Shown here one piece after another: positions 1 through 64,000 of a stretch of 64,000 nt of DNA; the stretch's first letter is position 1, and each line of letters starts with the position of its first letter. The stretch is from Eubacteriales bacterium (GTDB lineage Bacteria; Bacillota; Clostridia; Oscillospirales; CAG-272). The stretch lies in contig JAZSET010000073.1 in the NCBI GenBank assembly GCA_045531795.1, forward strand, positions 202-64,201, read 5' to 3'. The position numbers and the translations under genes are program-made. A model generated the notes under the pieces. That model saw only the letters and a program-made list of their open reading frames with translations, did no database searches and was not told the DNA's origin.

Positions 1-210
1 ATCGGTTGTTCTGCCAAGGGCACAGCCGGGTAGCCGCGTATGGATGTGATAAACGCTGAAGGCATCTAAGCGTGAAACACACCTCAAGATTAGATATCCC
101 ATAGCATAAGCTAGTAAGGTCACTTGTAGACTACGAGTTTGATAGGTCAAGTGTGGAAGCGCAGTAATGCGTGCAGCTGATTGATACTAATAGACCGAGG
201 GCTTGAACTT
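1..210 (+). rRNA. rrl: 23S rRNA, 3'-terminal ~210 nt (partial, continues upstream of window)
   Basis: Matches the conserved 23S 3' domain, e.g. 'gataggtcaagtgtggaagcgcagtaatgcgtgcagctgattgatactaatagaccgagggcttgaactt', and is followed by tRNA and 5S genes. The end position is approximate. Confidence 0.85.
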
Positions 211-321
211 ACAATGTGAGTATACACTCACTTGAAGGTTCGTTCGTGTTCCTTCTTCCTTTATTCGATTTTCTATGAGCATTTTTGCAAAATATATGAA
301 GCACCGAAGGGTGAAATATAT

Positions 322-397
322 GCACCTTTAGCTCAGTTGGTAGAGCAACTGACTCTTAATCAGTGGGTCCCGGGTTCGAATCCCTGAAGGTGCACCA
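322..397 (+). tRNA. tRNA-Lys (anticodon CTT), CCA encoded
   Basis: Cloverleaf read by eye: acceptor gcacctt/aaggtgc, D arm gctc/gagc, anticodon stem actga/tcagt with loop ctCTTaa, T loop ttcgaat. There is one C-U mismatch in the T stem. Confidence 0.85.
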
Positions 398-410
398 AAA
401 TTGTATATTC

Positions 411-499
411 CATGGTAAGAACAGTTGCGAGAGCAACAGCCGTCTTAATCATGTGGTAACGCGATGCATCGCGGGGGTCAAATCCCTGAAGGTGCACCA
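411..499 (+). pseudogene. tRNA-like remnant sharing the 3' end of the preceding tRNA-Lys
   Basis: The last 19 nt (481-499, aatccctgaaggtgcacca) are identical to 379-397 of tRNA-Lys. A 'cttaatca' anticodon-loop-like string and a long palindromic arm (cgcgatgcatcgcg) are present. No 5' acceptor strand complementary to aaggtgc was found. Confidence 0.35.
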
Positions 500-504
500 A
501 AGAA

Positions 505-621
<117 letters not shown>

Positions 622-644
622 CAAAAGCAGGAAACCGAAAAGAA

Positions 645-761
<117 letters not shown>

Positions 762-800
762 CAGAATTTTCGGTTCCTGTATTTTAATTTAAAGCCATAT

Positions 801-836
801 ATTCCTCCTTAGCTCAGTTGGTTAGTACGACTGTAA
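801..836 (+). pseudogene. 5' fragment of a tRNA (duplicate of the tRNA-Asn 5' end), truncated near the anticodon loop
   Basis: 'atattcctccttagctcagt' at 799-818 is repeated exactly at 899-918, the start of the intact tRNA-Asn. The remainder diverges and there is no T arm or 3' acceptor. Confidence 0.5.
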
Positions 837-847
837 GTAAAAACACC

Positions 848-895
848 GGAAATTTAGTGGCTAACGGGGGAGTTAAAAGAATTAGCTAAATTTCC
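848..895. repeat. Inverted repeat / hairpin between the tRNA fragment and the intact tRNA-Asn
   Basis: ggaaatttag (848-857) is the reverse complement of ctaaatttcc (886-895). The arms extend with a small bulge. Confidence 0.55.
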
Positions 896-902
896 ACAAT
901 AT

Positions 903-979
<77 letters not shown>

Positions 980-980
980 G

Positions 981-1018
981 AAAAACACCTGAAACCATGG
1001 GTTTCGGGTGTTTTTTTT
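981..1018 (+). terminator. Intrinsic terminator closing the rRNA/tRNA operon
   Basis: Stem acacctgaaac/gtttcgggtgt followed by T8. Confidence 0.85.
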
Positions 1019-1200
1019 GCGTTTAGGCAGAAAAATCTTTATGGTGCTTTTGCTTACACTCGCTCCCACTCATACGACCGACTGTTAACCATAAAAATAT
1101 GTGCGATTGTTGTAGACTTTTATCACTTCAAATTCAAATTATCTCTCTGAAAAATGAAAATCGCACGAGTATACAAAAACAAAACATGGAGGAACACTTT

Positions 1201-1995
1201 ATGAGTGAATCAAAAATTATAGCTATTACAAATCAAAAAGGCGGAGTTGCAAAAAGCACCACAACTGTTAATCTCGGGGTAGGTCTTGTGAAGCTTGGAA
1301 AGAAGGTCCTTGTTATTGATGCCGATCCGCAAGGCAGTCTTACAGTAAGTTTGGGATATAAAAATCCTGACGAAATTGATAATACTCTTTCAAATTTAAT
1401 GCAAAACATTTTGGAAGAGACAGAATTCAATTGTAGCGATTATATTATCCACCACCCCGAAGGCATTGATTTAATACCGTCAAATATTGAGTTGTCCGGA
1501 ATGGAAATCAGTCTTTTTAACGCAATAAACCGTGAGCAAATCTTAAGCAAATGCATCGCACCGCTTGGAGATCGTTATGATTACATCCTTATAGACTGTA
1601 TGCCGTCTTTGGGACTTATGACTATTAATGCTTTGTCAGCTGCCGATAGTGTGCTTATTCCCTGCCAACCAAATTTCCTTTCAACAAAAGGTTTGAATTT
1701 ATTGCTTAAATCTATTTCAAAAGTGAAAAGGCAGATAAATCCTGATCTTGATATACTCGGAATTTTGCTTACTATGGTTGACGGTCGAACCAATAATGCT
1801 AAAATTATCAGTTCGTCGCTTCGTGAAACTGTTGGTGCTGACATTCGAGTATTTAATACCGAAATACCGCACTCTGTTAAAATTCCCGAAAGCAGTTTGA
1901 TTGGAAAAAGTATCTTATTCTATGATAAACGATGTAAAGCATCAGTAGCATATGAAGAACTTTCAAGGGAGGTAGCTTTAATTGAAGGACACTAA
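1201..1995 (+). CDS. parA: ParA/Soj-family partition ATPase
   Basis: Deviant Walker A 'NQKGGVAKSTT'. 'VLVIDADPQGS' and 'ILIDCMPSLG' are typical of ParA. GGAGG lies 8 nt upstream of the ATG at 1201, so the longer track ORF start at 1099 is unlikely. Confidence 0.9.
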   Translation: MSESKIIAITNQKGGVAKSTTTVNLGVGLVKLGKKVLVIDADPQGSLTVSLGYKNPDEIDNTLSNLMQNILEETEFNCSDYIIHHPEGIDLIPSNIELSGMEISLFNAINREQILSKCIAPLGDRYDYILIDCMPSLGLMTINALSAADSVLIPCQPNFLSTKGLNLLLKSISKVKRQINPDLDILGILLTMVDGRTNNAKIISSSLRETVGADIRVFNTEIPHSVKIPESSLIGKSILFYDKRCKASVAYEELSREVALIEGH

Positions 1996-2911
1996 GAAAA
2001 TAGATTTAGGTCTTACCGGATATAACGAATTATTTGGCGAAGATAAGTCTAAGGAGCAAAAGAAGCAAATAAAAATATCTGAAATTCCCTTGCATTTGAT
2101 TGATGATGCTCCAAATCATCCCTTTAAGGTGAAAATCGATGAAGATATGTATAAGCTTGTCGATAGCATTAAAGAAAATGGAATTATAGTCCCCGCTATA
2201 GTCAGACATAAGGATAATGGCAGATATGAACTTGTTGCCGGTCACAGAAGAAAAAAAGCTTGTGAGCTTGCAGGTATTCCAACTTTAAAATCAGAGATTC
2301 GAAAACTTAGCTATGATGAAGCCGTTGTAATGATGGTAGAATCCAATTTTCAAAGAACAAAGCTTTTGCCAAGTGAGCTTGCTTATTCCTATCGTATGAG
2401 AATGGATGCCTTAAAGCGTCAAGGAAAACGAAGTGATTTAACTTCGTCTCCAGCGGAGACAAAGTTAAGAACAGATGAAAAGCTTGCTTTAATGTCAGGT
2501 AATAGCCGTGCACAGATTCAAAGATATATCAGATTAACCGAACTTATTAAAGAGCTTCTTGATATGGTTGATGAAGAAAAGATAGGCTTTCGCCCCGCTG
2601 TAGAACTGTCATATCTTTCGCAAGATGAGCAGAAGCTTCTTCTCGACACCATAAAAAGTGAGGACGCAACCCCTTCTCTCGCACAGGCACTTAAAATGAA
2701 GCAGTTTTCAAAGGACGGAAAACTTGATGCAGATAAAATCCTTGAAATAATGTGTGAGAGAAAACCTAATCAGGCAGAAAAGATTACATTTAAAGCCGAG
2801 TCTTTGAGAAAATATATTCCTAAAAGTATCATCTCTCCCAAAGAAACCGAGGAATATATAATCAAAGCATTGGCACATTACAGAGAGCATATGAGAGGAG
2901 AAAAACATTGA
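1982..2911 (+). CDS. parB: ParB/Spo0J-like nuclease-domain partition protein
   Basis: 'IPLHLIDDAPNHPF', 'IIVPAIVR' and 'ELVAGHRRKKACELAG' form the ParB N-terminal box. TTG start with an upstream GGAGG, overlapping the parA stop. Confidence 0.85.
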   Translation: MKDTKKIDLGLTGYNELFGEDKSKEQKKQIKISEIPLHLIDDAPNHPFKVKIDEDMYKLVDSIKENGIIVPAIVRHKDNGRYELVAGHRRKKACELAGIPTLKSEIRKLSYDEAVVMMVESNFQRTKLLPSELAYSYRMRMDALKRQGKRSDLTSSPAETKLRTDEKLALMSGNSRAQIQRYIRLTELIKELLDMVDEEKIGFRPAVELSYLSQDEQKLLLDTIKSEDATPSLAQALKMKQFSKDGKLDADKILEIMCERKPNQAEKITFKAESLRKYIPKSIISPKETEEYIIKALAHYREHMRGEKH

Positions 2912-3300
2912 GAAAAATATATGCATATACAAAGGACAACCGTAGTCCTGTAGAAGAATTTATAAAAGCTACAAATGACAAGATTAAGGAAAAACTCATA
3001 TTTCAGATGATCTACATAAAGAACGAAACAAACCCTTTTTGCGAACCTTACGTAAAGCACTTTTCAATGGAAAGGTACAGAAGGATGTATGAGCTTCGCC
3101 TAAAGGCAGCGGAAACTATGATTAGAATAGTTTTTTATGAGCATGATGGTGAAATTGTATTTCTGCACGCTTTTCATAAGAGAGATAAAAAGGATACGGA
3201 CAAAGGTCTTGAAAGCGCTTTGAAGATACTCGAAAGCATAGTTGATAAGGACGGCAAAATCCCAAAAGAAAATAAAAAGGAGTTGAAGCTGTATGATTAA
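2908..3300 (+). CDS. Gp49/HigB-like (RelE/ParE superfamily) toxin-like protein
   Basis: 'SPVEEFI' and 'YELRLKAAETMIRIVFYEHDGEIVFLHAFHKRDKKDTDKGLESA' match the Gp49-family pattern (ELR..., R..Y, LH.F.KK..KTP). The start overlaps the parB stop (TTGA). Confidence 0.6.
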   Translation: MRKIYAYTKDNRSPVEEFIKATNDKIKEKLIFQMIYIKNETNPFCEPYVKHFSMERYRRMYELRLKAAETMIRIVFYEHDGEIVFLHAFHKRDKKDTDKGLESALKILESIVDKDGKIPKENKKELKLYD

Positions 3301-4303
3301 TGCAGTATTGTGGCTCGGTAAGATAAAGTACGAAAGCGGTCTTGCCATGAACTTTGCAAAAAACAATATCCGCATAGTTGATGAAAACTTTGAAGATATA
3401 GAGGATTTTATCGACAGGTTTGACTCGCTTGATACTAATGTTGATGTTCTCGTTATAGCCGATGCCGTTATTCTCAGTGCTGACAGAAAAAAGCTTTTTC
3501 AGCGAATCAGGCAGATAGAACCTAATATTCGCATCATTATCGTATTCCCCGGTTACAGAAACCAGTATATCGAAGAGCAGATATCCGAGTACCGCAATGT
3601 GTACGGAATATCCGATATCATATATGAAGGTCGCGGACTCGATGAGGATTACTTTTCGGATGTTATCAAAAAGGGATACATTTACGATTACGAAGTGAAT
3701 GTTTATGACGAAGAGGAAAAGAACGAAGCTCCTCAAATATCCGAGCCTAAATGTATCACTATCGGAGTTTTGGGATTTACTCATGGTTGCGGCGTTACAA
3801 GTACTGTCATAAATGTTGCGGAATCAATTGCAGGCACTCAAAATATACAGGTCCGAGCCATTGATTTTTCGGGTACGGGAAGTCTTCGATTTGCAAAGTC
3901 AAAAAAGGTTACATACATCGTCCATTCGGATATTGATGTGGCAAGAATAAAAAAGACAAGCGGCGCTATTGTATATGACTTCGGTACACCCTTCAACATC
4001 TCATCAAAGGGTAAGCTTTTAAGTCACAATGACTCATTTGACGAGGAAAAGATTAAGCACTTCAAAGAGTGCGACCTAAAAGTTTGTATGTGCTTTTCCG
4101 ACAGCTGGCACATAGGAAAACTGAAATATTTCTTAAACGATAAGCTTTGGAGCAGGGAAATTGATGATAGTTTCATAATATTACTTGATAAAGTCCCGAG
4201 AGATTCCGAAGTTCGTCGTTTGAGGATAAATATATACGGCAGAAACGATATGGCTTTTGCAGAGAAAATAGCAAGTCTTTTTGCCGAAAAGGACGGTGAA
4301 TAA
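3293..4303 (+). CDS. Hypothetical protein; N-terminal receiver-like region plus a degenerate P-loop-like segment
   Basis: 336-aa ORF in the operon. 'VDVLVIADAVILSADRKKLFQRIRQIEPNIRIIIVF' resembles a CheY-like fold and 'ITIGVLGFTHGCGVTSTVINVAESIA' resembles a degenerate MinD/CpaE Walker A. Weak, by eye only. Confidence 0.35.
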   Translation: MINAVLWLGKIKYESGLAMNFAKNNIRIVDENFEDIEDFIDRFDSLDTNVDVLVIADAVILSADRKKLFQRIRQIEPNIRIIIVFPGYRNQYIEEQISEYRNVYGISDIIYEGRGLDEDYFSDVIKKGYIYDYEVNVYDEEEKNEAPQISEPKCITIGVLGFTHGCGVTSTVINVAESIAGTQNIQVRAIDFSGTGSLRFAKSKKVTYIVHSDIDVARIKKTSGAIVYDFGTPFNISSKGKLLSHNDSFDEEKIKHFKECDLKVCMCFSDSWHIGKLKYFLNDKLWSREIDDSFIILLDKVPRDSEVRRLRINIYGRNDMAFAEKIASLFAEKDGE

Positions 4304-4363
4304 CAATGTTTCGTATTTAGAAGAAGACCACAAAAACAAAATACCGTAAAGGAGATTAAAGAA

Positions 4364-5275
4364 ATGAAAACAGCAAAAATTCTTTTAACGGCATTTCTTG
4401 CTATTCTCACTTTAACAGGAAGTGTGTTTGCAAGCGATGCTCCCGTGACGGATATTCCCGAACCGCAAGAAGTGGTGGCGAGTATTGTTGATAGCAAAAT
4501 GGTTATCGAAAAGATTTATGTTATGCCAAAAGGCAGTGATGAATCTGTTATCCCGAAGGACAACTTTATCGAGAATGAAATCATTTTTGTTTACGATGAA
4601 GTCAAGGTAACCGACAATTCCAAAGAAGAGTCCAAAGAGCATACCGAGAATGTCAGCTACAACACATCCACAAATGACGCAGAAACCGTTGTAGCATTAT
4701 TCGCCCCTTCCCTTGATGTTTCAACGGAAGACGGTTATACCGGCACTCTCACTTTTGACCATTCCACCCTCGAACTTGTGCCTGCCGGATATAGCAGCCG
4801 CAAGTTTACTGTCTCGGAAGAAAGAAATTATCCCAATCTTGCTTCTGCCGACACATCCCTTGTGCCTAAAACTATCGACAAAGACGGAGTAACATTAACC
4901 CTTGCCAATATCGAATGGGTATCCTCTGTCGGTGAAACGGTTGACGGCACAGAAGTCCCTGTAAGATATACCGCAAATGCAGTGTACACGGGAACAGCAA
5001 CCAAAACCTATGTAAACGGATATACCGCAAGTGCCGATTACAAAGGCACGGTTACAAAGATTTTGGATGATACCGTTACATACACAGTAGTATTTAAGGA
5101 GGAAATGCCTATTATGATTACAGACGATAAGACAACAGATACCGATGTAACCAAAAAGGACAACAAGGTTGGTACTACGGGAATTGTTGTAGGTTCTATT
5201 GCCGGTATTGCAGTTCTCAGTGCGGGCGGTTATACTCTTTACCGCTTTATTCGTAAGAAAAGGAAGGGATATTAA
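4364..5275 (+). CDS. Secreted surface protein with C-terminal membrane anchor (possible sortase substrate)
   Basis: Signal peptide 'MKTAKILLTAFLAILTLTGSVFAS'. C-terminal hydrophobic stretch plus basic tail 'RFIRKKRKGY'. Lies directly upstream of the sortase gene. Confidence 0.6.
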   Translation: MKTAKILLTAFLAILTLTGSVFASDAPVTDIPEPQEVVASIVDSKMVIEKIYVMPKGSDESVIPKDNFIENEIIFVYDEVKVTDNSKEESKEHTENVSYNTSTNDAETVVALFAPSLDVSTEDGYTGTLTFDHSTLELVPAGYSSRKFTVSEERNYPNLASADTSLVPKTIDKDGVTLTLANIEWVSSVGETVDGTEVPVRYTANAVYTGTATKTYVNGYTASADYKGTVTKILDDTVTYTVVFKEEMPIMITDDKTTDTDVTKKDNKVGTTGIVVGSIAGIAVLSAGGYTLYRFIRKKRKGY

Positions 5276-6127
5276 ATGAAAAAATTGACACTTCTTTTAT
5301 CCCTCGGTCTTGTACTCGCCCTTTCCATATCGGCATCTGCCGCAGATTATGTGGCTTACTCACCAAACAGCACCATTTTCGGTACTCCCACATCGGTAAA
5401 TGTTGTGACAGTCGGAAACAACGTGAACAAGGAAGCACTTGACATCAGTAAAAACAGTGCCCTTATTCCGCCTGCTTTCGGAAGTGCCACAAGCAATCTT
5501 CGTGATAGCGGAACACCGCTTACTCCCAACCTTGCAACTGTGTATAAGGATAATCCTCAAGCCCCTAACGTTGTAGGCGGTGCTACCGAACAACCCACAG
5601 TAACAGTTACAAGCAATGTTCCGAGTTCGAGCATTACAGGTGGAAGCGGTATTACAGTCATTCCCGGAAACATCAATACGGATATTTACGAGGATTACTA
5701 CACCGGACATACTTTTACCGAAGTGACGGAGGATATGTACTACAGCGGCGGATATATCGCAAAGCTTAGTATTCCCGACATCAATCTTTCGGTCAAGGTA
5801 TATGAAGGCACTACAAGCTCCGCACTTTCCAAAGGTGCAGGTCATTTTAAAGAAACGTCTATCTGGGACGGCAATGTTTGTATTGCCGGACACAACAGAG
5901 GTGTAAATAACCATTTTGGAAAGATACATGAGCTTGATCTCGGTGCAACTATCAAGCTTACCACCAAAAACGGTACTCGAAAGTACGAGGTATTTAGTAT
6001 CGAAAAGATCTCGGTAGATGATACAACCGACCTTCAAAACACAAGTGATAATATCATCACCCTTATTACTTGTGTCGAAAATCAATCTGACTACTACCGT
6101 TGGTGCGTTAAAGCACAAGAAGTCTAA
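5276..6127 (+). CDS. Sortase-family transpeptidase
   Basis: N-terminal signal/anchor, catalytic His context 'CIAGHNRG', 'ITLITCV' (TLxTC motif) and a downstream Arg in 'YYRWCV'. Confidence 0.8.
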   Translation: MKKLTLLLSLGLVLALSISASAADYVAYSPNSTIFGTPTSVNVVTVGNNVNKEALDISKNSALIPPAFGSATSNLRDSGTPLTPNLATVYKDNPQAPNVVGGATEQPTVTVTSNVPSSSITGGSGITVIPGNINTDIYEDYYTGHTFTEVTEDMYYSGGYIAKLSIPDINLSVKVYEGTTSSALSKGAGHFKETSIWDGNVCIAGHNRGVNNHFGKIHELDLGATIKLTTKNGTRKYEVFSIEKISVDDTTDLQNTSDNIITLITCVENQSDYYRWCVKAQEV

Positions 6128-6177
6128 TATTTTTAAGTAGGCAAAGCTCAAAAATCACTATACGAGGAGGAATTTAT

Positions 6178-7290
6178 ATGAGGAGTAAAATGTATTTCCT
6201 TATTGGACTTCTCTGCGGTGCATTATTTTTCGGTGGAACAGCAGTTATGGCAAATTCCGGTGTTCTTGCACAAATTACATCGCAAATCTTTTTCCTTAAC
6301 GGAGAAAAGACCGAGCTTTTCGCCTATAATATCGGCGGCAATAACTACATCAAACTTCGTGATGCAGCGGCAATCTTCGGTGCGGATATCAGTTATGAAG
6401 CTGAAACAAACAGTGTACACATATCAACTGACGGAAGCGAGATACCCGAAGATGATACCGTAAAAGAAGAAGTTCCTGAGAAAAACTCGGAAGGTCAGCA
6501 AATAATCATTTCGGGGGATGCTTTTTCAAAAGAAAACTTTTCTGAAAATGCAAACGAAAGTATCTTTGATGCCGTCTACACAAATGATGCCTACAACGCT
6601 ATGAGACAGACTGTTACAGATACGAAAGCCATAATCATGGGCAATAACGAAAACGGCTTTAATCCTGCATATACATATGCTCATTTTGTTGATAAGGACA
6701 CTACCTTTGAATCTATGGGACAAACCGATACTGCAATGCAGTCGGTAGCAGCGGGACTTTCGGGATATTACATATATTCTTTCAGTGCCGAACCTAATGT
6801 GAAAAACTTATATGAGTATCCCGGATACCGCATACTCACTGTACGCATAAATCCCAAGTTCCAAAAGGCAAATGATGCAACAGATGAATTTGTAGATACC
6901 CTTTCTTCTTTATCCGAGCGAGAAAAGGTAAAACGCATCGCAGACTATATTGCCGACCGCATAATTTACAAGGACGAAAATGTTGCGGGAATAAATGAGG
7001 TATTTACTTCTGATGCTCCCGTCAATGGAATTTGCGGCACATATGCAAATGCATTTATCTACTTGTGTCAGAGAGCAGATATACCCTGTGTTTCGATTAA
7101 AGACGCAACTCACGCATGGAATGAGGTATATATTGAAAACAAATGGCACACAGTGGATATAAGCTACTATGATGTCGCACGTACCGATGAATCCTTATTC
7201 TCGGTGAATTATCCGAGAACAGATCCCAATAAACACAAAACGGAATTTGCCAAAGAGCTGCTTGTACCGAATAGTACACTGACAGACTAA
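6178..7290 (+). CDS. Secreted protein with copper-amine-oxidase-N-like domain and transglutaminase-like cysteine protease core
   Basis: Signal peptide. 'YIKLRDAAAIFGADISYEAETNSVHIS' is the stalk domain. 'GICGTYANAFIYLCQRADIPC...ATHAWNEVYIENKWHTVD' supplies a Cys-His-Asp transglutaminase core. Confidence 0.65.
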   Translation: MRSKMYFLIGLLCGALFFGGTAVMANSGVLAQITSQIFFLNGEKTELFAYNIGGNNYIKLRDAAAIFGADISYEAETNSVHISTDGSEIPEDDTVKEEVPEKNSEGQQIIISGDAFSKENFSENANESIFDAVYTNDAYNAMRQTVTDTKAIIMGNNENGFNPAYTYAHFVDKDTTFESMGQTDTAMQSVAAGLSGYYIYSFSAEPNVKNLYEYPGYRILTVRINPKFQKANDATDEFVDTLSSLSEREKVKRIADYIADRIIYKDENVAGINEVFTSDAPVNGICGTYANAFIYLCQRADIPCVSIKDATHAWNEVYIENKWHTVDISYYDVARTDESLFSVNYPRTDPNKHKTEFAKELLVPNSTLTD

Positions 7291-7360
7291 TTCCATATGA
7301 AACTTTAAGCAGACTGAAAAAACGGTCTGCTTTTTGTATTTTAAGAAGGAGGACACTAAG

Positions 7361-10300
7361 ATGTCGAAAACTAAACAAACGAGCAAGAAGTTACTGTGCC
7401 TGTTGCTCGCACTTATGACACTTCTTTCGGTGATTCCCATTACACCGGTAAGTGCAGAAACACTTTCAGACGGAAAATCCAAAACAGTAACTATCAAGCT
7501 CAACGAAACACATTATATCCTTGAAACCGTAGGCGGCACAAAACTTCAAGGACAGTCTTGGACTTATACAAGTGATACGGGAATACAAGGTCCTGCTTAC
7601 TGTATAAATTGGGGACTCGATAAGCCGTCTGACACAAAACAGATACCCATTACGGGCAGATATACCGCAACACCTCAAACGATAGGTGCTTTTGCCAATG
7701 GTTATCCCCAGCGTTCGCTTGAAGATTTCATAAAAATCAATAAGGGTGATCATCCCCTTGTTGCAAATCTTACTCGCGAAGAGTATGTTGCAGCAACTCA
7801 GGCAGCGGTGTGGACAACGCTCGGTCAGCTTCGCATTGAAGGCACTCAGTGGTCAAGCGGCAGAGATACACTGCTCATTCCCGATGAGAGCGATCCCTCG
7901 GCACTTCGTGCTTATGAAGCACTTAAAATCATTCTTTACAATGCATCGTTCTGGACAAAGCCGTTAAATGCAGGTATGCACATTCGTCTTGGCAGAACGC
8001 AAGCCGGTAATGTGCTTAATATCGAAGATGCAAACGGGCTTATCGGTGCAGAACAGAACGGTATGTACGGCATCGAAAAAGAAACAATAGACGGCGTAGA
8101 GTATTATACCCGTACCTTTGTTGCTTCGAGTGCTACATCCACATACAAAAGCAACTACTCCATAAATTTAAGGCTCGATAATTCCCCTGAAGGAACAATC
8201 GTTACAAACCTTAACAACGAAAAGCTTACCTCTTGGCAGGCTTCGGGACAAACATATTGGGTAGTTCCTACTCCTCTTCACGAAGTTACAACCATGAACG
8301 AAAATGGCTCGGAATATGCAGGCGATTTCAAAGTATGTATCCCTGTCAGAAACACTCCCGAAAGCGGAAATATCACTTTCGTTGCTTCTGCTACCATTTC
8401 TCAGTTCAATATCTACTTTGCCAACAATACAACCGATACAGAGCAAAGTTTCATTATTGCCGATCCTATGTACGCACCTATGTCCTGCACAGGTCAGATG
8501 AAGTGGGAAAAGGTTACCTCCCCTTATGGCAGACTTGTTGTAAACAAGGTTGACGGAATGGGAAATCCCTTGCAGGGTGCGATATTCTCCCTTGTAGGCT
8601 CGAACGGCAAAACCTATGACGGTACAAGCGATATTTCCGGTCAAATCGTATGGGAATATCTTGATCCTGCTATTACCTATACACTAAAGGAAACACAGGC
8701 TCCCGCAGGATATATCAAAGCGGAAGATGTAACCGTCAATGTCCTTGCAGGCACAACTACCACTATCAGCGTTAAAAACAGCAGTGAAAGAATGCTTAAA
8801 ATAAGAAAAGTAGACGCACAGAACGGCAATCCGCTTCTCGGTGCCTCCTTCAGACTTGAACAGATAGACGGAAGTTATGTTACCGATGTTACCACAGGGC
8901 ATAGCGGATATGTCGAATTCTTCGGCAACGAGCTTCCTTATGGCACATATAAGGTGTACGAGAAAACTGCTCCCGACGGATACGAAAAATCCACAGAGGT
9001 ACGCACTTTCTCTTGGAACGGACAAAGCGATATTACTCTTACCTTTGAAAATGTAAGAACTCCGTCTTTTGTCATCATAAAGAAGGATAAGGACACAAAC
9101 ATTCCTCTTGAGGATGTGGATTTTGAAGTATACAAGGACGGCTCTCTTGTTACTACCGTTACAACAAACTCCGCAGGCTATGCTCATGTAACAGGTTTAA
9201 CAGAAGGATATTACGAAGTAAAGGAAAAAACTGCACCTAAAGGATATATACTTGATACACAAAAGCACGGTATGTATATAAACCCATATAACCCCGCAGT
9301 TGAAAACGATCCCATACTTGTCCTTACAAACAGTAAAAAGCCTGCCCTCACTATCGAAAAACTCGATACAAAGACCTTAAAGCCTATTGCAAATGTACGC
9401 TTTGAGGTATATAAGGATACTGTTCTTTTGGGCAGCTATACAACAGGCAGTGACGGACTTGTGGAACTTTGTGACCTTGAAACAGGTACATATACAGTCA
9501 AGGAAACAAGAACTCCTTCGGGATATGTACTTCAGAATATTCCTCAGTCTGTGGAGCTTGAAGCAGGTAAAAGTGCTACACTCACTTTCTTCAACCCCAC
9601 AAAGCCCGGTGTCAGCATTAAAAAGATAGATGCGGACACAGGCAAGGCACTTTCGGATGCGGTATTCAAAATTGAGGGTGTTGATGTTTCCTACCTTAAC
9701 GAATTTACTACCGATTCTGACGGTGAGATTATCCTCCCTAAACTTGAAGTCGGTGTATATACGGTAAATGAAATTTCTTCCCCTAAAGGCTATGTTAAGA
9801 ATACCGAAGTACGCACCTTTGAAGCGGCTGAAGACGGAAATGTACAGCTTGTTTTCAAAAACCACAAAAAGCCCTCGCTTAAGGTTACAAAGATAGATGC
9901 TGTAACGGGTGAAGCACTTGAGGGAGCAAGCTTTAGAATTTCCAAAGTCGGTGACAGTACAAGGTACTACGATAAGATAACCGATAAGAACGGTTTGATA
10001 GAACTTACCGATCTTGATGTCGGTATCTATTCGGTACAGGAAATTTCTGCTCCTGATGGATATCTATTGAACGATACTCTTTACCACGCAGAACTCTTTG
10101 CAGGTAAAGAAAGTACCCTTATTGTAGAAAACAAGGCAAAGCCCAGCCTTACAATAAAGAAGTACGACAGTCTTACAGGCTCGCTTCTTTCGGGTACTAC
10201 CTTTGAAGTTTACAGAGATACAACCCTTATCGGCACATATACTACCGATTACACAGGAGAAATTCATCTGTATGACCTTAAAACAGGTACATATACCGTA

Positions 10301-13300
10301 AAGGAAGTATCCACAGATGATAACCATATCGTAAACTCCACACCCCAAGAAATCGAGATAACAGAGGACAGTCTTGACACGGCAGTTCTTGTGTTCTTAA
10401 ATGACCAAAAGCCGTATATGAGACTTGTAAAGCTCGATTCCGGGACCTATAAGGCACTTCCCAATGCCACCTTTAAGTTTGAGAAAATCGGCGGTAAATT
10501 CGTAAAAGAATATACGACCGATGAAAACGGCGAAATCAATCTTGACAAGCTTGAAGCAGGCTCATACAAGGTAACCGAGCTTTCTGCTCCCGAAGGCTAT
10601 CTCATTGACAATGCTGAAAGAACCGTTAAGATCGAGGGCAATGACAGTGCGACATTCGTATTTACAAATACAAAGAAGCCGTCTATCAAGGTGGTAAAAT
10701 ACGATAAGCAGAATGACAAGTACCTTTCGGGTGCCTCGTTCAGAATAGCAAAGATCGAGGATGGCTCCAATTACCTTGACCGCATTACCGACACAAACGG
10801 TATTATTGAAATATCCGACCTCGATCCCGGTGTTTACTCGGTTAAGGAAATCAAAGCACCTACAAATTATGTGCTTAACGAAACAGAATACCATGTAGAG
10901 CTTTTCCCCGGTAAAGAATCACAAGTCGTAGTTCTTAACGAAGAAAAGCCCAGTCTTAAAATCGTAAAGACTGATGCACTCACCGATAAACCTGTTTCGG
11001 GTGTAGGTTTCTTAGTAAGGCTTGCAGACGGAAGTACAGAGAATACCGTTGTAACAGACGAAAACGGCGAAGCACTTCTTTCTCATCTTAACCCCGGCAT
11101 ATATGAAGTTATCGAAAAGAGCGTGCCTAACGGTTATCTTTTAGATTCCGAGCCTAAGCTTGTAACGCTTGAACCTGCAAGAACATCGGTAGTCCGATTT
11201 AAGAATTATCCCAAGCCCACGCTTACCGTAAACAAGGTTGACTCCATTACAAATGATCCACTTGAAAATGCAAAGTTCAGCGTTGTTTACGCAAGTAATA
11301 ACACCTTCTCGGGCGAGATAAACGATCTCGGCACTTTTACCACAGACAAGAACGGTCAGTTTAAGCTCGAAAACCTCAAAGACGGTTGGTATAAGGTAAC
11401 TGAAACACAAGCACCCGAAGGATATGTACAGTCAAATAAAGTCAAAGAAGTATATATTAAGGGCGGCGAAACAAAAGAGCTTACCTTTGAAAACACACCG
11501 CTTTCGGGACTTGTCATCAAGAAAGTCGATGCCGACACAGGCAAGGTTTTGCAGGGTGCAGAATTTATTGTCCGCTATCTTTCGGGAACAAGCGGCAGCG
11601 GCGGTACGGTTATAGGCGAATATACAACCTCCGCTAACGGTACAATCGTCATTTCAAGACTGAAAGCAGGTACTTATGTAATCGAGGAAACAAAAGCACC
11701 TGACGGATATATCATCGACGATGCTCCCGAAACGGTTTACATCACAGGCAAAGAGCAGGATGTTATCACCGTCACCTTTGAAAACAAAAAGGACGGCGGA
11801 CTTATCATCAGGAAGCTCGACAGTGTTACAAAGAAGCCCCTTTCGGATGCTGAATTTAAGGTAACCGATTCTGACGGAAAGTTTGTAGCAACTTCCGGCG
11901 GTACAGTTTCCTCAAACGGCATTTATACAACCGATAAGGACGGTAAAATTCATATTACAGGCATAGAGGCAGGTACAACACTTGTTGTCACCGAAACAAA
12001 AGCTCCCGATGGCTATGTCATTGATACTGCCTCCAAGACTGTAAGAATAGATGCAGACGATACACAAACGCTCACCTTCTACAATAATCCCGACAGCGGA
12101 CTTCTTATCACAAAACTTGATAAAGAGACCAACGAGCCGCTTTATGGTGCGGTATTTGAAGTGACTGACAGTTCGGGTGCAGTAGTGGGTACTTCTAACG
12201 GAAGATATACCACCGATGCAAACGGCATTATCCGCATTACAGGACTTAAACCCGATACCTATGTTGCAACTGAGATTGAAGCACCTTACGGTTATGCACT
12301 CATAAGCGAGCCGCAGACAGTAAAGGTAGTTTCGGGTAAGATCCACAACCTTACCTTCTACAATGCTCCCGCAGGCGGACTTGTCATCTCCAAAGTGGAT
12401 AAAGCCACAGGCGAGCCGCTTTACGGTGCTGTGTTCAAGGTAACAAACAGTCAAGGCACAGTTGTCGGAAATAAGAACGGCAAGTATACTACAAACAGAA
12501 ACGGCGAAATACATCTTTCGGGACTTGAGCCTGACACCTATGTAGTTACCGAAATCGAGGCTCCCGAAGGATATATTCTTGATGGCGCTCCTCAGACAAT
12601 CAAGGTAAGATCGGGTGAAACCCATGAGCTTACTTTCGTAAACAAGGCACTTGGCGGTATTCGTATTACAAAGGTTGACGAGGAAACAAGACAGCCCTTG
12701 AAGAATGTAAAGTTTGCGGTCGAGTATATGAACGGTAAGAAGATCGGCACATATACCACAAATGCAAGCGGTACTATCAATATCGACGACCTTGTAGACG
12801 GCTGGTACACGGTTACCGAAACAAAGGCGGCAGACGGATATATTCTTGATGCAGAGCCGCACGATATCGAAGTCACAGACGGCGAAATCACAAGAGTTAC
12901 CATTACCAACCGAAAGACCTCTTCTTTCCTTATCCATAAAGTAGATTCTACCACAGGAAAAGGAATTTCCGGTGTTACCTTCCTTATCTCCGACAGATAC
13001 GGAAATCCCGTAGCACAGTATGTATCCGACCAGAACGGCTATGTCTATACCGATAATCACAACTTTGAAGACGGCAAGTACTATATCCGTGAAATTGCCG
13101 TTCCGAACGGTTATGTTCTCGATACCGAAGTCAAGACCTTCTATGTGGAATACGGTCATACAAGCTCGGTTACTTGGTACAATACTCCCATTCAGGCACA
13201 AATTCAAATAATAAAGAAGTCGGCAGACGATAACCCTATAAACGGACTTCCCGCAGGCTCGCTTCTTGAAGGTGCTGTGTTTGAAATCTACGACAAGGGC

Positions 13301-14035
13301 GGCAATATCATGGATACAATAAAGACAGACAAGAACGGCAGAGCAAGCTCAAAGCCGCTTCCTCTCGGACTTTATACTATCCGTGAAACGGTTGCACCTA
13401 CCTACTACACTGCAAATCAGACACTTATGACGGCACACCTTGAATTTAACGGTCAGATTATGACCTTCGAGGTGCTTAACAAGTCTGTTTCTACAGGTGT
13501 ATCCGTAACAAAGTACGGATATAACGAAGTAATGCCGAATAATCCCGTTGTTTACACCTTTAAGAACATCGCCAATACATCCACAGTTCCGCTTGACAGC
13601 TTCTATTTCAGAGATACACTCCCGTCTGCTATTCGTGCAGAAAAGCTTGTTACAGGTACATTTAATCAGAATCTTTACTACAAGATCGTGTACCTTACCA
13701 ACTTATCTCGTGGCGAATACAGAACGGTAAACGACAATCTTTCTGCAAGTAAGAATTATGCTATTGATATCTCCAAAGAGGCACTCGGACTTGCCGAGAA
13801 TGAGTACATTACAGAGATAATGTTTGTGTTCGGAAGAGTCAAAGCAGGCTTTGCACAGGTTGAAACACCTTATCTCTACGCACGTTCCGTCAAAGGTCTT
13901 GCAAACGGCTCCAGCTTTGTTAATACTGCCGATGTAGGCGGTGTTTACAACGGTCAGTGGATAACAACCGTTTCGAGATTTGTGACAAAAGTGTACAACT
14001 ACACCTATATTGAAATGCCGAAAACCGGCTATTAA
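7361..14035 (+). CDS. Giant surface adhesin: N-terminal thioester domain plus 18 Cna-B/SpaA-like repeats
   Basis: RBS aggagg lies before the ATG at 7361 and a signal peptide follows. 'GPAYCINWG' (thioester Cys) and 'ATQAAVWT' (TQxA(V)W Gln motif). I counted 18 repeats of the '(K)xDxxTxxPLxGAxFxV' type, each about 90 aa. The C-terminus is 'IEMPKTGY'. Confidence 0.85.
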   Translation: MSKTKQTSKKLLCLLLALMTLLSVIPITPVSAETLSDGKSKTVTIKLNETHYILETVGGTKLQGQSWTYTSDTGIQGPAYCINWGLDKPSDTKQIPITGRYTATPQTIGAFANGYPQRSLEDFIKINKGDHPLVANLTREEYVAATQAAVWTTLGQLRIEGTQWSSGRDTLLIPDESDPSALRAYEALKIILYNASFWTKPLNAGMHIRLGRTQAGNVLNIEDANGLIGAEQNGMYGIEKETIDGVEYYTRTFVASSATSTYKSNYSINLRLDNSPEGTIVTNLNNEKLTSWQASGQTYWVVPTPLHEVTTMNENGSEYAGDFKVCIPVRNTPESGNITFVASATISQFNIYFANNTTDTEQSFIIADPMYAPMSCTGQMKWEKVTSPYGRLVVNKVDGMGNPLQGAIFSLVGSNGKTYDGTSDISGQIVWEYLDPAITYTLKETQAPAGYIKAEDVTVNVLAGTTTTISVKNSSERMLKIRKVDAQNGNPLLGASFRLEQIDGSYVTDVTTGHSGYVEFFGNELPYGTYKVYEKTAPDGYEKSTEVRTFSWNGQSDITLTFENVRTPSFVIIKKDKDTNIPLEDVDFEVYKDGSLVTTVTTNSAGYAHVTGLTEGYYEVKEKTAPKGYILDTQKHGMYINPYNPAVENDPILVLTNSKKPALTIEKLDTKTLKPIANVRFEVYKDTVLLGSYTTGSDGLVELCDLETGTYTVKETRTPSGYVLQNIPQSVELEAGKSATLTFFNPTKPGVSIKKIDADTGKALSDAVFKIEGVDVSYLNEFTTDSDGEIILPKLEVGVYTVNEISSPKGYVKNTEVRTFEAAEDGNVQLVFKNHKKPSLKVTKIDAVTGEALEGASFRISKVGDSTRYYDKITDKNGLIELTDLDVGIYSVQEISAPDGYLLNDTLYHAELFAGKESTLIVENKAKPSLTIKKYDSLTGSLLSGTTFEVYRDTTLIGTYTTDYTGEIHLYDLKTGTYTVKEVSTDDNHIVNSTPQEIEITEDSLDTAVLVFLNDQKPYMRLVKLDSGTYKALPNATFKFEKIGGKFVKEYTTDENGEINLDKLEAGSYKVTELSAPEGYLIDNAERTVKIEGNDSATFVFTNTKKPSIKVVKYDKQNDKYLSGASFRIAKIEDGSNYLDRITDTNGIIEISDLDPGVYSVKEIKAPTNYVLNETEYHVELFPGKESQVVVLNEEKPSLKIVKTDALTDKPVSGVGFLVRLADGSTENTVVTDENGEALLSHLNPGIYEVIEKSVPNGYLLDSEPKLVTLEPARTSVVRFKNYPKPTLTVNKVDSITNDPLENAKFSVVYASNNTFSGEINDLGTFTTDKNGQFKLENLKDGWYKVTETQAPEGYVQSNKVKEVYIKGGETKELTFENTPLSGLVIKKVDADTGKVLQGAEFIVRYLSGTSGSGGTVIGEYTTSANGTIVISRLKAGTYVIEETKAPDGYIIDDAPETVYITGKEQDVITVTFENKKDGGLIIRKLDSVTKKPLSDAEFKVTDSDGKFVATSGGTVSSNGIYTTDKDGKIHITGIEAGTTLVVTETKAPDGYVIDTASKTVRIDADDTQTLTFYNNPDSGLLITKLDKETNEPLYGAVFEVTDSSGAVVGTSNGRYTTDANGIIRITGLKPDTYVATEIEAPYGYALISEPQTVKVVSGKIHNLTFYNAPAGGLVISKVDKATGEPLYGAVFKVTNSQGTVVGNKNGKYTTNRNGEIHLSGLEPDTYVVTEIEAPEGYILDGAPQTIKVRSGETHELTFVNKALGGIRITKVDEETRQPLKNVKFAVEYMNGKKIGTYTTNASGTINIDDLVDGWYTVTETKAADGYILDAEPHDIEVTDGEITRVTITNRKTSSFLIHKVDSTTGKGISGVTFLISDRYGNPVAQYVSDQNGYVYTDNHNFEDGKYYIREIAVPNGYVLDTEVKTFYVEYGHTSSVTWYNTPIQAQIQIIKKSADDNPINGLPAGSLLEGAVFEIYDKGGNIMDTIKTDKNGRASSKPLPLGLYTIRETVAPTYYTANQTLMTAHLEFNGQIMTFEVLNKSVSTGVSVTKYGYNEVMPNNPVVYTFKNIANTSTVPLDSFYFRDTLPSAIRAEKLVTGTFNQNLYYKIVYLTNLSRGEYRTVNDNLSASKNYAIDISKEALGLAENEYITEIMFVFGRVKAGFAQVETPYLYARSVKGLANGSSFVNTADVGGVYNGQWITTVSRFVTKVYNYTYIEMPKTGY

Positions 14036-14096
14036 ATCCATGCAAAAAGGGCTGTCGTTAGTGGCAGCCCTTAACCTTTAAGAAAGGAAAAAGTCT

Positions 14097-14444
14097 ATGA
14101 AAAACAAAATAATGAAATTCTTTTGTCAGGTACTTCCGTTTATTATTGCCATAGTACCGCTGCTTGCAATAAATGTACTTGCGGTTGATGATATGTGGAC
14201 TGTTGCAGACCGCATTATTGTCGATGTATATAACAAGATAGCAGGAATCAGTACCATTCTCGCGGCACTTATGACGACTGTTTGCGTTGTCGGAATGAAG
14301 CTTTCAAACAATCAGCAAAAGGTCGATCAGAGTGTTGACTGGCTCAAGCGTATTTGGATTGCTTGGGCTATTATCAACGGCATAGGTGCATTCCTTGCTT
14401 ATGTTGTACCGCTTCTCGACGGTCTTGCGACGATTAAGCCGTAA
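14097..14444 (+). CDS. Small two-TM conjugation protein (Maff2 / VirB2-like)
   Basis: 115 aa with a signal-like N-terminus and two hydrophobic helices. Its position immediately upstream of the VirB6/TrbL-like gene is as in Clostridial conjugative elements. Confidence 0.5.
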   Translation: MKNKIMKFFCQVLPFIIAIVPLLAINVLAVDDMWTVADRIIVDVYNKIAGISTILAALMTTVCVVGMKLSNNQQKVDQSVDWLKRIWIAWAIINGIGAFLAYVVPLLDGLATIKP

Positions 14445-14485
14445 AATATGAAACATTCGATTAAAAGGTAAGGAGGCGATGTTCT

Positions 14486-16555
14486 TTGCTTGAACCCATA
14501 ATGAAAGGGCTTATCGAATGGATATACGGTCTTATAGAGGATATGGCAGACTATGTATTTGGCGATATTATTGACGTATTGACAATGGATATGTCCTACT
14601 TCAAAAAAGCAGCACCTATTGTAAATGACATCGCTGAAATAATGCTCGCTCTTGGGTGGGCATTACTTTTGGGAAACCTTGTCTTTCAGCTGTTAAAAAG
14701 CATAATGTCGGGAGCAGGCTTTGAGGGCGAAGATCCGCGTACACTTTTTATGCGTACATTCGCTTTCAGTTTTCTGCTCCTCGCTTCTCCGCAGATATGT
14801 GAGATGTGCTCTAAAATGACAGGTGTTGTCGTTGCATATCTGAATATCCCGAGAAGCTTTGCTTTTTCAGCGCCGACAGGGATTTTATTTTCAGGTGCGG
14901 GAGGTGTCTCATGGCTAATTGCCATAATCGTCAGCATAATTCTCATAGTTCAGCTTGTAAAACTGTTCTTTGATATAGGCGAACGATATGTTATTTCTTG
15001 TGTTCTCACCTTTATGGCACCCCTTGCATTTGCTATGGGCGGCAGTAAAAATACAAACGATATTTTCAAGGGCTGGTGCAGAATGTACGGCTCTATGAAC
15101 TTAATGCTCATTATGAATATCGTTTTTCTTAAGCTCATAGTGAACGCAATGGTCAATATGTGGGCATCAAATATTATTGTTTGGCTCGTATTTGTAATGG
15201 CTTTAACAAGAGTTGCACGAAAGATTGACGCTCATATATCCAAAATCGGTCTTAATCCAGCACAGACAAGTAATAGTGTGGGTGTAAGATTCCCCGGTGG
15301 AACAACGCTTGTTGTTGTCAAAACTCTCGCCTCACTCTTCGGTAAGAGTGCTGCCAATATGAAAGGCGGCGGTGGCGGTAATTCCGGCGGCGGTGGTTCT
15401 TCACATCATCACCATACAGGCGGAAATCCTTCCGGTAACGGCGGCAGACCTCGTAATTCTAGTCCTCCTCCACAACCCGGCGCGATGAGTACTCCTACGG
15501 GAGATGCGAATGTAAATGTATCTGTAAACAGTAAGAGTCAGGTTACAAAAGTAAGTTCTCCTATCGGCAATATTGCAGGAAGACAAGCTGGCGGTGCGGT
15601 AAACAATAACCGAGTCGGCGGTAATACCACAAATGCCGATAACAGAACATCCCCACGTGGTGAAGGTCGCAGCGGAGAAAACTCCGAAAGAGACAGAAAC
15701 AATCCTTCGGGCAATCGTCAAAGACCTGCAAATGTCGGCGGAACGGTTATCGTACAGAACGGACAGGGCGGTGTTCAAAACAAGGCTAAAAACATTACCT
15801 CTGTTCCCGCAGTTAAGAGTACAGTCCAACCTAGCGACAAGAGAAGCAGTGCATCTCACGATAAGTCTCAATCGGATATCGGAAGAGAAATACACGACAA
15901 TTCCCGTCAGAACACACAGACGGCAGGAAGAATTACCACACTTGCCAAAGGTAAAGGAAAGGGTGCTCCCGTTCCTATGCCTCAAGCGGTATCTCCGAGT
16001 TCTACGCAGACTGTTATTAACGGCAATTCCAATGGTGTCAATGTACAAAGCGGTACTAATATAGGAGTTCCCGAAACAAGAAGCGTGCCTAAAAATGTTA
16101 CTGTACCCGTTGTAAGTCACCGTCAAAGCACAGGCAGAGTATCGGGAACAGATACCTTTACAGACCGTCAAGTAGTGTCAGGCACAAATAATACCGATGT
16201 TAATGTACCAAACAATAACGGCACTGCACACGGTTCTACGCAAAGCAGAGGTACAGTTGTAAATCAATCAAGTGTCGGTATGTCTGAACACAGAAGTGTA
16301 TCGAGCGTTTCTTCTCACTCATCATCTTCTTCATATGTAAGCACAAACGGCAGAAAAATCGATCCTGAATACAAATTTGGAAGATACGATCCCGCCGCAG
16401 CTAACCGCAAGGGCAAGAGAAATTATTATTCCAAAGACACCGAAACTGTAAAACGGCAAAGTGAACACAAGCGAGGTGAGGAAAATGGAACAGCAGGAAA
16501 AAAGCACAGGACAAAAGGCAGCCAGAGGAGCACAGATAGCAGGCGGAATAGCTAA
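14486..16555 (+). CDS. VirB6/TrbL-like polytopic T4SS membrane protein with long disordered C-terminal tail
   Basis: At least 6 hydrophobic helices in the first ~270 aa, then a Gly/Ser/Asn/Pro-rich tail of about 400 aa including 'GGGGNSGGGGSSHHHH'. TTG start 9 nt after AGGAGG. Confidence 0.6.
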   Translation: MLEPIMKGLIEWIYGLIEDMADYVFGDIIDVLTMDMSYFKKAAPIVNDIAEIMLALGWALLLGNLVFQLLKSIMSGAGFEGEDPRTLFMRTFAFSFLLLASPQICEMCSKMTGVVVAYLNIPRSFAFSAPTGILFSGAGGVSWLIAIIVSIILIVQLVKLFFDIGERYVISCVLTFMAPLAFAMGGSKNTNDIFKGWCRMYGSMNLMLIMNIVFLKLIVNAMVNMWASNIIVWLVFVMALTRVARKIDAHISKIGLNPAQTSNSVGVRFPGGTTLVVVKTLASLFGKSAANMKGGGGGNSGGGGSSHHHHTGGNPSGNGGRPRNSSPPPQPGAMSTPTGDANVNVSVNSKSQVTKVSSPIGNIAGRQAGGAVNNNRVGGNTTNADNRTSPRGEGRSGENSERDRNNPSGNRQRPANVGGTVIVQNGQGGVQNKAKNITSVPAVKSTVQPSDKRSSASHDKSQSDIGREIHDNSRQNTQTAGRITTLAKGKGKGAPVPMPQAVSPSSTQTVINGNSNGVNVQSGTNIGVPETRSVPKNVTVPVVSHRQSTGRVSGTDTFTDRQVVSGTNNTDVNVPNNNGTAHGSTQSRGTVVNQSSVGMSEHRSVSSVSSHSSSSSYVSTNGRKIDPEYKFGRYDPAAANRKGKRNYYSKDTETVKRQSEHKRGEENGTAGKKHRTKGSQRSTDSRRNS

Positions 16556-17636
16556 AATCGCCATAGGTGTTGCTTCTCAAAACTATGCTCAGGCACTTAT
16601 CGGTGCTATCGAGGTAATCCCTTGGAAAAAGGTTTTTACCGTTATCGGAGCATTTCTTTTTCTTCTTCTCATTCCCATACTTATTATCGCTTCTTTGCCG
16701 CAGATACTCATAAATTGGGCATTTTCCGGCTTTGATGACCTTATTTCCCGAAACGAACACGGAACGGAAATCGTAAGCCATTACTACGAAGTGCTTGATG
16801 AACAAGAGGAAGGTGTAGAGCCGGATATCAATTTCCTTATATGCCTTGATGCAGTACGCACAAATCAGGATGTAGAGAGTATGACAGAGGCGGATGTGGA
16901 AAACGCTATTTCTAACAGTTTCACAAAAGATGATGAAACGGGAGAAATATACAACAAAACGCACGATGAAATAATGGAGGATTACGGATTTACCGATGAG
17001 CAAAAGAATTGGGTAAATCTGATGTACAACACCATTACAGGTCAAAAGATTACCCCTGACAGTGAGTTTATAGATCCTGATAGACTTGAAAACTACGATG
17101 GGGTAACTCTTGACGGGCTTACATACTTTAATCAGCTTGATGAAAGATGGGCAAACACGATGTACGGAACTACCGATACAATCGGTGTGGCAGGTTGCGG
17201 TCCGACGGCACTTGCAATCGTTATAGCCAACCTCAAGGGTGAAACGGTAGAGCCTGACGAGGTAGCCGAGTGGTCTTATGAAAACGGCTATGTCTGTGAG
17301 GGAAGCGGAAGCTATATATCCCTTATTCCGAATGCCGCAGAGCATTACGGATTAACTGTTGAAAAACTCGGCAAATCAAGTGCGGAAGAGCTTACAGAAC
17401 ACCTTGAAGCAGGAAAAATGATTATTGCCATTATGGGCAAAGGACATTTCACATCAACAGGTCATTTTATCGTGCTTCGAGGCATTACAGAGGACGGCAA
17501 GGTTCTTGTTGCCGATCCGGTAAGTCTAAACCGAAGCGAAAAAGAGTGGGATATATCTATATTCCTTGAAGAAGTTAAAAACGCAGGCTCAGGCGGTCCG
17601 TTTTGGAGCCTATCATACAATCCTGAAGAAGAATGA
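16485..17636 (+). CDS. T4SS-associated cell-wall hydrolase (papain-like/C39-like cysteine peptidase domain, VirB1 analogue)
   Basis: N-terminal TM segment. 'GVAGCGPTALAIVIANL' (Cys nucleophile) and 'GHFIVLRGITEDGKVLVADP' (His). The ATG at 16485 follows 'gaggtgagg' and overlaps the end of the upstream gene. Confidence 0.6.
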   Translation: MEQQEKSTGQKAARGAQIAGGIAKIAIGVASQNYAQALIGAIEVIPWKKVFTVIGAFLFLLLIPILIIASLPQILINWAFSGFDDLISRNEHGTEIVSHYYEVLDEQEEGVEPDINFLICLDAVRTNQDVESMTEADVENAISNSFTKDDETGEIYNKTHDEIMEDYGFTDEQKNWVNLMYNTITGQKITPDSEFIDPDRLENYDGVTLDGLTYFNQLDERWANTMYGTTDTIGVAGCGPTALAIVIANLKGETVEPDEVAEWSYENGYVCEGSGSYISLIPNAAEHYGLTVEKLGKSSAEELTEHLEAGKMIIAIMGKGHFTSTGHFIVLRGITEDGKVLVADPVSLNRSEKEWDISIFLEEVKNAGSGGPFWSLSYNPEEE

Positions 17637-17651
17637 AGGGGGATTCGTTAA

Positions 17652-17948
17652 ATGAATGATTATATTATTCCGTCAAATTTTGAGGAAGGCGGAAAGTTAA
17701 TGGGCGTCTTTGGCGTTCGCAATGTTATCGAGGCAGGGATTTTATCTCTGCCTTTTATCTATCTTGTGTTTATGTTTGTCCCTTTGGGACTTACTTGGAA
17801 AATCATACTTGCGGCAACCGTTGTTATTCCGGTCGGCGGTTTTGCACTTATCGGGATAAACGATGATCCGCTGTCTATCTTTGTAAAGAATTGGTGGTGC
17901 TGGCTCAGAAACAAAAGAATAATGGAGTATCGAGGTGAGGTAAAATGA
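17652..17948 (+). CDS. PrgI/VirB3-like small membrane protein
   Basis: 98 aa with two TM helices. 'FEEGGKLMGVFGVRNVIEAGIL' is typical of PrgI-family proteins that precede VirB4. Confidence 0.6.
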   Translation: MNDYIIPSNFEEGGKLMGVFGVRNVIEAGILSLPFIYLVFMFVPLGLTWKIILAATVVIPVGGFALIGINDDPLSIFVKNWWCWLRNKRIMEYRGEVK

Positions 17949-18622
17949 AAAGTTTGTTTTCAAAAAAGAAATCTGAAAAATCCTTTGGAAACTATTATCC
18001 GGACAGTACACAGAAGTGGCTGCCCATCGAAACAGTAACAGGCGGTCTTATCTTGCTTAAAGACGGCAGATACATAAAGATCGTGGAAATACTGCCCGTA
18101 AATTTCTATCTGAAAAGCGAGGTTGAACAGGAAAACATCATTTTCTACTTTGCTTCGTATTTGAAGATAGCCCCTGACAATATGCAGATAAGGGTTATGA
18201 CCGAGCGTGCCGATATAGACGATTATCTCAAACGCCATGACCACTACGCATATAACGAGCCGAACGAGCAAACGCAGGCTATGATATACGACGAAATGAA
18301 CTTCGTAAAAGGGCTTTCCGAGAATATCGCCATAAAGAAACGCTTTTATATCATCTTTGAGTATGCAAGCTCAAACTTTGTAGGCAGAAATGTCAAGTTT
18401 ACGGATATTCAAAGGATATTGTCAGATGAAGTATATAAGGCAGGAAGATATTTGTCGCAGTGTGAGCTTGGCGTCGTTGATATAAACGACAACGGTCAGC
18501 TTATCGACCTGCTTTACGGCTTTATCAACAGGCAAAGTTCTAAGTTTGTAAGCCCCGGCAACTTTGCAAACGGTATGTTTGACGAGGTACATACAAATTA
18601 CGGAGGTAATGACTATGAGTAA
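17945..18622 (+). CDS. Protein resembling the N-terminal domain of VirB4-type ATPases (no P-loop)
   Basis: 'WLPIETVTGGLILLKDGRYIKIVEILPVNFYLKSEVEQENIIFYFASYL' follows the pattern of the VirB4/CD1110-family N-terminus. No Walker motif was seen. Confidence 0.4.
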   Translation: MKSLFSKKKSEKSFGNYYPDSTQKWLPIETVTGGLILLKDGRYIKIVEILPVNFYLKSEVEQENIIFYFASYLKIAPDNMQIRVMTERADIDDYLKRHDHYAYNEPNEQTQAMIYDEMNFVKGLSENIAIKKRFYIIFEYASSNFVGRNVKFTDIQRILSDEVYKAGRYLSQCELGVVDINDNGQLIDLLYGFINRQSSKFVSPGNFANGMFDEVHTNYGGNDYE

Positions 18623-20642
18623 GAAAGAAAAAGGCACGACTATTTTTGATACGAAGGAGACAGTATATGAACCCGAAAAAGAAGCACCCCAAGAAGAAAC
18701 ATTTAGTACCGACAATCAAAATCAAAAACAAACCGGTGCCAACCAAAAAAAGAAGGCACAAAATAAGAAGCAATCCCCGTTAAACAAGCTCATCGGGAAG
18801 TTCGTTAAAGCACCCGAAGCTGAAATGCCTGAAATGTGGACGGGACAAACTTCCGTGCTTGATGTCATTTCTCCTTCATCTGTGGATAACGGCAGCCGTG
18901 ACTATATCGTAGTTGACGGTATATATCACTCATACCTTTATGTTGCAGGCTACGGATACCGAACACGAAACGAAGCCGCTTGGCTTTCTCCCCTTGTTGA
19001 AGCGGGCGATAATATCGGTATCAGCTTTACCTTCAGACGAATGCCGAGAGATAAGACACTTTCCCGAATATCTCAGAAAACCATGTTAAACCGCAGTAAA
19101 ATGCGAGATGTGGATGATACAAGGCAAGACTTTGAAGAGCTTGACGATGCAATATCTTCGGGCTTTTTCTTAAAGGAAGGTATGAACAGAGGCGGCGAAG
19201 ATTTCTACTATATGACAACTGTTATCGAGATCACCGCTTACGATGTGGAAGAGCTTGAGCAACGTGTGGCAGATGTTATGACGCTGTGCAGTTCAATGAG
19301 TATGGTCTGTAAGCGTGCAGATTACAAGCACGAACAATGCTTTTTATCTTCACTCCCCGTTTTGTCTGTGGATGCTGATATCGAACGCAAAGGGCGAAGG
19401 AATGTACTTACAGACTCGCTTGCAGCATCGTTCCCATTCTCGTCATTTGAAATATATGACGAAGGCGGTATTTTCTTGGGACTCAATAAGTACAACAGAA
19501 GTGTTGCCATTCTTGACATCTTTGACAGTGATAAGTATTCCAATGCCAACGGCTGTATTTACGGCACCACCGGCGCAGGAAAAACATTCTTACTTCAAAG
19601 TATGGCACTTCGTTTTCGTATGCAAGGTACTCAGGTGTTCATCATAGCTCCCGTAAAGGGACACGAATACATAGACGCTTGCGAGGCTATCGGCGGCAAA
19701 TACATCAAAATTGCTCCTTCATCAAAGGACTGCATCAACATTATGGAGATACGAAAAACAAGTCTTTCAACCGACTATGAGATAAAGAAGGACACACGAA
19801 ACGACTCTATTCTTGCAGAGAAACTGCAAAGTCTTATGATATTCTTTACCCTTATCAAGAACGATATCACACAGGATGAATTAAACCTGCTTGATAGTGC
19901 CGTTATTCGTACATATGCTAATTTCGGTATAAACTTCGATAACGAGTCCTTGTATGCAGAGGACAGGGGGTTTAAGAAGATGCCGACACTTACAGACCTA
20001 TATAACGAGCTTCTTTCAAAAGAGGAAACCAAAAGGCTTTCCCTTATGATAGAGAAGTTTGCAATAGGTTCTTTATCTTCTTTCGGAAGAGAAACGAATG
20101 TAGACCTAACAAATAAGTACATTGTTCTTGATATGACCGAAATGACAGATTCACTCAAGCCTATTGGTATGTTTATGGCACTTGACTTTGTTTGGGATAA
20201 GGCGAAAGAAAGCCGTATACAGAAAAAGGTTATCTTCCTTGACGAGTTGTGGACTCTCATCGGCGCAGGTGCAAACAAGCTTGCGGCAAACTATGTACAG
20301 GAGATTTTCCGACTAATACGAGGTTTTGGCGGTGCGGCAATTCAGGCAACGCAGGATTTGTCAAGCAGTTTTTCAGCCGATACGGGAAGATACGGCAAAG
20401 ACATACTTAACCTTTCGAGCTTCAAAATACTTCTTCATCTTGAGGAAGATGAGGCGTACACCGCACAAAAATATCTCTCCCTTTCGGATGAGGAAACCTT
20501 ACAGATAATCCGAAACGGCAGAGGCGAAGCACTCCTTTGTGCAAACAAGAACAAAGTCTGCATTGAGATAAAAGCATCGCCGCTTATGTATGACCTTATC
20601 ACTACAAAGCGAAGTGACCTTGAAAGCAGGAAGAAAGTATGA
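18615..20642 (+). CDS. virB4: VirB4-family conjugal transfer ATPase
   Basis: Walker A 'GTTGAGKTFLLQS', Walker B 'KVIFLDELW', 'ATQDLS'. GGAGG lies 8 nt upstream of the ATG at 18615. Confidence 0.85.
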   Translation: MSKKEKGTTIFDTKETVYEPEKEAPQEETFSTDNQNQKQTGANQKKKAQNKKQSPLNKLIGKFVKAPEAEMPEMWTGQTSVLDVISPSSVDNGSRDYIVVDGIYHSYLYVAGYGYRTRNEAAWLSPLVEAGDNIGISFTFRRMPRDKTLSRISQKTMLNRSKMRDVDDTRQDFEELDDAISSGFFLKEGMNRGGEDFYYMTTVIEITAYDVEELEQRVADVMTLCSSMSMVCKRADYKHEQCFLSSLPVLSVDADIERKGRRNVLTDSLAASFPFSSFEIYDEGGIFLGLNKYNRSVAILDIFDSDKYSNANGCIYGTTGAGKTFLLQSMALRFRMQGTQVFIIAPVKGHEYIDACEAIGGKYIKIAPSSKDCINIMEIRKTSLSTDYEIKKDTRNDSILAEKLQSLMIFFTLIKNDITQDELNLLDSAVIRTYANFGINFDNESLYAEDRGFKKMPTLTDLYNELLSKEETKRLSLMIEKFAIGSLSSFGRETNVDLTNKYIVLDMTEMTDSLKPIGMFMALDFVWDKAKESRIQKKVIFLDELWTLIGAGANKLAANYVQEIFRLIRGFGGAAIQATQDLSSSFSADTGRYGKDILNLSSFKILLHLEEDEAYTAQKYLSLSDEETLQIIRNGRGEALLCANKNKVCIEIKASPLMYDLITTKRSDLESRKKV

Positions 20643-21277
20643 AAAACAGTTTTGATAACAAGCTCGAAAAACTGAAGATCGACCTTATGAATGTACAAAA
20701 AAAATTCGATGTGTTATGTTCTTCAAGCGGTAAATCTCCGAACACGGTAGAAAAAGCGATTGATGAATTTATGACCGATATAGAAAAGCTTTGTGTGTGT
20801 TCAAGGATATATCTTGACTGCTATCGTTTGATAAATGTAAAAGCCGATTGCTATACCATAGACGACACCGTTTCAAAGGTTGCAGGCAGTGTGGAGATAA
20901 CTCACGACGGCTGGTTACATATCACCCTTAACACACTTTTGCCGAGTTGTAAATACAAAACAAGCGGCTATATCGGGGACACGGTTTGCAGACTTGTAAG
21001 CAATTTTGATGAAGATCTTCCGTACTTTGACAAGGCATTTTTAGCCATTGTCGAGCATTGTAATTATGAAAATCACAATTCACTTGACAATGATAATAAG
21101 GCTTGGAAAGAGATTCCCAATGCCTTGAAAGGTAGAGTTATCCCCGACGATAATCAGTTCATTTTGAGTCTCGGGCTCTTCTCAAAATTGTCGGATGAGG
21201 CAAGGTGTGAGATATACTTAATGCCTTCTGATGAGGCAAATATTTTTATGGATTTATACCTTAATGATATGCTTTAG
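20639..21277 (+). CDS. Hypothetical protein
   Basis: 212-aa ORF translationally coupled to virB4 (ATGA overlap). No motif recognised. Confidence 0.5.
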   Translation: MKNSFDNKLEKLKIDLMNVQKKFDVLCSSSGKSPNTVEKAIDEFMTDIEKLCVCSRIYLDCYRLINVKADCYTIDDTVSKVAGSVEITHDGWLHITLNTLLPSCKYKTSGYIGDTVCRLVSNFDEDLPYFDKAFLAIVEHCNYENHNSLDNDNKAWKEIPNALKGRVIPDDNQFILSLGLFSKLSDEARCEIYLMPSDEANIFMDLYLNDML

Positions 21278-21345
21278 CGGTTTTGTTGTGGGGTGAAAAA
21301 CATACCTAACCGAAAACGGCAAAAAAATGCCGGCAGCAAAACCGC
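21277..21345. other. Nested inverted repeats in the intergenic gap upstream of the putative relaxase/T4CP genes (terminator or oriT candidate)
   Basis: gcggttttgttg (21277-21288) pairs with cagcaaaaccgc (21334-21345). There is an inner hairpin cggca-a6-tgccg (21317-21332). No T-run follows. Confidence 0.35.
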
Positions 21346-21443
21346 CTGACACTGCTAAAAGCCCGTAAAATAAAGGATTTTATAGAGGTGGTTTTTAAGA
21401 AAAAATAAATTTACCGCAGGGTACAGAGGGAGGTTTTGTTACA

Positions 21444-22610
21444 GTGGTTTTTGACAACCGTGATTTCGGGGTTTTAAGGCTTTGCGGAGTTTGCAGGTAT
21501 TTACCTACGGAGATAGGCAGATACTTCAATTCTCCATACTTTTCACCAAGGGAATTACACAATTTGAGGAAGCACAAACTCATAAAAGCACAGACAAATT
21601 TACTAAGCTATACACTCACTTATGAAGGAAGAGAAGCACTTAGAAAATTCGGATATGAGTTTCCGCAGGATTTGAGATTAGATATAAAAAGCGAGACATA
21701 TTTCAGAAAACTGAAAAGTGCATACTTTATAGCAACAATGTTCCTTGCAGGTATAGATGTGTTTCACAGTTCGGTGGAATCCCTTGCAGGTAAAAAAACA
21801 GGGTTTGTCAGCTCGCTTATCTTACGAAGCACAAAGGCAGGTAAAGTTCTCGCCGGTGCAAGACTTTTGGGAATACTCAAAATCGGTTCTACCGCATTTG
21901 TCCCATATCACATAGATAATTCGGAAGAGTGGATTGTACCTTGCTTTGAAAGAGATTCCTTCAATTCGCAGGTTGCAGGTATTAAAGACACAAAGACTAT
22001 TTCTTTAATACTGTCGGGGAAATCCTTGGAGGAATTATGGAGAAGTATTCATCCCCGTTCAAAGAGTGTGACCGTTAAAAACGGTCTTAAGCGTTTCGGC
22101 GTTGCTTTGGAGGAACTTGGGTACGACTACTTGCTTGTGCCTGAAAATGATTTCGGGGTAATACAGCTGCGTATTCTAAAACTTGCAGGATATAAAGAAA
22201 GACTCGCGAGAGCTATCGGATTGGATACCAAGTACAAAGGAGATTTTCCCGAATGCGATGGATTGTTAAATAACATACCTCATATCATTGCTCTTGATTT
22301 TAATGTCAAAAGAGTTGTAAGGATATTAAATCAAATACAGAGAAAAAATCCGAGTATAGAACCGAAAATATACTGTCTGTATTTTCAAAAAGAAACAATG
22401 TTTGCATTACTTAGAAGATACACAAATTTTAAATCGGTAGTTGTTGCTATTGATGAAGATAACTTGCAAAAGGTTTTCCCTGAAATAATGTCGGAAGATA
22501 ATCCGTATGAAATACCAAATGGAAAGGAGGGCGTTCCCGTAGATGCAAATGAAAGAAACATTAAAAAAGATGATATCGAAGCATCCAAAGGTAGAAAGGT
22601 TTTGCCGTAG
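21444..22610 (+). CDS. Hypothetical protein with N-terminal wHTH-like region; possible Replication-relaxation-family protein
   Basis: 'NRDFGVLRLCGVCRYLPTEIGRYF...LHNLRKHKLIKA' resembles the N-terminal signature of the Replic_Relax family. The gene directly precedes and overlaps the T4CP gene. No HUH motif was seen. Confidence 0.3.
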   Translation: MVFDNRDFGVLRLCGVCRYLPTEIGRYFNSPYFSPRELHNLRKHKLIKAQTNLLSYTLTYEGREALRKFGYEFPQDLRLDIKSETYFRKLKSAYFIATMFLAGIDVFHSSVESLAGKKTGFVSSLILRSTKAGKVLAGARLLGILKIGSTAFVPYHIDNSEEWIVPCFERDSFNSQVAGIKDTKTISLILSGKSLEELWRSIHPRSKSVTVKNGLKRFGVALEELGYDYLLVPENDFGVIQLRILKLAGYKERLARAIGLDTKYKGDFPECDGLLNNIPHIIALDFNVKRVVRILNQIQRKNPSIEPKIYCLYFQKETMFALLRRYTNFKSVVVAIDEDNLQKVFPEIMSEDNPYEIPNGKEGVPVDANERNIKKDDIEASKGRKVLP

Positions 22611-24627
22611 GATAAAAGATAGGCTCGGCTTTTATCTTTTGTATACACTTGTCGGTTTGTACCTTTACGGCATATTTGTACACTCATTTCGCAGAGCTTA
22701 CACAAACTTTATGACAGGCTCCTCCGAGAGTATCGTATCTCTTAATCCTTTCACCTGCATTGCAGCAGTATTCACTCCTCAAGGCTTGGGTATACTCTTC
22801 TTTCTTTTCATTATGTATGCACTTATTTCAGGCAAATGGATACATCTCATTACCGGTGTTAAGATAACAAAGGACGAAAGAAACTTCTTTGTTTCAAGTG
22901 AAGGTACACACGGTACTTCCGGCTGGATGAGTAAAAAAGAAAGAGTTAAGGTTCTTGAATCAGGCACAGCCGATGGGCTTCCTTGCCCGATACTTTGCAA
23001 GACAAAGGACAGTGCCTTTGATGACGATAAGTTTGCCGATTATATAGGACTTCGTTCAGACTGCGGACTTAATAAACACATTATTGCTTATGGTGCAACG
23101 GGATCGGGTAAATCAAGAGGCTATGTAAAGCCCTTTATGCTAAAGCTCGCACAGCTTCTTAAAGAGGGCAAAAGCAAACAAAGTATGATTATCGTCGATC
23201 CTAAAGCCGAGCTTTTTGAGCAGTACTCCGAATTTTTGAAAGAAAGCGGGTATACCGTAAGAGCATTTAACCTACTCGATATGGAAAATTCCGACGGGTG
23301 GAATTGTATCGGTGAAACAGAGGGCGATGTTGATATGGTACAGTCGGTAGCTGAAATCATAATCCGTAATACATCTGAGGACGGTGAAAAGGCGGACTTC
23401 TGGGATAAAGCAGAAGCAAACCTTCTTATCGCCCTTATTTTGTATGTACAGAGTATGAGAGATCCGCTTACAAATGAGCTGCTTCCTCTCCATGAGCGTT
23501 CACTCGGCACAATTTACAAGATACTTTCAAGTGAGAGTGCAAAGACACTTGATGCTAAATTCCAAAAGCTTCCCCTTGACCACCCTGCACGTGGTCCCTA
23601 CGGTATCTTTAAGCAGGCGGCAAGTAATCTTTGGGGTAATGTGTTTATCGGTCTTGGCTCACGAATGAATGTGTTTCAGAATAAGCTCGTAGATAAAATT
23701 ACCAAGTATCACGAAATCGACCTTGAGCTTCCCGGCAAAGAACCTTGTGCCTACTTCTGTATCATCTCGGCACAGGATACGGCATACGAGTTCCTTTCCT
23801 CACTTTTCTTCTCAATGCTTTTTAAGAAGCTTTCAGACTACGCAAGAAAGCATGGTGATGAACGAGGAAGACTCCCTATTGAAGTAAACTTTTTGATGGA
23901 TGAGTTCTGCAATGTCGGAAAGCTCTTAGACTTCAAAAAGACAATTTCAGTTGTCAGAGGCTACGGTATCAACTGTCAGATAATCGTACAGTCTATTGCA
24001 CAGTTATCGGACAGATACCCCATAAAAGAATGGGAGGAAATTGTAGGTAACTGTGATACTCAGCTTGTTCTCGGCTGTAATGACATGATGACAAGTGAGT
24101 ACATTTCAAAACGCTGCGGCGCAGTCACTATTCAGCTTACCAATAGCATGGCACCGCAAACACCTTTGTTTTCACCTATAACAAGAGAAGTTACGGGTTA
24201 CAGACAAACCAAGTCAAATAACACCCGACCGCTTATGTATCCCGAAGAAATCTTGCAGATGGATAACAAGGAGTGTCTTGTGCTCATAAGAGGACAAAAG
24301 CCGCTAAAGGGCTTGAAGATAATCCCCGATGAACTGTCTGACTACACCAAACTCAAATTTACAAGAGTTGCAGACTATGTTCCAAAATGGCGAGATTATG
24401 AGGAGGAAGAAAAAAGAGAGGAAGCACAGACGGAAACATTTGAAACGGTTGCCTCTACTCCGATTCCCAACTTTGGAACGGCTCACAATGCGGGAGAACA
24501 GGTTAGCATGTTAGAGGATGAAAAAATAATAGATTTTTCCCGAAACGAAAATGATTATGATCCACAAAGTCAAAACTTGGAGGACGGATACAGTGAAACA
24601 ACAACAGATGATATACTAAACGATTAA
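22543..24627 (+). CDS. virD4: VirD4/TraG-family type IV coupling protein
   Basis: Two N-terminal TM helices, Walker A 'GATGSGKSRG', Walker B 'VNFLMDEFCNVG', and 'IVQSIAQL' typical of TraG/VirD4. Confidence 0.85.
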   Translation: MQMKETLKKMISKHPKVERFCRRIKDRLGFYLLYTLVGLYLYGIFVHSFRRAYTNFMTGSSESIVSLNPFTCIAAVFTPQGLGILFFLFIMYALISGKWIHLITGVKITKDERNFFVSSEGTHGTSGWMSKKERVKVLESGTADGLPCPILCKTKDSAFDDDKFADYIGLRSDCGLNKHIIAYGATGSGKSRGYVKPFMLKLAQLLKEGKSKQSMIIVDPKAELFEQYSEFLKESGYTVRAFNLLDMENSDGWNCIGETEGDVDMVQSVAEIIIRNTSEDGEKADFWDKAEANLLIALILYVQSMRDPLTNELLPLHERSLGTIYKILSSESAKTLDAKFQKLPLDHPARGPYGIFKQAASNLWGNVFIGLGSRMNVFQNKLVDKITKYHEIDLELPGKEPCAYFCIISAQDTAYEFLSSLFFSMLFKKLSDYARKHGDERGRLPIEVNFLMDEFCNVGKLLDFKKTISVVRGYGINCQIIVQSIAQLSDRYPIKEWEEIVGNCDTQLVLGCNDMMTSEYISKRCGAVTIQLTNSMAPQTPLFSPITREVTGYRQTKSNNTRPLMYPEEILQMDNKECLVLIRGQKPLKGLKIIPDELSDYTKLKFTRVADYVPKWRDYEEEEKREEAQTETFETVASTPIPNFGTAHNAGEQVSMLEDEKIIDFSRNENDYDPQSQNLEDGYSETTTDDILND

Positions 24628-24643
24628 AAAGGAGACGCTTACC

Positions 24644-25537
24644 ATGAACGTATATAAAATCAATGACATCATAAACTGCGAGTTTTTGAAAATACCAAAA
24701 ACCATGTTTGCAAATCAAAATTACAGAAGCCTGTCATCAGATGCAAAGCTTACTTATGCATTACTGTATGACAGGCTTTCTCTTTCCAAACTCAATGGCT
24801 GGATAAACGGAAATGACGAAGTATATCTTATTTATACCCGTGATGAAATAGCCGAAGATCTCGGAATTTCATATAAGAAGGCTATCAGTGCATTTAAGGA
24901 GCTTGTCGATATCGGGCTTATCACCGAGCATCGATGCGGACGCGGTATGCCCAACAGAATCTATATTGTCAAACCGGAAGTGGATGCAGAGAGTGCTAAA
25001 AAGTATGTAAAACGAGAAAATTTAAGAACTGCCGAAACGGGATATCAAGAACTGCCGAAACCGCAGTCTAATAAGACTAATATTATTAAGACTGATTTTA
25101 ATAACACTGATAATAGTCAGTCTGTCAGTATGAGAAGAACGATAGGCTTTTATACTGAAACACCCGAGACACTTTCTTATGACGGACAGACGGACACGAT
25201 ATACAGTTTTGACGATATTCTTGAAAACTGCCAACTTGATACCTTTGATGAGGAAGAGCGAAAGATACTTTACGATGCAATGGAAAGGCTTTACTATTCC
25301 GAAAGCTTAAAAATCGGAAATGCACACCTTCCCCAAAACAAGGTCCGAAGCCGTATGTACGAAATTGACGTTACGGTTTTACAGTCGGTCATTGCCAAGC
25401 TGCATCAAAATGACAGGCAGATAAAAAACATTACCGCCTATGTCATGAGCACGCTCTTTAACTGCATTACCGAAGAATACAGTTTGCTTCATGTCGATCC
25501 CTACTTAAACTCCCTGCGAGAAATCAGAAGGGAGTGA
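24644..25537 (+). CDS. RepA_N-family replication initiator
   Basis: 'FLKIPKTMFANQNYRSLSSDAKLTYALLYDRLSLS' and 'YLIYTRDEIAEDLGISYKKAISAFKELVDIGLI' form the canonical RepA_N N-terminal domain. Confidence 0.8.
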   Translation: MNVYKINDIINCEFLKIPKTMFANQNYRSLSSDAKLTYALLYDRLSLSKLNGWINGNDEVYLIYTRDEIAEDLGISYKKAISAFKELVDIGLITEHRCGRGMPNRIYIVKPEVDAESAKKYVKRENLRTAETGYQELPKPQSNKTNIIKTDFNNTDNSQSVSMRRTIGFYTETPETLSYDGQTDTIYSFDDILENCQLDTFDEEERKILYDAMERLYYSESLKIGNAHLPQNKVRSRMYEIDVTVLQSVIAKLHQNDRQIKNITAYVMSTLFNCITEEYSLLHVDPYLNSLREIRRE

Positions 25538-26082
25538 AAAAGGTGTATTTGAATGCTTATCAAAAGTACATAGCAGAGCTGCTTTGTGAATACGAAACGC
25601 TTCTTTGCCGTCAGCTTCTTACAGCCGTAAACGCCAAATTCGATGTGTCTCTTAAAGACCTTAACGGATATACCGATCAGATGTGTTCTTACAGCGAATA
25701 CAAGAAGATTCCTTATGGCGACGATTTTGTTTTATGCTTAAAATCCTCTGAGCCGAATTTTGATGTAATTCGTTCTTTCGAGGTTGTAACTTCTTTTTTC
25801 AAAAGCATAAAGTGGCACAGAAAAGGCAGAGAGCCCGTAACAATCCGCTTTATGATGGCAACTAAAGACCATGACAGAGAGGTGTTTGTAATTCCGGTAA
25901 AACAGGGCGAGGAAAAGTATATTTGCGATTATGTAAGCGACAAGTTTAACGAAAGCAAATGCGAAATGGTTATATTTCTGCTTGAGACAAAGGAACAGAT
26001 GAAGCTCATAAATGCAAGCTGCAATTTCCGTTTTGCCCTTATTACAAAACTCGGCACAGTGTTTTACAAAAAAGAGCAGTAG
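25534..26082 (+). CDS. Hypothetical protein
   Basis: 182-aa ORF. The start is GTG at 25534 or GTG at 25543, the latter 8 nt after GGGAG. No motif recognised. Confidence 0.5.
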   Translation: MKKVYLNAYQKYIAELLCEYETLLCRQLLTAVNAKFDVSLKDLNGYTDQMCSYSEYKKIPYGDDFVLCLKSSEPNFDVIRSFEVVTSFFKSIKWHRKGREPVTIRFMMATKDHDREVFVIPVKQGEEKYICDYVSDKFNESKCEMVIFLLETKEQMKLINASCNFRFALITKLGTVFYKKEQ

Positions 26083-26152
26083 CGCGGCGGTACTGCACGA
26101 AAGGAGGTAGATTTTCAAACGCCGTAAAACTAAAATTACAGGAGGATTTTCT

Positions 26153-27037
26153 ATGGAATTTAAAGACTTAAATCTTGCAAAGCTTGACAAGGATCTTACC
26201 CAACCCGAGCGTGATGAATGGCAGGCAATATATGCTTCCTACAGAGGTCGCTCGGTTATGAGCGGCGGTGTCGCCGGTGTAGACCTTCACGAGTTCAATC
26301 TGGTGCCCAAAGGCAAGAAAAAAGCCGTTCCAACGACGGTCAGATGTCTTATTGTTATCAATTACCGTGTAAAGATAATCATTCCGGAAACAGAAGTCTT
26401 TACAAGAGAGCTTGATACAGGATATCACATACTCCACTCTATGTGCGGTGCAAATATCGACTATGTTATCACCTACATAGACCGTGAAGAAGGCTTTGCG
26501 GTGGCATCACGTAAACTTGCGTTAGAGCAAATTTTGAGAGCCAATTCGAGACGCAGATATCAAGAGGGGCAAATCGTTGATGTCAATATTATTTCGGTCG
26601 GCAGAGATGTCTGTACCGTTAATTTCAGCGGATATGATTTAACTCTTGCTCAGCGCGACATCAGCTATGGCGTCGTTCCCGATCTTCGTGAGACAATGCA
26701 TCCCGGCGAGGTCAGAAAGGCAGTCATAAAAGAATTTGACAAAGAAAACGGTAAGCTTGTTCTTTCGATAAAAGAAACGATGCCTCACCCATTTGAAGGC
26801 ATAGAAACAAGACACCCGATAGGATGTACCAGAATTGCCACTATTGTCGGCAAGTACGGCGGTGGAGTATTTTGCAGGCTGTTTGACGGTGTTACCGATG
26901 TACTTTGTTCACTGAGTCCGATGCAGTATGACGGTGACTTTCAAAACGGCGATAGTGTGGAAATTGTTATCAACAAGTACAATATCGAAAAGAAGCTTGT
27001 CTACGGCAAACTTTTAAGAAAAATGCCGAGACGATAA
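26153..27037 (+). CDS. S1-like (OB-fold) RNA-binding-domain protein
   Basis: 'GQIVDVNIISVGRDVCTVNFSGYDLTLAQRDIS...GEVRKAVIKEFDKENGKLVLSIKE' fits the S1 domain pattern, and a second S1-like segment follows. Confidence 0.55.
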   Translation: MEFKDLNLAKLDKDLTQPERDEWQAIYASYRGRSVMSGGVAGVDLHEFNLVPKGKKKAVPTTVRCLIVINYRVKIIIPETEVFTRELDTGYHILHSMCGANIDYVITYIDREEGFAVASRKLALEQILRANSRRRYQEGQIVDVNIISVGRDVCTVNFSGYDLTLAQRDISYGVVPDLRETMHPGEVRKAVIKEFDKENGKLVLSIKETMPHPFEGIETRHPIGCTRIATIVGKYGGGVFCRLFDGVTDVLCSLSPMQYDGDFQNGDSVEIVINKYNIEKKLVYGKLLRKMPRR

Positions 27038-27057
27038 CGGCAAATCACAACACAAAA

Positions 27058-27082
27058 AGGCGGCAGGGATAACTTGCCGCCT
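27058..27082 (+). terminator. Hairpin after the S1-domain gene
   Basis: aggcggca/tgccgcct stem with a weak T tract. Confidence 0.45.
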
Positions 27083-27107
27083 TAAACTATTTTACGGAGG
27101 GTTTAAG

Positions 27108-27293
27108 ATGAACACTATGAGAGAAAACACACAGATATGTCCTAAATGCGAAACAGGAAAAAAAGATTACGAACTTGATAAAAACAGTCTTTTTTGCAGT
27201 CATATTAACTGCTTAAAAGACGGTATCTGCAGCAAGTTTATACCATTATTGTTTACAGAGAATCGACAAGGAGAAAACGCACAAATGGTATAA
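27108..27293 (+). CDS. Small Cys-rich (zinc-ribbon-like) protein
   Basis: 61 aa with 'CPKCETG' and 'CSHINC...C'. RBS ggaggg upstream. Confidence 0.45.
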   Translation: MNTMRENTQICPKCETGKKDYELDKNSLFCSHINCLKDGICSKFIPLLFTENRQGENAQMV

Positions 27294-27920
<627 letters not shown>

Positions 27921-27994
27921 AAACCACTATCAAAAGGTATACAAATTGATAAATCCAAGAAAAACTCTTGAGTTTCTTTGGCAGTATTGCGATA

Positions 27995-28023
27995 TTGACA
28001 AAAACCACAAAATTTGGTATAAT
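27995..28023 (+). promoter_or_regulatory. Consensus sigma-A promoter
   Basis: TTGACA (27995-28000), exactly 17 nt, then TATAAT (28018-28023), preceded by TGG in an extended -10 context. It lies upstream of the MBL hydrolase gene. Confidence 0.7.
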
Positions 28024-28202
28024 ATTTGCGGAAAATTAAGGGGTTTTCGCCCTTTTCAAAGTCAAAAAATCACAAAAAAATCACTATCAAAATGTATACC
28101 TTTTGCAAAAAACGCCAAAAGAAAGAATTTATGATAGAATAAAGCATTGCTTAAAATTAGATGAAACAAGATAAATACTAAAGAATTAATGGAGGGGATT
28201 AT

Positions 28203-29540
28203 ATGAAACGAATTTTAATTTTGATATTAACCATTTTAACTATTGTAACGGTTTTTAGTGCTTGTACTGAAATACCACTCGAAACGGATATTCAGCCACC
28301 AATTTCTGCAACAGACTTATCTGATACAACTACAGAAATTATTGATACATCCGAAAACATAGATACTACTATACAAGATACACAAGTAACTGATACACAA
28401 CCAGCCGACAAATTCCCGGATGAAACAGAATCACAATCGTCGGAATCCGAAATAGCCGAGCCGGTTGAAACATTACCCAGTGAGACGGAATCACCCACAC
28501 TACCCGTTATATCCACATTTTCAATTCATTTTATTGATGTTGGGCAGGCGGATGCTGCACTTGTTGAATGTGATGAGCATTATATGCTTATTGATGGCGG
28601 AAACAAAGGCGATTCCAATATTATTTATTCAGTTCTCAAAAAAGCCAATGTTGAAAAACTAGATATTGTTGTTGCATCTCACGAGCATGAAGATCATGTC
28701 GGTGGTCTTCCCGGTGCTTTTAATTATACAACATCTGACATAACACTTTGTCCGGTTACATCCGGTGACAGTAAAGCATTTGAAGATTTTAAAAAATATG
28801 CTGATAAAAATGGTAATGGTATTACGATACCGTCGGTGGGCGACAAATATACACTTGGAAGTGCAACAATAGAGATTCTCGGTGTAAACAGTACCAATGA
28901 AAAAAACAGTTCTTCGATTGTGTTGATGATTACTTATGGTGATACATCCTTCTTATTTACAGGCGATGCAGAGCGAGAAGCAGAACAAGTAATTCTTGAT
29001 TCCGGTGTCGATCTTTCTTCAACTGTACTCAAGGTAGGACATCATGGAAGCGATACTTCGACAACGTATCCGTTCCTTCGTGAGATTATGCCGAAGTACG
29101 CAGTGATTTCTGTTGGCGATGGAAACTCTTACGGGCACCCTGATGACAATACTTTAAGCCGTCTGCGTGATGCGGATGTGAAGGTGTTCCGTACAGATAT
29201 TCAAGGTGATATATATTGCACAAGTGATGGCAAGACTGTAACAATGTCTGTAGCTCGAAACGCCGATGCAGATACATTGAAAGCTCCTTCGTCTATAATT
29301 GAGGTCATTCCCAATAAACCTCAACAGGAAACACCAACTTATGAAACACAAACACCCAAATTAGAAGAAGTTCTTCCCATAGGTATTACATATATTCTCA
29401 ATAACAATTCAAAGAAATTCCATTATTCTGACTGCGGAAGTGCTTCTCGAATAAGCGAAAAGAATAAAGGGAGTTATACCGGAACACGTGATGAGCTTAT
29501 AGCGATGGGTTACTCTCCGTGCGGAAACTGTGATCCGTGA
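28203..29540 (+). CDS. Secreted lipoprotein, ComEC-type metallo-beta-lactamase-fold hydrolase with C-terminal Cys-rich tail
   Basis: Lipobox 'VFSAC', acidic Thr/Glu-rich linker, 'SHEHEDHVGG' (HxHxDH), 'GHHGS', and a C-terminal 'FHYSDCGSA...SPCGNCDP'. Confidence 0.75.
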   Translation: MKRILILILTILTIVTVFSACTEIPLETDIQPPISATDLSDTTTEIIDTSENIDTTIQDTQVTDTQPADKFPDETESQSSESEIAEPVETLPSETESPTLPVISTFSIHFIDVGQADAALVECDEHYMLIDGGNKGDSNIIYSVLKKANVEKLDIVVASHEHEDHVGGLPGAFNYTTSDITLCPVTSGDSKAFEDFKKYADKNGNGITIPSVGDKYTLGSATIEILGVNSTNEKNSSSIVLMITYGDTSFLFTGDAEREAEQVILDSGVDLSSTVLKVGHHGSDTSTTYPFLREIMPKYAVISVGDGNSYGHPDDNTLSRLRDADVKVFRTDIQGDIYCTSDGKTVTMSVARNADADTLKAPSSIIEVIPNKPQQETPTYETQTPKLEEVLPIGITYILNNNSKKFHYSDCGSASRISEKNKGSYTGTRDELIAMGYSPCGNCDP

Positions 29541-29565
29541 TTTATAAAAACAAGGAGACACTAAA

Positions 29566-31107
29566 ATGAAAAGAAAACGAATATTAACAATCTTTTTAAT
29601 TGTTTTATTAGCAATTTGTTGTGCAGTAACAACCTTTGCACATTCAGGTCGAACTGATGGCAGTGGAGGACACAAAGATAACAAAAACAAAAGTGGCTTA
29701 GGCAGTTATCATTATCATTGCGGAGGATACCCGGCACATCTTCACAAGGGCGGTTATTGTCCATATACCGATGTATTTCCTTCAAGTGTTTCAATATCTG
29801 TTGAAAAAAGAGTTTTGGGAATCGGTGAGAAAATATCAATTTCGGGTTCTGTGTACCCGGCAAATTCGTGTAATACCAATATAACTTGGAATTGCAGCGA
29901 TTCCAGTGTTGTCAAACTTAAAAACGGAACTATTGAGGCAGTTAATTATGGCACGGCAACTATTACTGCGGAATCATTTAATGAAAAAGTCGGATCGGTC
30001 AAAATAACAGTTAAAGAAATAACTGCCGAAAAGGTAACGATTAATAATATTCCAAACGATGATAGCTTGTACATTGGCGAATCCTTTCAGTTAACTTCCA
30101 CTATAACCCCAAGCAATGTTGACAACCCTTCAATTACATGGAATAGCAGCGACTCTGAAATTGCAACTGTAGACAACAATGGAAATGTTGTATTAAAGAA
30201 TTCCGGAAATGTAAAAATTGAAGCAACGGCAAGCAATGGTGTTAAAGGAGTTTGGCAGGCTCAAGTTAAGGAACGTTTTGTTGAATCTGTAAATATTGAA
30301 GAAAAAGAATTGCCTATGTTGCTTGGATCTACATATACACTAAAAGCGTCTGTAACACCTTCAAATGCAACACACCCGGAAATTCAGTGGGCATCAAATG
30401 ATACAAACATTGTTGATGTATCAAATGATGGGATACTTACTGCAATTTCCTGCGGCAAAACAACTGTAATTGCAACATCTACAAACGGTATCAGTAATTC
30501 AGTAGAGATTACTGTAAATGAAATAGTGGCAGAATCAGTATCAATCGAAGGAAAAACTAAATTTCTTTTAGGCGAAGAAGTTACATTAAGCACAATCATT
30601 ATTCCGGAGAATACTACAGTCAAAGATATTATCTGGAGTGTAGATGATACAGATATTGCAAAGGTTTCTGATGATGGAAAAATTACTGCTCTCGCAATAG
30701 GTAATACTGTTGTTCGAGCAAAACAAAAAGATACTGAGGCTTTTGTAGAAATTTCAGTTTTACCAATTGATGTAACAGAAATAGTCATTACTTCTTCAAA
30801 TGGCAATAGTTTGGGTGAAAATGAAACTTCTGAATTTAGTGCGGAAGTTTTGCCAAGTAATGCAACATATAAAAACATTACTTGGAGTACCAGTGATAGC
30901 TCAATAGCCACGATTGATGAAAATGGCATTTTGACAACACATAAGACCGGAACGGTAATGGTTATTGCAACTACCAATGGCGGTTTTGTTGCAGAATATA
31001 AGCTTAGCGTTGCATCACCGCTTGTTGGTATTATATCCCTTCTTGGAATCGGAGGTGTAGCTACAGGTATAGGGGTTGCTATTAAGAAGAAAAAAGATAA
31101 GGAGTAA
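29566..31107 (+). CDS. YHYH-domain protein with multiple Big_2 (Ig-like) repeats and C-terminal TM anchor
   Basis: Signal peptide, 'GSYHYHCGGYPAHLH', at least 5 repeats of the 'TWxSSDxxIATVDxxGxV' type, and a C-terminal hydrophobic helix plus 'KKKKDKE'. Confidence 0.75.
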   Translation: MKRKRILTIFLIVLLAICCAVTTFAHSGRTDGSGGHKDNKNKSGLGSYHYHCGGYPAHLHKGGYCPYTDVFPSSVSISVEKRVLGIGEKISISGSVYPANSCNTNITWNCSDSSVVKLKNGTIEAVNYGTATITAESFNEKVGSVKITVKEITAEKVTINNIPNDDSLYIGESFQLTSTITPSNVDNPSITWNSSDSEIATVDNNGNVVLKNSGNVKIEATASNGVKGVWQAQVKERFVESVNIEEKELPMLLGSTYTLKASVTPSNATHPEIQWASNDTNIVDVSNDGILTAISCGKTTVIATSTNGISNSVEITVNEIVAESVSIEGKTKFLLGEEVTLSTIIIPENTTVKDIIWSVDDTDIAKVSDDGKITALAIGNTVVRAKQKDTEAFVEISVLPIDVTEIVITSSNGNSLGENETSEFSAEVLPSNATYKNITWSTSDSSIATIDENGILTTHKTGTVMVIATTNGGFVAEYKLSVASPLVGIISLLGIGGVATGIGVAIKKKKDKE

Positions 31108-31212
31108 TCTGCTAAAAAATATCGGCGATGAAAATTTCGAGTTTTGCGATAATTGTGGAAAGAAGTTGCCATAGCCATAACTTAAGGCTAAAAAAGCTAT
31201 TCTTCCTATTTT

Positions 31213-31436
31213 AGCAAAACCTCTTGAAACACCTAATATACTATGCTAAAATAACATTGTAAAAATGGTAAGCAGTTAAAATGGTAAGCAGTTGAACAGG
31301 TATGAAAGTACTATCCCGTGGGATAGCTATGCTCATACCTGTTTTTTCATTTTTACGGACAATAAAATATACATGGGAAACAAACACGCAAAGTAATGTC
31401 TTAGGACTGCTATGCGTGCTTTTTTGTTTTCAAAAA
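31213..31436 (+). promoter_or_regulatory. Promoter-leader-double-terminator module, copy A
   Basis: -35 TTGAAA (31224-29), 17-nt spacer, extended -10 TGCTAAAAT (31244-52). Tandem 16-nt repeat aaaatggtaagcagtt x2 (31262-31293), then terminator 1 and a second hairpin with a T-run. Repeated at 41694-41920. Confidence 0.6.
31295..31347 (+). terminator. Intrinsic terminator 1 of leader module A
   Basis: aacaggtatga/tcatacctgtt outer stem and ctatcc/ggatag inner stem, followed by T6. Confidence 0.7.
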
Positions 31437-31548
31437 GAAAGGGGGCACTCGATATGAGGGCTTAAAAGAAAATCGGAACAAAACAATTTCAGGAGGTAAA
31501 GAAAAATGAAATCTTTCAAAGTCGGGAGTGAGTTAAGTTTTGCGTGAG

Positions 31549-34500
31549 ATGTGCGAACTGTCTCAAATAACCTACAATGACGCGGTAAACGGACTACAGC
31601 TTAATTGTTATGCAGATACTCTTGTGTATCATAAAGCAAACAGTTCAGAGCGTAATCTTGTTGCCATGCGTTTTGGAGGTTATCCCGAGCAAGTCAGGGC
31701 AATGACAGATGTACTCCGTAAAGGAACGGGCGTGCAGGCTGTCGTTGAAAATCACAAAATCATCTTGAACGCCAAAGAGAGTGCATACAAAAGAAGTGTT
31801 ACCCACGACGGTATTTATGCCGAAGGTACGCTTTTTGCCCTCGATGATGAAAGCGGTGAAATGAAGGATGAGGAAAATGTTGAAGTAGAAAGACCGGAGA
31901 GCAAACGAAAAATGTATATCTTCTGTGATGAAGGAGATACCGATTCGTTGTTTGAAGAGCTTGATAAGAAAACTTCCATACCCCTTATCCCTCAGTTCAA
32001 AGACTACATCTTAGAGAAATGTATGAAGCGTAAGATCTTGGTGCCGCTTGAAGTGTTATCTTCAAGTATTCACTTTGATGCGTATATGCTTGAGGTGCGA
32101 AATGATGAAAAGGAAATCGAGGATATTGTTAATGCCGGACTTAAATCAGGCAGGATATCCATTCCCGGTGCAATTAAAAACAGCGGTTTTGAAAACATTG
32201 GAACGGTATCGCAATATCTGAATACCTATGGCGTTACCATTGCAAGCAGAATAAGAGAGTCGTTTAATCCCCTATTCGATCCGTCAACAGAAACTATCTG
32301 TAATAGGCTTAAGGTAATTAACGGCTATCTTAAAAAGAATGTGGGATATACCTTGTATTCCGCACAGCTTGCAGTTGCAGAAGCACTAAAACGCAGACTT
32401 GACAAATCAAAGGTCGGTCTTGTTGTTGCAGAATGCGGAAGCGGAAAAACAAAAATCGGCTCGGCTGCACTGTCAGCTCATCAGAACGGAAAAAAGTGCT
32501 TTAATGTCATTCTCTGTCCTTCTCATGTTACAAAGAAGTGGGTACGGGAAATCGAAGAAACTCTTCCGAATACACAGGCTGAGGTAGTGTATAACCTTGC
32601 CGATATTGACCGTGTACGGCAAAAACATCTTGAGGGCGATAAAACCACATACATCGTTTTGTCAAAGGAACGTGCAAGAGACGGATATATGAGAAAACCG
32701 GTGGCGGTTTACTCTAAAGTCCGAAAGGCTTATGTCTGTCCTTGGTGCGGAGAACCTATTATGATGGAAATTAACGATGATGGTACACATTACAGAGTTC
32801 GTGCAGATCAGTTCTACTTTCAAAAGGAAAACACCAAAAACCATAAGTGTGAGTCTTGCGGAAGCGTTCTCTGGGGTGTCCTTAATCCAGATGACAGACG
32901 AGTGGAATTTAACGATTGGGTGAAGATCGGTGGTTACGGATTCGTATACCGACAGTTTGCTCACAGGCATCTTGAAAAGACAAAGGATCCAAAGGTGCTT
33001 TCAAAACTTGAGGAAATAATCTCAAATCCCGATGTTGCCTTTATCGCAAAGGGAGCATATAACCGCTATTCTATGAGCGATTACATTGCCGAACGCTTTA
33101 AGTCCATTGACGGTGTAATACTTGACGAATTACATCAGTTTAAGGGCGACAGCGGACAGGGCGATGCTATGGAAACTCTTGTAGGATGCAGTAAAAAGGT
33201 CATAGGAATGACGGCAACACTTATTAACGGTTATTCCAGCGGTTTGTTCTATCTTCTTTACCGTATCGTACCGCATTTAATGAGGGTGGATAATAAGGAG
33301 TACAACAATCCCGGTCTGTTTAACAGTGAATACGGTGTTACTGAAACGACTTATGAGCTTAATGATGAGGGCGGATATAACTCCAACAGTAAAAGCCGAA
33401 AGCGAAAGAAATTGCATGAACGGCAAAAGCCCGGTGTGTCACCTCTTGTCTATTCAAGGTTTCTCATTGACTGTGCAGTTTTCTTATCTCTTAATGATAT
33501 GGGAAAGCATTTGCCAGACTATGAGGAAATTCCGATAGAGTTAAATCTCACACCGGAAATCGAAGACGAGTACAAACGCATCGAGAAGGAATATCGTAAC
33601 TGTATGAATAGGCGTGACGGCTCGGCCCAAAAGATAATGTCAAGCTTTTTAAGCCTGCTTACCACATATCCCGACCAACCTTACGACCATGAGCCTATAT
33701 ATTATCCAAAGTCAAAAGAACCAATCGTTACACCAAAGAATCTTTCGGATATCAGTGTACTTAACGAAAAAGATGTTGCTACACTTGATATTGTAAAACG
33801 AAAGGTTTCAGGAGGCGAACGTGTACTTATCTACACAAGCTGGATAAGTATTGACACACAGGATAAGCTCAAAGGTATTTTGGAGGACAACGGATATAAG
33901 GTGGCAGTTCTTGAACAAAAGGTTGCACCTGAAAAACGAGAAGAATGGGTACAAAAAAGAGTAGATGACGGTATAGATGTCCTTATTACAAATCCCAGTC
34001 TTGTGGAAACGGGCTTGGATCTTAATAGCTTTACAACACTTATCTACTACAACATCGGATATAATCTTTTCACTTTCAGACAAAGCTCGCGCCGTTCTTG
34101 GCGTATCAATCAGACATCCCCTCGCATTGAAGTATATATTCTGTATTTCAAGGGTGTAATGCAGGCAAGAGCAATTCGTCTTATGGCATCAAAGCTTGCA
34201 GCGGCAACTCTTGTTGAAGGCAACTTTACAGATGAAGGACTTGCGGCTATGAGCGATTGTACTGATATGACCTCGCAGCTTGCACGTGAGCTTACAAAGG
34301 GCATTCGTGATGAGGTTGAGGATGTTGCGGCTATGTTCAAGAAAATGGCGATTATCAAGGATAATACCGATGTGGAGGAAGAAACCGACACATATACCAT
34401 TTATGTTGACGAAGAAGAAGCGAAAAAGCAGAAAAAGGATATGGAGCTTACAGTTGCACAGAAATTGCAAAGGGCGATGTTCCTTGCAAAGCAGGCAAAT

Positions 34501-34587
34501 GCAAGAAAATCCTCTGTGTTTTTCTCTATGTACACAAACGAAGATGTGCCTGCAGGTACACAGTGTACGCTTTTCGATGTAGCATAA
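31549..34587 (+). CDS. SNF2/DEAD-like superfamily-2 helicase with inserted zinc ribbon
   Basis: Motif I 'AECGSGKTKIG', motif II 'ILDELHQFKG', zinc ribbon 'CPWCGEP...CESCGS', C-terminal helicase motifs 'TNPSLVETGLDL' and 'FRQSSRRSWRINQ'. The track start is TTG at 31540, and an in-frame ATG lies at 31549. Confidence 0.8.
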   Translation: MCELSQITYNDAVNGLQLNCYADTLVYHKANSSERNLVAMRFGGYPEQVRAMTDVLRKGTGVQAVVENHKIILNAKESAYKRSVTHDGIYAEGTLFALDDESGEMKDEENVEVERPESKRKMYIFCDEGDTDSLFEELDKKTSIPLIPQFKDYILEKCMKRKILVPLEVLSSSIHFDAYMLEVRNDEKEIEDIVNAGLKSGRISIPGAIKNSGFENIGTVSQYLNTYGVTIASRIRESFNPLFDPSTETICNRLKVINGYLKKNVGYTLYSAQLAVAEALKRRLDKSKVGLVVAECGSGKTKIGSAALSAHQNGKKCFNVILCPSHVTKKWVREIEETLPNTQAEVVYNLADIDRVRQKHLEGDKTTYIVLSKERARDGYMRKPVAVYSKVRKAYVCPWCGEPIMMEINDDGTHYRVRADQFYFQKENTKNHKCESCGSVLWGVLNPDDRRVEFNDWVKIGGYGFVYRQFAHRHLEKTKDPKVLSKLEEIISNPDVAFIAKGAYNRYSMSDYIAERFKSIDGVILDELHQFKGDSGQGDAMETLVGCSKKVIGMTATLINGYSSGLFYLLYRIVPHLMRVDNKEYNNPGLFNSEYGVTETTYELNDEGGYNSNSKSRKRKKLHERQKPGVSPLVYSRFLIDCAVFLSLNDMGKHLPDYEEIPIELNLTPEIEDEYKRIEKEYRNCMNRRDGSAQKIMSSFLSLLTTYPDQPYDHEPIYYPKSKEPIVTPKNLSDISVLNEKDVATLDIVKRKVSGGERVLIYTSWISIDTQDKLKGILEDNGYKVAVLEQKVAPEKREEWVQKRVDDGIDVLITNPSLVETGLDLNSFTTLIYYNIGYNLFTFRQSSRRSWRINQTSPRIEVYILYFKGVMQARAIRLMASKLAAATLVEGNFTDEGLAAMSDCTDMTSQLARELTKGIRDEVEDVAAMFKKMAIIKDNTDVEEETDTYTIYVDEEEAKKQKKDMELTVAQKLQRAMFLAKQANARKSSVFFSMYTNEDVPAGTQCTLFDVA

Positions 34588-34606
34588 CAGAAAGGATTAA
34601 ACAAAA

Positions 34607-35797
34607 ATGAGGGTTACAGTAAACAGAAAAATAATGCTTGAACACTTAAAGTCTATGAGCAAGCTTGTTCCGACAAGCAGTGCGATTCCCGAACTTAAAG
34701 GTTTTCTTGTTGAAGCAAATGAAGATGACGGATATTTGTATGTGTCGGCAAACAATATTGAGTCGGCAATACAGAGAAAATTTACTGCCGGGATTGAAGA
34801 AGGCGGAGCTTTTGTTCTCGATGCAAGACTGCTTATGGGCATTCTCTCGAAACTTGCAGGCGATGATGTGCTTTTTGAAATGGAACAGGAAGGAAGTGTG
34901 AAAATAGGCTCGGAGAGTTGTACTTATACAATGAGTACTCTCAGAACAGAGAATTTTCCGCGACCTGATATTCCTTTTCCCGATACCACGATGCACGTTG
35001 CCGGAATGAAACAGTTATATAACAAAACAAGTGATACTGTTCACAAGAATGTCGAGGAAATACTCAACGGTATACACCTTGAGATAACTCCAAACGAAAT
35101 AAGGGCAACAGGCTGCGACGGAAAGTGTATCGGAAGTGCCAGACACGAAATGTCTTGTGGCGGCAGTATGAAAGTAACTCTTTCAAGGGTAGCTTTGTCT
35201 TACCTTGTATCTGCTGCAGGCGATGAAGAGCTTGAAGTAGGTTTGTGCAGAAATTTTGTTGTCTTTATGAAGGAAGGAATGCTTTTCTCGGCTAAAAAAC
35301 TCGCAAGGGAATATGTCGATACAGAAAAGATATTTTCTTCTGTGGGCAGCGAATATGAAGCAAAGGTAGAGTTTAAGGAGTTCAAAGAATGTGTACGCAG
35401 TGCCAAAAACATCGCATCTATGGGACACGAAACTTCGTATATTAAACTTGACTTTGAAGATGAAGGTATAAAGGTCTCTACACAAAACGATGTCGGAGGC
35501 GGAGCAAATACTGCTGAAGCGGTTATGTTCAGCGGCACTTCGGGGCTTAGCTTCTACTATCCTGCGGCTTTGCTTGAAAATGCCTTTAAGACGATTGACG
35601 GTACTATGATCGTAAGGGTTGATAAACGAGGCTATCTTCTCATTTTCAATAAACTTGACAGATACCTTATTACTCCCCTTCCTGCATCGGCTGTTCAAAG
35701 TCAGATCTTAAGGTTTGAAAACCAAAAGAAAATAGCTCGCGGAGAAATCGAAGATAAGACTGTGAAAAAAACGAGAACTTCAAGAAAAGCGGCATAA
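34607..35797 (+). CDS. DNA polymerase III beta sliding-clamp-like protein
   Basis: About 396 aa. The N-terminus 'VTVNRKIMLEHLKSMSKLVPTSSAIPELKGFLVEANEDDGYLYVSANNIESAI' and 'FVLDARLLMGILSKL' follow the DnaN pattern. Confidence 0.6.
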   Translation: MRVTVNRKIMLEHLKSMSKLVPTSSAIPELKGFLVEANEDDGYLYVSANNIESAIQRKFTAGIEEGGAFVLDARLLMGILSKLAGDDVLFEMEQEGSVKIGSESCTYTMSTLRTENFPRPDIPFPDTTMHVAGMKQLYNKTSDTVHKNVEEILNGIHLEITPNEIRATGCDGKCIGSARHEMSCGGSMKVTLSRVALSYLVSAAGDEELEVGLCRNFVVFMKEGMLFSAKKLAREYVDTEKIFSSVGSEYEAKVEFKEFKECVRSAKNIASMGHETSYIKLDFEDEGIKVSTQNDVGGGANTAEAVMFSGTSGLSFYYPAALLENAFKTIDGTMIVRVDKRGYLLIFNKLDRYLITPLPASAVQSQILRFENQKKIARGEIEDKTVKKTRTSRKAA

Positions 35798-35813
35798 AGG
35801 AGTTAAAACAAAT

Positions 35814-37196
35814 ATGTTATACACCAAAATGAATCAAATCATTGATGAAGTAAATGCAGAAGTGGCAGAAAGAGAGGAGCTTGTCGAGCTTATCGCCATT
35901 GCCTTGTTATCTAAGAAGAATCTATTTATCTTAGGTGATACAGGTCAGGCTAAAAGCTATGCCATAAATCTTTTCCGTAAGCGTATTGAGGGAGCAAAGC
36001 AATTTGAAAGGCTTATGTCAAAGCAGACCGATGAAGAACAGCTTTTCGGCAGACTTGACCTTTCAAGTCTTATTCCCGGCAATATGCCGCATCAAGAACT
36101 TATGAAAGATGAGTGTTATGCAAAGGCATATACCGAGCTTCAAAAGACTTATGACAACTACAAGAGCACTCACGACACTACAAGCATCAGCCGTGCAGTA
36201 GAACTGCAAAACATGGCAGAACGCTTAAAGAGTATTATCTGTACACTAAGCAGTACATCACCAAAGATGATAACAGACGGAAAGATACCCGACAGCCACA
36301 TTGTGTTTCTCGATGAGATCTTCAAGTCGGGCGACGGTATCTTGAACTCACTGCTTACGGCACTCAATGAAAAGGTATACACAAATGAGGGACAGACGGT
36401 AGATATTCCGGTTGTCTCTTTCTTTTCCGCTTCTAACGAAATACCAAACTTCAACGATTCTGCACAGGCTATCTTAAAGCCCTTGTATGACCGCTTTGAA
36501 TTAAAGGTACTTACCGAGTATGTCAAGGAAAAGGACAATCGTTTGCAGGTTTTGAAGGGTAAACAAGGGTATCTTCCCACACCGTCTAAAACCAGTATCA
36601 CCTTATCTGAACTCGAACAAATGCAAGTCGAAGTACAGGCGGTATTTGTCCCCGACTCAATCAATGAGCTTATGGACAATGTACTGTGCGAACTAAGACG
36701 AGCAGGCGTTCATGTGTCGGACAGAAAGTTTTTCGGATTTACTCCGATCGTTCGTGCAAAGGCATATCTTAACGGAAACACAGAGGTAACATCAAAGGAT
36801 CTGCTTGTTCTCAAAAACTATTTTTGGAACAGACCTGAAGAAATACCCACTGTCGAAAAGGTACTTTGCGACCTTTGTGAAAATCCGCTTGGTGCTGCCA
36901 TTGACAGTCTCATAGCTATGGCAGGAGAAAGTCAAGCAGAGATGAATGAAACAATAGCAGCACTTGATGCAGGGTGCGACGAAAGAGAAAAGATGAAGTC
37001 TTATGTTGTCTTTTCAAAACAGTTGTTTCGCATTTATCTTGAACTTGATAAACTCAAGACAGATGATTTGAGCGATAGCGATTTACAGGAAGTAAACGGC
37101 GGTTTACTTACACTTGAAGAAATGCTCACCGAAGCGGCAAAGTCAGTCGGCACGACCTACATACCGCTCAGTGACCAAAAACGATTAAATTTTTAA
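35814..37196 (+). CDS. MoxR/RavA-like AAA+ ATPase
   Basis: Walker A 'LGDTGQAKS', Walker B 'HIVFLDEIFKS', and 'LNSLLTALNE', typical of MoxR-class AAA+ proteins. Confidence 0.65.
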   Translation: MLYTKMNQIIDEVNAEVAEREELVELIAIALLSKKNLFILGDTGQAKSYAINLFRKRIEGAKQFERLMSKQTDEEQLFGRLDLSSLIPGNMPHQELMKDECYAKAYTELQKTYDNYKSTHDTTSISRAVELQNMAERLKSIICTLSSTSPKMITDGKIPDSHIVFLDEIFKSGDGILNSLLTALNEKVYTNEGQTVDIPVVSFFSASNEIPNFNDSAQAILKPLYDRFELKVLTEYVKEKDNRLQVLKGKQGYLPTPSKTSITLSELEQMQVEVQAVFVPDSINELMDNVLCELRRAGVHVSDRKFFGFTPIVRAKAYLNGNTEVTSKDLLVLKNYFWNRPEEIPTVEKVLCDLCENPLGAAIDSLIAMAGESQAEMNETIAALDAGCDEREKMKSYVVFSKQLFRIYLELDKLKTDDLSDSDLQEVNGGLLTLEEMLTEAAKSVGTTYIPLSDQKRLNF

Positions 37197-37208
37197 AGGA
37201 GAATTATT

Positions 37209-37652
37209 ATGGGATTTAACAAAACTATTTTTATCGGAAGACTTACGAAAGATCCTGAGATTAGAATGTTCGGAGAAGCAAAGGTGGCAAACTTTACACT
37301 TGCAGTTGACAGACGATTCAAGAGCAAGAACGAAGATGCACCCACAGCGGATTTTATCCCCGTTACTGTATGGCGAGGAACTGCTGATTTTGTAGAAAAG
37401 TATTTTACAAAGGGTAAGCAGGTTGTTGCTTGCGGCTGGCTTGAAACCTATTCCTACGAAAAAGACGGTCAAAGAATTCACTCCTTCCGTATCAATGCGG
37501 ATGAGGTTGGATTTGCCGACACCGCAAGGTCCGATAACGGCGGCGGACAGAATAACGGAGGAACAGGTGCTTTTTCCGGTCAGATGAGTCCCGGCGATTT
37601 CAGCGGCTTTGATCCTACAGATTTTAGCAATGACGATGACCTTCCGTTTTAA
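37209..37652 (+). CDS. ssb: Single-stranded DNA-binding protein
   Basis: 'NKTIFIGRLTKDPEIR', an OB fold, a Gly-rich linker, and the acidic tail 'DDDLPF'. Confidence 0.9.
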   Translation: MGFNKTIFIGRLTKDPEIRMFGEAKVANFTLAVDRRFKSKNEDAPTADFIPVTVWRGTADFVEKYFTKGKQVVACGWLETYSYEKDGQRIHSFRINADEVGFADTARSDNGGGQNNGGTGAFSGQMSPGDFSGFDPTDFSNDDDLPF

Positions 37653-37714
37653 TTAAGAATCAGAGGTTGTGCGGGTAAGGATAACACCTTATCTGCACAC
37701 CTTCAAGGAGTAAT

Positions 37715-39289
37715 ATGGGACAATATAAATTCATAGAGGATGTTCTTTCGGGACTATCTTCTTTAACACAAAAAACGACAGGAGAAAAAACAGACAGAGT
37801 TCTTAAATCCACTCGCATTGAACAGGCAATCTACGAAGACCTTTCTTCCGATGCAGATGGACTTGCAAGGTACGCATCAGAAGGCAGTGAAAAGCTTAAA
37901 TCCTTTTCCAGCCTTGTCAACGATGTATTTCAATCCGTTTACGGACTCAGAGCAAGATACACAGACGATAGCGACCTTTCAGCCCTTTCAAAGAGTCTTA
38001 ACAAGACTATCTTGGGAGATCTTATGAGTGATGAAAGTTATGCTGCTGTCAAAAGTGTATGCGAAGGCAAAGAGCTTCCCGCAATCGGCGCCACTGAAGA
38101 ATTTACCGAAAAGTTAGTCGAAAATCTCGATGATGTTTTAAGTAAAACTACAGGCGGCAAAGGTAAGGCAGATGCCCTTGACAAAATGCAGGATGATGAG
38201 ACCGCTTTACAGGAAAAATTACAAGAACTTCTAAAGAAAAGAGAAACCACTCCGCAAAGCGGAATGGAAGCACTGAACGAAAGAATCGTAAATACGGCTA
38301 ACCGCATTGTTTCAAAGCGAGAACAAATGCAGATGTTTGAAAACATCATACAACAGAGTCTCGGAAAGAGCAGCGGTGAGCTTAAAAGGATTGTTTCTTC
38401 TTGTGCCGATTCTGCACTTGAGAGAGCTGAAGGAATAAGCAATATGCTTATGGCTTGGGGTGATGGGGACGCCGAAATGAAAAAGACTCCGGTAAACACC
38501 GAAATCTTAAAGAAAATGGCATCCTCTCACAAACTAAGGCTTATAGCGAAATTCTTGGGAAGATACAAGGAGAAACTTCGTTCCAAACGCCTTGCGGGAT
38601 TTACCTATGGCAGAGGTGAAAAGTATGATATCGAATACGGAAACAACATTAACCGTGCTTTGACATCAGAACTTGCCACTCTCGCATCCCCCGATCTTGT
38701 ACCTCTTTTCTTGAGGAAGTACCAAAACAAATCATTAAAGCAGTACCGAAAGCGTGAGCCTGAGTACAAAGGCGGTGGAGATATTATCGTCTGCCTTGAT
38801 GAATCTTCATCTACCTTTGGCGAAAACAATGCTTACGGTATGGCACTTGCAATGGTGCTTTATGAGATATGCAGAGAAAATCACGCAAATTTCGCACTTG
38901 TACATTTTGCAAAGAATACAAAGGTGGACTATTTTCCTAAAGATGAAAAGGTATCATCCGGGAAGGTGCTTGACTGTGCTGAAACCTTTCTCGGCGGCGG
39001 TACCAACTTTGAAAATCCTCTGCGAGAAGTATTTGCTCTGACGACAAACGGAAAGCTTGATAAGCCCGACATTGTATTTGTCACAGACGGCGAATGCGAT
39101 GTCTCGGATGAATTCTTGAAACTGTTTGACGAATTTAAGGCAGATACAGGTGTAAAGCTCACAGGCATACTTCTCGATAAGGGAAGCTGCTTTGAATTTT
39201 CTTTACAAAAATTTGCAGATGTGATTTTCAGAACAAGTGAACTTGAGGAGGATACAATCATTGAACGAAGCATTGAACAATTTTCGTAG
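37715..39289 (+). CDS. von Willebrand factor A (VWA) domain protein, likely partner of the MoxR ATPase
   Basis: C-terminal VWA domain with MIDAS 'DIIVCLDESSS', 'GGGTNF' and 'IVFVTDGE'. Confidence 0.7.
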   Translation: MGQYKFIEDVLSGLSSLTQKTTGEKTDRVLKSTRIEQAIYEDLSSDADGLARYASEGSEKLKSFSSLVNDVFQSVYGLRARYTDDSDLSALSKSLNKTILGDLMSDESYAAVKSVCEGKELPAIGATEEFTEKLVENLDDVLSKTTGGKGKADALDKMQDDETALQEKLQELLKKRETTPQSGMEALNERIVNTANRIVSKREQMQMFENIIQQSLGKSSGELKRIVSSCADSALERAEGISNMLMAWGDGDAEMKKTPVNTEILKKMASSHKLRLIAKFLGRYKEKLRSKRLAGFTYGRGEKYDIEYGNNINRALTSELATLASPDLVPLFLRKYQNKSLKQYRKREPEYKGGGDIIVCLDESSSTFGENNAYGMALAMVLYEICRENHANFALVHFAKNTKVDYFPKDEKVSSGKVLDCAETFLGGGTNFENPLREVFALTTNGKLDKPDIVFVTDGECDVSDEFLKLFDEFKADTGVKLTGILLDKGSCFEFSLQKFADVIFRTSELEEDTIIERSIEQFS

Positions 39290-39698
39290 AGTCGTAATTG
39301 ACCACTACACAGGACCGGAAATCACAGAATTTTCGGACTTGCGAAAGCATTACGGTACAGGGCAATCCTATCTCATATCCCAAAATCCCGAAAAGAAATA
39401 TGGGTATAGAATAGGTGTACAAACTAATATCGGTGATATTGAAGTAAGCGAATGGCAAAGGCTTGTAGAAGAACTCATTGAGCGTAATGGTGAGCAAGGC
39501 TTATTTGCTCAAATACTTGAATGGGAAAAGCTTTATGGTTTTTCCCGTAATGCTAAAGAGGCTAAACAACAAGCATTGGAACTTCATGCAGCACGAATTT
39601 TCAATAACGAAGATTGGTGTGACTATATCGCTTTCAACGAAAAATATCGCCCTGAAATATTAAGAAATAAAGGAGAACAGAAAAATGAAAAAGATTAA
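39261..39698 (+). CDS. Hypothetical protein
   Basis: The ORF is in the operon. The TTG at 39261 lies 9 nt after GAGGAGG; the track start at 39237 is also possible. Confidence 0.45.
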   Translation: MNEALNNFRRVVIDHYTGPEITEFSDLRKHYGTGQSYLISQNPEKKYGYRIGVQTNIGDIEVSEWQRLVEELIERNGEQGLFAQILEWEKLYGFSRNAKEAKQQALELHAARIFNNEDWCDYIAFNEKYRPEILRNKGEQKNEKD

Positions 39699-39837
39699 AA
39701 AGATAATTAACAGCATAAAAGACAAAGCAGAAACATTCTATATTGATGTCTATAAGTGGAACAAAGGAAAGATCAATGCTATTGCAATACTTGGCGTTAT
39801 CGAGGTAGCGTTAACAATCATTCTTGTGACAATATGA
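39685..39837 (+). CDS. Small (50 aa) single-pass membrane protein, below the ORF-track size cutoff
   Basis: AAGGAG lies 9 nt upstream of the ATG. Translation: 'MKKIKKIINSIKDKAETFYIDVYKWNKGKINAIAILGVIEVALTIILVTI'. Confidence 0.5.
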   Translation: MKKIKKIINSIKDKAETFYIDVYKWNKGKINAIAILGVIEVALTIILVTI

Positions 39838-39851
39838 AGGAGTAAAATTTT

Positions 39852-40052
39852 ATGGATAAGAAAAACAAGAAGCCAAGATGTATGCTTATAGGGAAAGACG
39901 GTAATATATTTGTCCTTTTGGCTTTGGCTTCCCGCACCCTGAAAGAAAATGGATTAAATCAAGAAGCTGATGAAATGTACAAGCGGGCAACATCATCAAG
40001 CAGTTATGATGAGGCTCTGTGCATTATCGGCGAATATGTAGTTATATGTTAA
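39852..40052 (+). CDS. Hypothetical small protein (66 aa)
   Basis: ORF with an aaggag RBS. No motif recognised. Confidence 0.45.
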   Translation: MDKKNKKPRCMLIGKDGNIFVLLALASRTLKENGLNQEADEMYKRATSSSSYDEALCIIGEYVVIC

Positions 40053-40064
40053 TGGAGGTAAACT

Positions 40065-40262
40065 ATGTTTTATAAGGTATTATTTTTACTTGCTTGCTAC
40101 AACATGTTTGTAAGTGTAAGAAGTTTTATTAAGGAATACGTTGTTATCGAAAATGGCGAACTCGTTCAAATTCCGAAGAAAGCATACATTTCTATTGGTG
40201 CTACTGTACTGTTTCATATAATGGTACTTTCGGTTTGCACATTGCCGTCATTTTTGTTTTGA
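40065..40262 (+). CDS. Hypothetical small membrane protein (65 aa)
   Basis: Two hydrophobic segments. RBS ggagg upstream. Confidence 0.4.
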   Translation: MFYKVLFLLACYNMFVSVRSFIKEYVVIENGELVQIPKKAYISIGATVLFHIMVLSVCTLPSFLF

Positions 40263-40284
40263 TTATTTGAAGGAGATATAAGTT

Positions 40285-40530
40285 ATGAAATTATTTGGCA
40301 AATCGGATAACAAAAAGCCGCAAAAACAGGTTAAATATGTATCCGGCGAACTCGGTATTGTCGAAAAAGGAAAAAGAGGTATGATATATTCTACAGATGG
40401 CAAAATCATATTTACCTCTGAAATCGTTGATCTCAAGAACAAGACCGAGCACGGAATAGATATTGAAACTCTCAATTCTGTCTACAAAGTCTCTTACCCT
40501 CAAGGCTGCAAGGCACAAAGAGTAAGCTGA
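40285..40530 (+). CDS. Hypothetical small protein (81 aa)
   Basis: ORF with RBS 'gaaggag'. No motif recognised. Confidence 0.45.
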   Translation: MKLFGKSDNKKPQKQVKYVSGELGIVEKGKRGMIYSTDGKIIFTSEIVDLKNKTEHGIDIETLNSVYKVSYPQGCKAQRVS

Positions 40531-40560
40531 CTTATTTTTGGAACACTTAAATAAAAATAA

Positions 40561-40605
40561 ATCCGGTGTGTTGCCTTGATATTAAGGTACACATCGGATT
40601 TTTGT
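40561..40605 (+). terminator. Intrinsic terminator
   Basis: atccggtgtg/cacatcggat stem followed by T5. Confidence 0.7.
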
Positions 40606-40722
40606 TAATGATTATTAAATTTGAGAATCTTGATTTCAAAGTGGTTTTATGTTAAAATGAATCAATACAAATATTATTTGTTTGAAATATATTTATATGC
40701 TATTAGATGGAAGGTAAATTTA

Positions 40723-41637
40723 ATGAACGATCAATTTGCTGACGAATGTGTAAAAGTCATACAATCGGGAAATATAAATGAGATTAACCAATATTTAGAA
40801 CATTTTTTTGAAAGCATTGATATTGATAAACTAATTAAAAAAATTAAAAGATTTCGTTATTTAAATATTGCTTCTTTAAAAGATGATGAATTGAAATATG
40901 AAATAAAAAATATTCTTATGCATAATAACATATGGAGCTTAATAAATACATATTCTGTTTTTAAGACGGGAAGATATTTTTATAGGGTTCGTTTGTTGAA
41001 AAATTTTGATTTTCCAAATGAAAATTTACAACAACTTTCTGATTTTTGGAATCCTCCTATTAAATTTGTAGATAAATATGGAAGAATAAACGCACCGCAC
41101 GAATCGCTCCTATATACATCTTTTAATCCTCAAACTGCAATATATGAAAAAAAGGCATTTAATTTGCCTATAGCATTATTTGCATATAAAAACAAAAGAG
41201 ATATAAAAGTTTCTTGGATTGGAGCACCAACAAACTATAAGCACCATAACTTTACAAGTCCAAAAGCGATATGTGTTCATGAGATTATAAATAATTTTTT
41301 AATTGATGAATTTACACAAGAAGTTCCTGTAGGAAAAGAAAGCATGTACAGGATCACAGAACACATTGCTAAGGAATATTTTTATGATCCAAATGGAAGC
41401 GGATGGAGATATCCCTCTATTAAGAAAGAAGCATCTGATAATATCTGTTTTTCAACAAACAAGTTAACAGATGATATTGAGTTGGTGGGGGCAATTATTG
41501 GAACGATGTATAAGAATGGAGGATTTGACTTCAAATATTTTATTAGGGGTACAGAAATTGAGAAGAATTATCTATATACAGATAAAGATAATGTTGAATT
41601 CTTCAAGCGGTTGTTTCCAGAGTTTAAGAAAATTTAA
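40723..41637 (+). CDS. RES-domain protein (NAD+-targeting toxin family) with ~110-aa N-terminal extension
   Basis: 'YFYRVR', 'YGRINAPHESLLYTSFNPQTAIYEK' (R...E core) and 'GWRYPSIK' (Ser) match the R-E-S signature. The gene is markedly AT-rich. The ATG at 40723 follows 'ggaagg'. Confidence 0.6.
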   Translation: MNDQFADECVKVIQSGNINEINQYLEHFFESIDIDKLIKKIKRFRYLNIASLKDDELKYEIKNILMHNNIWSLINTYSVFKTGRYFYRVRLLKNFDFPNENLQQLSDFWNPPIKFVDKYGRINAPHESLLYTSFNPQTAIYEKKAFNLPIALFAYKNKRDIKVSWIGAPTNYKHHNFTSPKAICVHEIINNFLIDEFTQEVPVGKESMYRITEHIAKEYFYDPNGSGWRYPSIKKEASDNICFSTNKLTDDIELVGAIIGTMYKNGGFDFKYFIRGTEIEKNYLYTDKDNVEFFKRLFPEFKKI

Positions 41638-41693
41638 ACAAAGTATAGTGCAAAATATAAATAAAACCGTATATTAACATTTTTCCCTTTTTC

Positions 41694-41920
41694 AGCAAAA
41701 CCTCTTGAAACACCAAATATACTATGCTAAAATAACAATGTAAAAATGGTAAGCAGTTAAAATGGTAAGCAGTTGAACAGGTATGAAAGTACTATCCCGT
41801 GGGATAGCCATGCTCATACCTGTTTTTTCATTTTTACAGGACAACAAAATATTTTAAGGAAACAAACACACAAATCTAAGTCTTTGATGGCTTTATTTGT
41901 GTGTTTTTTTGTTTTCAAAA
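41694..41920 (+). promoter_or_regulatory. Promoter-leader-double-terminator module, copy B
   Basis: The first ~145 nt are identical to copy A apart from 3 substitutions, at a constant offset of 10481 nt. -35 at 41705-10, -10 at 41728-33, terminator 1 at 41776-41828, terminator 2 at 41864-41910. Confidence 0.6.
41864..41910 (+). terminator. Intrinsic terminator 2 of leader module B
   Basis: Perfect 12-bp stem aaacacacaaat/atttgtgtgttt followed by a T-run. Confidence 0.75.
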
Positions 41921-41940
41921 TTCAAGGAGGTAAACAAAAA

Positions 41941-42393
41941 ATGAAAAACCACAGGTTGAACGAAAGGCAAAGCAGATTTGCCCAAACACATTACGGTGTT
42001 CTTGAGGATTTCTTGCGAAAGCGAGGTCTTCCATTTGAAGAATACTACGATGCTGTTGTGTTCGAGTATCTTGAAGCAGTAAAACGCTATGATGAGATCC
42101 TTGCATTAAGACGAGAAACATTCGAGTCTGTTGCGGAAAGAATCATGCTTATGGCACTTCGAGAACACTTTGAACAGTCTGACAGACTGCAGGAACAAAA
42201 GGATTTGTTTGAAGCCGTGTATCCCTACTCTCACAGATATGGAGATATGGTACCGGACAAAACAGTTAATGTTTGCGAACAGGTATGCCGGAGATACGCC
42301 GATACTCCAAAAAAGAAGTATAGGCTCTCATATATACGAACACCCAAAAACGTAAGTTGCATTGTCGTCAAGGGGGTGAGCGTTATGAGGTAA
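41941..42393 (+). CDS. Sigma-70-family-like (region 2-like) small transcription factor
   Basis: aaggagg RBS before the ATG at 41941. 'LEDFLRKRGLPFEEYYDAVVFEYLEAVKRYDE' resembles sigma region 2 of mobile-element sigma-like proteins. The assignment is tentative. Confidence 0.4.
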   Translation: MKNHRLNERQSRFAQTHYGVLEDFLRKRGLPFEEYYDAVVFEYLEAVKRYDEILALRRETFESVAERIMLMALREHFEQSDRLQEQKDLFEAVYPYSHRYGDMVPDKTVNVCEQVCRRYADTPKKKYRLSYIRTPKNVSCIVVKGVSVMR

Positions 42394-42451
42394 AATGTGT
42401 TCGTGAAAGCAGACAAAAAATCCAAAAAACAAAATTTAGGAGGACTCAAAA

Positions 42452-43780
42452 ATGAGTGAAGAAAAAACAAACGGATTTTTAGCAAACGACATCGATCTTG
42501 GCAGTGACACAGCTTTTTCGGACTTTCCCGCTTTCGACGGTGCAGATTTTGGAGATTTATTCGAGGACAAATCTTCTCACACCGAAGTAAACACGGATAG
42601 CGTTGTGTCGGATACAGCAGCCACAGAAGAAACGAATGTCACAGTACAGGGGGATGGACAGAATGATGAACACACAGGCGACAAAACAGACGCTTCTGAA
42701 GCAGAAGAAACAAAACCGAACAGCGGTACTTCAAAATCAGAAGAACAAGATCCTTTTGAAGCAGCACTGGCACAGGCAACCGCAAAAGAGGCAGAAAAGA
42801 CAAAGAGTAGTTTGATCTCCAAACTTCCTATCTTTCAATATGCCAACGCAAAAGAAGAAATTGCCGACACTTCAAAAACCTTTGATGAGCTTCGTAATGA
42901 AAAGGCAGAGGATTTTCCCGAACTTGACGACGGAACTTCTGTAACTTGGAAAATGACATACGGAACGATAAGCAAGTCCGTATCCAATCCCAAGAAAACT
43001 ACCATTGCGAGCTTGAAAACTCAGATAGAAGGTTCAAAGGAATTTTTGGAGTATCTTAAAAAAGCAAAGGGCGAGGTTGAATGTAAAGTTACTCCCTCTG
43101 TTACCGCAAAGAAAAAGGGACAAATGTCATCATATAAAGGTGTGTTTGTTACTCTTGAAGATGCGGCAACAAGCGGGAAAGCTATTGCATACGTGCCGTC
43201 GGATGACGGCAAGGTGTATGAGGTGCGTCCTAACAGAATCGGCACATTTATCACTCCTACCGAAAAAGTATCAATGTTAAGAAAGGTAAGGGCCGGGTTT
43301 ATCCCGGCTCTGCCGAAAATCCCTTATTCGATTTTGTCAGAGATTTTATCTTTCTTTAAGGCATATATCACAGAAAACGGCGAGCTTGAAGCCCTTGCAT
43401 TTATCTATTGGTCTGTGGAAGAAGAAAAATACCGTGTGTATGTTCCGAAGCAGACTGTATCTAAGGCAAGCGTGGATTCGAGTCTTCCCGATATTGATGA
43501 GGATAAATTCATACTCGTTATGGAAATACATTCTCACAATACTATGACGGCAAGATTCTCCCCGACCGATGACAGAGATGAAAAAGCCACAAGGCTTTAC
43601 ACAGTTGTCGGACGAATGGATAAGGTCTTTCCCGACATTACCACACGCGCATCTGTCGGAGGCAAATATATAGAGGTTGATCCCGAAACGGTCTTTGAAC
43701 GATTTGAAGGTGCTTTTCCCGAGTCTTGGAAAGAAGCAGTTGAAGCTGTAACTCCCAAAAAGAAGGAGGTTATAGAATGA
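42452..43780 (+). CDS. Protein with acidic disordered N-terminus and C-terminal JAB/MPN (JAMM) metallopeptidase domain
   Basis: Exact JAMM motif 'EIHSHNTMTARFSPTDD' (E...HxHx7SxxD). Confidence 0.75.
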   Translation: MSEEKTNGFLANDIDLGSDTAFSDFPAFDGADFGDLFEDKSSHTEVNTDSVVSDTAATEETNVTVQGDGQNDEHTGDKTDASEAEETKPNSGTSKSEEQDPFEAALAQATAKEAEKTKSSLISKLPIFQYANAKEEIADTSKTFDELRNEKAEDFPELDDGTSVTWKMTYGTISKSVSNPKKTTIASLKTQIEGSKEFLEYLKKAKGEVECKVTPSVTAKKKGQMSSYKGVFVTLEDAATSGKAIAYVPSDDGKVYEVRPNRIGTFITPTEKVSMLRKVRAGFIPALPKIPYSILSEILSFFKAYITENGELEALAFIYWSVEEEKYRVYVPKQTVSKASVDSSLPDIDEDKFILVMEIHSHNTMTARFSPTDDRDEKATRLYTVVGRMDKVFPDITTRASVGGKYIEVDPETVFERFEGAFPESWKEAVEAVTPKKKEVIE

Positions 43781-44499
43781 AGCTTGCCATAGACAGACCG
43801 GTAAAGATATTGATAATCGGTGCCGGAGGAACGGGCGGTCATGTTATACCGCATCTGTATAGAATTGCCTACTCCATAAACAGAGCGTGCAAGGTGATTA
43901 TCGCTGACGGTGATATAGTGGAAAGAAAAAACCTTGTCAGACAGAATTTTGCCGAATGTGATATAGGCGAAAACAAAGCAAAGGTTATGGCTGAGAGATA
44001 TTCCGAGGTGTTTGGTATCGAAACCGAATATATCCCGGAATATATCGAAAGCGAAGATGAACTCTACGAGCTTCTTCATGTACCAAATAATTATTATGGC
44101 CGACCGAAGCCCATAAGCATTCTCATCGGTGCCGTTGACAATAACCGTTCAAGAGTGATGTGTAATAATGTTTTCAATAAGCTTGACGACATTATCTACA
44201 TTGATTCGGGTAACGGTGAGTTTACGGGACAGGTGGTGTGCGGTGCAAAGATGGGCGGCAAGGTTATCAGTAAGCCGATAGCGAGGCTTTACCCGGATAT
44301 CCTTACCGATACCGAAAAGTTTCCTTCCGAACTTTCTTGTGCGGAAAGAAATGTGTCGGCACCCCAGACTATTGCCGCAAATGTATTTGCAGGTACGGCA
44401 GTGGCTACCATGCTTTACTATTTGCTCATTGAAGGAAATCTTGAGAGTACAAGGGTAACCTTTTCTTCAAAGAAATTAACTATCAGAAAGGCAGCATAA
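43777..44499 (+). CDS. ThiF/MoeB/E1-like adenylyltransferase
   Basis: 'ILIIGAGGTGG' (Rossmann P-loop), 'DGDIVERKNLVRQ', 'GENKAKV' and 'AVDNNRSR' are canonical E1-like adenylation-domain motifs. The start overlaps the JAB gene stop. Confidence 0.8.
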   Translation: MKLAIDRPVKILIIGAGGTGGHVIPHLYRIAYSINRACKVIIADGDIVERKNLVRQNFAECDIGENKAKVMAERYSEVFGIETEYIPEYIESEDELYELLHVPNNYYGRPKPISILIGAVDNNRSRVMCNNVFNKLDDIIYIDSGNGEFTGQVVCGAKMGGKVISKPIARLYPDILTDTEKFPSELSCAERNVSAPQTIAANVFAGTAVATMLYYLLIEGNLESTRVTFSSKKLTIRKAA

Positions 44500-44503
44500 G
44501 GAT

Positions 44504-44689
44504 ATGGTAAATGACATTGTGCTAACACAAACAAAAAAGGTAGTTATGACTATGGATAAAACCGTAACTGTCGTAACAGAGAAACTTGAAACCGTAGATA
44601 AGTACGGCAGACGAAAACTCCAAAACTATGAGAGAACCGAAAGTGTTGAAAATCACGATCTCGGACTTGATTTATGGAGGGCTGCTTAA
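44504..44689 (+). CDS. Small protein (61 aa) ending in Ala-Ala, adjacent to the E1-like gene (candidate modifier)
   Basis: ORF between the E1-like and methyltransferase genes, with stop/start overlap TAATG. The sequence is predominantly beta-strand-like by eye. C-terminus '...LDLWRAA'. Confidence 0.4.
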   Translation: MVNDIVLTQTKKVVMTMDKTVTVVTEKLETVDKYGRRKLQNYERTESVENHDLGLDLWRAA

Positions 44690-46053
44690 TGTCGGAAAGC
44701 TATTATGCTCTTGAACGATTTGCGGCAGCAGACAGAAGCCTTGTAAGCATTATCGAAGCAATGCCCATAAAACGCAGGGCTATTGATATTTACAAGGAAA
44801 AGAACAACATACAACGAGCAAAAGACACCTTCTCTGAGCTTGAAAGCGTCAAGAATAGACTTCTTGATACTGTCAGAGAACTCGGTCTTTTGTTCTCGGA
44901 GTGTGATTTGCCCGAATGCTCTGCTTATGCAAATAAACTTTACGGTGCCGTAAAAGCTTTCAAACTTATGACACACGACTATACCAAGCTTATCTCGGCT
45001 ATACAAGCTATAAAAGACAAAATTCCGAAAAGTGAAGCGGCTACCGCAAGAACTATCGGACACCTTATGAATAACGTAAAAATGGGATACTATCCTACCG
45101 ATATTTCTCATGTCAAGAGAATTAAAAACGCTTTGAAGTTTCCCGAAACAAGTGTAAATATATTTGATCCTTGCTGCGGTTGCGGTCTTGCACTTGAAGC
45201 TCTCGCTTTGGGTACTGACACAGTTACCTACGGAACTGAAATAGATGAGGCACGAGGTAAGGAAGCCGAAAGCCGTCTTGACAGAGTGGGATTCGGAAGC
45301 TTCTTTCATTCAAGAATAAGCTCAGACGCTTTTCAAGCCCTGTTTCTTAATCCACCGTACTTAAATGTTATGGGTGAAGGCGGAGTCAAGGCAAGAAGCG
45401 AGAAAAGATTTCTTGTGGAAAGTATGGGACACTTGATGAAAGACGGCGTACTTATGTACATTATCCCGTATTACAGATTGACATACGATATTTGCCGTGT
45501 GCTTTGCGATAATTTTGGGGATATATCTCTTTACAGATTCCTTGATGATGAGTTTTCCAAGTTTCATCAGATCGTTGTCTTTGGTGTACGAAAGCCAAAG
45601 GACGACGGCTCGGAACTTGCGGAAAAACTGTCGCAATACGCAATGTGTCCCGAAAAGATACCGATGATTGATACTTTGGGAACAGGAATATATTCTATTC
45701 CCGAAGCAAAGAAGCCTATCGAGATATTCAAAGGAGCAAATTTCAATCTTGGCGAACTTCGGCGTCAGCTTGCTGCATCCAAAAGCATAAATATGATTTT
45801 TGAGAAAAGCAAGATAGATGCTATGGAAAAACGCCCGCTTTTGCCCCTTAATATCGGTCAGGTAGGTCTCATCGGAGGAAGCGGACTCATAAACGGCTAT
45901 GTTGACTGTGATACACCCCACGTTATCAAAGGCAGAGTCATAAAAGAAATAAAGCGGAGAGAAAATGATACGGAAGGCACCCTGACAGAAACGAGAGTCA
46001 ACAGGATGCTTTTTAACATTTTAACGCCTGAAGGTGTAAAACATCTGGCGTAG
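44689..46053 (+). CDS. SAM-dependent DNA methyltransferase (NPPY class)
   Basis: Motif I 'IFDPCCGCGLALEAL', motif IV 'FLNPPY'. GGAGGG upstream of the ATG at 44689. Confidence 0.75.
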   Translation: MSESYYALERFAAADRSLVSIIEAMPIKRRAIDIYKEKNNIQRAKDTFSELESVKNRLLDTVRELGLLFSECDLPECSAYANKLYGAVKAFKLMTHDYTKLISAIQAIKDKIPKSEAATARTIGHLMNNVKMGYYPTDISHVKRIKNALKFPETSVNIFDPCCGCGLALEALALGTDTVTYGTEIDEARGKEAESRLDRVGFGSFFHSRISSDAFQALFLNPPYLNVMGEGGVKARSEKRFLVESMGHLMKDGVLMYIIPYYRLTYDICRVLCDNFGDISLYRFLDDEFSKFHQIVVFGVRKPKDDGSELAEKLSQYAMCPEKIPMIDTLGTGIYSIPEAKKPIEIFKGANFNLGELRRQLAASKSINMIFEKSKIDAMEKRPLLPLNIGQVGLIGGSGLINGYVDCDTPHVIKGRVIKEIKRRENDTEGTLTETRVNRMLFNILTPEGVKHLA

Positions 46054-46064
46054 AAAGGATTTAT

Positions 46065-46373
46065 ATGGAATACGAAATTGACCTAAAGAAGCTTGTTTCG
46101 TGCTTAAAGAAAGATAAGTCACAATCTGTTCCCGAGTATATCGAAACAGACGGTGAAAGATATATCTTTGAAAATATCATTCAAAAGTTTGCATCAAATT
46201 CCGATGTTACAATGGATGAAATTGACCTTGATGCATTTGATGAAGATGATATCACAACACTTATTGATTATAAATCGGACTTTATTGAGGATACGCTATG
46301 TGCGGTATATAAGTTGGTTAAAACATTTGGTGATATGCCGCCGGCAATCGTAAGGGCGAGACAATTCTTTTAG
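46065..46373 (+). CDS. Hypothetical acidic protein (102 aa)
   Basis: ORF with an RBS. Asp/Glu-rich segment 'DVTMDEIDLDAFDEDDITTLIDYKSDFIEDT'. Confidence 0.45.
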   Translation: MEYEIDLKKLVSCLKKDKSQSVPEYIETDGERYIFENIIQKFASNSDVTMDEIDLDAFDEDDITTLIDYKSDFIEDTLCAVYKLVKTFGDMPPAIVRARQFF

Positions 46374-46382
46374 GAGGACAAA

Positions 46383-46976
46383 ATGAAGTTAAAGGAAGAA
46401 GAATATTCAAGACAACTGCTTATGATAGTCTGTCTTTTTAAGGTGTTTCATGATGCAGGTATTACCATTCTCGAAAGATGTGATGGTGCAACACCTCTTC
46501 ATATGGACTATTACTATGAATTTGCGTTAGATGCTATTCAAAATGCCGCACCGATTGTGTACAGCGATGAAAATCTCTACACGAAACACGGATTCTCATA
46601 TGACGATGATGAAGTAAATCTTTATGCATATTCGTCAAAGGAATTTAAGGAGTATTACCGTATCGCTCGAAAACTACACCGTATCGAAGGCTGTAAGACA
46701 AAGGAAAACCCGTATATCAAAGAGTTTGAAAGAAAAATTGAAAGATTACGAGGTTTTGACTCATATAACTTTGATTACTTTATTGGCGGTAAAAGAAAAG
46801 GTGCAAGACTTGAGGCTTTGTGGGGATATGAATTTGATTGTGAGATTCCCATGTGCTTGTGGATCGTGCGTGTAATGTCTTTTGCAAAAGCGGAACTTCC
46901 AAAAATTCAAAAGAAGTACCGAGAAGCACGCCGTAAAAAACGTTCGGGAGGTAAGCATCATGCGATACAACGATGA
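46383..46976 (+). CDS. Hypothetical protein (197 aa)
   Basis: ORF with an aggagg RBS. No motif recognised. Confidence 0.45.
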   Translation: MKLKEEEYSRQLLMIVCLFKVFHDAGITILERCDGATPLHMDYYYEFALDAIQNAAPIVYSDENLYTKHGFSYDDDEVNLYAYSSKEFKEYYRIARKLHRIEGCKTKENPYIKEFERKIERLRGFDSYNFDYFIGGKRKGARLEALWGYEFDCEIPMCLWIVRVMSFAKAELPKIQKKYREARRKKRSGGKHHAIQR

Positions 46977-47616
46977 AATGGTAATACACATTACAAGTGA
47001 AGGCAAAATTTTGGTTGAGGACATAGAAAACGGTGTCAAGGCATTCAAAACGGTAGAGCCGGAGGTATTCATCAACTGTGTGAAAGATTCTATACGCACA
47101 AGTATGGTTTCAAGCGGCATCTTGCCAAGCGGCGTATTTTATTACGGCGCAGGAGATGGCGGTAAACAAAAGGTATGTGTAGAATTTCCTGCAAGAAGAT
47201 GTGATGTTATGTACAAGAAGACCGAGTATAAGGACTTTCCTATACCGAGACTTGTTTTCGGTTTTGTCCTTGACGGTGATCGTATTACAAATGTCAATCT
47301 TGGTGTTGTAGATGATGGTAACCTTACTCCCAAAAGTAAGATGTACATATATCCGTTTTCCAATGTAAGCGGATATAGACTGTGTTGCGGTTCAAATAAA
47401 TTGCCGAACATTAAGTCTTTGCATCAGCTAACAGGAGTAATGTACTTTATCATGTCAATGCCAAATAACAACGACCACTACCGTTCGGAACGCACAAAAC
47501 TCGAAACAGAACTCAGAACAGTTTTTGAGCTTCTCAAGGATAAAGATCCTAAATACTATTATACCGATGTTCTGAAAGAAAGCGGAAAAACTCTAAAAGA
47601 TTTTGTGGATAATTAA
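46960..47616 (+). CDS. E2/UBC-like protein candidate (PRTRC-type cassette member)
   Basis: 'IYPFSNVSGYRLCCGSNKLP' parallels the E2 'HPN(x)nG.IC' active-site arrangement. GGGAGG lies upstream of the ATG at 46960. The gene sits in the same cluster as the JAB and E1-like genes. Confidence 0.4.
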   Translation: MRYNDEMVIHITSEGKILVEDIENGVKAFKTVEPEVFINCVKDSIRTSMVSSGILPSGVFYYGAGDGGKQKVCVEFPARRCDVMYKKTEYKDFPIPRLVFGFVLDGDRITNVNLGVVDDGNLTPKSKMYIYPFSNVSGYRLCCGSNKLPNIKSLHQLTGVMYFIMSMPNNNDHYRSERTKLETELRTVFELLKDKDPKYYYTDVLKESGKTLKDFVDN

Positions 47617-47631
47617 GAAAGGAAAACAATT

Positions 47632-48435
47632 ATGAGGGAATATTTTGAAGATTTCGGAAAGCCTTTTCCTGCAAGCGATGTCAGTTGGCGTTTGCAATAT
47701 GTAAACAAAGAGAAAATGCAAGGAATAGCTGTTCCTTACCTTGATGCCCGTGCCATTGCCGACAGACTTGATGAGGTAGTGGGACAGATGAATTGGAAGG
47801 ACAGTTACACCCCTTGGCACGATTGCACAGGAGGCAAAAAAACAAAACAGTCCCAGCTTTGCACCATTTCTATCTTCGATGCGGAAAATAATCAGTGGAT
47901 AGATAAAACAGACGGTGCAGAAGACAGTGATATTGAGCCAATCAAGGGCGGTCTCTCAGATGCCTTTAAGCGTGCTGCGGTGAAATGGAATATCGGAAGA
48001 TATTTGTATAGCTTCAGCACGGTTTGGGTAACTGCGGTAGAACGTGGCGATAGCTATGTTATAGCAGATTCGGAAAAATCAAAACTCGAAGATGCATATA
48101 ACAAACAGGTTGCAAAGATTTTTGGTGGCAGTGCACCTACTACCACTACAAAAGCACCTTCCCAAAAGCCCGATGTTACACCCGGTAATTCCGGACAGCC
48201 CGGTGCTGAAAAGCCTACCCAGAATGATGACATCTATGAAGTTCGCAAAATTCAGGTACAGGACAACCGCAGTTCTATTCTGCTTTTTGGAAACGGAAAA
48301 CAGTTCCAAGCATTTATGAATGGTACTGATGCCCGTTTACAGCCCGGTACCAGAATTAAAAACATCAATGCTCAAAAGGGTAAAAATGCTTACGGCAGTT
48401 ACGCAATACTCGGTTCTTATGATATTGCGGCTTAA
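47632..48435 (+). CDS. Rad52/Sak-like single-strand annealing protein
   Basis: 'VPYLDARAIADRLDEVVGQMNWKDSY' and 'GGLSDAFKRAAVKWNIGRYLY' match the Rad52/22 family signature. Confidence 0.65.
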   Translation: MREYFEDFGKPFPASDVSWRLQYVNKEKMQGIAVPYLDARAIADRLDEVVGQMNWKDSYTPWHDCTGGKKTKQSQLCTISIFDAENNQWIDKTDGAEDSDIEPIKGGLSDAFKRAAVKWNIGRYLYSFSTVWVTAVERGDSYVIADSEKSKLEDAYNKQVAKIFGGSAPTTTTKAPSQKPDVTPGNSGQPGAEKPTQNDDIYEVRKIQVQDNRSSILLFGNGKQFQAFMNGTDARLQPGTRIKNINAQKGKNAYGSYAILGSYDIAA

Positions 48436-48449
48436 GGAAAGGGACGGTT

Positions 48450-50210
48450 ATGATAAAAATAAACAGATTTAATATTCTCAGTGTAAGAATGGAAGGTTTT
48501 AAAAAATTCAAGGATGCATACACAATGGATTTCGACAAACTTACTTGCATTTCGGGCAGTAACGGTGAGGGTAAAACCTCAATTGCCGATGCGATTGCCT
48601 TTGCTTTTTGCGGTACTCCTTTTTGGGGCGAAAAAAGCTGTGACAGGCTTCTTAATTCGGAAAGCAAAGAAATGTCCGTAAGTATTCAGATAGTCGATGA
48701 AAACGGCGAAGTACATACACTTTCACGCACCAAATACGGCAACAATACAACTATTATCTTTGATACACTTCAGGTACGACAAACAGATCTTACCACAATG
48801 TTTGCAGAAAAGGATGTGTTCCTTTCTCTCATCAATCCCATATATTTCATTGAAAAGATTGCAGAGGACGGCAGAGAGTTTCTTCAAAAGCTCGTTCCGC
48901 AGCCCGACCAAAGTGAAATACTTGCACAGATGAGTGAAAGCACAAGGGCACTTCTTGAAAGCGAGAGCTTGCTCGATCCCGAATACTTTATTAAGAAACG
49001 CCGAGAAGAACTCAAGGCACTTGAAGATGCGGACGCATACCTTGCAGGTCAAAAAGATTTGCTTAAGGCTCAGTTTGATGATACTTCTTCTAAGATGGAC
49101 GATGTTCTGAAAAAAGGCGATGAGATAGTAAGGAAAAAGCAATCACTTGAAGAAAAACAGTTTGCCGGCATTGATGTGGAAAAACTGAGAGCAAGGCAGG
49201 CTGCCATTGCAGAAAGTCTTTCGGGGGAAGTGCGTACACGCCTTGCCGCAAAGCAGGCTGAAGCACAAAACAGACAGTACATTTCCAAATTCACACCTGA
49301 AATTGCAGAAATTGAAGCAGAAATTCGTGCTCTATCCGAAAGGTGTAATCGCCTTGTAACACAAATGAAAGGTATAAAGGTTGGCGATACTTGTCCCACC
49401 TGCCATACCACTGTTACTGAGGCAAATTATAAAAGCATTATTGCCGGAATGAAAGCGGACTATGACAAGGCTTGTTCGGACGGTAAAGCAGCCATTGCCG
49501 CAAGAGCAGAACTCTTGGCACTCGATAAGAAGAGTAAAGAAAAGTTTGAGGAATTTCGTCAGGCTGATCTTAAAAGAGTGGAAGCAGAACGCTCTGAGCT
49601 TGGCACTGCCGATGTATCCGAAATCGCACTTATTGAGGATAAGCTCAAATTCGGAAATCTTACACCGGAGGAATACGACGAACTTTGTGCTCTTACAACT
49701 CAGGCAGAAAGTTATCTTAAGGAAGTTGAGGTATTATGTGCCGCAAACGATATTCCCGGTAAAATCGAGAAAATCGACAGCGACCTTGCTCAGAATAAGA
49801 CAAAGAAAATAGATCTTCTGAGTCTCATTCATGCAGTAACCGAGTATATGGCAAAGAGAGCAGAGATAACACTTCAAAGTCTTCAGATGAACAGAGCATC
49901 CATTAAGCTTTTCGATGTAGTGAAAACTACGGGAGAACTTAAAAATGTGTTCCGTTTTACCTATGACGGCAAGGATTACCGATGGCTTTCTACATCAGAG
50001 CGAATAAAGGCAGGTCTTGAAGTGTCTGCACTTCTCGAAAGACTTACAGGGCTTATATATCCCAAGTACATAGACAATGCAGAGTGTATCACCACAAAGC
50101 TTGACCGCATTAACGGACAGGCAATTTTGGCATATGCGAGAAAGACACCTCTTGTGGCTACATATCCGTTAAGACAAGTGGCAGCTCAGAGAGAGGCGGT
50201 CGCAGCATGA
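48450..50210 (+). CDS. Rad50/SbcC-like SMC-type ATPase with CxxC hook
   Basis: Walker A 'ISGSNGEGKTS', a long coiled coil, a central 'CPTCH', a C-terminal 'LSTSERIKAGL' signature-like motif and 'YIDNAE'. Confidence 0.65.
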   Translation: MIKINRFNILSVRMEGFKKFKDAYTMDFDKLTCISGSNGEGKTSIADAIAFAFCGTPFWGEKSCDRLLNSESKEMSVSIQIVDENGEVHTLSRTKYGNNTTIIFDTLQVRQTDLTTMFAEKDVFLSLINPIYFIEKIAEDGREFLQKLVPQPDQSEILAQMSESTRALLESESLLDPEYFIKKRREELKALEDADAYLAGQKDLLKAQFDDTSSKMDDVLKKGDEIVRKKQSLEEKQFAGIDVEKLRARQAAIAESLSGEVRTRLAAKQAEAQNRQYISKFTPEIAEIEAEIRALSERCNRLVTQMKGIKVGDTCPTCHTTVTEANYKSIIAGMKADYDKACSDGKAAIAARAELLALDKKSKEKFEEFRQADLKRVEAERSELGTADVSEIALIEDKLKFGNLTPEEYDELCALTTQAESYLKEVEVLCAANDIPGKIEKIDSDLAQNKTKKIDLLSLIHAVTEYMAKRAEITLQSLQMNRASIKLFDVVKTTGELKNVFRFTYDGKDYRWLSTSERIKAGLEVSALLERLTGLIYPKYIDNAECITTKLDRINGQAILAYARKTPLVATYPLRQVAAQREAVAA

Positions 50211-51295
50211 CAAGCTTTGTATATGATACTTTCGATATTGTGGATGTTGCCGCACGCCTTGGTATCAAATTCCACCCTACACAAAGTAATAATGTGGAGT
50301 ATAAGGCTTTATGTCCCTTTTGCTCGGATACTAAATATCATTTGGGAATTAACAGAAGTAAAGAAAAGTTCAACTGCTTTAAGTGCGGAGAACACGGTAA
50401 CAGCGTTACTCTGTATGCAAAGATAAATGGCATCTCAAACAAGGAAGCACACAGGCTTCTTAAACTTGAAGAAGAGAGGTCGGAATTTAAGCCGATATAT
50501 TTTCCGCCTGTGGAGTCCGAAGCACCAATTCGTCCGATTGAGGACCGACATAAAGTGTACTATGATTTTCTGAATCTTCTTCGATTAAACAGAGGGCATA
50601 TGCTTAATCTGCAAAATCGAGGGCTTGACTTTTCGGATATCTACACCTTTATGTATAAGAGTGTACCGACAGATAATGTGTCAAGACGCGAAGTGCTTGA
50701 AGCACTCTCGGCAAAACACGATCTGACAGGCATTCCGGGCTTTTGGTATGACGAAAAGGGTACGGCTCATATGTACTACAATAAACTTGGCGGTATTTTC
50801 ATTCCCGTTTGCAATAAGGAAGGGTATATACAAGGTCTTCAAATGAGACTTGATGTTTCCGAATATTCAAGCGAAAAGAAATTCCGCTGGTTTTCAAGCC
50901 GACACTTTGACGGCGGTACAGGTGCAAAGCCGTGGATTCATGTTGTAGGAGATACTTCATCAAAAGAGATTTGTCTTACTGAGGGAGCGATGAAGGCAGA
51001 TATTGCAAGTGTACTTTCAAATGGCAGACTTTTTGCTGCCGTTCCGGGAGTTAATGCAATCGCCTTTCTTCCCGAAGTTTTGAGCGAACTTGGCATAACA
51101 AAGGTGTATGAAGCTTTTGATATGGACAAACGCTCAAAGCCCGAAGTAAAGCAGGCACTTATTGCTTTAAGAACGACTTTATTTCAAAACGGAATTGAAT
51201 GTGAGAGCTGTTCGTGGAATCCCTTGTATAAGGGTATCGACGATTATATGCTTGCAAGAACAAAACTGGCACAGAATATGCCCATTGCGGCATAG
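50207..51295 (+). CDS. DNA primase (CHC2 zinc finger + Toprim-like domain)
   Basis: 'CPFCSDTKYHLGINRSKEKFNCFKCGEHG', then 'CLTEGAMKADI' and 'EAFDMDKR' (Toprim Glu and DxD). Confidence 0.75.
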   Translation: MTSFVYDTFDIVDVAARLGIKFHPTQSNNVEYKALCPFCSDTKYHLGINRSKEKFNCFKCGEHGNSVTLYAKINGISNKEAHRLLKLEEERSEFKPIYFPPVESEAPIRPIEDRHKVYYDFLNLLRLNRGHMLNLQNRGLDFSDIYTFMYKSVPTDNVSRREVLEALSAKHDLTGIPGFWYDEKGTAHMYYNKLGGIFIPVCNKEGYIQGLQMRLDVSEYSSEKKFRWFSSRHFDGGTGAKPWIHVVGDTSSKEICLTEGAMKADIASVLSNGRLFAAVPGVNAIAFLPEVLSELGITKVYEAFDMDKRSKPEVKQALIALRTTLFQNGIECESCSWNPLYKGIDDYMLARTKLAQNMPIAA

Positions 51296-51312
51296 TTGAA
51301 AGGAATAAAAAT

Positions 51313-52314
51313 ATGAGTAAATCAATGGAACAGTTTATGGTGGTAAATTCAGCTACAGGCGAAGAACAGGGTATTTTGGGTAAGTATATGTACTACTCTC
51401 TTCCCAAGCTCATTGTCAAAGCGGAAAAGGTAAAGGAAATCTGCGATCAGATTGGCTTTCCCTTTCTCTTAAAGGATAACATTCCGGTAAGCGATGCCTT
51501 CAGAAGTGCTACGGGAGATATACACGACAGAATTGAAGAATCCTTCGGGGACGAAATCAAGATATGTCGTATATATTGCCGTGATAACAAGAAGGTCGAT
51601 GCCGATGTTCTTTCCCGTGAGCTTGTAGAAGAAACTCTTTACGAGAGCACAAACACTTACCGCAAGCTTGCCAACATAACCCTTGACAAAAAGACGGGTT
51701 CTCTTGTTTTATCCGATGTGGATTATTCTTCAGACAGAAACATTCTCGGATATTTTGAACAGGCGGAAAGGCTTTTCAAGTTATACAAGGACTGTGTAGG
51801 CAACAGAAATATCGAAAATCTTGCAGAAAAGTATGTTTTCTCGATGCACGCAATAGGTATCGCCGCAAGAGGACATCACTACTTTGTCCCCAAAGCATAT
51901 ATGCACGAGATAGCTTTGCTTGAGGAATTTTTAGAGCTAATAGGCAAAGAAAACCTCTTTACTTATTCAAGCAATCGTGATGCTACATATATCAGTATCA
52001 ACTCGATGTATGTTATTGACGATGCAAAGCAGAGAGGAAAAATGTCAAATGAGTTCTACAAGGATATGGGACGCGAGATTGAGGAGTACCAAAAGCGTAT
52101 GATATCCCTCATTCAAAGCGGAAACAGCAGTCAGAGAATACTTGACCGCTGGGAAGCAAAAATATCCACCCTTGAGCAGAAAAAGCGTGAATATGAAACC
52201 ATACTCAAGCAGGATCTTTCCGGCGTAGATGAAGAATTTACAATGCTTCGTGATATGTGCAATCAGTTTAAGCTAACTGTACGCAGTTCACAAGTATTCG
52301 GCGCCGTAGCTTGA
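51313..52314 (+). CDS. Hypothetical protein (333 aa)
   Basis: ORF with an RBS. No motif recognised. Confidence 0.5.
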   Translation: MSKSMEQFMVVNSATGEEQGILGKYMYYSLPKLIVKAEKVKEICDQIGFPFLLKDNIPVSDAFRSATGDIHDRIEESFGDEIKICRIYCRDNKKVDADVLSRELVEETLYESTNTYRKLANITLDKKTGSLVLSDVDYSSDRNILGYFEQAERLFKLYKDCVGNRNIENLAEKYVFSMHAIGIAARGHHYFVPKAYMHEIALLEEFLELIGKENLFTYSSNRDATYISINSMYVIDDAKQRGKMSNEFYKDMGREIEEYQKRMISLIQSGNSSQRILDRWEAKISTLEQKKREYETILKQDLSGVDEEFTMLRDMCNQFKLTVRSSQVFGAVA

Positions 52315-52368
52315 AACCAAAACGGAGAGTGCAGGTAAAACTGCACTCTCTCTAAAATGGAGGTACAT

Positions 52369-52668
52369 ATGACAGGAAGTATGAGCATAGGCAAAATCAA
52401 ACCCGTTGGTAGAATTGATTATCTCGGTTCAAACGGCAAAATTGGTGAAAGGTTTTATTCTTTTAACGAAGAGGATTTCCTTAAGACCGTAAAAAACGAT
52501 AATTATTACGGAGTCCCTATGGTTATCAATGTTTACCGAGATGAAAACGGCAAAACTATTCCGCTTGATTTTTTGTTAAGCATTGATCCACCCGTACAGG
52601 GCTTCCACATTCTTGATTATGAAGGAGAATTTGAATATGGTAAAAATACAGAACTTATCGCAGCTTAA
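52369..52668 (+). CDS. Hypothetical protein (~99 aa)
   Basis: GGAGG lies 6 nt upstream of the ATG at 52369. Confidence 0.45.
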   Translation: MTGSMSIGKIKPVGRIDYLGSNGKIGERFYSFNEEDFLKTVKNDNYYGVPMVINVYRDENGKTIPLDFLLSIDPPVQGFHILDYEGEFEYGKNTELIAA

Positions 52669-52951
52669 AAAGGCATTACAAGTCGGCGCAGAATACACAA
52701 TGGTTGCTCACAAAAACAGACCTGACTGTGTTGGTCTTATCCGTGTTGTAAATGCCGTTCAAAGTAACTGTGTTTACTGTAAAATTAAGAACCAGCCTGT
52801 ACACCCGTATTCCAATATGAACGGCGGTCTCGGTATACGTATGGATTTTGAAAAGTCATCTCATTATGAGTTTGGCAATACCGTCAAATTCTATTTGAGT
52901 TCTGACAAATCCTCACCGTTTTACGAGTTTGTGGTTCTAAAGACAGCATAA
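52637..52951 (+). CDS. Hypothetical protein (~104 aa)
   Basis: 'gaaggag' RBS before the ATG at 52637. Overlaps the upstream gene by 32 nt. Confidence 0.45.
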   Translation: MVKIQNLSQLKKALQVGAEYTMVAHKNRPDCVGLIRVVNAVQSNCVYCKIKNQPVHPYSNMNGGLGIRMDFEKSSHYEFGNTVKFYLSSDKSSPFYEFVVLKTA

Positions 52952-52962
52952 AGGAGTTTTAT

Positions 52963-53202
52963 ATGGAAGTAAAAACCGAAACAGACAGCAATTGGAGAAC
53001 AACGGAAACAATAATTCTCAGCGACGAGGAAAAAGAAGCGATAAACGAAGCTCACGAAATAGTGGCTCAAAGATACAAGGATATGGGGCTTATTCAGAAA
53101 CCTTGGGAAAAAGACCACCTTGAATATCGTTTTCTTGGAATTCTTCGCTATGAAGGAATTGAAGCCATGTTGAACTTTGCGAGAACTGCAAGAATGAAAT
53201 AG
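52963..53202 (+). CDS. Hypothetical protein (79 aa)
   Basis: aaggag RBS. No motif recognised. Confidence 0.45.
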   Translation: MEVKTETDSNWRTTETIILSDEEKEAINEAHEIVAQRYKDMGLIQKPWEKDHLEYRFLGILRYEGIEAMLNFARTARMK

Positions 53203-53211
53203 GAGAAAAAT

Positions 53212-53739
53212 ATGGATAACAAAGAATATGTATGTTACTGCGTCGGCGACAAATACGATAAGGTCATGAAAGGCGACGGTGCGATTTTTGAAATGAATGA
53301 GGATAAGTGTTTTATCAATATTGGATTTACCGATATTTCAGAAGCAGAAATACAGGCAATCAGTCAGGGAAAGCTTAATATTTTCCTTAGTGTAATTGAA
53401 GGCGTTGTTTTTGTTTCGGCTTCATTTGATAATAAGCTTATTATGGATATGCCCTTTAACGCAGGGCTTTATCCCGATTTCAACATTAAAAATCCGGCAC
53501 CTTTCGGATATATTGTGCCGATAATTGCGGTTGATAACAGAACAAACATTATCAAGGCGATTCGTGTGGTAGGTTTTGATGCCGAGTTTAGTGCAAAGCT
53601 TTATGCTTTTGCAGAAAAACAATGGAGTGACAAGATTACCAACCACGATGAGCGAGTCGAGAGTGTTTATAAGCGTTATTCTCCAACCGACATTATTAAA
53701 CACGCAATTCTTAAAAACAAAGTGGAGGAAATACTGTGA
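53212..53739 (+). CDS. Hypothetical protein (175 aa)
   Basis: aggag RBS. No motif recognised. Confidence 0.45.
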   Translation: MDNKEYVCYCVGDKYDKVMKGDGAIFEMNEDKCFINIGFTDISEAEIQAISQGKLNIFLSVIEGVVFVSASFDNKLIMDMPFNAGLYPDFNIKNPAPFGYIVPIIAVDNRTNIIKAIRVVGFDAEFSAKLYAFAEKQWSDKITNHDERVESVYKRYSPTDIIKHAILKNKVEEIL

Positions 53740-54032
53740 AAAAAAGGAACAGAGTCTATCAGAGACTTGATAACGACTATCGCAAGTTTCGTAATGAAAT
53801 GCTTTCCAAAGATCCGGAAGAACTGTTCGACAGAGCCTATAAGGTTTTCTGCATAACGGAATTCTATTCGTATCTTACCGATTCATACGAACTTACGCCA
53901 CAGTCGGTATCATTCATTCTGAGTTTTAAGGGGAATGTTTTTGAGCAGCTTTACTATGAGTGGCTTAGAAGCGATTATACACACAGAGAGGTTTTTGAAG
54001 AAGTAATAGACAGTACCTTGTGTGCTGCCTAA
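53736..54032 (+). CDS. Hypothetical protein (98 aa)
   Basis: GTG start overlapping the upstream stop. This is the last gene before a strong terminator. Confidence 0.45.
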   Translation: MKKRNRVYQRLDNDYRKFRNEMLSKDPEELFDRAYKVFCITEFYSYLTDSYELTPQSVSFILSFKGNVFEQLYYEWLRSDYTHREVFEEVIDSTLCAA

Positions 54033-54104
54033 TTTGGAATACTTAAAATAATAGAAGAAGCATGGCAAAACTATGAAAACTCTTAAAATTCACATGTAAT
54101 AGCC

Positions 54105-54146
54105 AAAAAAGTGGGCGGTTCAATTCTGAATTGCCCACTTTTTTGT
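54105..54146 (+). terminator. Intrinsic terminator at the right edge of the element
   Basis: aaaaaagtgggc/gcccactttttt stem with a T-run. Confidence 0.8.
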
Positions 54147-54215
54147 GTATTATACGAACGTTGCGATAGTTTTTTTCTATTTTAAGCAAAATAAGAATTA
54201 AATAATTAGATATAT

Positions 54216-54244
54216 TTGCGGTTGTTAGAGCATTAACATATTAT
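54216..54244 (+). promoter_or_regulatory. Candidate sigma-A promoter
   Basis: TTGCGG (54216-21), 17-nt spacer, TATTAT (54239-44). Confidence 0.35.
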
Positions 54245-54432
54245 AAGTCTTATATGTGGACACAGATTTTTTAAGATAAGTAAGATTAGCATATTGAAGA
54301 GGAACATCTGAAATGTAACAGCTATCTAAAATACAACAAATATCCGAAGGTGCGAAATCCGCAGTATTGTGCTGCAATTAAAAAATAATACGCAGGTGAA
54401 AAGATAAGTTTAACTTATTGAATGGTCAAGAT

Positions 54433-54487
54433 AAGTCAGACAAGCCAATGTGAGAAAAGAGCGTTGGTTTGTCTGGCTTATTTTTTT
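54433..54487 (+). terminator. Strong intrinsic terminator with no upstream ORF
   Basis: 16-bp stem aagtcagacaagccaa/ttggtttgtctggctt with two G-U pairs, followed by T8. Confidence 0.75.
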
Positions 54488-54503
54488 GCAAAAAAAATTT
54501 TTT

Positions 54504-54530
54504 AACCATGACAGCAGTTGTCAGGTTTAA
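54504..54530. promoter_or_regulatory. 27-bp palindromic site, copy 1 (candidate operator)
   Basis: aaccatgacagcagttgtcaggtttaa, with imperfect inverted arms AACC(A)TGACA-N5-TGTCAGGTT. It is identical to 59865-59891 and lies 33 nt upstream of the HTH gene. Confidence 0.55.
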
Positions 54531-54563
54531 CAGATAAACTGTGTTCGGAAAGGAGGAATATAT

Positions 54564-54929
54564 ATGGGAACGGCTGAACGAAGGCACGAAATAATGCGAG
54601 TTTTATGTCGGAGAAGATACGAAACAATCAAAAATTTAGCGAATGAGTTCGGCGTTTCAGAAAGAACCCTTGCGCGAGATATTGAGATGCTAAGCCTAAC
54701 TGAACCTATTTATACAAAGCAAGGAAAACACTGCGGCGGCGTGTACGTGATGGATGGATTTTCCATGACACGAATGTATATGAAAGACACAGAACTTGCT
54801 GTACTTCAAAAGCTTTCAAACAGTGTTTATGATGATGCTGTTTGTCGGCTTGATACGGCTGAACGCTTAATACTTAAAAACATAATCTCGCAGTACACAA
54901 AACCTACAACAAAAAAAGGAGAATTGTAA
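54564..54929 (+). CDS. HTH transcriptional regulator (DeoR/HTH_11-like N-terminal domain)
   Basis: 'RRHEIMRVLCRRRYETIKNLANEFGVSERTLARDIEML'. aaggagg RBS upstream. Confidence 0.65.
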   Translation: MGTAERRHEIMRVLCRRRYETIKNLANEFGVSERTLARDIEMLSLTEPIYTKQGKHCGGVYVMDGFSMTRMYMKDTELAVLQKLSNSVYDDAVCRLDTAERLILKNIISQYTKPTTKKGEL

Positions 54930-55996
54930 TGAAAAAACAAGAAAAAGAACTATTCAAAGCCTTGTGTAGCTTTAAGTCTGAGGAATTTGATGAAAGTTTA
55001 CTTCAAGCTGCAACCCCCGTTGTTTTGGGACATTTATTTTTTAACCGTATGCAGGCGGTTGCTTACGGGGTGTTGAAAAAGCATAGCCTTTTGGGAAAGG
55101 TAAACCGAGAATTCAGAAACTCTCTTAAAGGAGCGTATGAGCAAAATCTTGAAAAGAACAGAAGTTTCTTTTGGTGTATTAGTCACGTGGAAGAAGTGCT
55201 TTCTAAATGCGGTGCTAAATATGCAATGCTGAAAGGTGCTTATCTGTGCAAGGCGTATCCCGAGGGCTTCCGCACCTCTAACGACATTGATTTGCTCGTA
55301 CACCCCAAGGATGTAACCGAAATCGGCAATGCATTGTTATCTGCCGGTTTTAAGCAAGGTAATATCCGTAACGGCAGTTTTATCCCTGGCACTCGAAAGG
55401 AAATCATTGAATCAAAAATGATGCGAGGAGAAACTGTTCCGTATATTAAGGAAATAGGCTTACCGGGAATGCAGTTTTTAGAGGTGGATATCAACTTTTC
55501 TCTCGACTATAAGCCCGGTGATACTGTACTTTTAGAGGATATGATTGAAAACACCTCTGTCAGAGAAATTGGCAATCTTAAGGTTCGTACCTTGAGAGAT
55601 TATGATTTCTTTGTACACCTTTGCAGTCATCTTTACAAGGAAGCCACAACACTTCCGTGGGTAGAAATGATGAGAGATATGACACTCTACAAATATGCGG
55701 ATATTTATATGCTGCTCAGTGATATGACCGAGATGAAAGTTGATGCATTGTTTGCGAGAGCAACGCAAACGAATACCGAAAAAATATGTGCTTTTACGGT
55801 AACTCAAATGTCGGAGCTTTTTAAATTCACAAATTCTTATGCAGTAGAAAAAGCCAATGAAATTTTAAAGAGCGAACCCGATTTTATCCATACTATTGTT
55901 TCTCCTAAGGATAAAAAGAAACTTGTTTTTACTGAAAAAAGTGTAGAAACAAGATTCTTTGCCGATAACCGAAAAAGTCTTTTAGAGGAGGTGTAA
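54929..55996 (+). CDS. Nucleotidyltransferase-fold protein (uncharacterised NTase family)
   Basis: 'FRTSNDIDLLVHPKD' is a pol-beta-type NTase motif and 'FLEVDINFS' lies downstream. The start overlaps the HTH gene stop. Confidence 0.55.
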   Translation: MKKQEKELFKALCSFKSEEFDESLLQAATPVVLGHLFFNRMQAVAYGVLKKHSLLGKVNREFRNSLKGAYEQNLEKNRSFFWCISHVEEVLSKCGAKYAMLKGAYLCKAYPEGFRTSNDIDLLVHPKDVTEIGNALLSAGFKQGNIRNGSFIPGTRKEIIESKMMRGETVPYIKEIGLPGMQFLEVDINFSLDYKPGDTVLLEDMIENTSVREIGNLKVRTLRDYDFFVHLCSHLYKEATTLPWVEMMRDMTLYKYADIYMLLSDMTEMKVDALFARATQTNTEKICAFTVTQMSELFKFTNSYAVEKANEILKSEPDFIHTIVSPKDKKKLVFTEKSVETRFFADNRKSLLEEV

Positions 55997-56000
55997 TATA

Positions 56001-56636
56001 ATGAAATCTTTAAATATGAGACCGAATGAAACAAACGGCTTTCTTTTTACCTTCTGCGGACTTGATGGGTGCGGAAAAACATCAAATTTGACAAAGCTTA
56101 AGGAAGAAATTGAAAAAGAATATCCTGTATTGCTTACTAAGCAGCCTACCAATGCAGTCCGTAATTCCGATATTTTCAGAACATATATGGATTGTCCTGA
56201 CCATTCTGCTTATGATTACCGCAGTTTATCATTGCTTGCGGCAAGCGACCGTTTGCAGCACGGAAGTAAGGTGATTGAGCCGGCGATGCGTGAAGGAAAA
56301 ATCGTTATCAGCGATAGATATTTTTATTCCTGCCTTGCTAACTTACATGCCAGAGGTTTTGAAAAAGACGAGTGGATTTATGAGATTGCCGAATCGATTG
56401 TAAGACCTGATGTTGCCTTTTTCTTTGATGTACCGGTTGAAATCGCAGTCCAGCGTGTTCGCAGTCGTCCCGAAGAAAAGGACCGATATATTGATATGGA
56501 ATTGCAGTATAAGCTCCATGATGAGTATATCGAAATATGTGAAGCAAATAACGGCGTGCTTGTTCCAACGGATGTTTCATTTGAGGAAAGCTACGCTATT
56601 GTAAAAAAAGAAGTAGAAAGGGTGATAAACAGATGA
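56001..56636 (+). CDS. Thymidylate-kinase-like nucleotide kinase
   Basis: P-loop 'FCGLDGCGKTS', 'ISDRYFYS' (DRY/S motif), and the lid region 'RVRSRPEEKDRY'. Confidence 0.65.
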   Translation: MKSLNMRPNETNGFLFTFCGLDGCGKTSNLTKLKEEIEKEYPVLLTKQPTNAVRNSDIFRTYMDCPDHSAYDYRSLSLLAASDRLQHGSKVIEPAMREGKIVISDRYFYSCLANLHARGFEKDEWIYEIAESIVRPDVAFFFDVPVEIAVQRVRSRPEEKDRYIDMELQYKLHDEYIEICEANNGVLVPTDVSFEESYAIVKKEVERVINR

Positions 56637-56878
56637 ATATTGAAAAAAAGGTAAAAAACATTTTATCTGAACTCAGCGGCGAAGAGGGAATTTCTAATGA
56701 AACAACTCTTCAAAACGATTTGGCTCTTGACAGTCTTTCGATGGTAACTCTACTTGTTGAAATCGAGGATGTTTTTGAAATTCAGCTTGACGAGGCGGAT
56801 ATGAACCCCTTTGATTTCGAGACTGTACAAAGCGTTATAGATATGGTTGCAAAATATGTAGGTGATGAATATGAATAA
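56633..56878 (+). CDS. Acyl/peptidyl carrier protein
   Basis: 81 aa. 'LALDSLSMVTLLVEIED' contains the DSL phosphopantetheine-attachment motif. Confidence 0.75.
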   Translation: MNIEKKVKNILSELSGEEGISNETTLQNDLALDSLSMVTLLVEIEDVFEIQLDEADMNPFDFETVQSVIDMVAKYVGDEYE

Positions 56879-57896
56879 GATAGTTGATTTGCCTCTCGTT
56901 GAGCCGTTGTATAGCACTTATCATCATCAGGGACCGTGCACGGCTATTATCAAGGATAATCCGACGATCCGAAATTGGTACTTAAATCAAGTTATGAATT
57001 TGTCCTGTAACCGAAAATTTTTAAGTGGATTTACTACTCCCGAAATAACAATACCGGATTCCTCTTGGTCTGTTAATCCGTATTTTGATAGGCAGTGGTG
57101 TTCCACACGTTTTGCAAAAGGTCATATACACTATATTATTCGTGAAATGTTGAATCAGGGTTATTATGTAGCCTTTAGCGGCATTGACGACTATTACATC
57201 GAAGGCAAAAGTTGGTATAAAGAACGTCATTTTAGTCACGACGGTCTTATTTGCGGCTACAACAAAGATGACAAGACATTTTGTGTTTACTCTTATGACA
57301 GTAACTGGGTTTACAGAAAGTTTTGGACACCTCAAAAATGCTTTAATCAATCAAGAAAGGCTATGCTGAAAAAAGAAACAATATCCAATTTTTGCGGATT
57401 AAAAGCAAAGGGAGATAATGTAGCGTTTTTTCCTGAAACAGTTTGCACAAAACTTAAAGAATATCTTGATTCTGATTTAAAGAAATATCCGTTTGACGGT
57501 GAAGGAAACGTTTTCGGCATTGTTGTTCATGAGTTTATTGCTGAGTATGTTACTAAATTGCACAATGGATCCATTCCCTATGAAAGAATGGACAGACGAG
57601 TTTTCAGGCTTATTTGGGAGCATAAAAAGGCTATGCTTGAGCGTATTCACGCTCTTGAGGAAGCACTTGAAATCAACAAACGGTACGGTAAACAGTATGA
57701 GCAGATTGTAGCAGAAGCTGATAAAATGCGTATGCTTTATGCCTCTCATCATATGCGCCGTAGAGATTCTGTCTTGCCTATTATTCGTGAAAAATTACTG
57801 ACTCTTTCGGTAAATGAAAGAAAAATACTCACATTGCTTGTAAGAGCAGTAGAAAAGGAGTTGAAGAAAAATGCTATGGGAACACCTGAAAAGTAA
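56865..57896 (+). CDS. Hypothetical protein (~343 aa) between the carrier protein and AMP-ligase genes
   Basis: The ORF overlaps the carrier gene stop. No catalytic motif was recognised with confidence. Several ATG/GTG starts are possible (56862-56871). Confidence 0.5.
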   Translation: MNMNKIVDLPLVEPLYSTYHHQGPCTAIIKDNPTIRNWYLNQVMNLSCNRKFLSGFTTPEITIPDSSWSVNPYFDRQWCSTRFAKGHIHYIIREMLNQGYYVAFSGIDDYYIEGKSWYKERHFSHDGLICGYNKDDKTFCVYSYDSNWVYRKFWTPQKCFNQSRKAMLKKETISNFCGLKAKGDNVAFFPETVCTKLKEYLDSDLKKYPFDGEGNVFGIVVHEFIAEYVTKLHNGSIPYERMDRRVFRLIWEHKKAMLERIHALEEALEINKRYGKQYEQIVAEADKMRMLYASHHMRRRDSVLPIIREKLLTLSVNERKILTLLVRAVEKELKKNAMGTPEK

Positions 57897-59235
57897 AATG
57901 CAATCTAATTTCTCACAGAAAATTTGTGAGGGAAAAGCAGAGATAACTTACGAGGAAACCATCATTTTTGCTGAGGAATTTGCAAAGAAATTGATTGGTA
58001 TCAAATGCTGTGCTATACTTTGTGGTTCTGAAATGGCGGCAGCGTTGGCATTACTTAGCTGCTTTGCGGCAGACGTTACTGCACTACCGCTTTCACAACG
58101 GTACGGTGAGCTTCATTGCAATAAAATTCTTGATGCAATTAGTCCGGATGCTTTGATTACCGACCAAGGTGGTGAGCTTAAGGTTGTTCGTTTAAGTTAC
58201 TCGAGATATACTTTTTCCCAAATTAAACCGGCTCTTATTATGTGTACTTCCGGCACCACAGGAATGCCAAAGGGTGCAATGCTTACCGAAAGCAATGTAC
58301 TTACAAATGTAACGGATATTGTAGCTTATTTTAACATGAATGAAAGCGACACAATTCTTATATCCCGTCCGTTGTATCACTGTGCCGTTTTAACGGGTGA
58401 GTTTTTAAGTGCACTTGTCAAAGGGGTTAAAATCCGATTTTATTCGGGAACATTTAATCCGACACTTGTTCTGAAACTATTGAAGGATTATTCCATAACC
58501 GCCTTTTGCGGCACACCTACACTTATAAGTATGATGGCTCGCTTTAAACGAAAAATAGATGATGACTGCTTAAAGTATATTTGCATCAGCGGTGAGTGTA
58601 TGGGAGCAGAAACAGGCAAACAAATTCGCAAGGCTTTTCCTAATGCCGATATTTATAACATTTACGGTCTTACCGAGGCGTGTCCCCGTGTGTCATATTT
58701 ACCACCTGAATTGTTTGATGATTACCCTGATTGTGTCGGAATTCCGCTTAATTCGGTTGCCGTTAAAATTCTGCTTGACGACGGCAGCATAGCTGAGCCT
58801 AATCAGGTAGGCGTTTTATGGGTAAAAGGCGGTAATGTCATGGCAGGATACTACAACAATCCCAAGAAAACCGCCGAGGCTATAAAAGACGGTTGGCTTT
58901 GCACCGGTGATTTGGCACTAATCAATAGCAAGGGTTTGCTTAAAATCAAAGGCCGCAATGACGATATGATTATTAAAGCGGGAATGAACATCTATCCGCA
59001 GGAAATCGAAAGTGCACTTAAAATTGACAACCGTGTTAAAGAAGCACTTATTCTTGCTGAAAATGATGAACGCTTAGGTGTACAACTGGTACTTAACATT
59101 GTGGGAGATTTTGACGATGCAAGACAAGTCAAAGAACTGTGTCAGGCTTGCTTGCCTGCATATCAGGTGCCGACAAAAATCAATTTAGTTACTGAGTTGC
59201 CTAAGAACGGCTCGGGGAAAATTATAAGAAGATGA
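57871..59235 (+). CDS. AMP-dependent synthetase/ligase (adenylate-forming enzyme)
   Basis: 'CTSGTTGMPKGAMLT', 'YGLTEA', 'GWLCTGDLA', 'KIKGRNDDMIIKAGMNIYPQEIE', 'PKNGSGKIIR'. Confidence 0.85.
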   Translation: MLWEHLKSKMQSNFSQKICEGKAEITYEETIIFAEEFAKKLIGIKCCAILCGSEMAAALALLSCFAADVTALPLSQRYGELHCNKILDAISPDALITDQGGELKVVRLSYSRYTFSQIKPALIMCTSGTTGMPKGAMLTESNVLTNVTDIVAYFNMNESDTILISRPLYHCAVLTGEFLSALVKGVKIRFYSGTFNPTLVLKLLKDYSITAFCGTPTLISMMARFKRKIDDDCLKYICISGECMGAETGKQIRKAFPNADIYNIYGLTEACPRVSYLPPELFDDYPDCVGIPLNSVAVKILLDDGSIAEPNQVGVLWVKGGNVMAGYYNNPKKTAEAIKDGWLCTGDLALINSKGLLKIKGRNDDMIIKAGMNIYPQEIESALKIDNRVKEALILAENDERLGVQLVLNIVGDFDDARQVKELCQACLPAYQVPTKINLVTELPKNGSGKIIRR

Positions 59236-59239
59236 GTTT

Positions 59240-59782
59240 ATGAAGGAATTTGAAATAAAGAGAATGCTTAGTGAGGAAACTTACAATCATCTTCGCAAGC
59301 ATTGGGGAGATGGAAAATCTCCGATCATTCAGACCAATTATTATTTCGATACGGATTCTCTTGATATGAATAGGCAAGGTATCACTTGTCGGATTCGGCT
59401 TAAGGACGGTATTTATAAGGCAACTGTGAAGAGTCATGTTATCGAAGTCTCGAATTGCAGTCTTGAAGAAGACCTGTCCGAAAAAGCCTATTTAGACACA
59501 TCAGTGTTTTTGTCACGCGGTCTTCATTTGCAGGGTGAGCTAATAACGGAGAGAATTATTTTGTTCAAGGATAATGCTTGCGAAATAATGCTTGACCGCA
59601 ACAGCTATTTGGGTGTGGTTGATTATGAGCTGGAAATTGAATATCGTTTAGGCTTTGAGCAAAAGGCAACAGGCTTGCTTAATGAAATTATTGTCGAGCT
59701 ATTACAACACGGATTTGATGTAAGCCGTGAGGAAATGCGAGGCGAATCCAAGTCTGAACGCTTCTTTAAAAGAAAATCATAG
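59240..59782 (+). CDS. CYTH-domain (triphosphate tunnel metalloenzyme) protein
   Basis: N-terminal 'EFEIKR' (ExExK), 'RIRL', and the C-terminal 'YELEIEY' acidic strand. Confidence 0.6.
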   Translation: MKEFEIKRMLSEETYNHLRKHWGDGKSPIIQTNYYFDTDSLDMNRQGITCRIRLKDGIYKATVKSHVIEVSNCSLEEDLSEKAYLDTSVFLSRGLHLQGELITERIILFKDNACEIMLDRNSYLGVVDYELEIEYRLGFEQKATGLLNEIIVELLQHGFDVSREEMRGESKSERFFKRKS

Positions 59783-59864
59783 TTAAGAACGTGAGAAGGA
59801 TATTTGATTATCAGATAGATTCGATTGAGTATGAAAAATTAAAATATTTTTCAATAACCATTTC

Positions 59865-59891
59865 AACCATGACAGCAGTTGTCAGGTTTAA
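59865..59891. promoter_or_regulatory. 27-bp palindromic site, copy 2 (candidate operator)
   Basis: Identical to 54504-54530. Lies upstream of the DUF1906-like/RHS genes. Confidence 0.55.
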
Positions 59892-59975
59892 GGATTAAAA
59901 TACAAATGCAGCTGTAGAAGATTGGGACGCCAGTCGAAAACAAAACATAAAATTCAAAGAAAGAAGGAAAACAAA

Positions 59976-60794
59976 ATGGCATGTAAAGGTGCAAAAAACA
60001 AAACCGCTTCTGTTGAAGCAACACAGGTGGCAGCAGCCGCAGTTCAGACAGAGATTCAAAAAGCAGAGGCGAGGGCTTCTGTTGGCAGACTTTTGTTCGG
60101 TGTGGATTCTAAAATCCAAGCAGGAGATATTTTGCAAAACAATATTTCATTATTTGAATGGGTAGTTCGCAATAAGGTATATCCTAACTTTTGGGGTAGA
60201 AACCTTGTGGGTGAAAATGCGCTTACAAAGAACGAAATCGCATTTATTCATTCAAAGGGCTGTAAGATAGCTACTATCTATACAGATTCCGGCGAAAAGA
60301 AGACTGAGGAACAGGGCAAAATCGTTGCAAAGAAAATTGATGTTGTTGCTCTTGAACTCGGTATCCCCGAAGGAACGGCAGTGTTCCTTGAAGTGGTTGA
60401 CGGGGAGAATATAAGTCGCGATTATATGAAAGGCTTTGCAGCAGGTCTTGAGGAGGAAGGCTTTGTTCCCGGCTTTAAGGCAAATACTGATGCGAAGTTC
60501 GGATTTGACCGTGAGTTCAGTCGTGGCCTTCAGACCGACCATGAAATCTTTGATAAGTGTCTTGTATGGGCAATTTCTCCAAGTCTTAAAGAATATGACC
60601 GTGTGACCACCACTCATCTTATTCATCCGGATAACTGGATGCCTTATGCTCCGTCCGGTATCACCCGTAAAGATATTGCTGTATGGCAGTACGGTAAAAA
60701 CTGTCACCCTATTGAAGATGATATGGGTAAGATAACCACATTTAATCTCAATCTTGTAAATAACGAACAGGTTATCGTGGAAAAAATGTTTTAA
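59976..60794 (+). CDS. DUF1906 / Rv2525c-like glycoside-hydrolase-fold protein
   Basis: 'FWGRNLVGENALTKNEIAFIHSKGCKIATIY', 'GIPEGTAVFLEV' and 'WQYG' follow the DUF1906 pattern. The ATG at 59976 is preferred over the track start at 59922. Confidence 0.45.
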   Translation: MACKGAKNKTASVEATQVAAAAVQTEIQKAEARASVGRLLFGVDSKIQAGDILQNNISLFEWVVRNKVYPNFWGRNLVGENALTKNEIAFIHSKGCKIATIYTDSGEKKTEEQGKIVAKKIDVVALELGIPEGTAVFLEVVDGENISRDYMKGFAAGLEEEGFVPGFKANTDAKFGFDREFSRGLQTDHEIFDKCLVWAISPSLKEYDRVTTTHLIHPDNWMPYAPSGITRKDIAVWQYGKNCHPIEDDMGKITTFNLNLVNNEQVIVEKMF

Positions 60795-60808
60795 GGAGGT
60801 AAAAGACT

Positions 60809-63800
60809 ATGTGTAATGGTAATAATAATTACTGTCCCGACAATAATTACTATCCCGAGAATAATTACTGTCCCGACAATAATGACTGTTCCGAGAATAA
60901 TTACTGTCCCGACAATAATGACTGTCCTGACAATAATGACTGTCCTGACGACAATTGCCCCGGAGGTAATACCGGAAATCCGTCCGTTGTGTGCGTTAGT
61001 TCGGTAAGCATTTCTTCAGGTAATGTAACTATAAAAAAGGGCAGTTGGAGTTACCCAAGCGTACAAGTATACCCTAATAATGCTACCAACAAAACACTTT
61101 ATTGGTATAGCTCCAATTCTGCCGTGGCTTCTGTAAATTCAAACACGGGATATATTTACGCCAACGGTGTTGGTACTGCAAGAATTTATGCACAGGCAAC
61201 CGACGGCAGCGGTTGCAGTGATTACATTACTGTCACCGTTACAAGCGGAACTATATATGTTTCCTCTGTGGAGCTTAACAGAAGCTATGTTTCTATTGAA
61301 AAAGGAAAAACATATACTCTTTCAGCTACGGTATGTCCTACTAATGCAAGCAATAAATTGCTTGCATGGAGCAGTAGCAATACTTCTGTTGCAACTGTTA
61401 GTTCGAGCGGTGTAGTAACCGCAAAAGCTTGCGGATATGTAACCATTACCGCAACTGCAAAAGACGGTAGCGGTGCGTGCGATTGTTGTGACTTTTACAT
61501 TACAGGCGATACGCTTGTAAACTCGGTTTCTTTAAGCCCCTCAAGCAAAACTATCAGCGTTGGAGATTCTTTTTGGGTATATGAAACTATATGTCCTACT
61601 AATGCTACAAACTGTGCAGTTACTTGGAGTACAAGTAATTCAAGTGTTGCAACCGTAACTCAAAGCGGACTTGTTATTGCTCAGGGTGCAGGCAGTGCGA
61701 CTATTACGGCAACTGCTCAAGATGGAAGTGGGAAAAAGGGTTATTGCTATGTAACGGTTAAAGGCACAGTTTGTGTGGAAAGTGTTGAAGTAAGTCGTTC
61801 GTCATTGACACTATATAAGGGAAACACATATACCTTATCTGCTACAGTTTGCCCGACAAATGCCAATAACAGAAGTGTTCGTTGGAGCAGTGGAAATACA
61901 TCAATTGCTACTGTAAGCTCAAGTGGTCTGGTAACCGCAAAGACCGCAGGTAGAGTTGCGATATATGCGACAGCCAAAGATGGCAGTGGATGTAGCGACT
62001 ATTGTTGGGTGACTGTTAAAACGATTCCCGATCCCGTTTACACACCGGCACAGGAGGAAATTCCTGAGAGCAAGGTTCCCGAAAGTACATTTGAAGACCC
62101 GATAGATATGTACAGCGGTGCTCATACTCTTAAAAACACATTGCTCACATTGTTTGGCGGTCAGGGAACAAAGCTTGTTGCTGAGTATAATTCAACCAGA
62201 TTATCTGAAGGTGATTTTGGCAAAGGCTGGTATCATAATTTTGAGAAAACTCTTGAATTTGACGGCTGTGAAGCGAGAGTATATAGCTCGCCTTCGACAT
62301 ATTCGAGATACACCTCGAATGATGATTGCACAGTATTTACTTGTACTGCTGCCAATAAGAACAACTTTGTTCTTACTGTAAACACGGCGAATACTTTACC
62401 GTATTCAATTGACTGTAACAAGGAAAGAACCGAGTATTATGACAGTGAAGGCCGTTTGGCAAAAATTGTTGACCATCAAGGCTTTGAAACGGTTATTTCT
62501 TATTCGGATACCCTTATTACAATTACCGACTCTGTGTCGGGCAAAAAGCTCTATCTTGAAAAGGATTCTTCCTGCAAGGTTGTAAGAGTGTATGATGAAA
62601 ATTCCCGTCAGGTTACATTAACCTATACAGGCGAGCTTTTAACTGCTATTTGTGATGCAAACGGCAATACTTTAAGCTATACCTATAACGAGGACGGCCA
62701 GGTTTTGACCGGTACTGACTCTAACGGCATCTGCTATTTTACAAATACATATGATGAAATAGGCAGAGTGGCTACACAAAAGGATGGTATAACCGGCTCG
62801 ATTACATCATCTGTCACTTATGAGGACGCAGGTAAGCGAATTTGTACGAACCGTAACGGAAAGACGAGTATCCGTGTGTTTAACGGCAACGGCTTGCTTA
62901 CAAGCTTTACCGATGAAAACGGAAAGACAAAGACATATACCTATGACAGTCGTTATAATGTAATCAAGGAAACCGATGCATTGGGTAATTCAGTGGTCAA
63001 GGAATATAACTCCTTTAATAAGCCTACTGTTATTATCGATAAGAACGGGGGTAAGACTTACTTTACTTATGATTCTAAGGGTAATGTAACTAAAATCACC
63101 TATCCAAAAATTGGTGAGGTTGCACCGTCTGAAAGCTTTGTATATAACGAAAGAAGCCAAATAACTTCTCATACTGATGTTCGCGGCAACGTTACGGTAT
63201 TTACCTATGATGTAAGTGCAATGCCGCTAACCAAAAAGGTTGGAAGCAGAAATGCAATTCAGTATTCTTATGAGGGTGGCTTACTTAAAGCACAAACAGA
63301 TGCTTTAGGCAATACTACTCAGTATAGCCACAATGCAATCGGTCAGGTAATAACCAAAACCGATGCTGATAACAAGGCTACAACTTACGAATACGATGCT
63401 TGCGGAAATCTGCTTAAAACAACCGATGCGAACGGTCAGTCTGTTGTAACAACCTATGACGGCAACCACCAAAAGACCTCTGTTACCGATGCGCTTGGCA
63501 ACAAAACTGAGTATACCTATAACGGCAATATGAAGAATACCCTTGTCAAGTTCCCTGACGGCAATACGGTGTCTTATGAGTATGATGGTGAGGACAGACC
63601 CATTAAAACCACCGACCAGGCAGGTAATGTTACTACTGTTCAGTATGATAGTGTTGGCAGAGCAGTTTCGAAGCACTTTGCAGACGGCAGTGTGGTTAAT
63701 TACGAGTATGATGCTATAGGTAACATTGTAAAGGAAACCAACCCCAAGGGTGCAGTAACTCTTAAAACCTATGACGGCAACGGCAATGTATTGTCTGTAA

Positions 63801-64000
63801 CCGATAATGATGGTAACATTACTCGCTACCAGTATAATGCTCTCGGTAAGGTTGTTAGAAGTGTAAATGCCATGTCTGGTGCTACCGTATATGAATATTC
63901 ATCTGCAGGAGATTTGTTATCCGAAACCGACCCGCTGGGTAACAAAAAGGTTTATACCTACGATGCCTTCGGTAATATGCTGACTGCAAGGGATGCAAAA
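60809..64000 (+). CDS. Large Big_2 + RHS/YD-repeat protein (polymorphic toxin), 5' part; ORF open to the end of the window
   Basis: aaggagg RBS. My own translation in the frame of the ATG at 60809 has no stop before 64000. It shows four Big_2-type repeats ('VCPTNA..N..V.WSSSN.SVATVSSSGLVTAK') and then many YD repeats ('YTYNEDGQVLTGTD', 'YEYDACGNLLKTTDANG', 'YEYDAIGNIVKETNPKG'). It is absent from the ORF track because there is no stop codon. Confidence 0.8.
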   Translation, partial: MCNGNNNYCPDNNYYPENNYCPDNNDCSENNYCPDNNDCPDNNDCPDDNCPGGNTGNPSVVCVSSVSISSGNVTIKKGSWSYPSVQVYPNNATNKTLYWYSSNSAVASVNSNTGYIYANGVGTARIYAQATDGSGCSDYITVTVTSGTIYVSSVELNRSYVSIEKGKTYTLSATVCPTNASNKLLAWSSSNTSVATVSSSGVVTAKACGYVTITATAKDGSGACDCCDFYITGDTLVNSVSLSPSSKTISVGDSFWVYETICPTNATNCAVTWSTSNSSVATVTQSGLVIAQGAGSATITATAQDGSGKKGYCYVTVKGTVCVESVEVSRSSLTLYKGNTYTLSATVCPTNANNRSVRWSSGNTSIATVSSSGLVTAKTAGRVAIYATAKDGSGCSDYCWVTVKTIPDPVYTPAQEEIPESKVPESTFEDPIDMYSGAHTLKNTLLTLFGGQGTKLVAEYNSTRLSEGDFGKGWYHNFEKTLEFDGCEARVYSSPSTYSRYTSNDDCTVFTCTAANKNNFVLTVNTANTLPYSIDCNKERTEYYDSEGRLAKIVDHQGFETVISYSDTLITITDSVSGKKLYLEKDSSCKVVRVYDENSRQVTLTYTGELLTAICDANGNTLSYTYNEDGQVLTGTDSNGICYFTNTYDEIGRVATQKDGITGSITSSVTYEDAGKRICTNRNGKTSIRVFNGNGLLTSFTDENGKTKTYTYDSRYNVIKETDALGNSVVKEYNSFNKPTVIIDKNGGKTYFTYDSKGNVTKITYPKIGEVAPSESFVYNERSQITSHTDVRGNVTVFTYDVSAMPLTKKVGSRNAIQYSYEGGLLKAQTDALGNTTQYSHNAIGQVITKTDADNKATTYEYDACGNLLKTTDANGQSVVTTYDGNHQKTSVTDALGNKTEYTYNGNMKNTLVKFPDGNTVSYEYDGEDRPIKTTDQAGNVTTVQYDSVGRAVSKHFADGSVVNYEYDAIGNIVKETNPKGAVTLKTYDGNGNVLSVTDNDGNITRYQYNALGKVVRSVNAMSGATVYEYSSAGDLLSETDPLGNKKVYTYDAFGNMLTARDAK
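60824..60949 (+). repeat. Seven tandem 18-nt repeats encoding NN(Y/D)C(P/S)(D/E) hexapeptides at the RHS protein N-terminus
   Basis: aataattactgtcccgac and close variants, repeated head-to-tail and in frame with the 60809 ORF. Confidence 0.85.

Follow-up and report, generated by a model that had tools for sequence, protein, structure and literature searches.

In the window, the whole 64,000-nucleotide stretch of DNA that was analysed, seven overlapping or near-abutting genes occupy positions 54564-59782 of the + strand, in the order HTH_11 regulator, PF14907 nucleotidyltransferase (NTase), kinase, acyl carrier protein (ACP), 341-aa transferase, ligase and CYTH enzyme. These genes and the features around them are as follows:

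54104-54145, + strand: strong intrinsic terminator (19-pair stem, 7 G-C pairs).
54428-54484, + strand: long hairpin with a T-run behind it, immediately 5′ of dyad copy 1 (from alignments across loci).
54504-54530, no strand: dyad copy 1, proposed operator of the operon, 33 nt 5′ of the HTH start codon.
54564-54929, + strand: HTH_11/DeoR-like winged-helix regulator, 121 aa (Pfam HTH_11, 30.7 bits).
54929-55996, + strand: pol-beta-fold NTase, PF14907 (NTP_transf_5), 355 aa (Pfam, 114.7 bits).
56001-56636, + strand: thymidylate-kinase-fold P-loop kinase, 211 aa (Pfam Thymidylate_kin, 91.1 bits; TIGR00041, 100.6 bits).
56633-56878, + strand: acyl/peptidyl carrier protein, 81 aa, with the phosphopantetheine attachment site LALDSLS (Pfam PP-binding, 40.3 bits).
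56871-57896, + strand: BtrH/CcbD-like papain-fold transferase, carrier-protein-dependent, 341 aa (Foldseek; distant relatives).
57871-59235, + strand: adenylate-forming (ANL) ligase of acyl-CoA-ligase type, 454 aa (Pfam AMP-binding, 180.3 bits, and AMP-binding_C).
59240-59782, + strand: CYTH triphosphate-tunnel enzyme, YjbK/BH2851 type, 180 aa, EFEIK motif (Pfam CYTH, 52.5 bits).
59865-59891, no strand: dyad copy 2, head of the RHS unit, 84 nt 5′ of the adaptor gene.
59976-60794, + strand: Rv2525c-like (glycoside-hydrolase-like) adaptor, 272 aa (Pfam, 35.3 bits).
60809-64000, + strand: RHS/YD-repeat toxin, cut off by the window end after its N-terminal 1063 aa (RHS_repeat, four Big_2, DUF6531).

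All seven reading frames were confirmed in the window, and the motifs quoted by the first-pass annotation were found (SNDIDLLV, GLDGCGKTS, DRYFYS, LALDSLS and EFEIKR); the ligase core motifs TSGTTGMPKG, YGLTE and PKNGSGKIIR are also in place. Neighbouring genes overlap or leave a gap of 4 nt: position 54929 is common to the first two, and the following junctions lie at 55996/56001, 56633-56636, 56871-56878, 57871-57896 and 59235/59240. The start of the fifth gene, formerly placed at 56865, is more likely the ATG at 56871, which gives the 341 aa of most homologues; a GTG at 56862 is disfavoured as well. No signal peptide or membrane segment was found in any of the seven proteins, all of which appear soluble.

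The left limit of the locus is the terminator at 54104-54145, which closes the upstream mobile-element unit. The last gene before it encodes a DUF3848 protein (53736-54032), and the genes 5′ of the operon are phage- or conjugative-element-like (Rad52, an SMC-like ATPase, a primase with DUF3854, DUF6744, DUF3848). The proposed junction with a mobile element is therefore true of the window, but in other genomes the genes before the block are those of an ATP-synthase operon or of the cell wall. The hairpin at 54428-54484, first noticed as a chance miRNA-like match, is part of a conserved non-coding block, which in about 14 related loci comes after a small zinc-ribbon ORF.

Conservation was examined in 66 species-level loci of gut Clostridia with room for the whole set. 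All seven genes were found in the same order in 43 of them and six genes in 15, while flanking genes varied among the genomes; about 14 of the 66 related operons lack the CYTH gene. The first-pass annotation had raised the question whether the genes travel together and with RHS loci: they are conserved as a unit, and do travel with RHS loci. Its description of a single operon joining nucleotide handling to an acyl-activation pair, with no assigned function, was upheld, and so was its remark that the set fits no characterised pathway, as none was matched in Pfam, NCBIfam or PADLOC. The seven-gene set is not described in any paper that our literature searches turned up. A distant variant (L170, L171, L086) keeps the six enzymes in a changed order, accompanied by two ABC exporters and a solute-binding lipoprotein; immediately 3′ of its transferase gene lies a gene for a DNRLRE/CBM96-like protein, itself a Sec lipoprotein.

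Residues S117, N118, D119, D121, E185 and D187 of the NTase are invariant across its family. Its structure model (pLDDT 91) has as nearest folds the MenT1 toxin, ANT(2'')-Ia, TM1012 and LnuA, all weak matches. Alignment of the kinase with the thymidylate kinase 5x7j shows TREPGG replaced by TKQPTN and SLAYQG by CLANLH. Judged on this alignment, the kinase has diverged: its fold and catalytic motifs are retained, whereas the residues that read thymidine are replaced and the substrate pocket is altered. The same pocket signature is present in the distant variant. Kinase and PF14907 transferase also flank PEP mutase, as a pair, in a phosphonate gene-cluster family (PMC8942020). The CYTH protein matches structures 2gfg (E 1e-12) and 3sy3. 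In PADLOC, the HTH protein aligns with the N-terminal portion of the WYL-regulator profile (E 1e-12), and no ligand-binding domain was recognised in its 121 aa.

Several of these matches could point to an independent conflict or defence module, for instance a nucleotide-based anti-phage or signalling system, that shares variable conflict islands with RHS genes and has no functional tie to them. The fold nearest to the NTase is a toxin, the CYTH enzyme and the kinase have weak PADLOC matches (PDC-M51B and VakA), the heading regulator is similar to the N-terminal part of the WYL regulators found in defence operons, and one genome carries two copies of the operon (L045 and L072). Yet PADLOC returned neither a system nor an effector, the operon holds no nuclease, pore-former or other effector, and viral contigs were without the block. 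The enzymes are moreover under strong purifying selection (60-78% identity across species), where a defence system would be expected to diversify rapidly, and a fixed order and orientation relative to RHS units, together with a common dyad, are not expected from chance co-location. We consider the defence reading, which the first-pass annotation had offered, improbable.

The fifth protein (341 or 344 aa) had been described as a 343-aa protein without recognisable motifs. It gave no Pfam match above threshold, and none of its more than 863 homologues is named. Distant relatives nevertheless match Pfam BtrH_N, one of them being the C-terminal domain of a PKS-NRPS, and Foldseek aligned its model (pLDDT 86) with AziU2/U3 and CcbD, including CcbD bound to a carrier domain. 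With C46, H123 and D124 invariant in its subfamily, it is best viewed as a remote BtrH/CcbD-type transferase that would take an acyl group from a carrier protein. Other BtrH-like family members adjoin AgrB, or small ORFs with a radical-SAM enzyme.

For the ligase, the best family matches were fatty-acid and MenE-type ligases, all below cut-off, and among solved structures it comes closest to feruloyl/fatty-acyl-CoA synthetase and MenE. By our own reading of its motifs, it is of the acyl-CoA-ligase and not of the amino-acid A-domain type. Of the two products previously envisaged, the acylated one is therefore favoured and the aminoacylated one less likely.

Ligase and small carrier also recall DltA and DltC, albeit with weak matches to DltC, which raises the possibility of a cell-envelope modification like Dlt D-alanylation of teichoic acid or capsule decoration, readying the wall for RHS display or shielding it from the cell's own wall-degrading adaptor. 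Wall hydrolase-like neighbours (the Rv2525c-like protein, and an Amidase_2 protein in L080) and a membrane-anchored phosphoesterase in some versions of the locus would suit such a role. However, membrane acyltransferase (DltB/MBOAT), DltD, glycosyltransferase, flippase and polymerase are all missing, the seven proteins are soluble and the ligase is not of the D-alanine-activating type, so that we regard envelope modification as very improbable.

The 27-mer AACCATGACAGCAGTTGTCAGGTTTAA (repeat family D3) is identical at 54504-54530 and 59865-59891; extended to 31 nt, the copies differ by one base. It forms an imperfect palindrome in the window (8 of 10 arm pairs) and a near-perfect one in most related loci, with a conserved 25-bp consensus, AACCnTGACA-N5-TGTCAnGGTT, heading the operon and RHS units. 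The first-pass annotation was right about the identity of the copies but not in having them bracket the operon: as copy 2 precedes the next gene, that of the Rv2525c-like adaptor, the two head separate transcription units and belong to a recurrent regulatory dyad. Related loci totalling 1.38 Mb contain 112 occurrences of this dyad, compared to one in shuffled sequence. It lies at most 150 nt upstream of 45 of 64 HTH genes; most of the remaining copies are found 5′ of an adaptor or RHS gene or at other places 3′ of the cassette. In independently seeded metagenome loci, it accompanies 35 of 61 adaptor genes. Where the HTH gene is present, 44 of 57 operons carry the dyad, versus 3 of 10 where that gene is missing (p = 0.006). 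Given this co-occurrence and position, the HTH protein would bind the dyad. Alternatively, the dyad could work as a transcribed hairpin instead of a DNA operator: arm changes are compensatory (TGACA/TGTCA versus GGACA/TGTCC) while the recognition helix is unchanged, and G-U-compatible mismatches are mildly in excess (44 versus 26, p = 0.04).

The copies might also delimit a mobile cassette, as attachment sites or terminal repeats, with the seven genes as cargo. They do flank exactly seven genes, the left flank in the window is a mobile element, and serine recombinases lie upstream of the block in L001. We give this idea almost no credence, because the copies are direct rather than inverted and recur 3 to 5 times per island, always behind a terminator and shortly 5′ of a start codon; where an operon lacks an RHS gene, the upstream copy alone is present, the block contains no integrase, and the dyad goes with the HTH gene.

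The operon lies upstream of an RHS toxin locus, as had been annotated, the RHS gene starting at ATG 60809 and containing an 18-nt tandem repeat that encodes (NNxCPD)n. No signal peptide was found in the N-terminal part of the toxin, nor in the Rv2525c-like adaptor, whose N-terminus is an invariant Met-Ala-Cys followed by a variable stretch. This adaptor type stands directly 5′ of Big_2-type RHS genes (RHS next in 35 of 36). An RHS gene is found downstream on the same strand in 37 of 48 loci, preceded by an Rv2525c-like or a DNRLRE-like adaptor gene; two unrelated types of adaptor and RHS N-terminus come after the same highly conserved enzymes. DNRLRE-type adaptors and RHS N-termini have neither a conserved Cys nor a conserved motif in common. 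Only 12 of 32 RHS-adaptor units have the operon within 10 kb upstream, meaning that a functional tie is not obligatory in cis. Some operons stand alone, with no RHS gene within 10 kb downstream.

The first-pass interpretation as a whole is thus partly supported. We tentatively prefer, with slightly less than even confidence, a cytoplasmic pathway that shares its regulon with the RHS weapon and whose product is an acylated small molecule of phospho or nucleotide type. Going by family membership, a carboxylic acid would be adenylated by the ligase and loaded on the dedicated carrier protein, then taken by the BtrH/CcbD-like enzyme, probably on Cys46, and handed to an acceptor amine or hydroxyl. 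The kinase, the PF14907 transferase and, mostly, also the CYTH enzyme would phosphorylate, nucleotidylate and trim the phosphate part of the acceptor or product. The small HTH protein, binding the dyad at its own operon and at adaptor/RHS units, would switch enzymes and RHS toxins together. As to the product, our leading guess, and the least secure part of the proposal, is that it serves the RHS weapon as inducer or partner molecule and not general metabolism. A cytoplasmic pathway agrees with the lack of signal peptides and membrane segments in the seven proteins, and stand-alone operons and the exporters of the distant variant favour a small molecule over chemistry bound to RHS proteins. Against it, the canonical operon has no exporter or obvious self-resistance gene, which is unusual for a secreted metabolite, and a regulator of only 121 aa with no recognised ligand-binding domain makes a receptor role weak. 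The peptide contexts of BtrH-like relatives also mean that a peptide or protein acceptor fits equally.

Protein or peptide maturation is the next reading in order of likelihood, though an unlikely one in our estimate. The targets of covalent modification by the same enzymes would then be the adaptor, the RHS protein or a small peptide; an N-terminal amine, Cys or Lys could, for example, receive the acyl group from the carrier protein along with a phosphate-linked decoration. Toxins devoid of a signal peptide could by this means reach the membrane and exit the cell. The position of the operon at the head of RHS units, the signal-less RHS and adaptor proteins, the invariant Met-Ala-Cys, the AgrB and radical-SAM neighbourhoods and the DNRLRE/CBM96-like gene next to the transferase gene of the distant variant all fit this scheme, and PsmN, the sole studied enzyme resembling the PF14907 transferase, works on a phosphorylated peptide residue. 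But the operon also occurs with no RHS or adaptor gene nearby, the same enzymes precede two unrelated adaptor and RHS N-terminal types, a common Cys or motif is missing from the DNRLRE-type adaptors and the RHS N-termini, and the closest solved relatives of the transferase use small-molecule substrates. In the distant variant, the exporters are typical for small molecules, and the DNRLRE-like protein, being a Sec lipoprotein, is beyond reach of cytoplasmic enzymes.

Among known systems, the operon comes close to the condensation system of lincosamide synthetase (CcbD/LmbD) and to butirosin BtrH/BtrI acyl transfer, which likewise combine a stand-alone adenylating enzyme, a small carrier and a papain-fold transferase passing a carrier-bound acyl group to the amine of a separate acceptor. 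The fifth-protein model matches CcbD, but sequence identity is only some 10-14% and the window protein itself stays below the Pfam threshold. Unlike theirs, our operon has no sugar or amino-acid tailoring genes; its partners are the thymidylate-kinase-like kinase, the PF14907 transferase and the CYTH enzyme, and its setting is an RHS toxin island of gut Clostridia instead of an actinomycete antibiotic cluster. Closthioamide-type non-canonical thiotemplate pathways, from the same bacterial class, are similar by description: stand-alone enzymes, carrier proteins and the papain-like ligase CtaG replace condensation domains (PMC12865890). The operon lacks thioamide-forming or ATP-grasp genes, and its nucleotide/phosphate enzymes and RHS linkage are not matched in those pathways.

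Kinase and NTase are also paired in the pseudomycoidin lasso-peptide cluster (PsmK/PsmN), where the kinase must phosphorylate a residue before PsmN, an uncharacterised transferase with a fold like that of ANT(2''), decorates it (PMC6993621). The likeness to the window NTase, which has ANT(2'')-Ia among its nearest folds, is one of fold. PsmK is HPr-kinase-like with a ribosomal peptide as substrate, whereas the window kinase is thymidylate-kinase-like.

A small regulator also heads quorum-regulated bacteriocin loci and WYL/BrxR-type conflict operons, as it does here, with a dyad before the regulator operon and before each toxin unit; in our operon a peptide pheromone, a histidine kinase and a WYL sensor domain are all missing. 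The large toxins of clostridia depend for their release on a holin and a wall hydrolase, as with TcdR, TcdE and TcdL of Clostridioides difficile. Nothing there corresponds to the seven-gene operon; the likeness lies in large signal-less toxins beside a wall-hydrolase-like gene and, in two related loci only (L062 and L066), in a Phage_holin_4_1 holin and a sigma-like regulator that take the place of the HTH gene.

The operon lies at window positions 54564-59782 on the + strand, and each of its seven genes overlaps its neighbour or stands 4 nt from it. The features of the region are the following:

47632-54032: phage- or conjugative-element-like genes, for Rad52/22, an SMC-like AAA ATPase, a CHC2 zinc-finger primase with DUF3854, DUF6744 and DUF3848
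54104-54145: terminator closing this upstream phage/conjugative-like unit
54379-54500: conserved non-coding block
54504-54530: first copy of the dyad, a 27-nt palindromic repeat, AACCATGACAGCAGTTGTCAGGTTTAA
54564-59782, + strand: the seven-gene operon
59865-59891: second, identical copy of the dyad
59976-60794: gene for a Rv2525c-like, glycoside-hydrolase-like protein, called here the adaptor
60809 to past the window end: RHS toxin gene

Pfam and NCBIfam gave a family for six of the seven operon proteins, which are, in gene order:

HTH_11/DeoR-like regulator, 121 aa (Pfam/NCBIfam)
PF14907 "uncharacterised nucleotidyltransferase" (Pfam, 114.7 bits for a cut-off of 31.2)
thymidylate-kinase-fold kinase (Pfam, 91.1 bits; TIGR00041, 100.6 bits for a cut-off of 83.25)
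carrier protein, 81 aa, with a LALDSLS attachment site
fifth protein, 341 aa from its best start, the ATG at 56871, a length shared with most homologues
adenylate-forming ligase (180.3 bits), with all core motifs present
CYTH enzyme (52.5 bits for a cut-off of 23.2), with the ExExK motif as EFEIK at residues 3-7

All seven lack signal peptides and membrane segments. A Dlt-like modification of the wall is quite improbable as the role of the operon, since no membrane protein, and hence neither DltB (MBOAT) nor DltD, is encoded, and DltC models were matched only under cut-off. The first-pass annotation had also raised the option of a nucleotide-based signalling or defence module. A defence module unrelated to the toxins is unlikely, as PADLOC matched none of its described systems and its only matches were generic: a WYL-regulator profile for the HTH protein, PDC-M51B and VakA for the kinase, and nothing for the other five proteins.

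The seven genes are conserved as a unit. Three homologues on long contigs have the same seven genes in the same order within unrelated surroundings (to the left, serine recombinases, an ATP-synthase operon, or NusG, LytR and SpoIID genes), and the left neighbours differ in other genomes. Scanning one genome per GTDB species yielded 80 loci, all from gut or rumen Clostridia assemblies (Oscillospiraceae, Acutalibacteraceae, Christensenellaceae and unclassified Eubacteriales). In a tblastn census limited to the 66 loci with room for the full gene set, 43 had all seven genes in the same order and 15 had six, the usual absentee being the CYTH gene or the small HTH gene; the CYTH gene is truly absent where the ligase gene abuts the next gene. 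The transferase, the kinase, the carrier protein, the fifth protein and the ligase form an almost invariant core: across species the nucleotidyltransferase is about 70-78% identical, and the fifth protein 58-81%. One locus (L079) with an operon devoid of kinase and transferase was considered as an informative replacement and rejected, being a disrupted copy. The gene set was absent from the viral contigs scanned.

A distant variant (L170 1-11381 and L171, with L086 in the same order) keeps the six enzymes in a changed order: two ABC exporters, nucleotidyltransferase, a solute-binding lipoprotein, kinase, carrier protein, ligase, CYTH, a paralogue of the fifth protein lacking the His-Asp pair described below, the fifth protein itself, and a CBM96/DNRLRE-like lipoprotein. 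It has neither the HTH gene nor the dyad.

The fifth protein of the window matches no Pfam family, BtrH_N (PF14399) included. More than 863 homologues were found at E ≤ 0.001, none of them named and none with a Pfam domain, and a profile search of 1.84 billion cluster representatives matched 2,127 representatives at the same threshold. Distant relatives do match Pfam BtrH_N, mostly just under threshold, the protein P0270 passing it with 30.9 bits for a cut-off of 29.7. The AlphaFold model (pLDDT 86.3) predicts an N-terminal papain-like domain and a C-terminal helical domain. Its full-length Foldseek matches are AziU2/U3 (E 1e-8) and CcbD (E 5e-6, TM about 0.54), the latter including the crystal complex with the CcbZ carrier domain; the next match, a papain-like phytochelatin synthase, covers the N-terminal half only. 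A search of solved structures with the sequence profile returned one chance-level match, and the link to CcbD comes from structure comparison alone. As candidates for a catalytic Cys nucleophile with a His partner, C46, H123 and D124 are invariant within the operon's subfamily; in the wider family H123 and D124 are still invariant and the Cys column varies. On the strength of the distant BtrH_N matches, the predicted fold and these conserved residues, we read the fifth protein as a putative BtrH/CcbD-type transferase that would take an acyl group from the adjoining carrier protein. It is a remote relative of BtrH and CcbD, not a Pfam-level member. Its gene overlaps both neighbours, the carrier-protein gene at its upstream end and the ligase gene at its downstream end, and this trio is kept in related loci.

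Two side observations concern other members of this family. In P0252, a PKS-NRPS of 2,689 aa, the family forms the C-terminal domain, placed after carrier domains, a position that suggests a role of the fold in chain release or transfer. Other members stand alone beside AgrB, or beside small ORFs and a radical-SAM enzyme (L169 82-2838; L173 9774-12925), neighbourhoods that look like settings for peptide maturation.

The closest relatives of the ligase are fatty-acyl-, feruloyl- and o-succinylbenzoate-CoA ligases, and the motif following its P-loop is RPLYH, where amino-acid-activating domains have FDxS. A carboxylic acid is therefore the more likely substrate, rather than an amino acid. Comparing this ligase with that of an unrelated BtrH-like cluster gained nothing.

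The kinase keeps the P-loop GLDGCGKTS, the DR(Y/H/F) motif as SDRYFYS, and the LID arginines in QRVRSRPEEKDRY. Solved thymidylate kinases bind dTMP by TREPGG and read thymine by the Gln of SxAYQG. In the alignment with Thermus thermophilus TMK (5x7j) both dTMP-binding motifs are missing, TREPGG being replaced by TKQPTN and SLAYQG by CLANLH, and the same altered signature is kept in the distant variant at 55% identity. With the catalytic motifs retained and those for dTMP changed, the substrate is probably another phosphate monoester.

In the PF14907 transferase, S117, N118, D119, D121, E185 and D187, among them the pol-beta carboxylates, are invariant. No sequence match was found among solved structures, and the nearest folds of its model (pLDDT 91.4), the MenT1 toxin, ANT(2'')-Ia, TM1012 and LnuA, are all weak (query TM up to 0.37), too weak to separate nucleotidylation of RNA ends from that of a small molecule. 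In a phosphonate cluster family, PEP mutase is flanked by a kinase and PF14907 transferase pair (PMC8942020), and PsmN, an ANT(2'')-like transferase, decorates a residue only once a kinase has phosphorylated that same residue (PMC6993621); by analogy, these cases suggest that the two enzymes may be a recurring two-step module. A 567-aa protein on a short contig, P0299, has a close homologue of the transferase (75% identity) fused to an Amidase_2 peptidoglycan-amidase domain, a fusion that may be real or a gene-calling artefact. The CYTH enzyme is of the YjbK/BH2851 type, with BH2851 (2gfg) and 3sy3 as its closest solved structures.

Proximity to an RHS locus, noticed first in the window, holds for most related loci. 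Among the 48 with at least 6 kb of downstream sequence, 37 have a same-strand RHS gene downstream, and in 40 one of two adaptor genes stands in the position between operon and RHS: either the Rv2525c-like protein or a protein of 376 aa whose DNRLRE-like domain scores just under the NCBIfam cut-off. The type of adaptor tracks the N-terminus of the RHS protein, Rv2525c-like adaptors going with Big_2 and 376-aa adaptors with a DNRLRE-containing N-terminus. In metagenome loci seeded on the adaptor, RHS comes next in 35 of 36, and an operon within 10 kb upstream is found in only 12 of 32, remnants or farther copies adding three more. Stand-alone operons also exist, often with a membrane-anchored calcineurin-like phosphoesterase beside CYTH. 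The link between operon and RHS is thus not absolute, in either direction, and several RHS units may follow one operon within an island. The phosphoesterase gene adjoins CYTH in 9 loci, mainly operons without downstream RHS (for instance L023 5869-6780, L026, L074 12662-13552 and L083 12964-13821); the enzymes of L023 and L074 begin with a membrane helix.

The window shows RHS repeats and DUF6531, and the C-terminus of the toxin lies beyond its end. Two full-length relatives, at L001 and L003, have differing C-terminal regions, with small membrane proteins encoded downstream. At the very N-terminus of the window RHS protein, an 18-nt tandem repeat in 7 copies (60806-60973) encodes (NNxCPD)n; it is not in the L001 homologue, and so is a local expansion.

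Neither the adaptors nor the RHS proteins have a signal peptide. The Rv2525c-like adaptors share an invariant Met-Ala-Cys N-terminus (window 59976-59984; alignment A3) followed by variable residues 4-35; distant members begin with M-[AV]-C-[KR] (L031 5793-7115; L080 14951-15796), and DNRLRE-type adaptors lack this N-terminus, which could be an acylation or processing site. That the operon modifies a protein or peptide, namely the adaptor or the RHS protein, is a serious rival to a free product, if a somewhat doubtful one: the invariant Met-Ala-Cys, the peptide contexts of the transferase relatives and the toxins without any export signal all speak for it. The stand-alone operons and the exporter-equipped variant speak more for a free small molecule than for chemistry limited to the RHS protein.

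The first copy of the dyad lies 33 nt upstream of the HTH start and the second 84 nt upstream of the adaptor gene. The consensus across related loci is AACCnTGACA-N5-TGTCAnGGTT. Allowing three mismatches, 112 dyads were counted in 1.38 Mb of related loci, and 1 in the shuffled control sequence. A dyad was present within 150 nt upstream of 45 of the 64 HTH genes; of the remaining copies, most precede adaptor or RHS genes or lie somewhere else on the downstream side of the cassette. Among the 61 adaptor genes of the metagenome loci, which were seeded independently, 35 had a dyad within 200 nt upstream, including 7 of the 18 without a nearby operon. A strong hairpin with a T-run, ending the previous unit, usually precedes the dyad. 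Upstream of the operon, the dyad was found in 44 of 57 loci with an HTH_11 gene, compared to 3 of 10 without (Fisher p = 0.0057). The same dyad is therefore placed before the regulator's own operon and before its candidate target units, and its presence is tied to the regulator gene, as in an autoregulated regulon. Such a pattern is what a candidate operator of the HTH protein would show, and it speaks against the ends of a mobile element. The first-pass annotation described the palindromes as bracketing the operon; the two copies are indeed identical, but they head the HTH and the adaptor/RHS units rather than delimit a cassette. That they are the ends of a mobile cassette is effectively excluded, given that the dyad tracks the HTH gene and heads RHS units too.

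The dyad arms fall into two compensatory classes, TGACA/TGTCA (28 loci) and GGACA/TGTCC (15 loci). Both occur in the assembly JAZRNX01, which carries two operons (L045 and L072), one dyad of each class, which hints at two separately controlled regulons. No residue of the HTH recognition helix was found to change with the class, and mismatches lean mildly to G-U-compatible types (44 versus 26, p = 0.04), a spectrum that does not separate a DNA operator from an RNA hairpin; a transcribed hairpin is therefore possible. We lean towards a DNA operator, with an RNA element as a sizeable second possibility. A sigma-70 promoter scan at the dyad was not above shuffled expectation and gave no convincing promoter, and the reading by eye of TGACA as -35 with a conserved TAAACT as -10 was rejected for unfit spacings of 21 or 11 nt; for these two reasons we make no promoter claim. 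Rfam returned only chance miRNA-like matches on hairpins around the dyad and the conserved block upstream.

The architecture is secure: selection has held a regulator, a carrier-protein acyl-transfer trio and a phosphate/nucleotide trio together, and a common control element ties them to RHS units. Judging from the enzyme families, the ligase would load a carboxylic acid onto the carrier protein, the BtrH/CcbD-like enzyme would hand the acyl group to an amine or a hydroxyl, and the kinase, the transferase and CYTH would build or trim a phosphate/nucleotide handle on the acceptor or the product. Altemicidin biosynthesis provides a precedent for carrier-protein-dependent acylation of a nucleotide-bearing intermediate (PMC11685415). 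The layout resembles that of signal-regulated bacteriocin loci, in which a regulator and enzymes come first and one box recurs in front of every toxin unit. From this likeness, our leading guess is that the product may be an inducer or a partner of the RHS weapon; this is the weakest step of the proposal. More broadly, and tentatively, the operon may be accessory machinery controlling or delivering Sec-independent RHS toxins. Two forms of this are conceivable: the enzymes could make a hitherto unknown acyl-nucleotide-type signal sensed by the HTH/dyad regulon, the toxins being fired collectively, or they could modify the signal-less adaptor or RHS protein with an acyl-phospho group, giving it access to the membrane and a way out of the cell.

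Each protein's superfamily was already known, as was the acyl-transfer trio as a design, that of a stand-alone thiotemplate pathway. The gene combination, the re-purposed kinase, the RHS-island association and the shared dyad are new: no published description of the gene set was found in the literature searched on the Pfam name, on component combinations, or on RHS in Gram-positive bacteria and Oscillospiraceae, and these enzymes go unmentioned in two comprehensive comparative papers on polymorphic toxins. As weapons, RHS toxins are widespread, and we know of no account of how Gram-positive anaerobes control and export those without a signal peptide. Here a highly conserved enzyme operon heads RHS islands in gut Clostridia of human, ruminant and poultry origin, in at least 80 genomes at species level, with a control element common to both. 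If its product were a signal or a cofactor, it would point to new chemistry, in which carrier-protein-dependent acyl transfer is combined with a thymidylate-kinase fold put to another use, a PF14907 transferase and CYTH, and would give a means of acting on antagonism between gut bacteria. Accessory machinery of either form would be a new control or delivery route for Gram-positive polymorphic toxins. First functional contexts would be supplied for PF14907 and for the family of the 341-aa protein, with its more than 2,000 cluster representatives. Read with the greatest caution, the locus is still a well-defined and experimentally tractable gene cluster without a described product.

Some minor features were seen around the dyad. 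The non-coding block at 54379-54500 reads GAAGAGATAAGTTGGACTTGTTAA..AATCAAGA.GAACCTGGCAAAT, and a long hairpin and a T-run come after it, immediately before the dyad; it recurs in L003 (7395-7700), L016, L026, L083 and others, and the arms of the hairpin resemble the dyad half-sites. An ORF of ~60 aa encoding a zinc ribbon (MDKKIFMASCPVCG...), not seen in the window, precedes the block in about 14 loci. Finally, in two related loci only, L062 (6622-7899) and L066, a sigma-like regulator (HTH_16 and Sigma70_r4) takes the place of HTH_11, and the dyad is gone alongside the HTH gene. A Phage_holin_4_1 holin gene stands before this regulator, an arrangement that recalls the holin-dependent release of large clostridial toxins.
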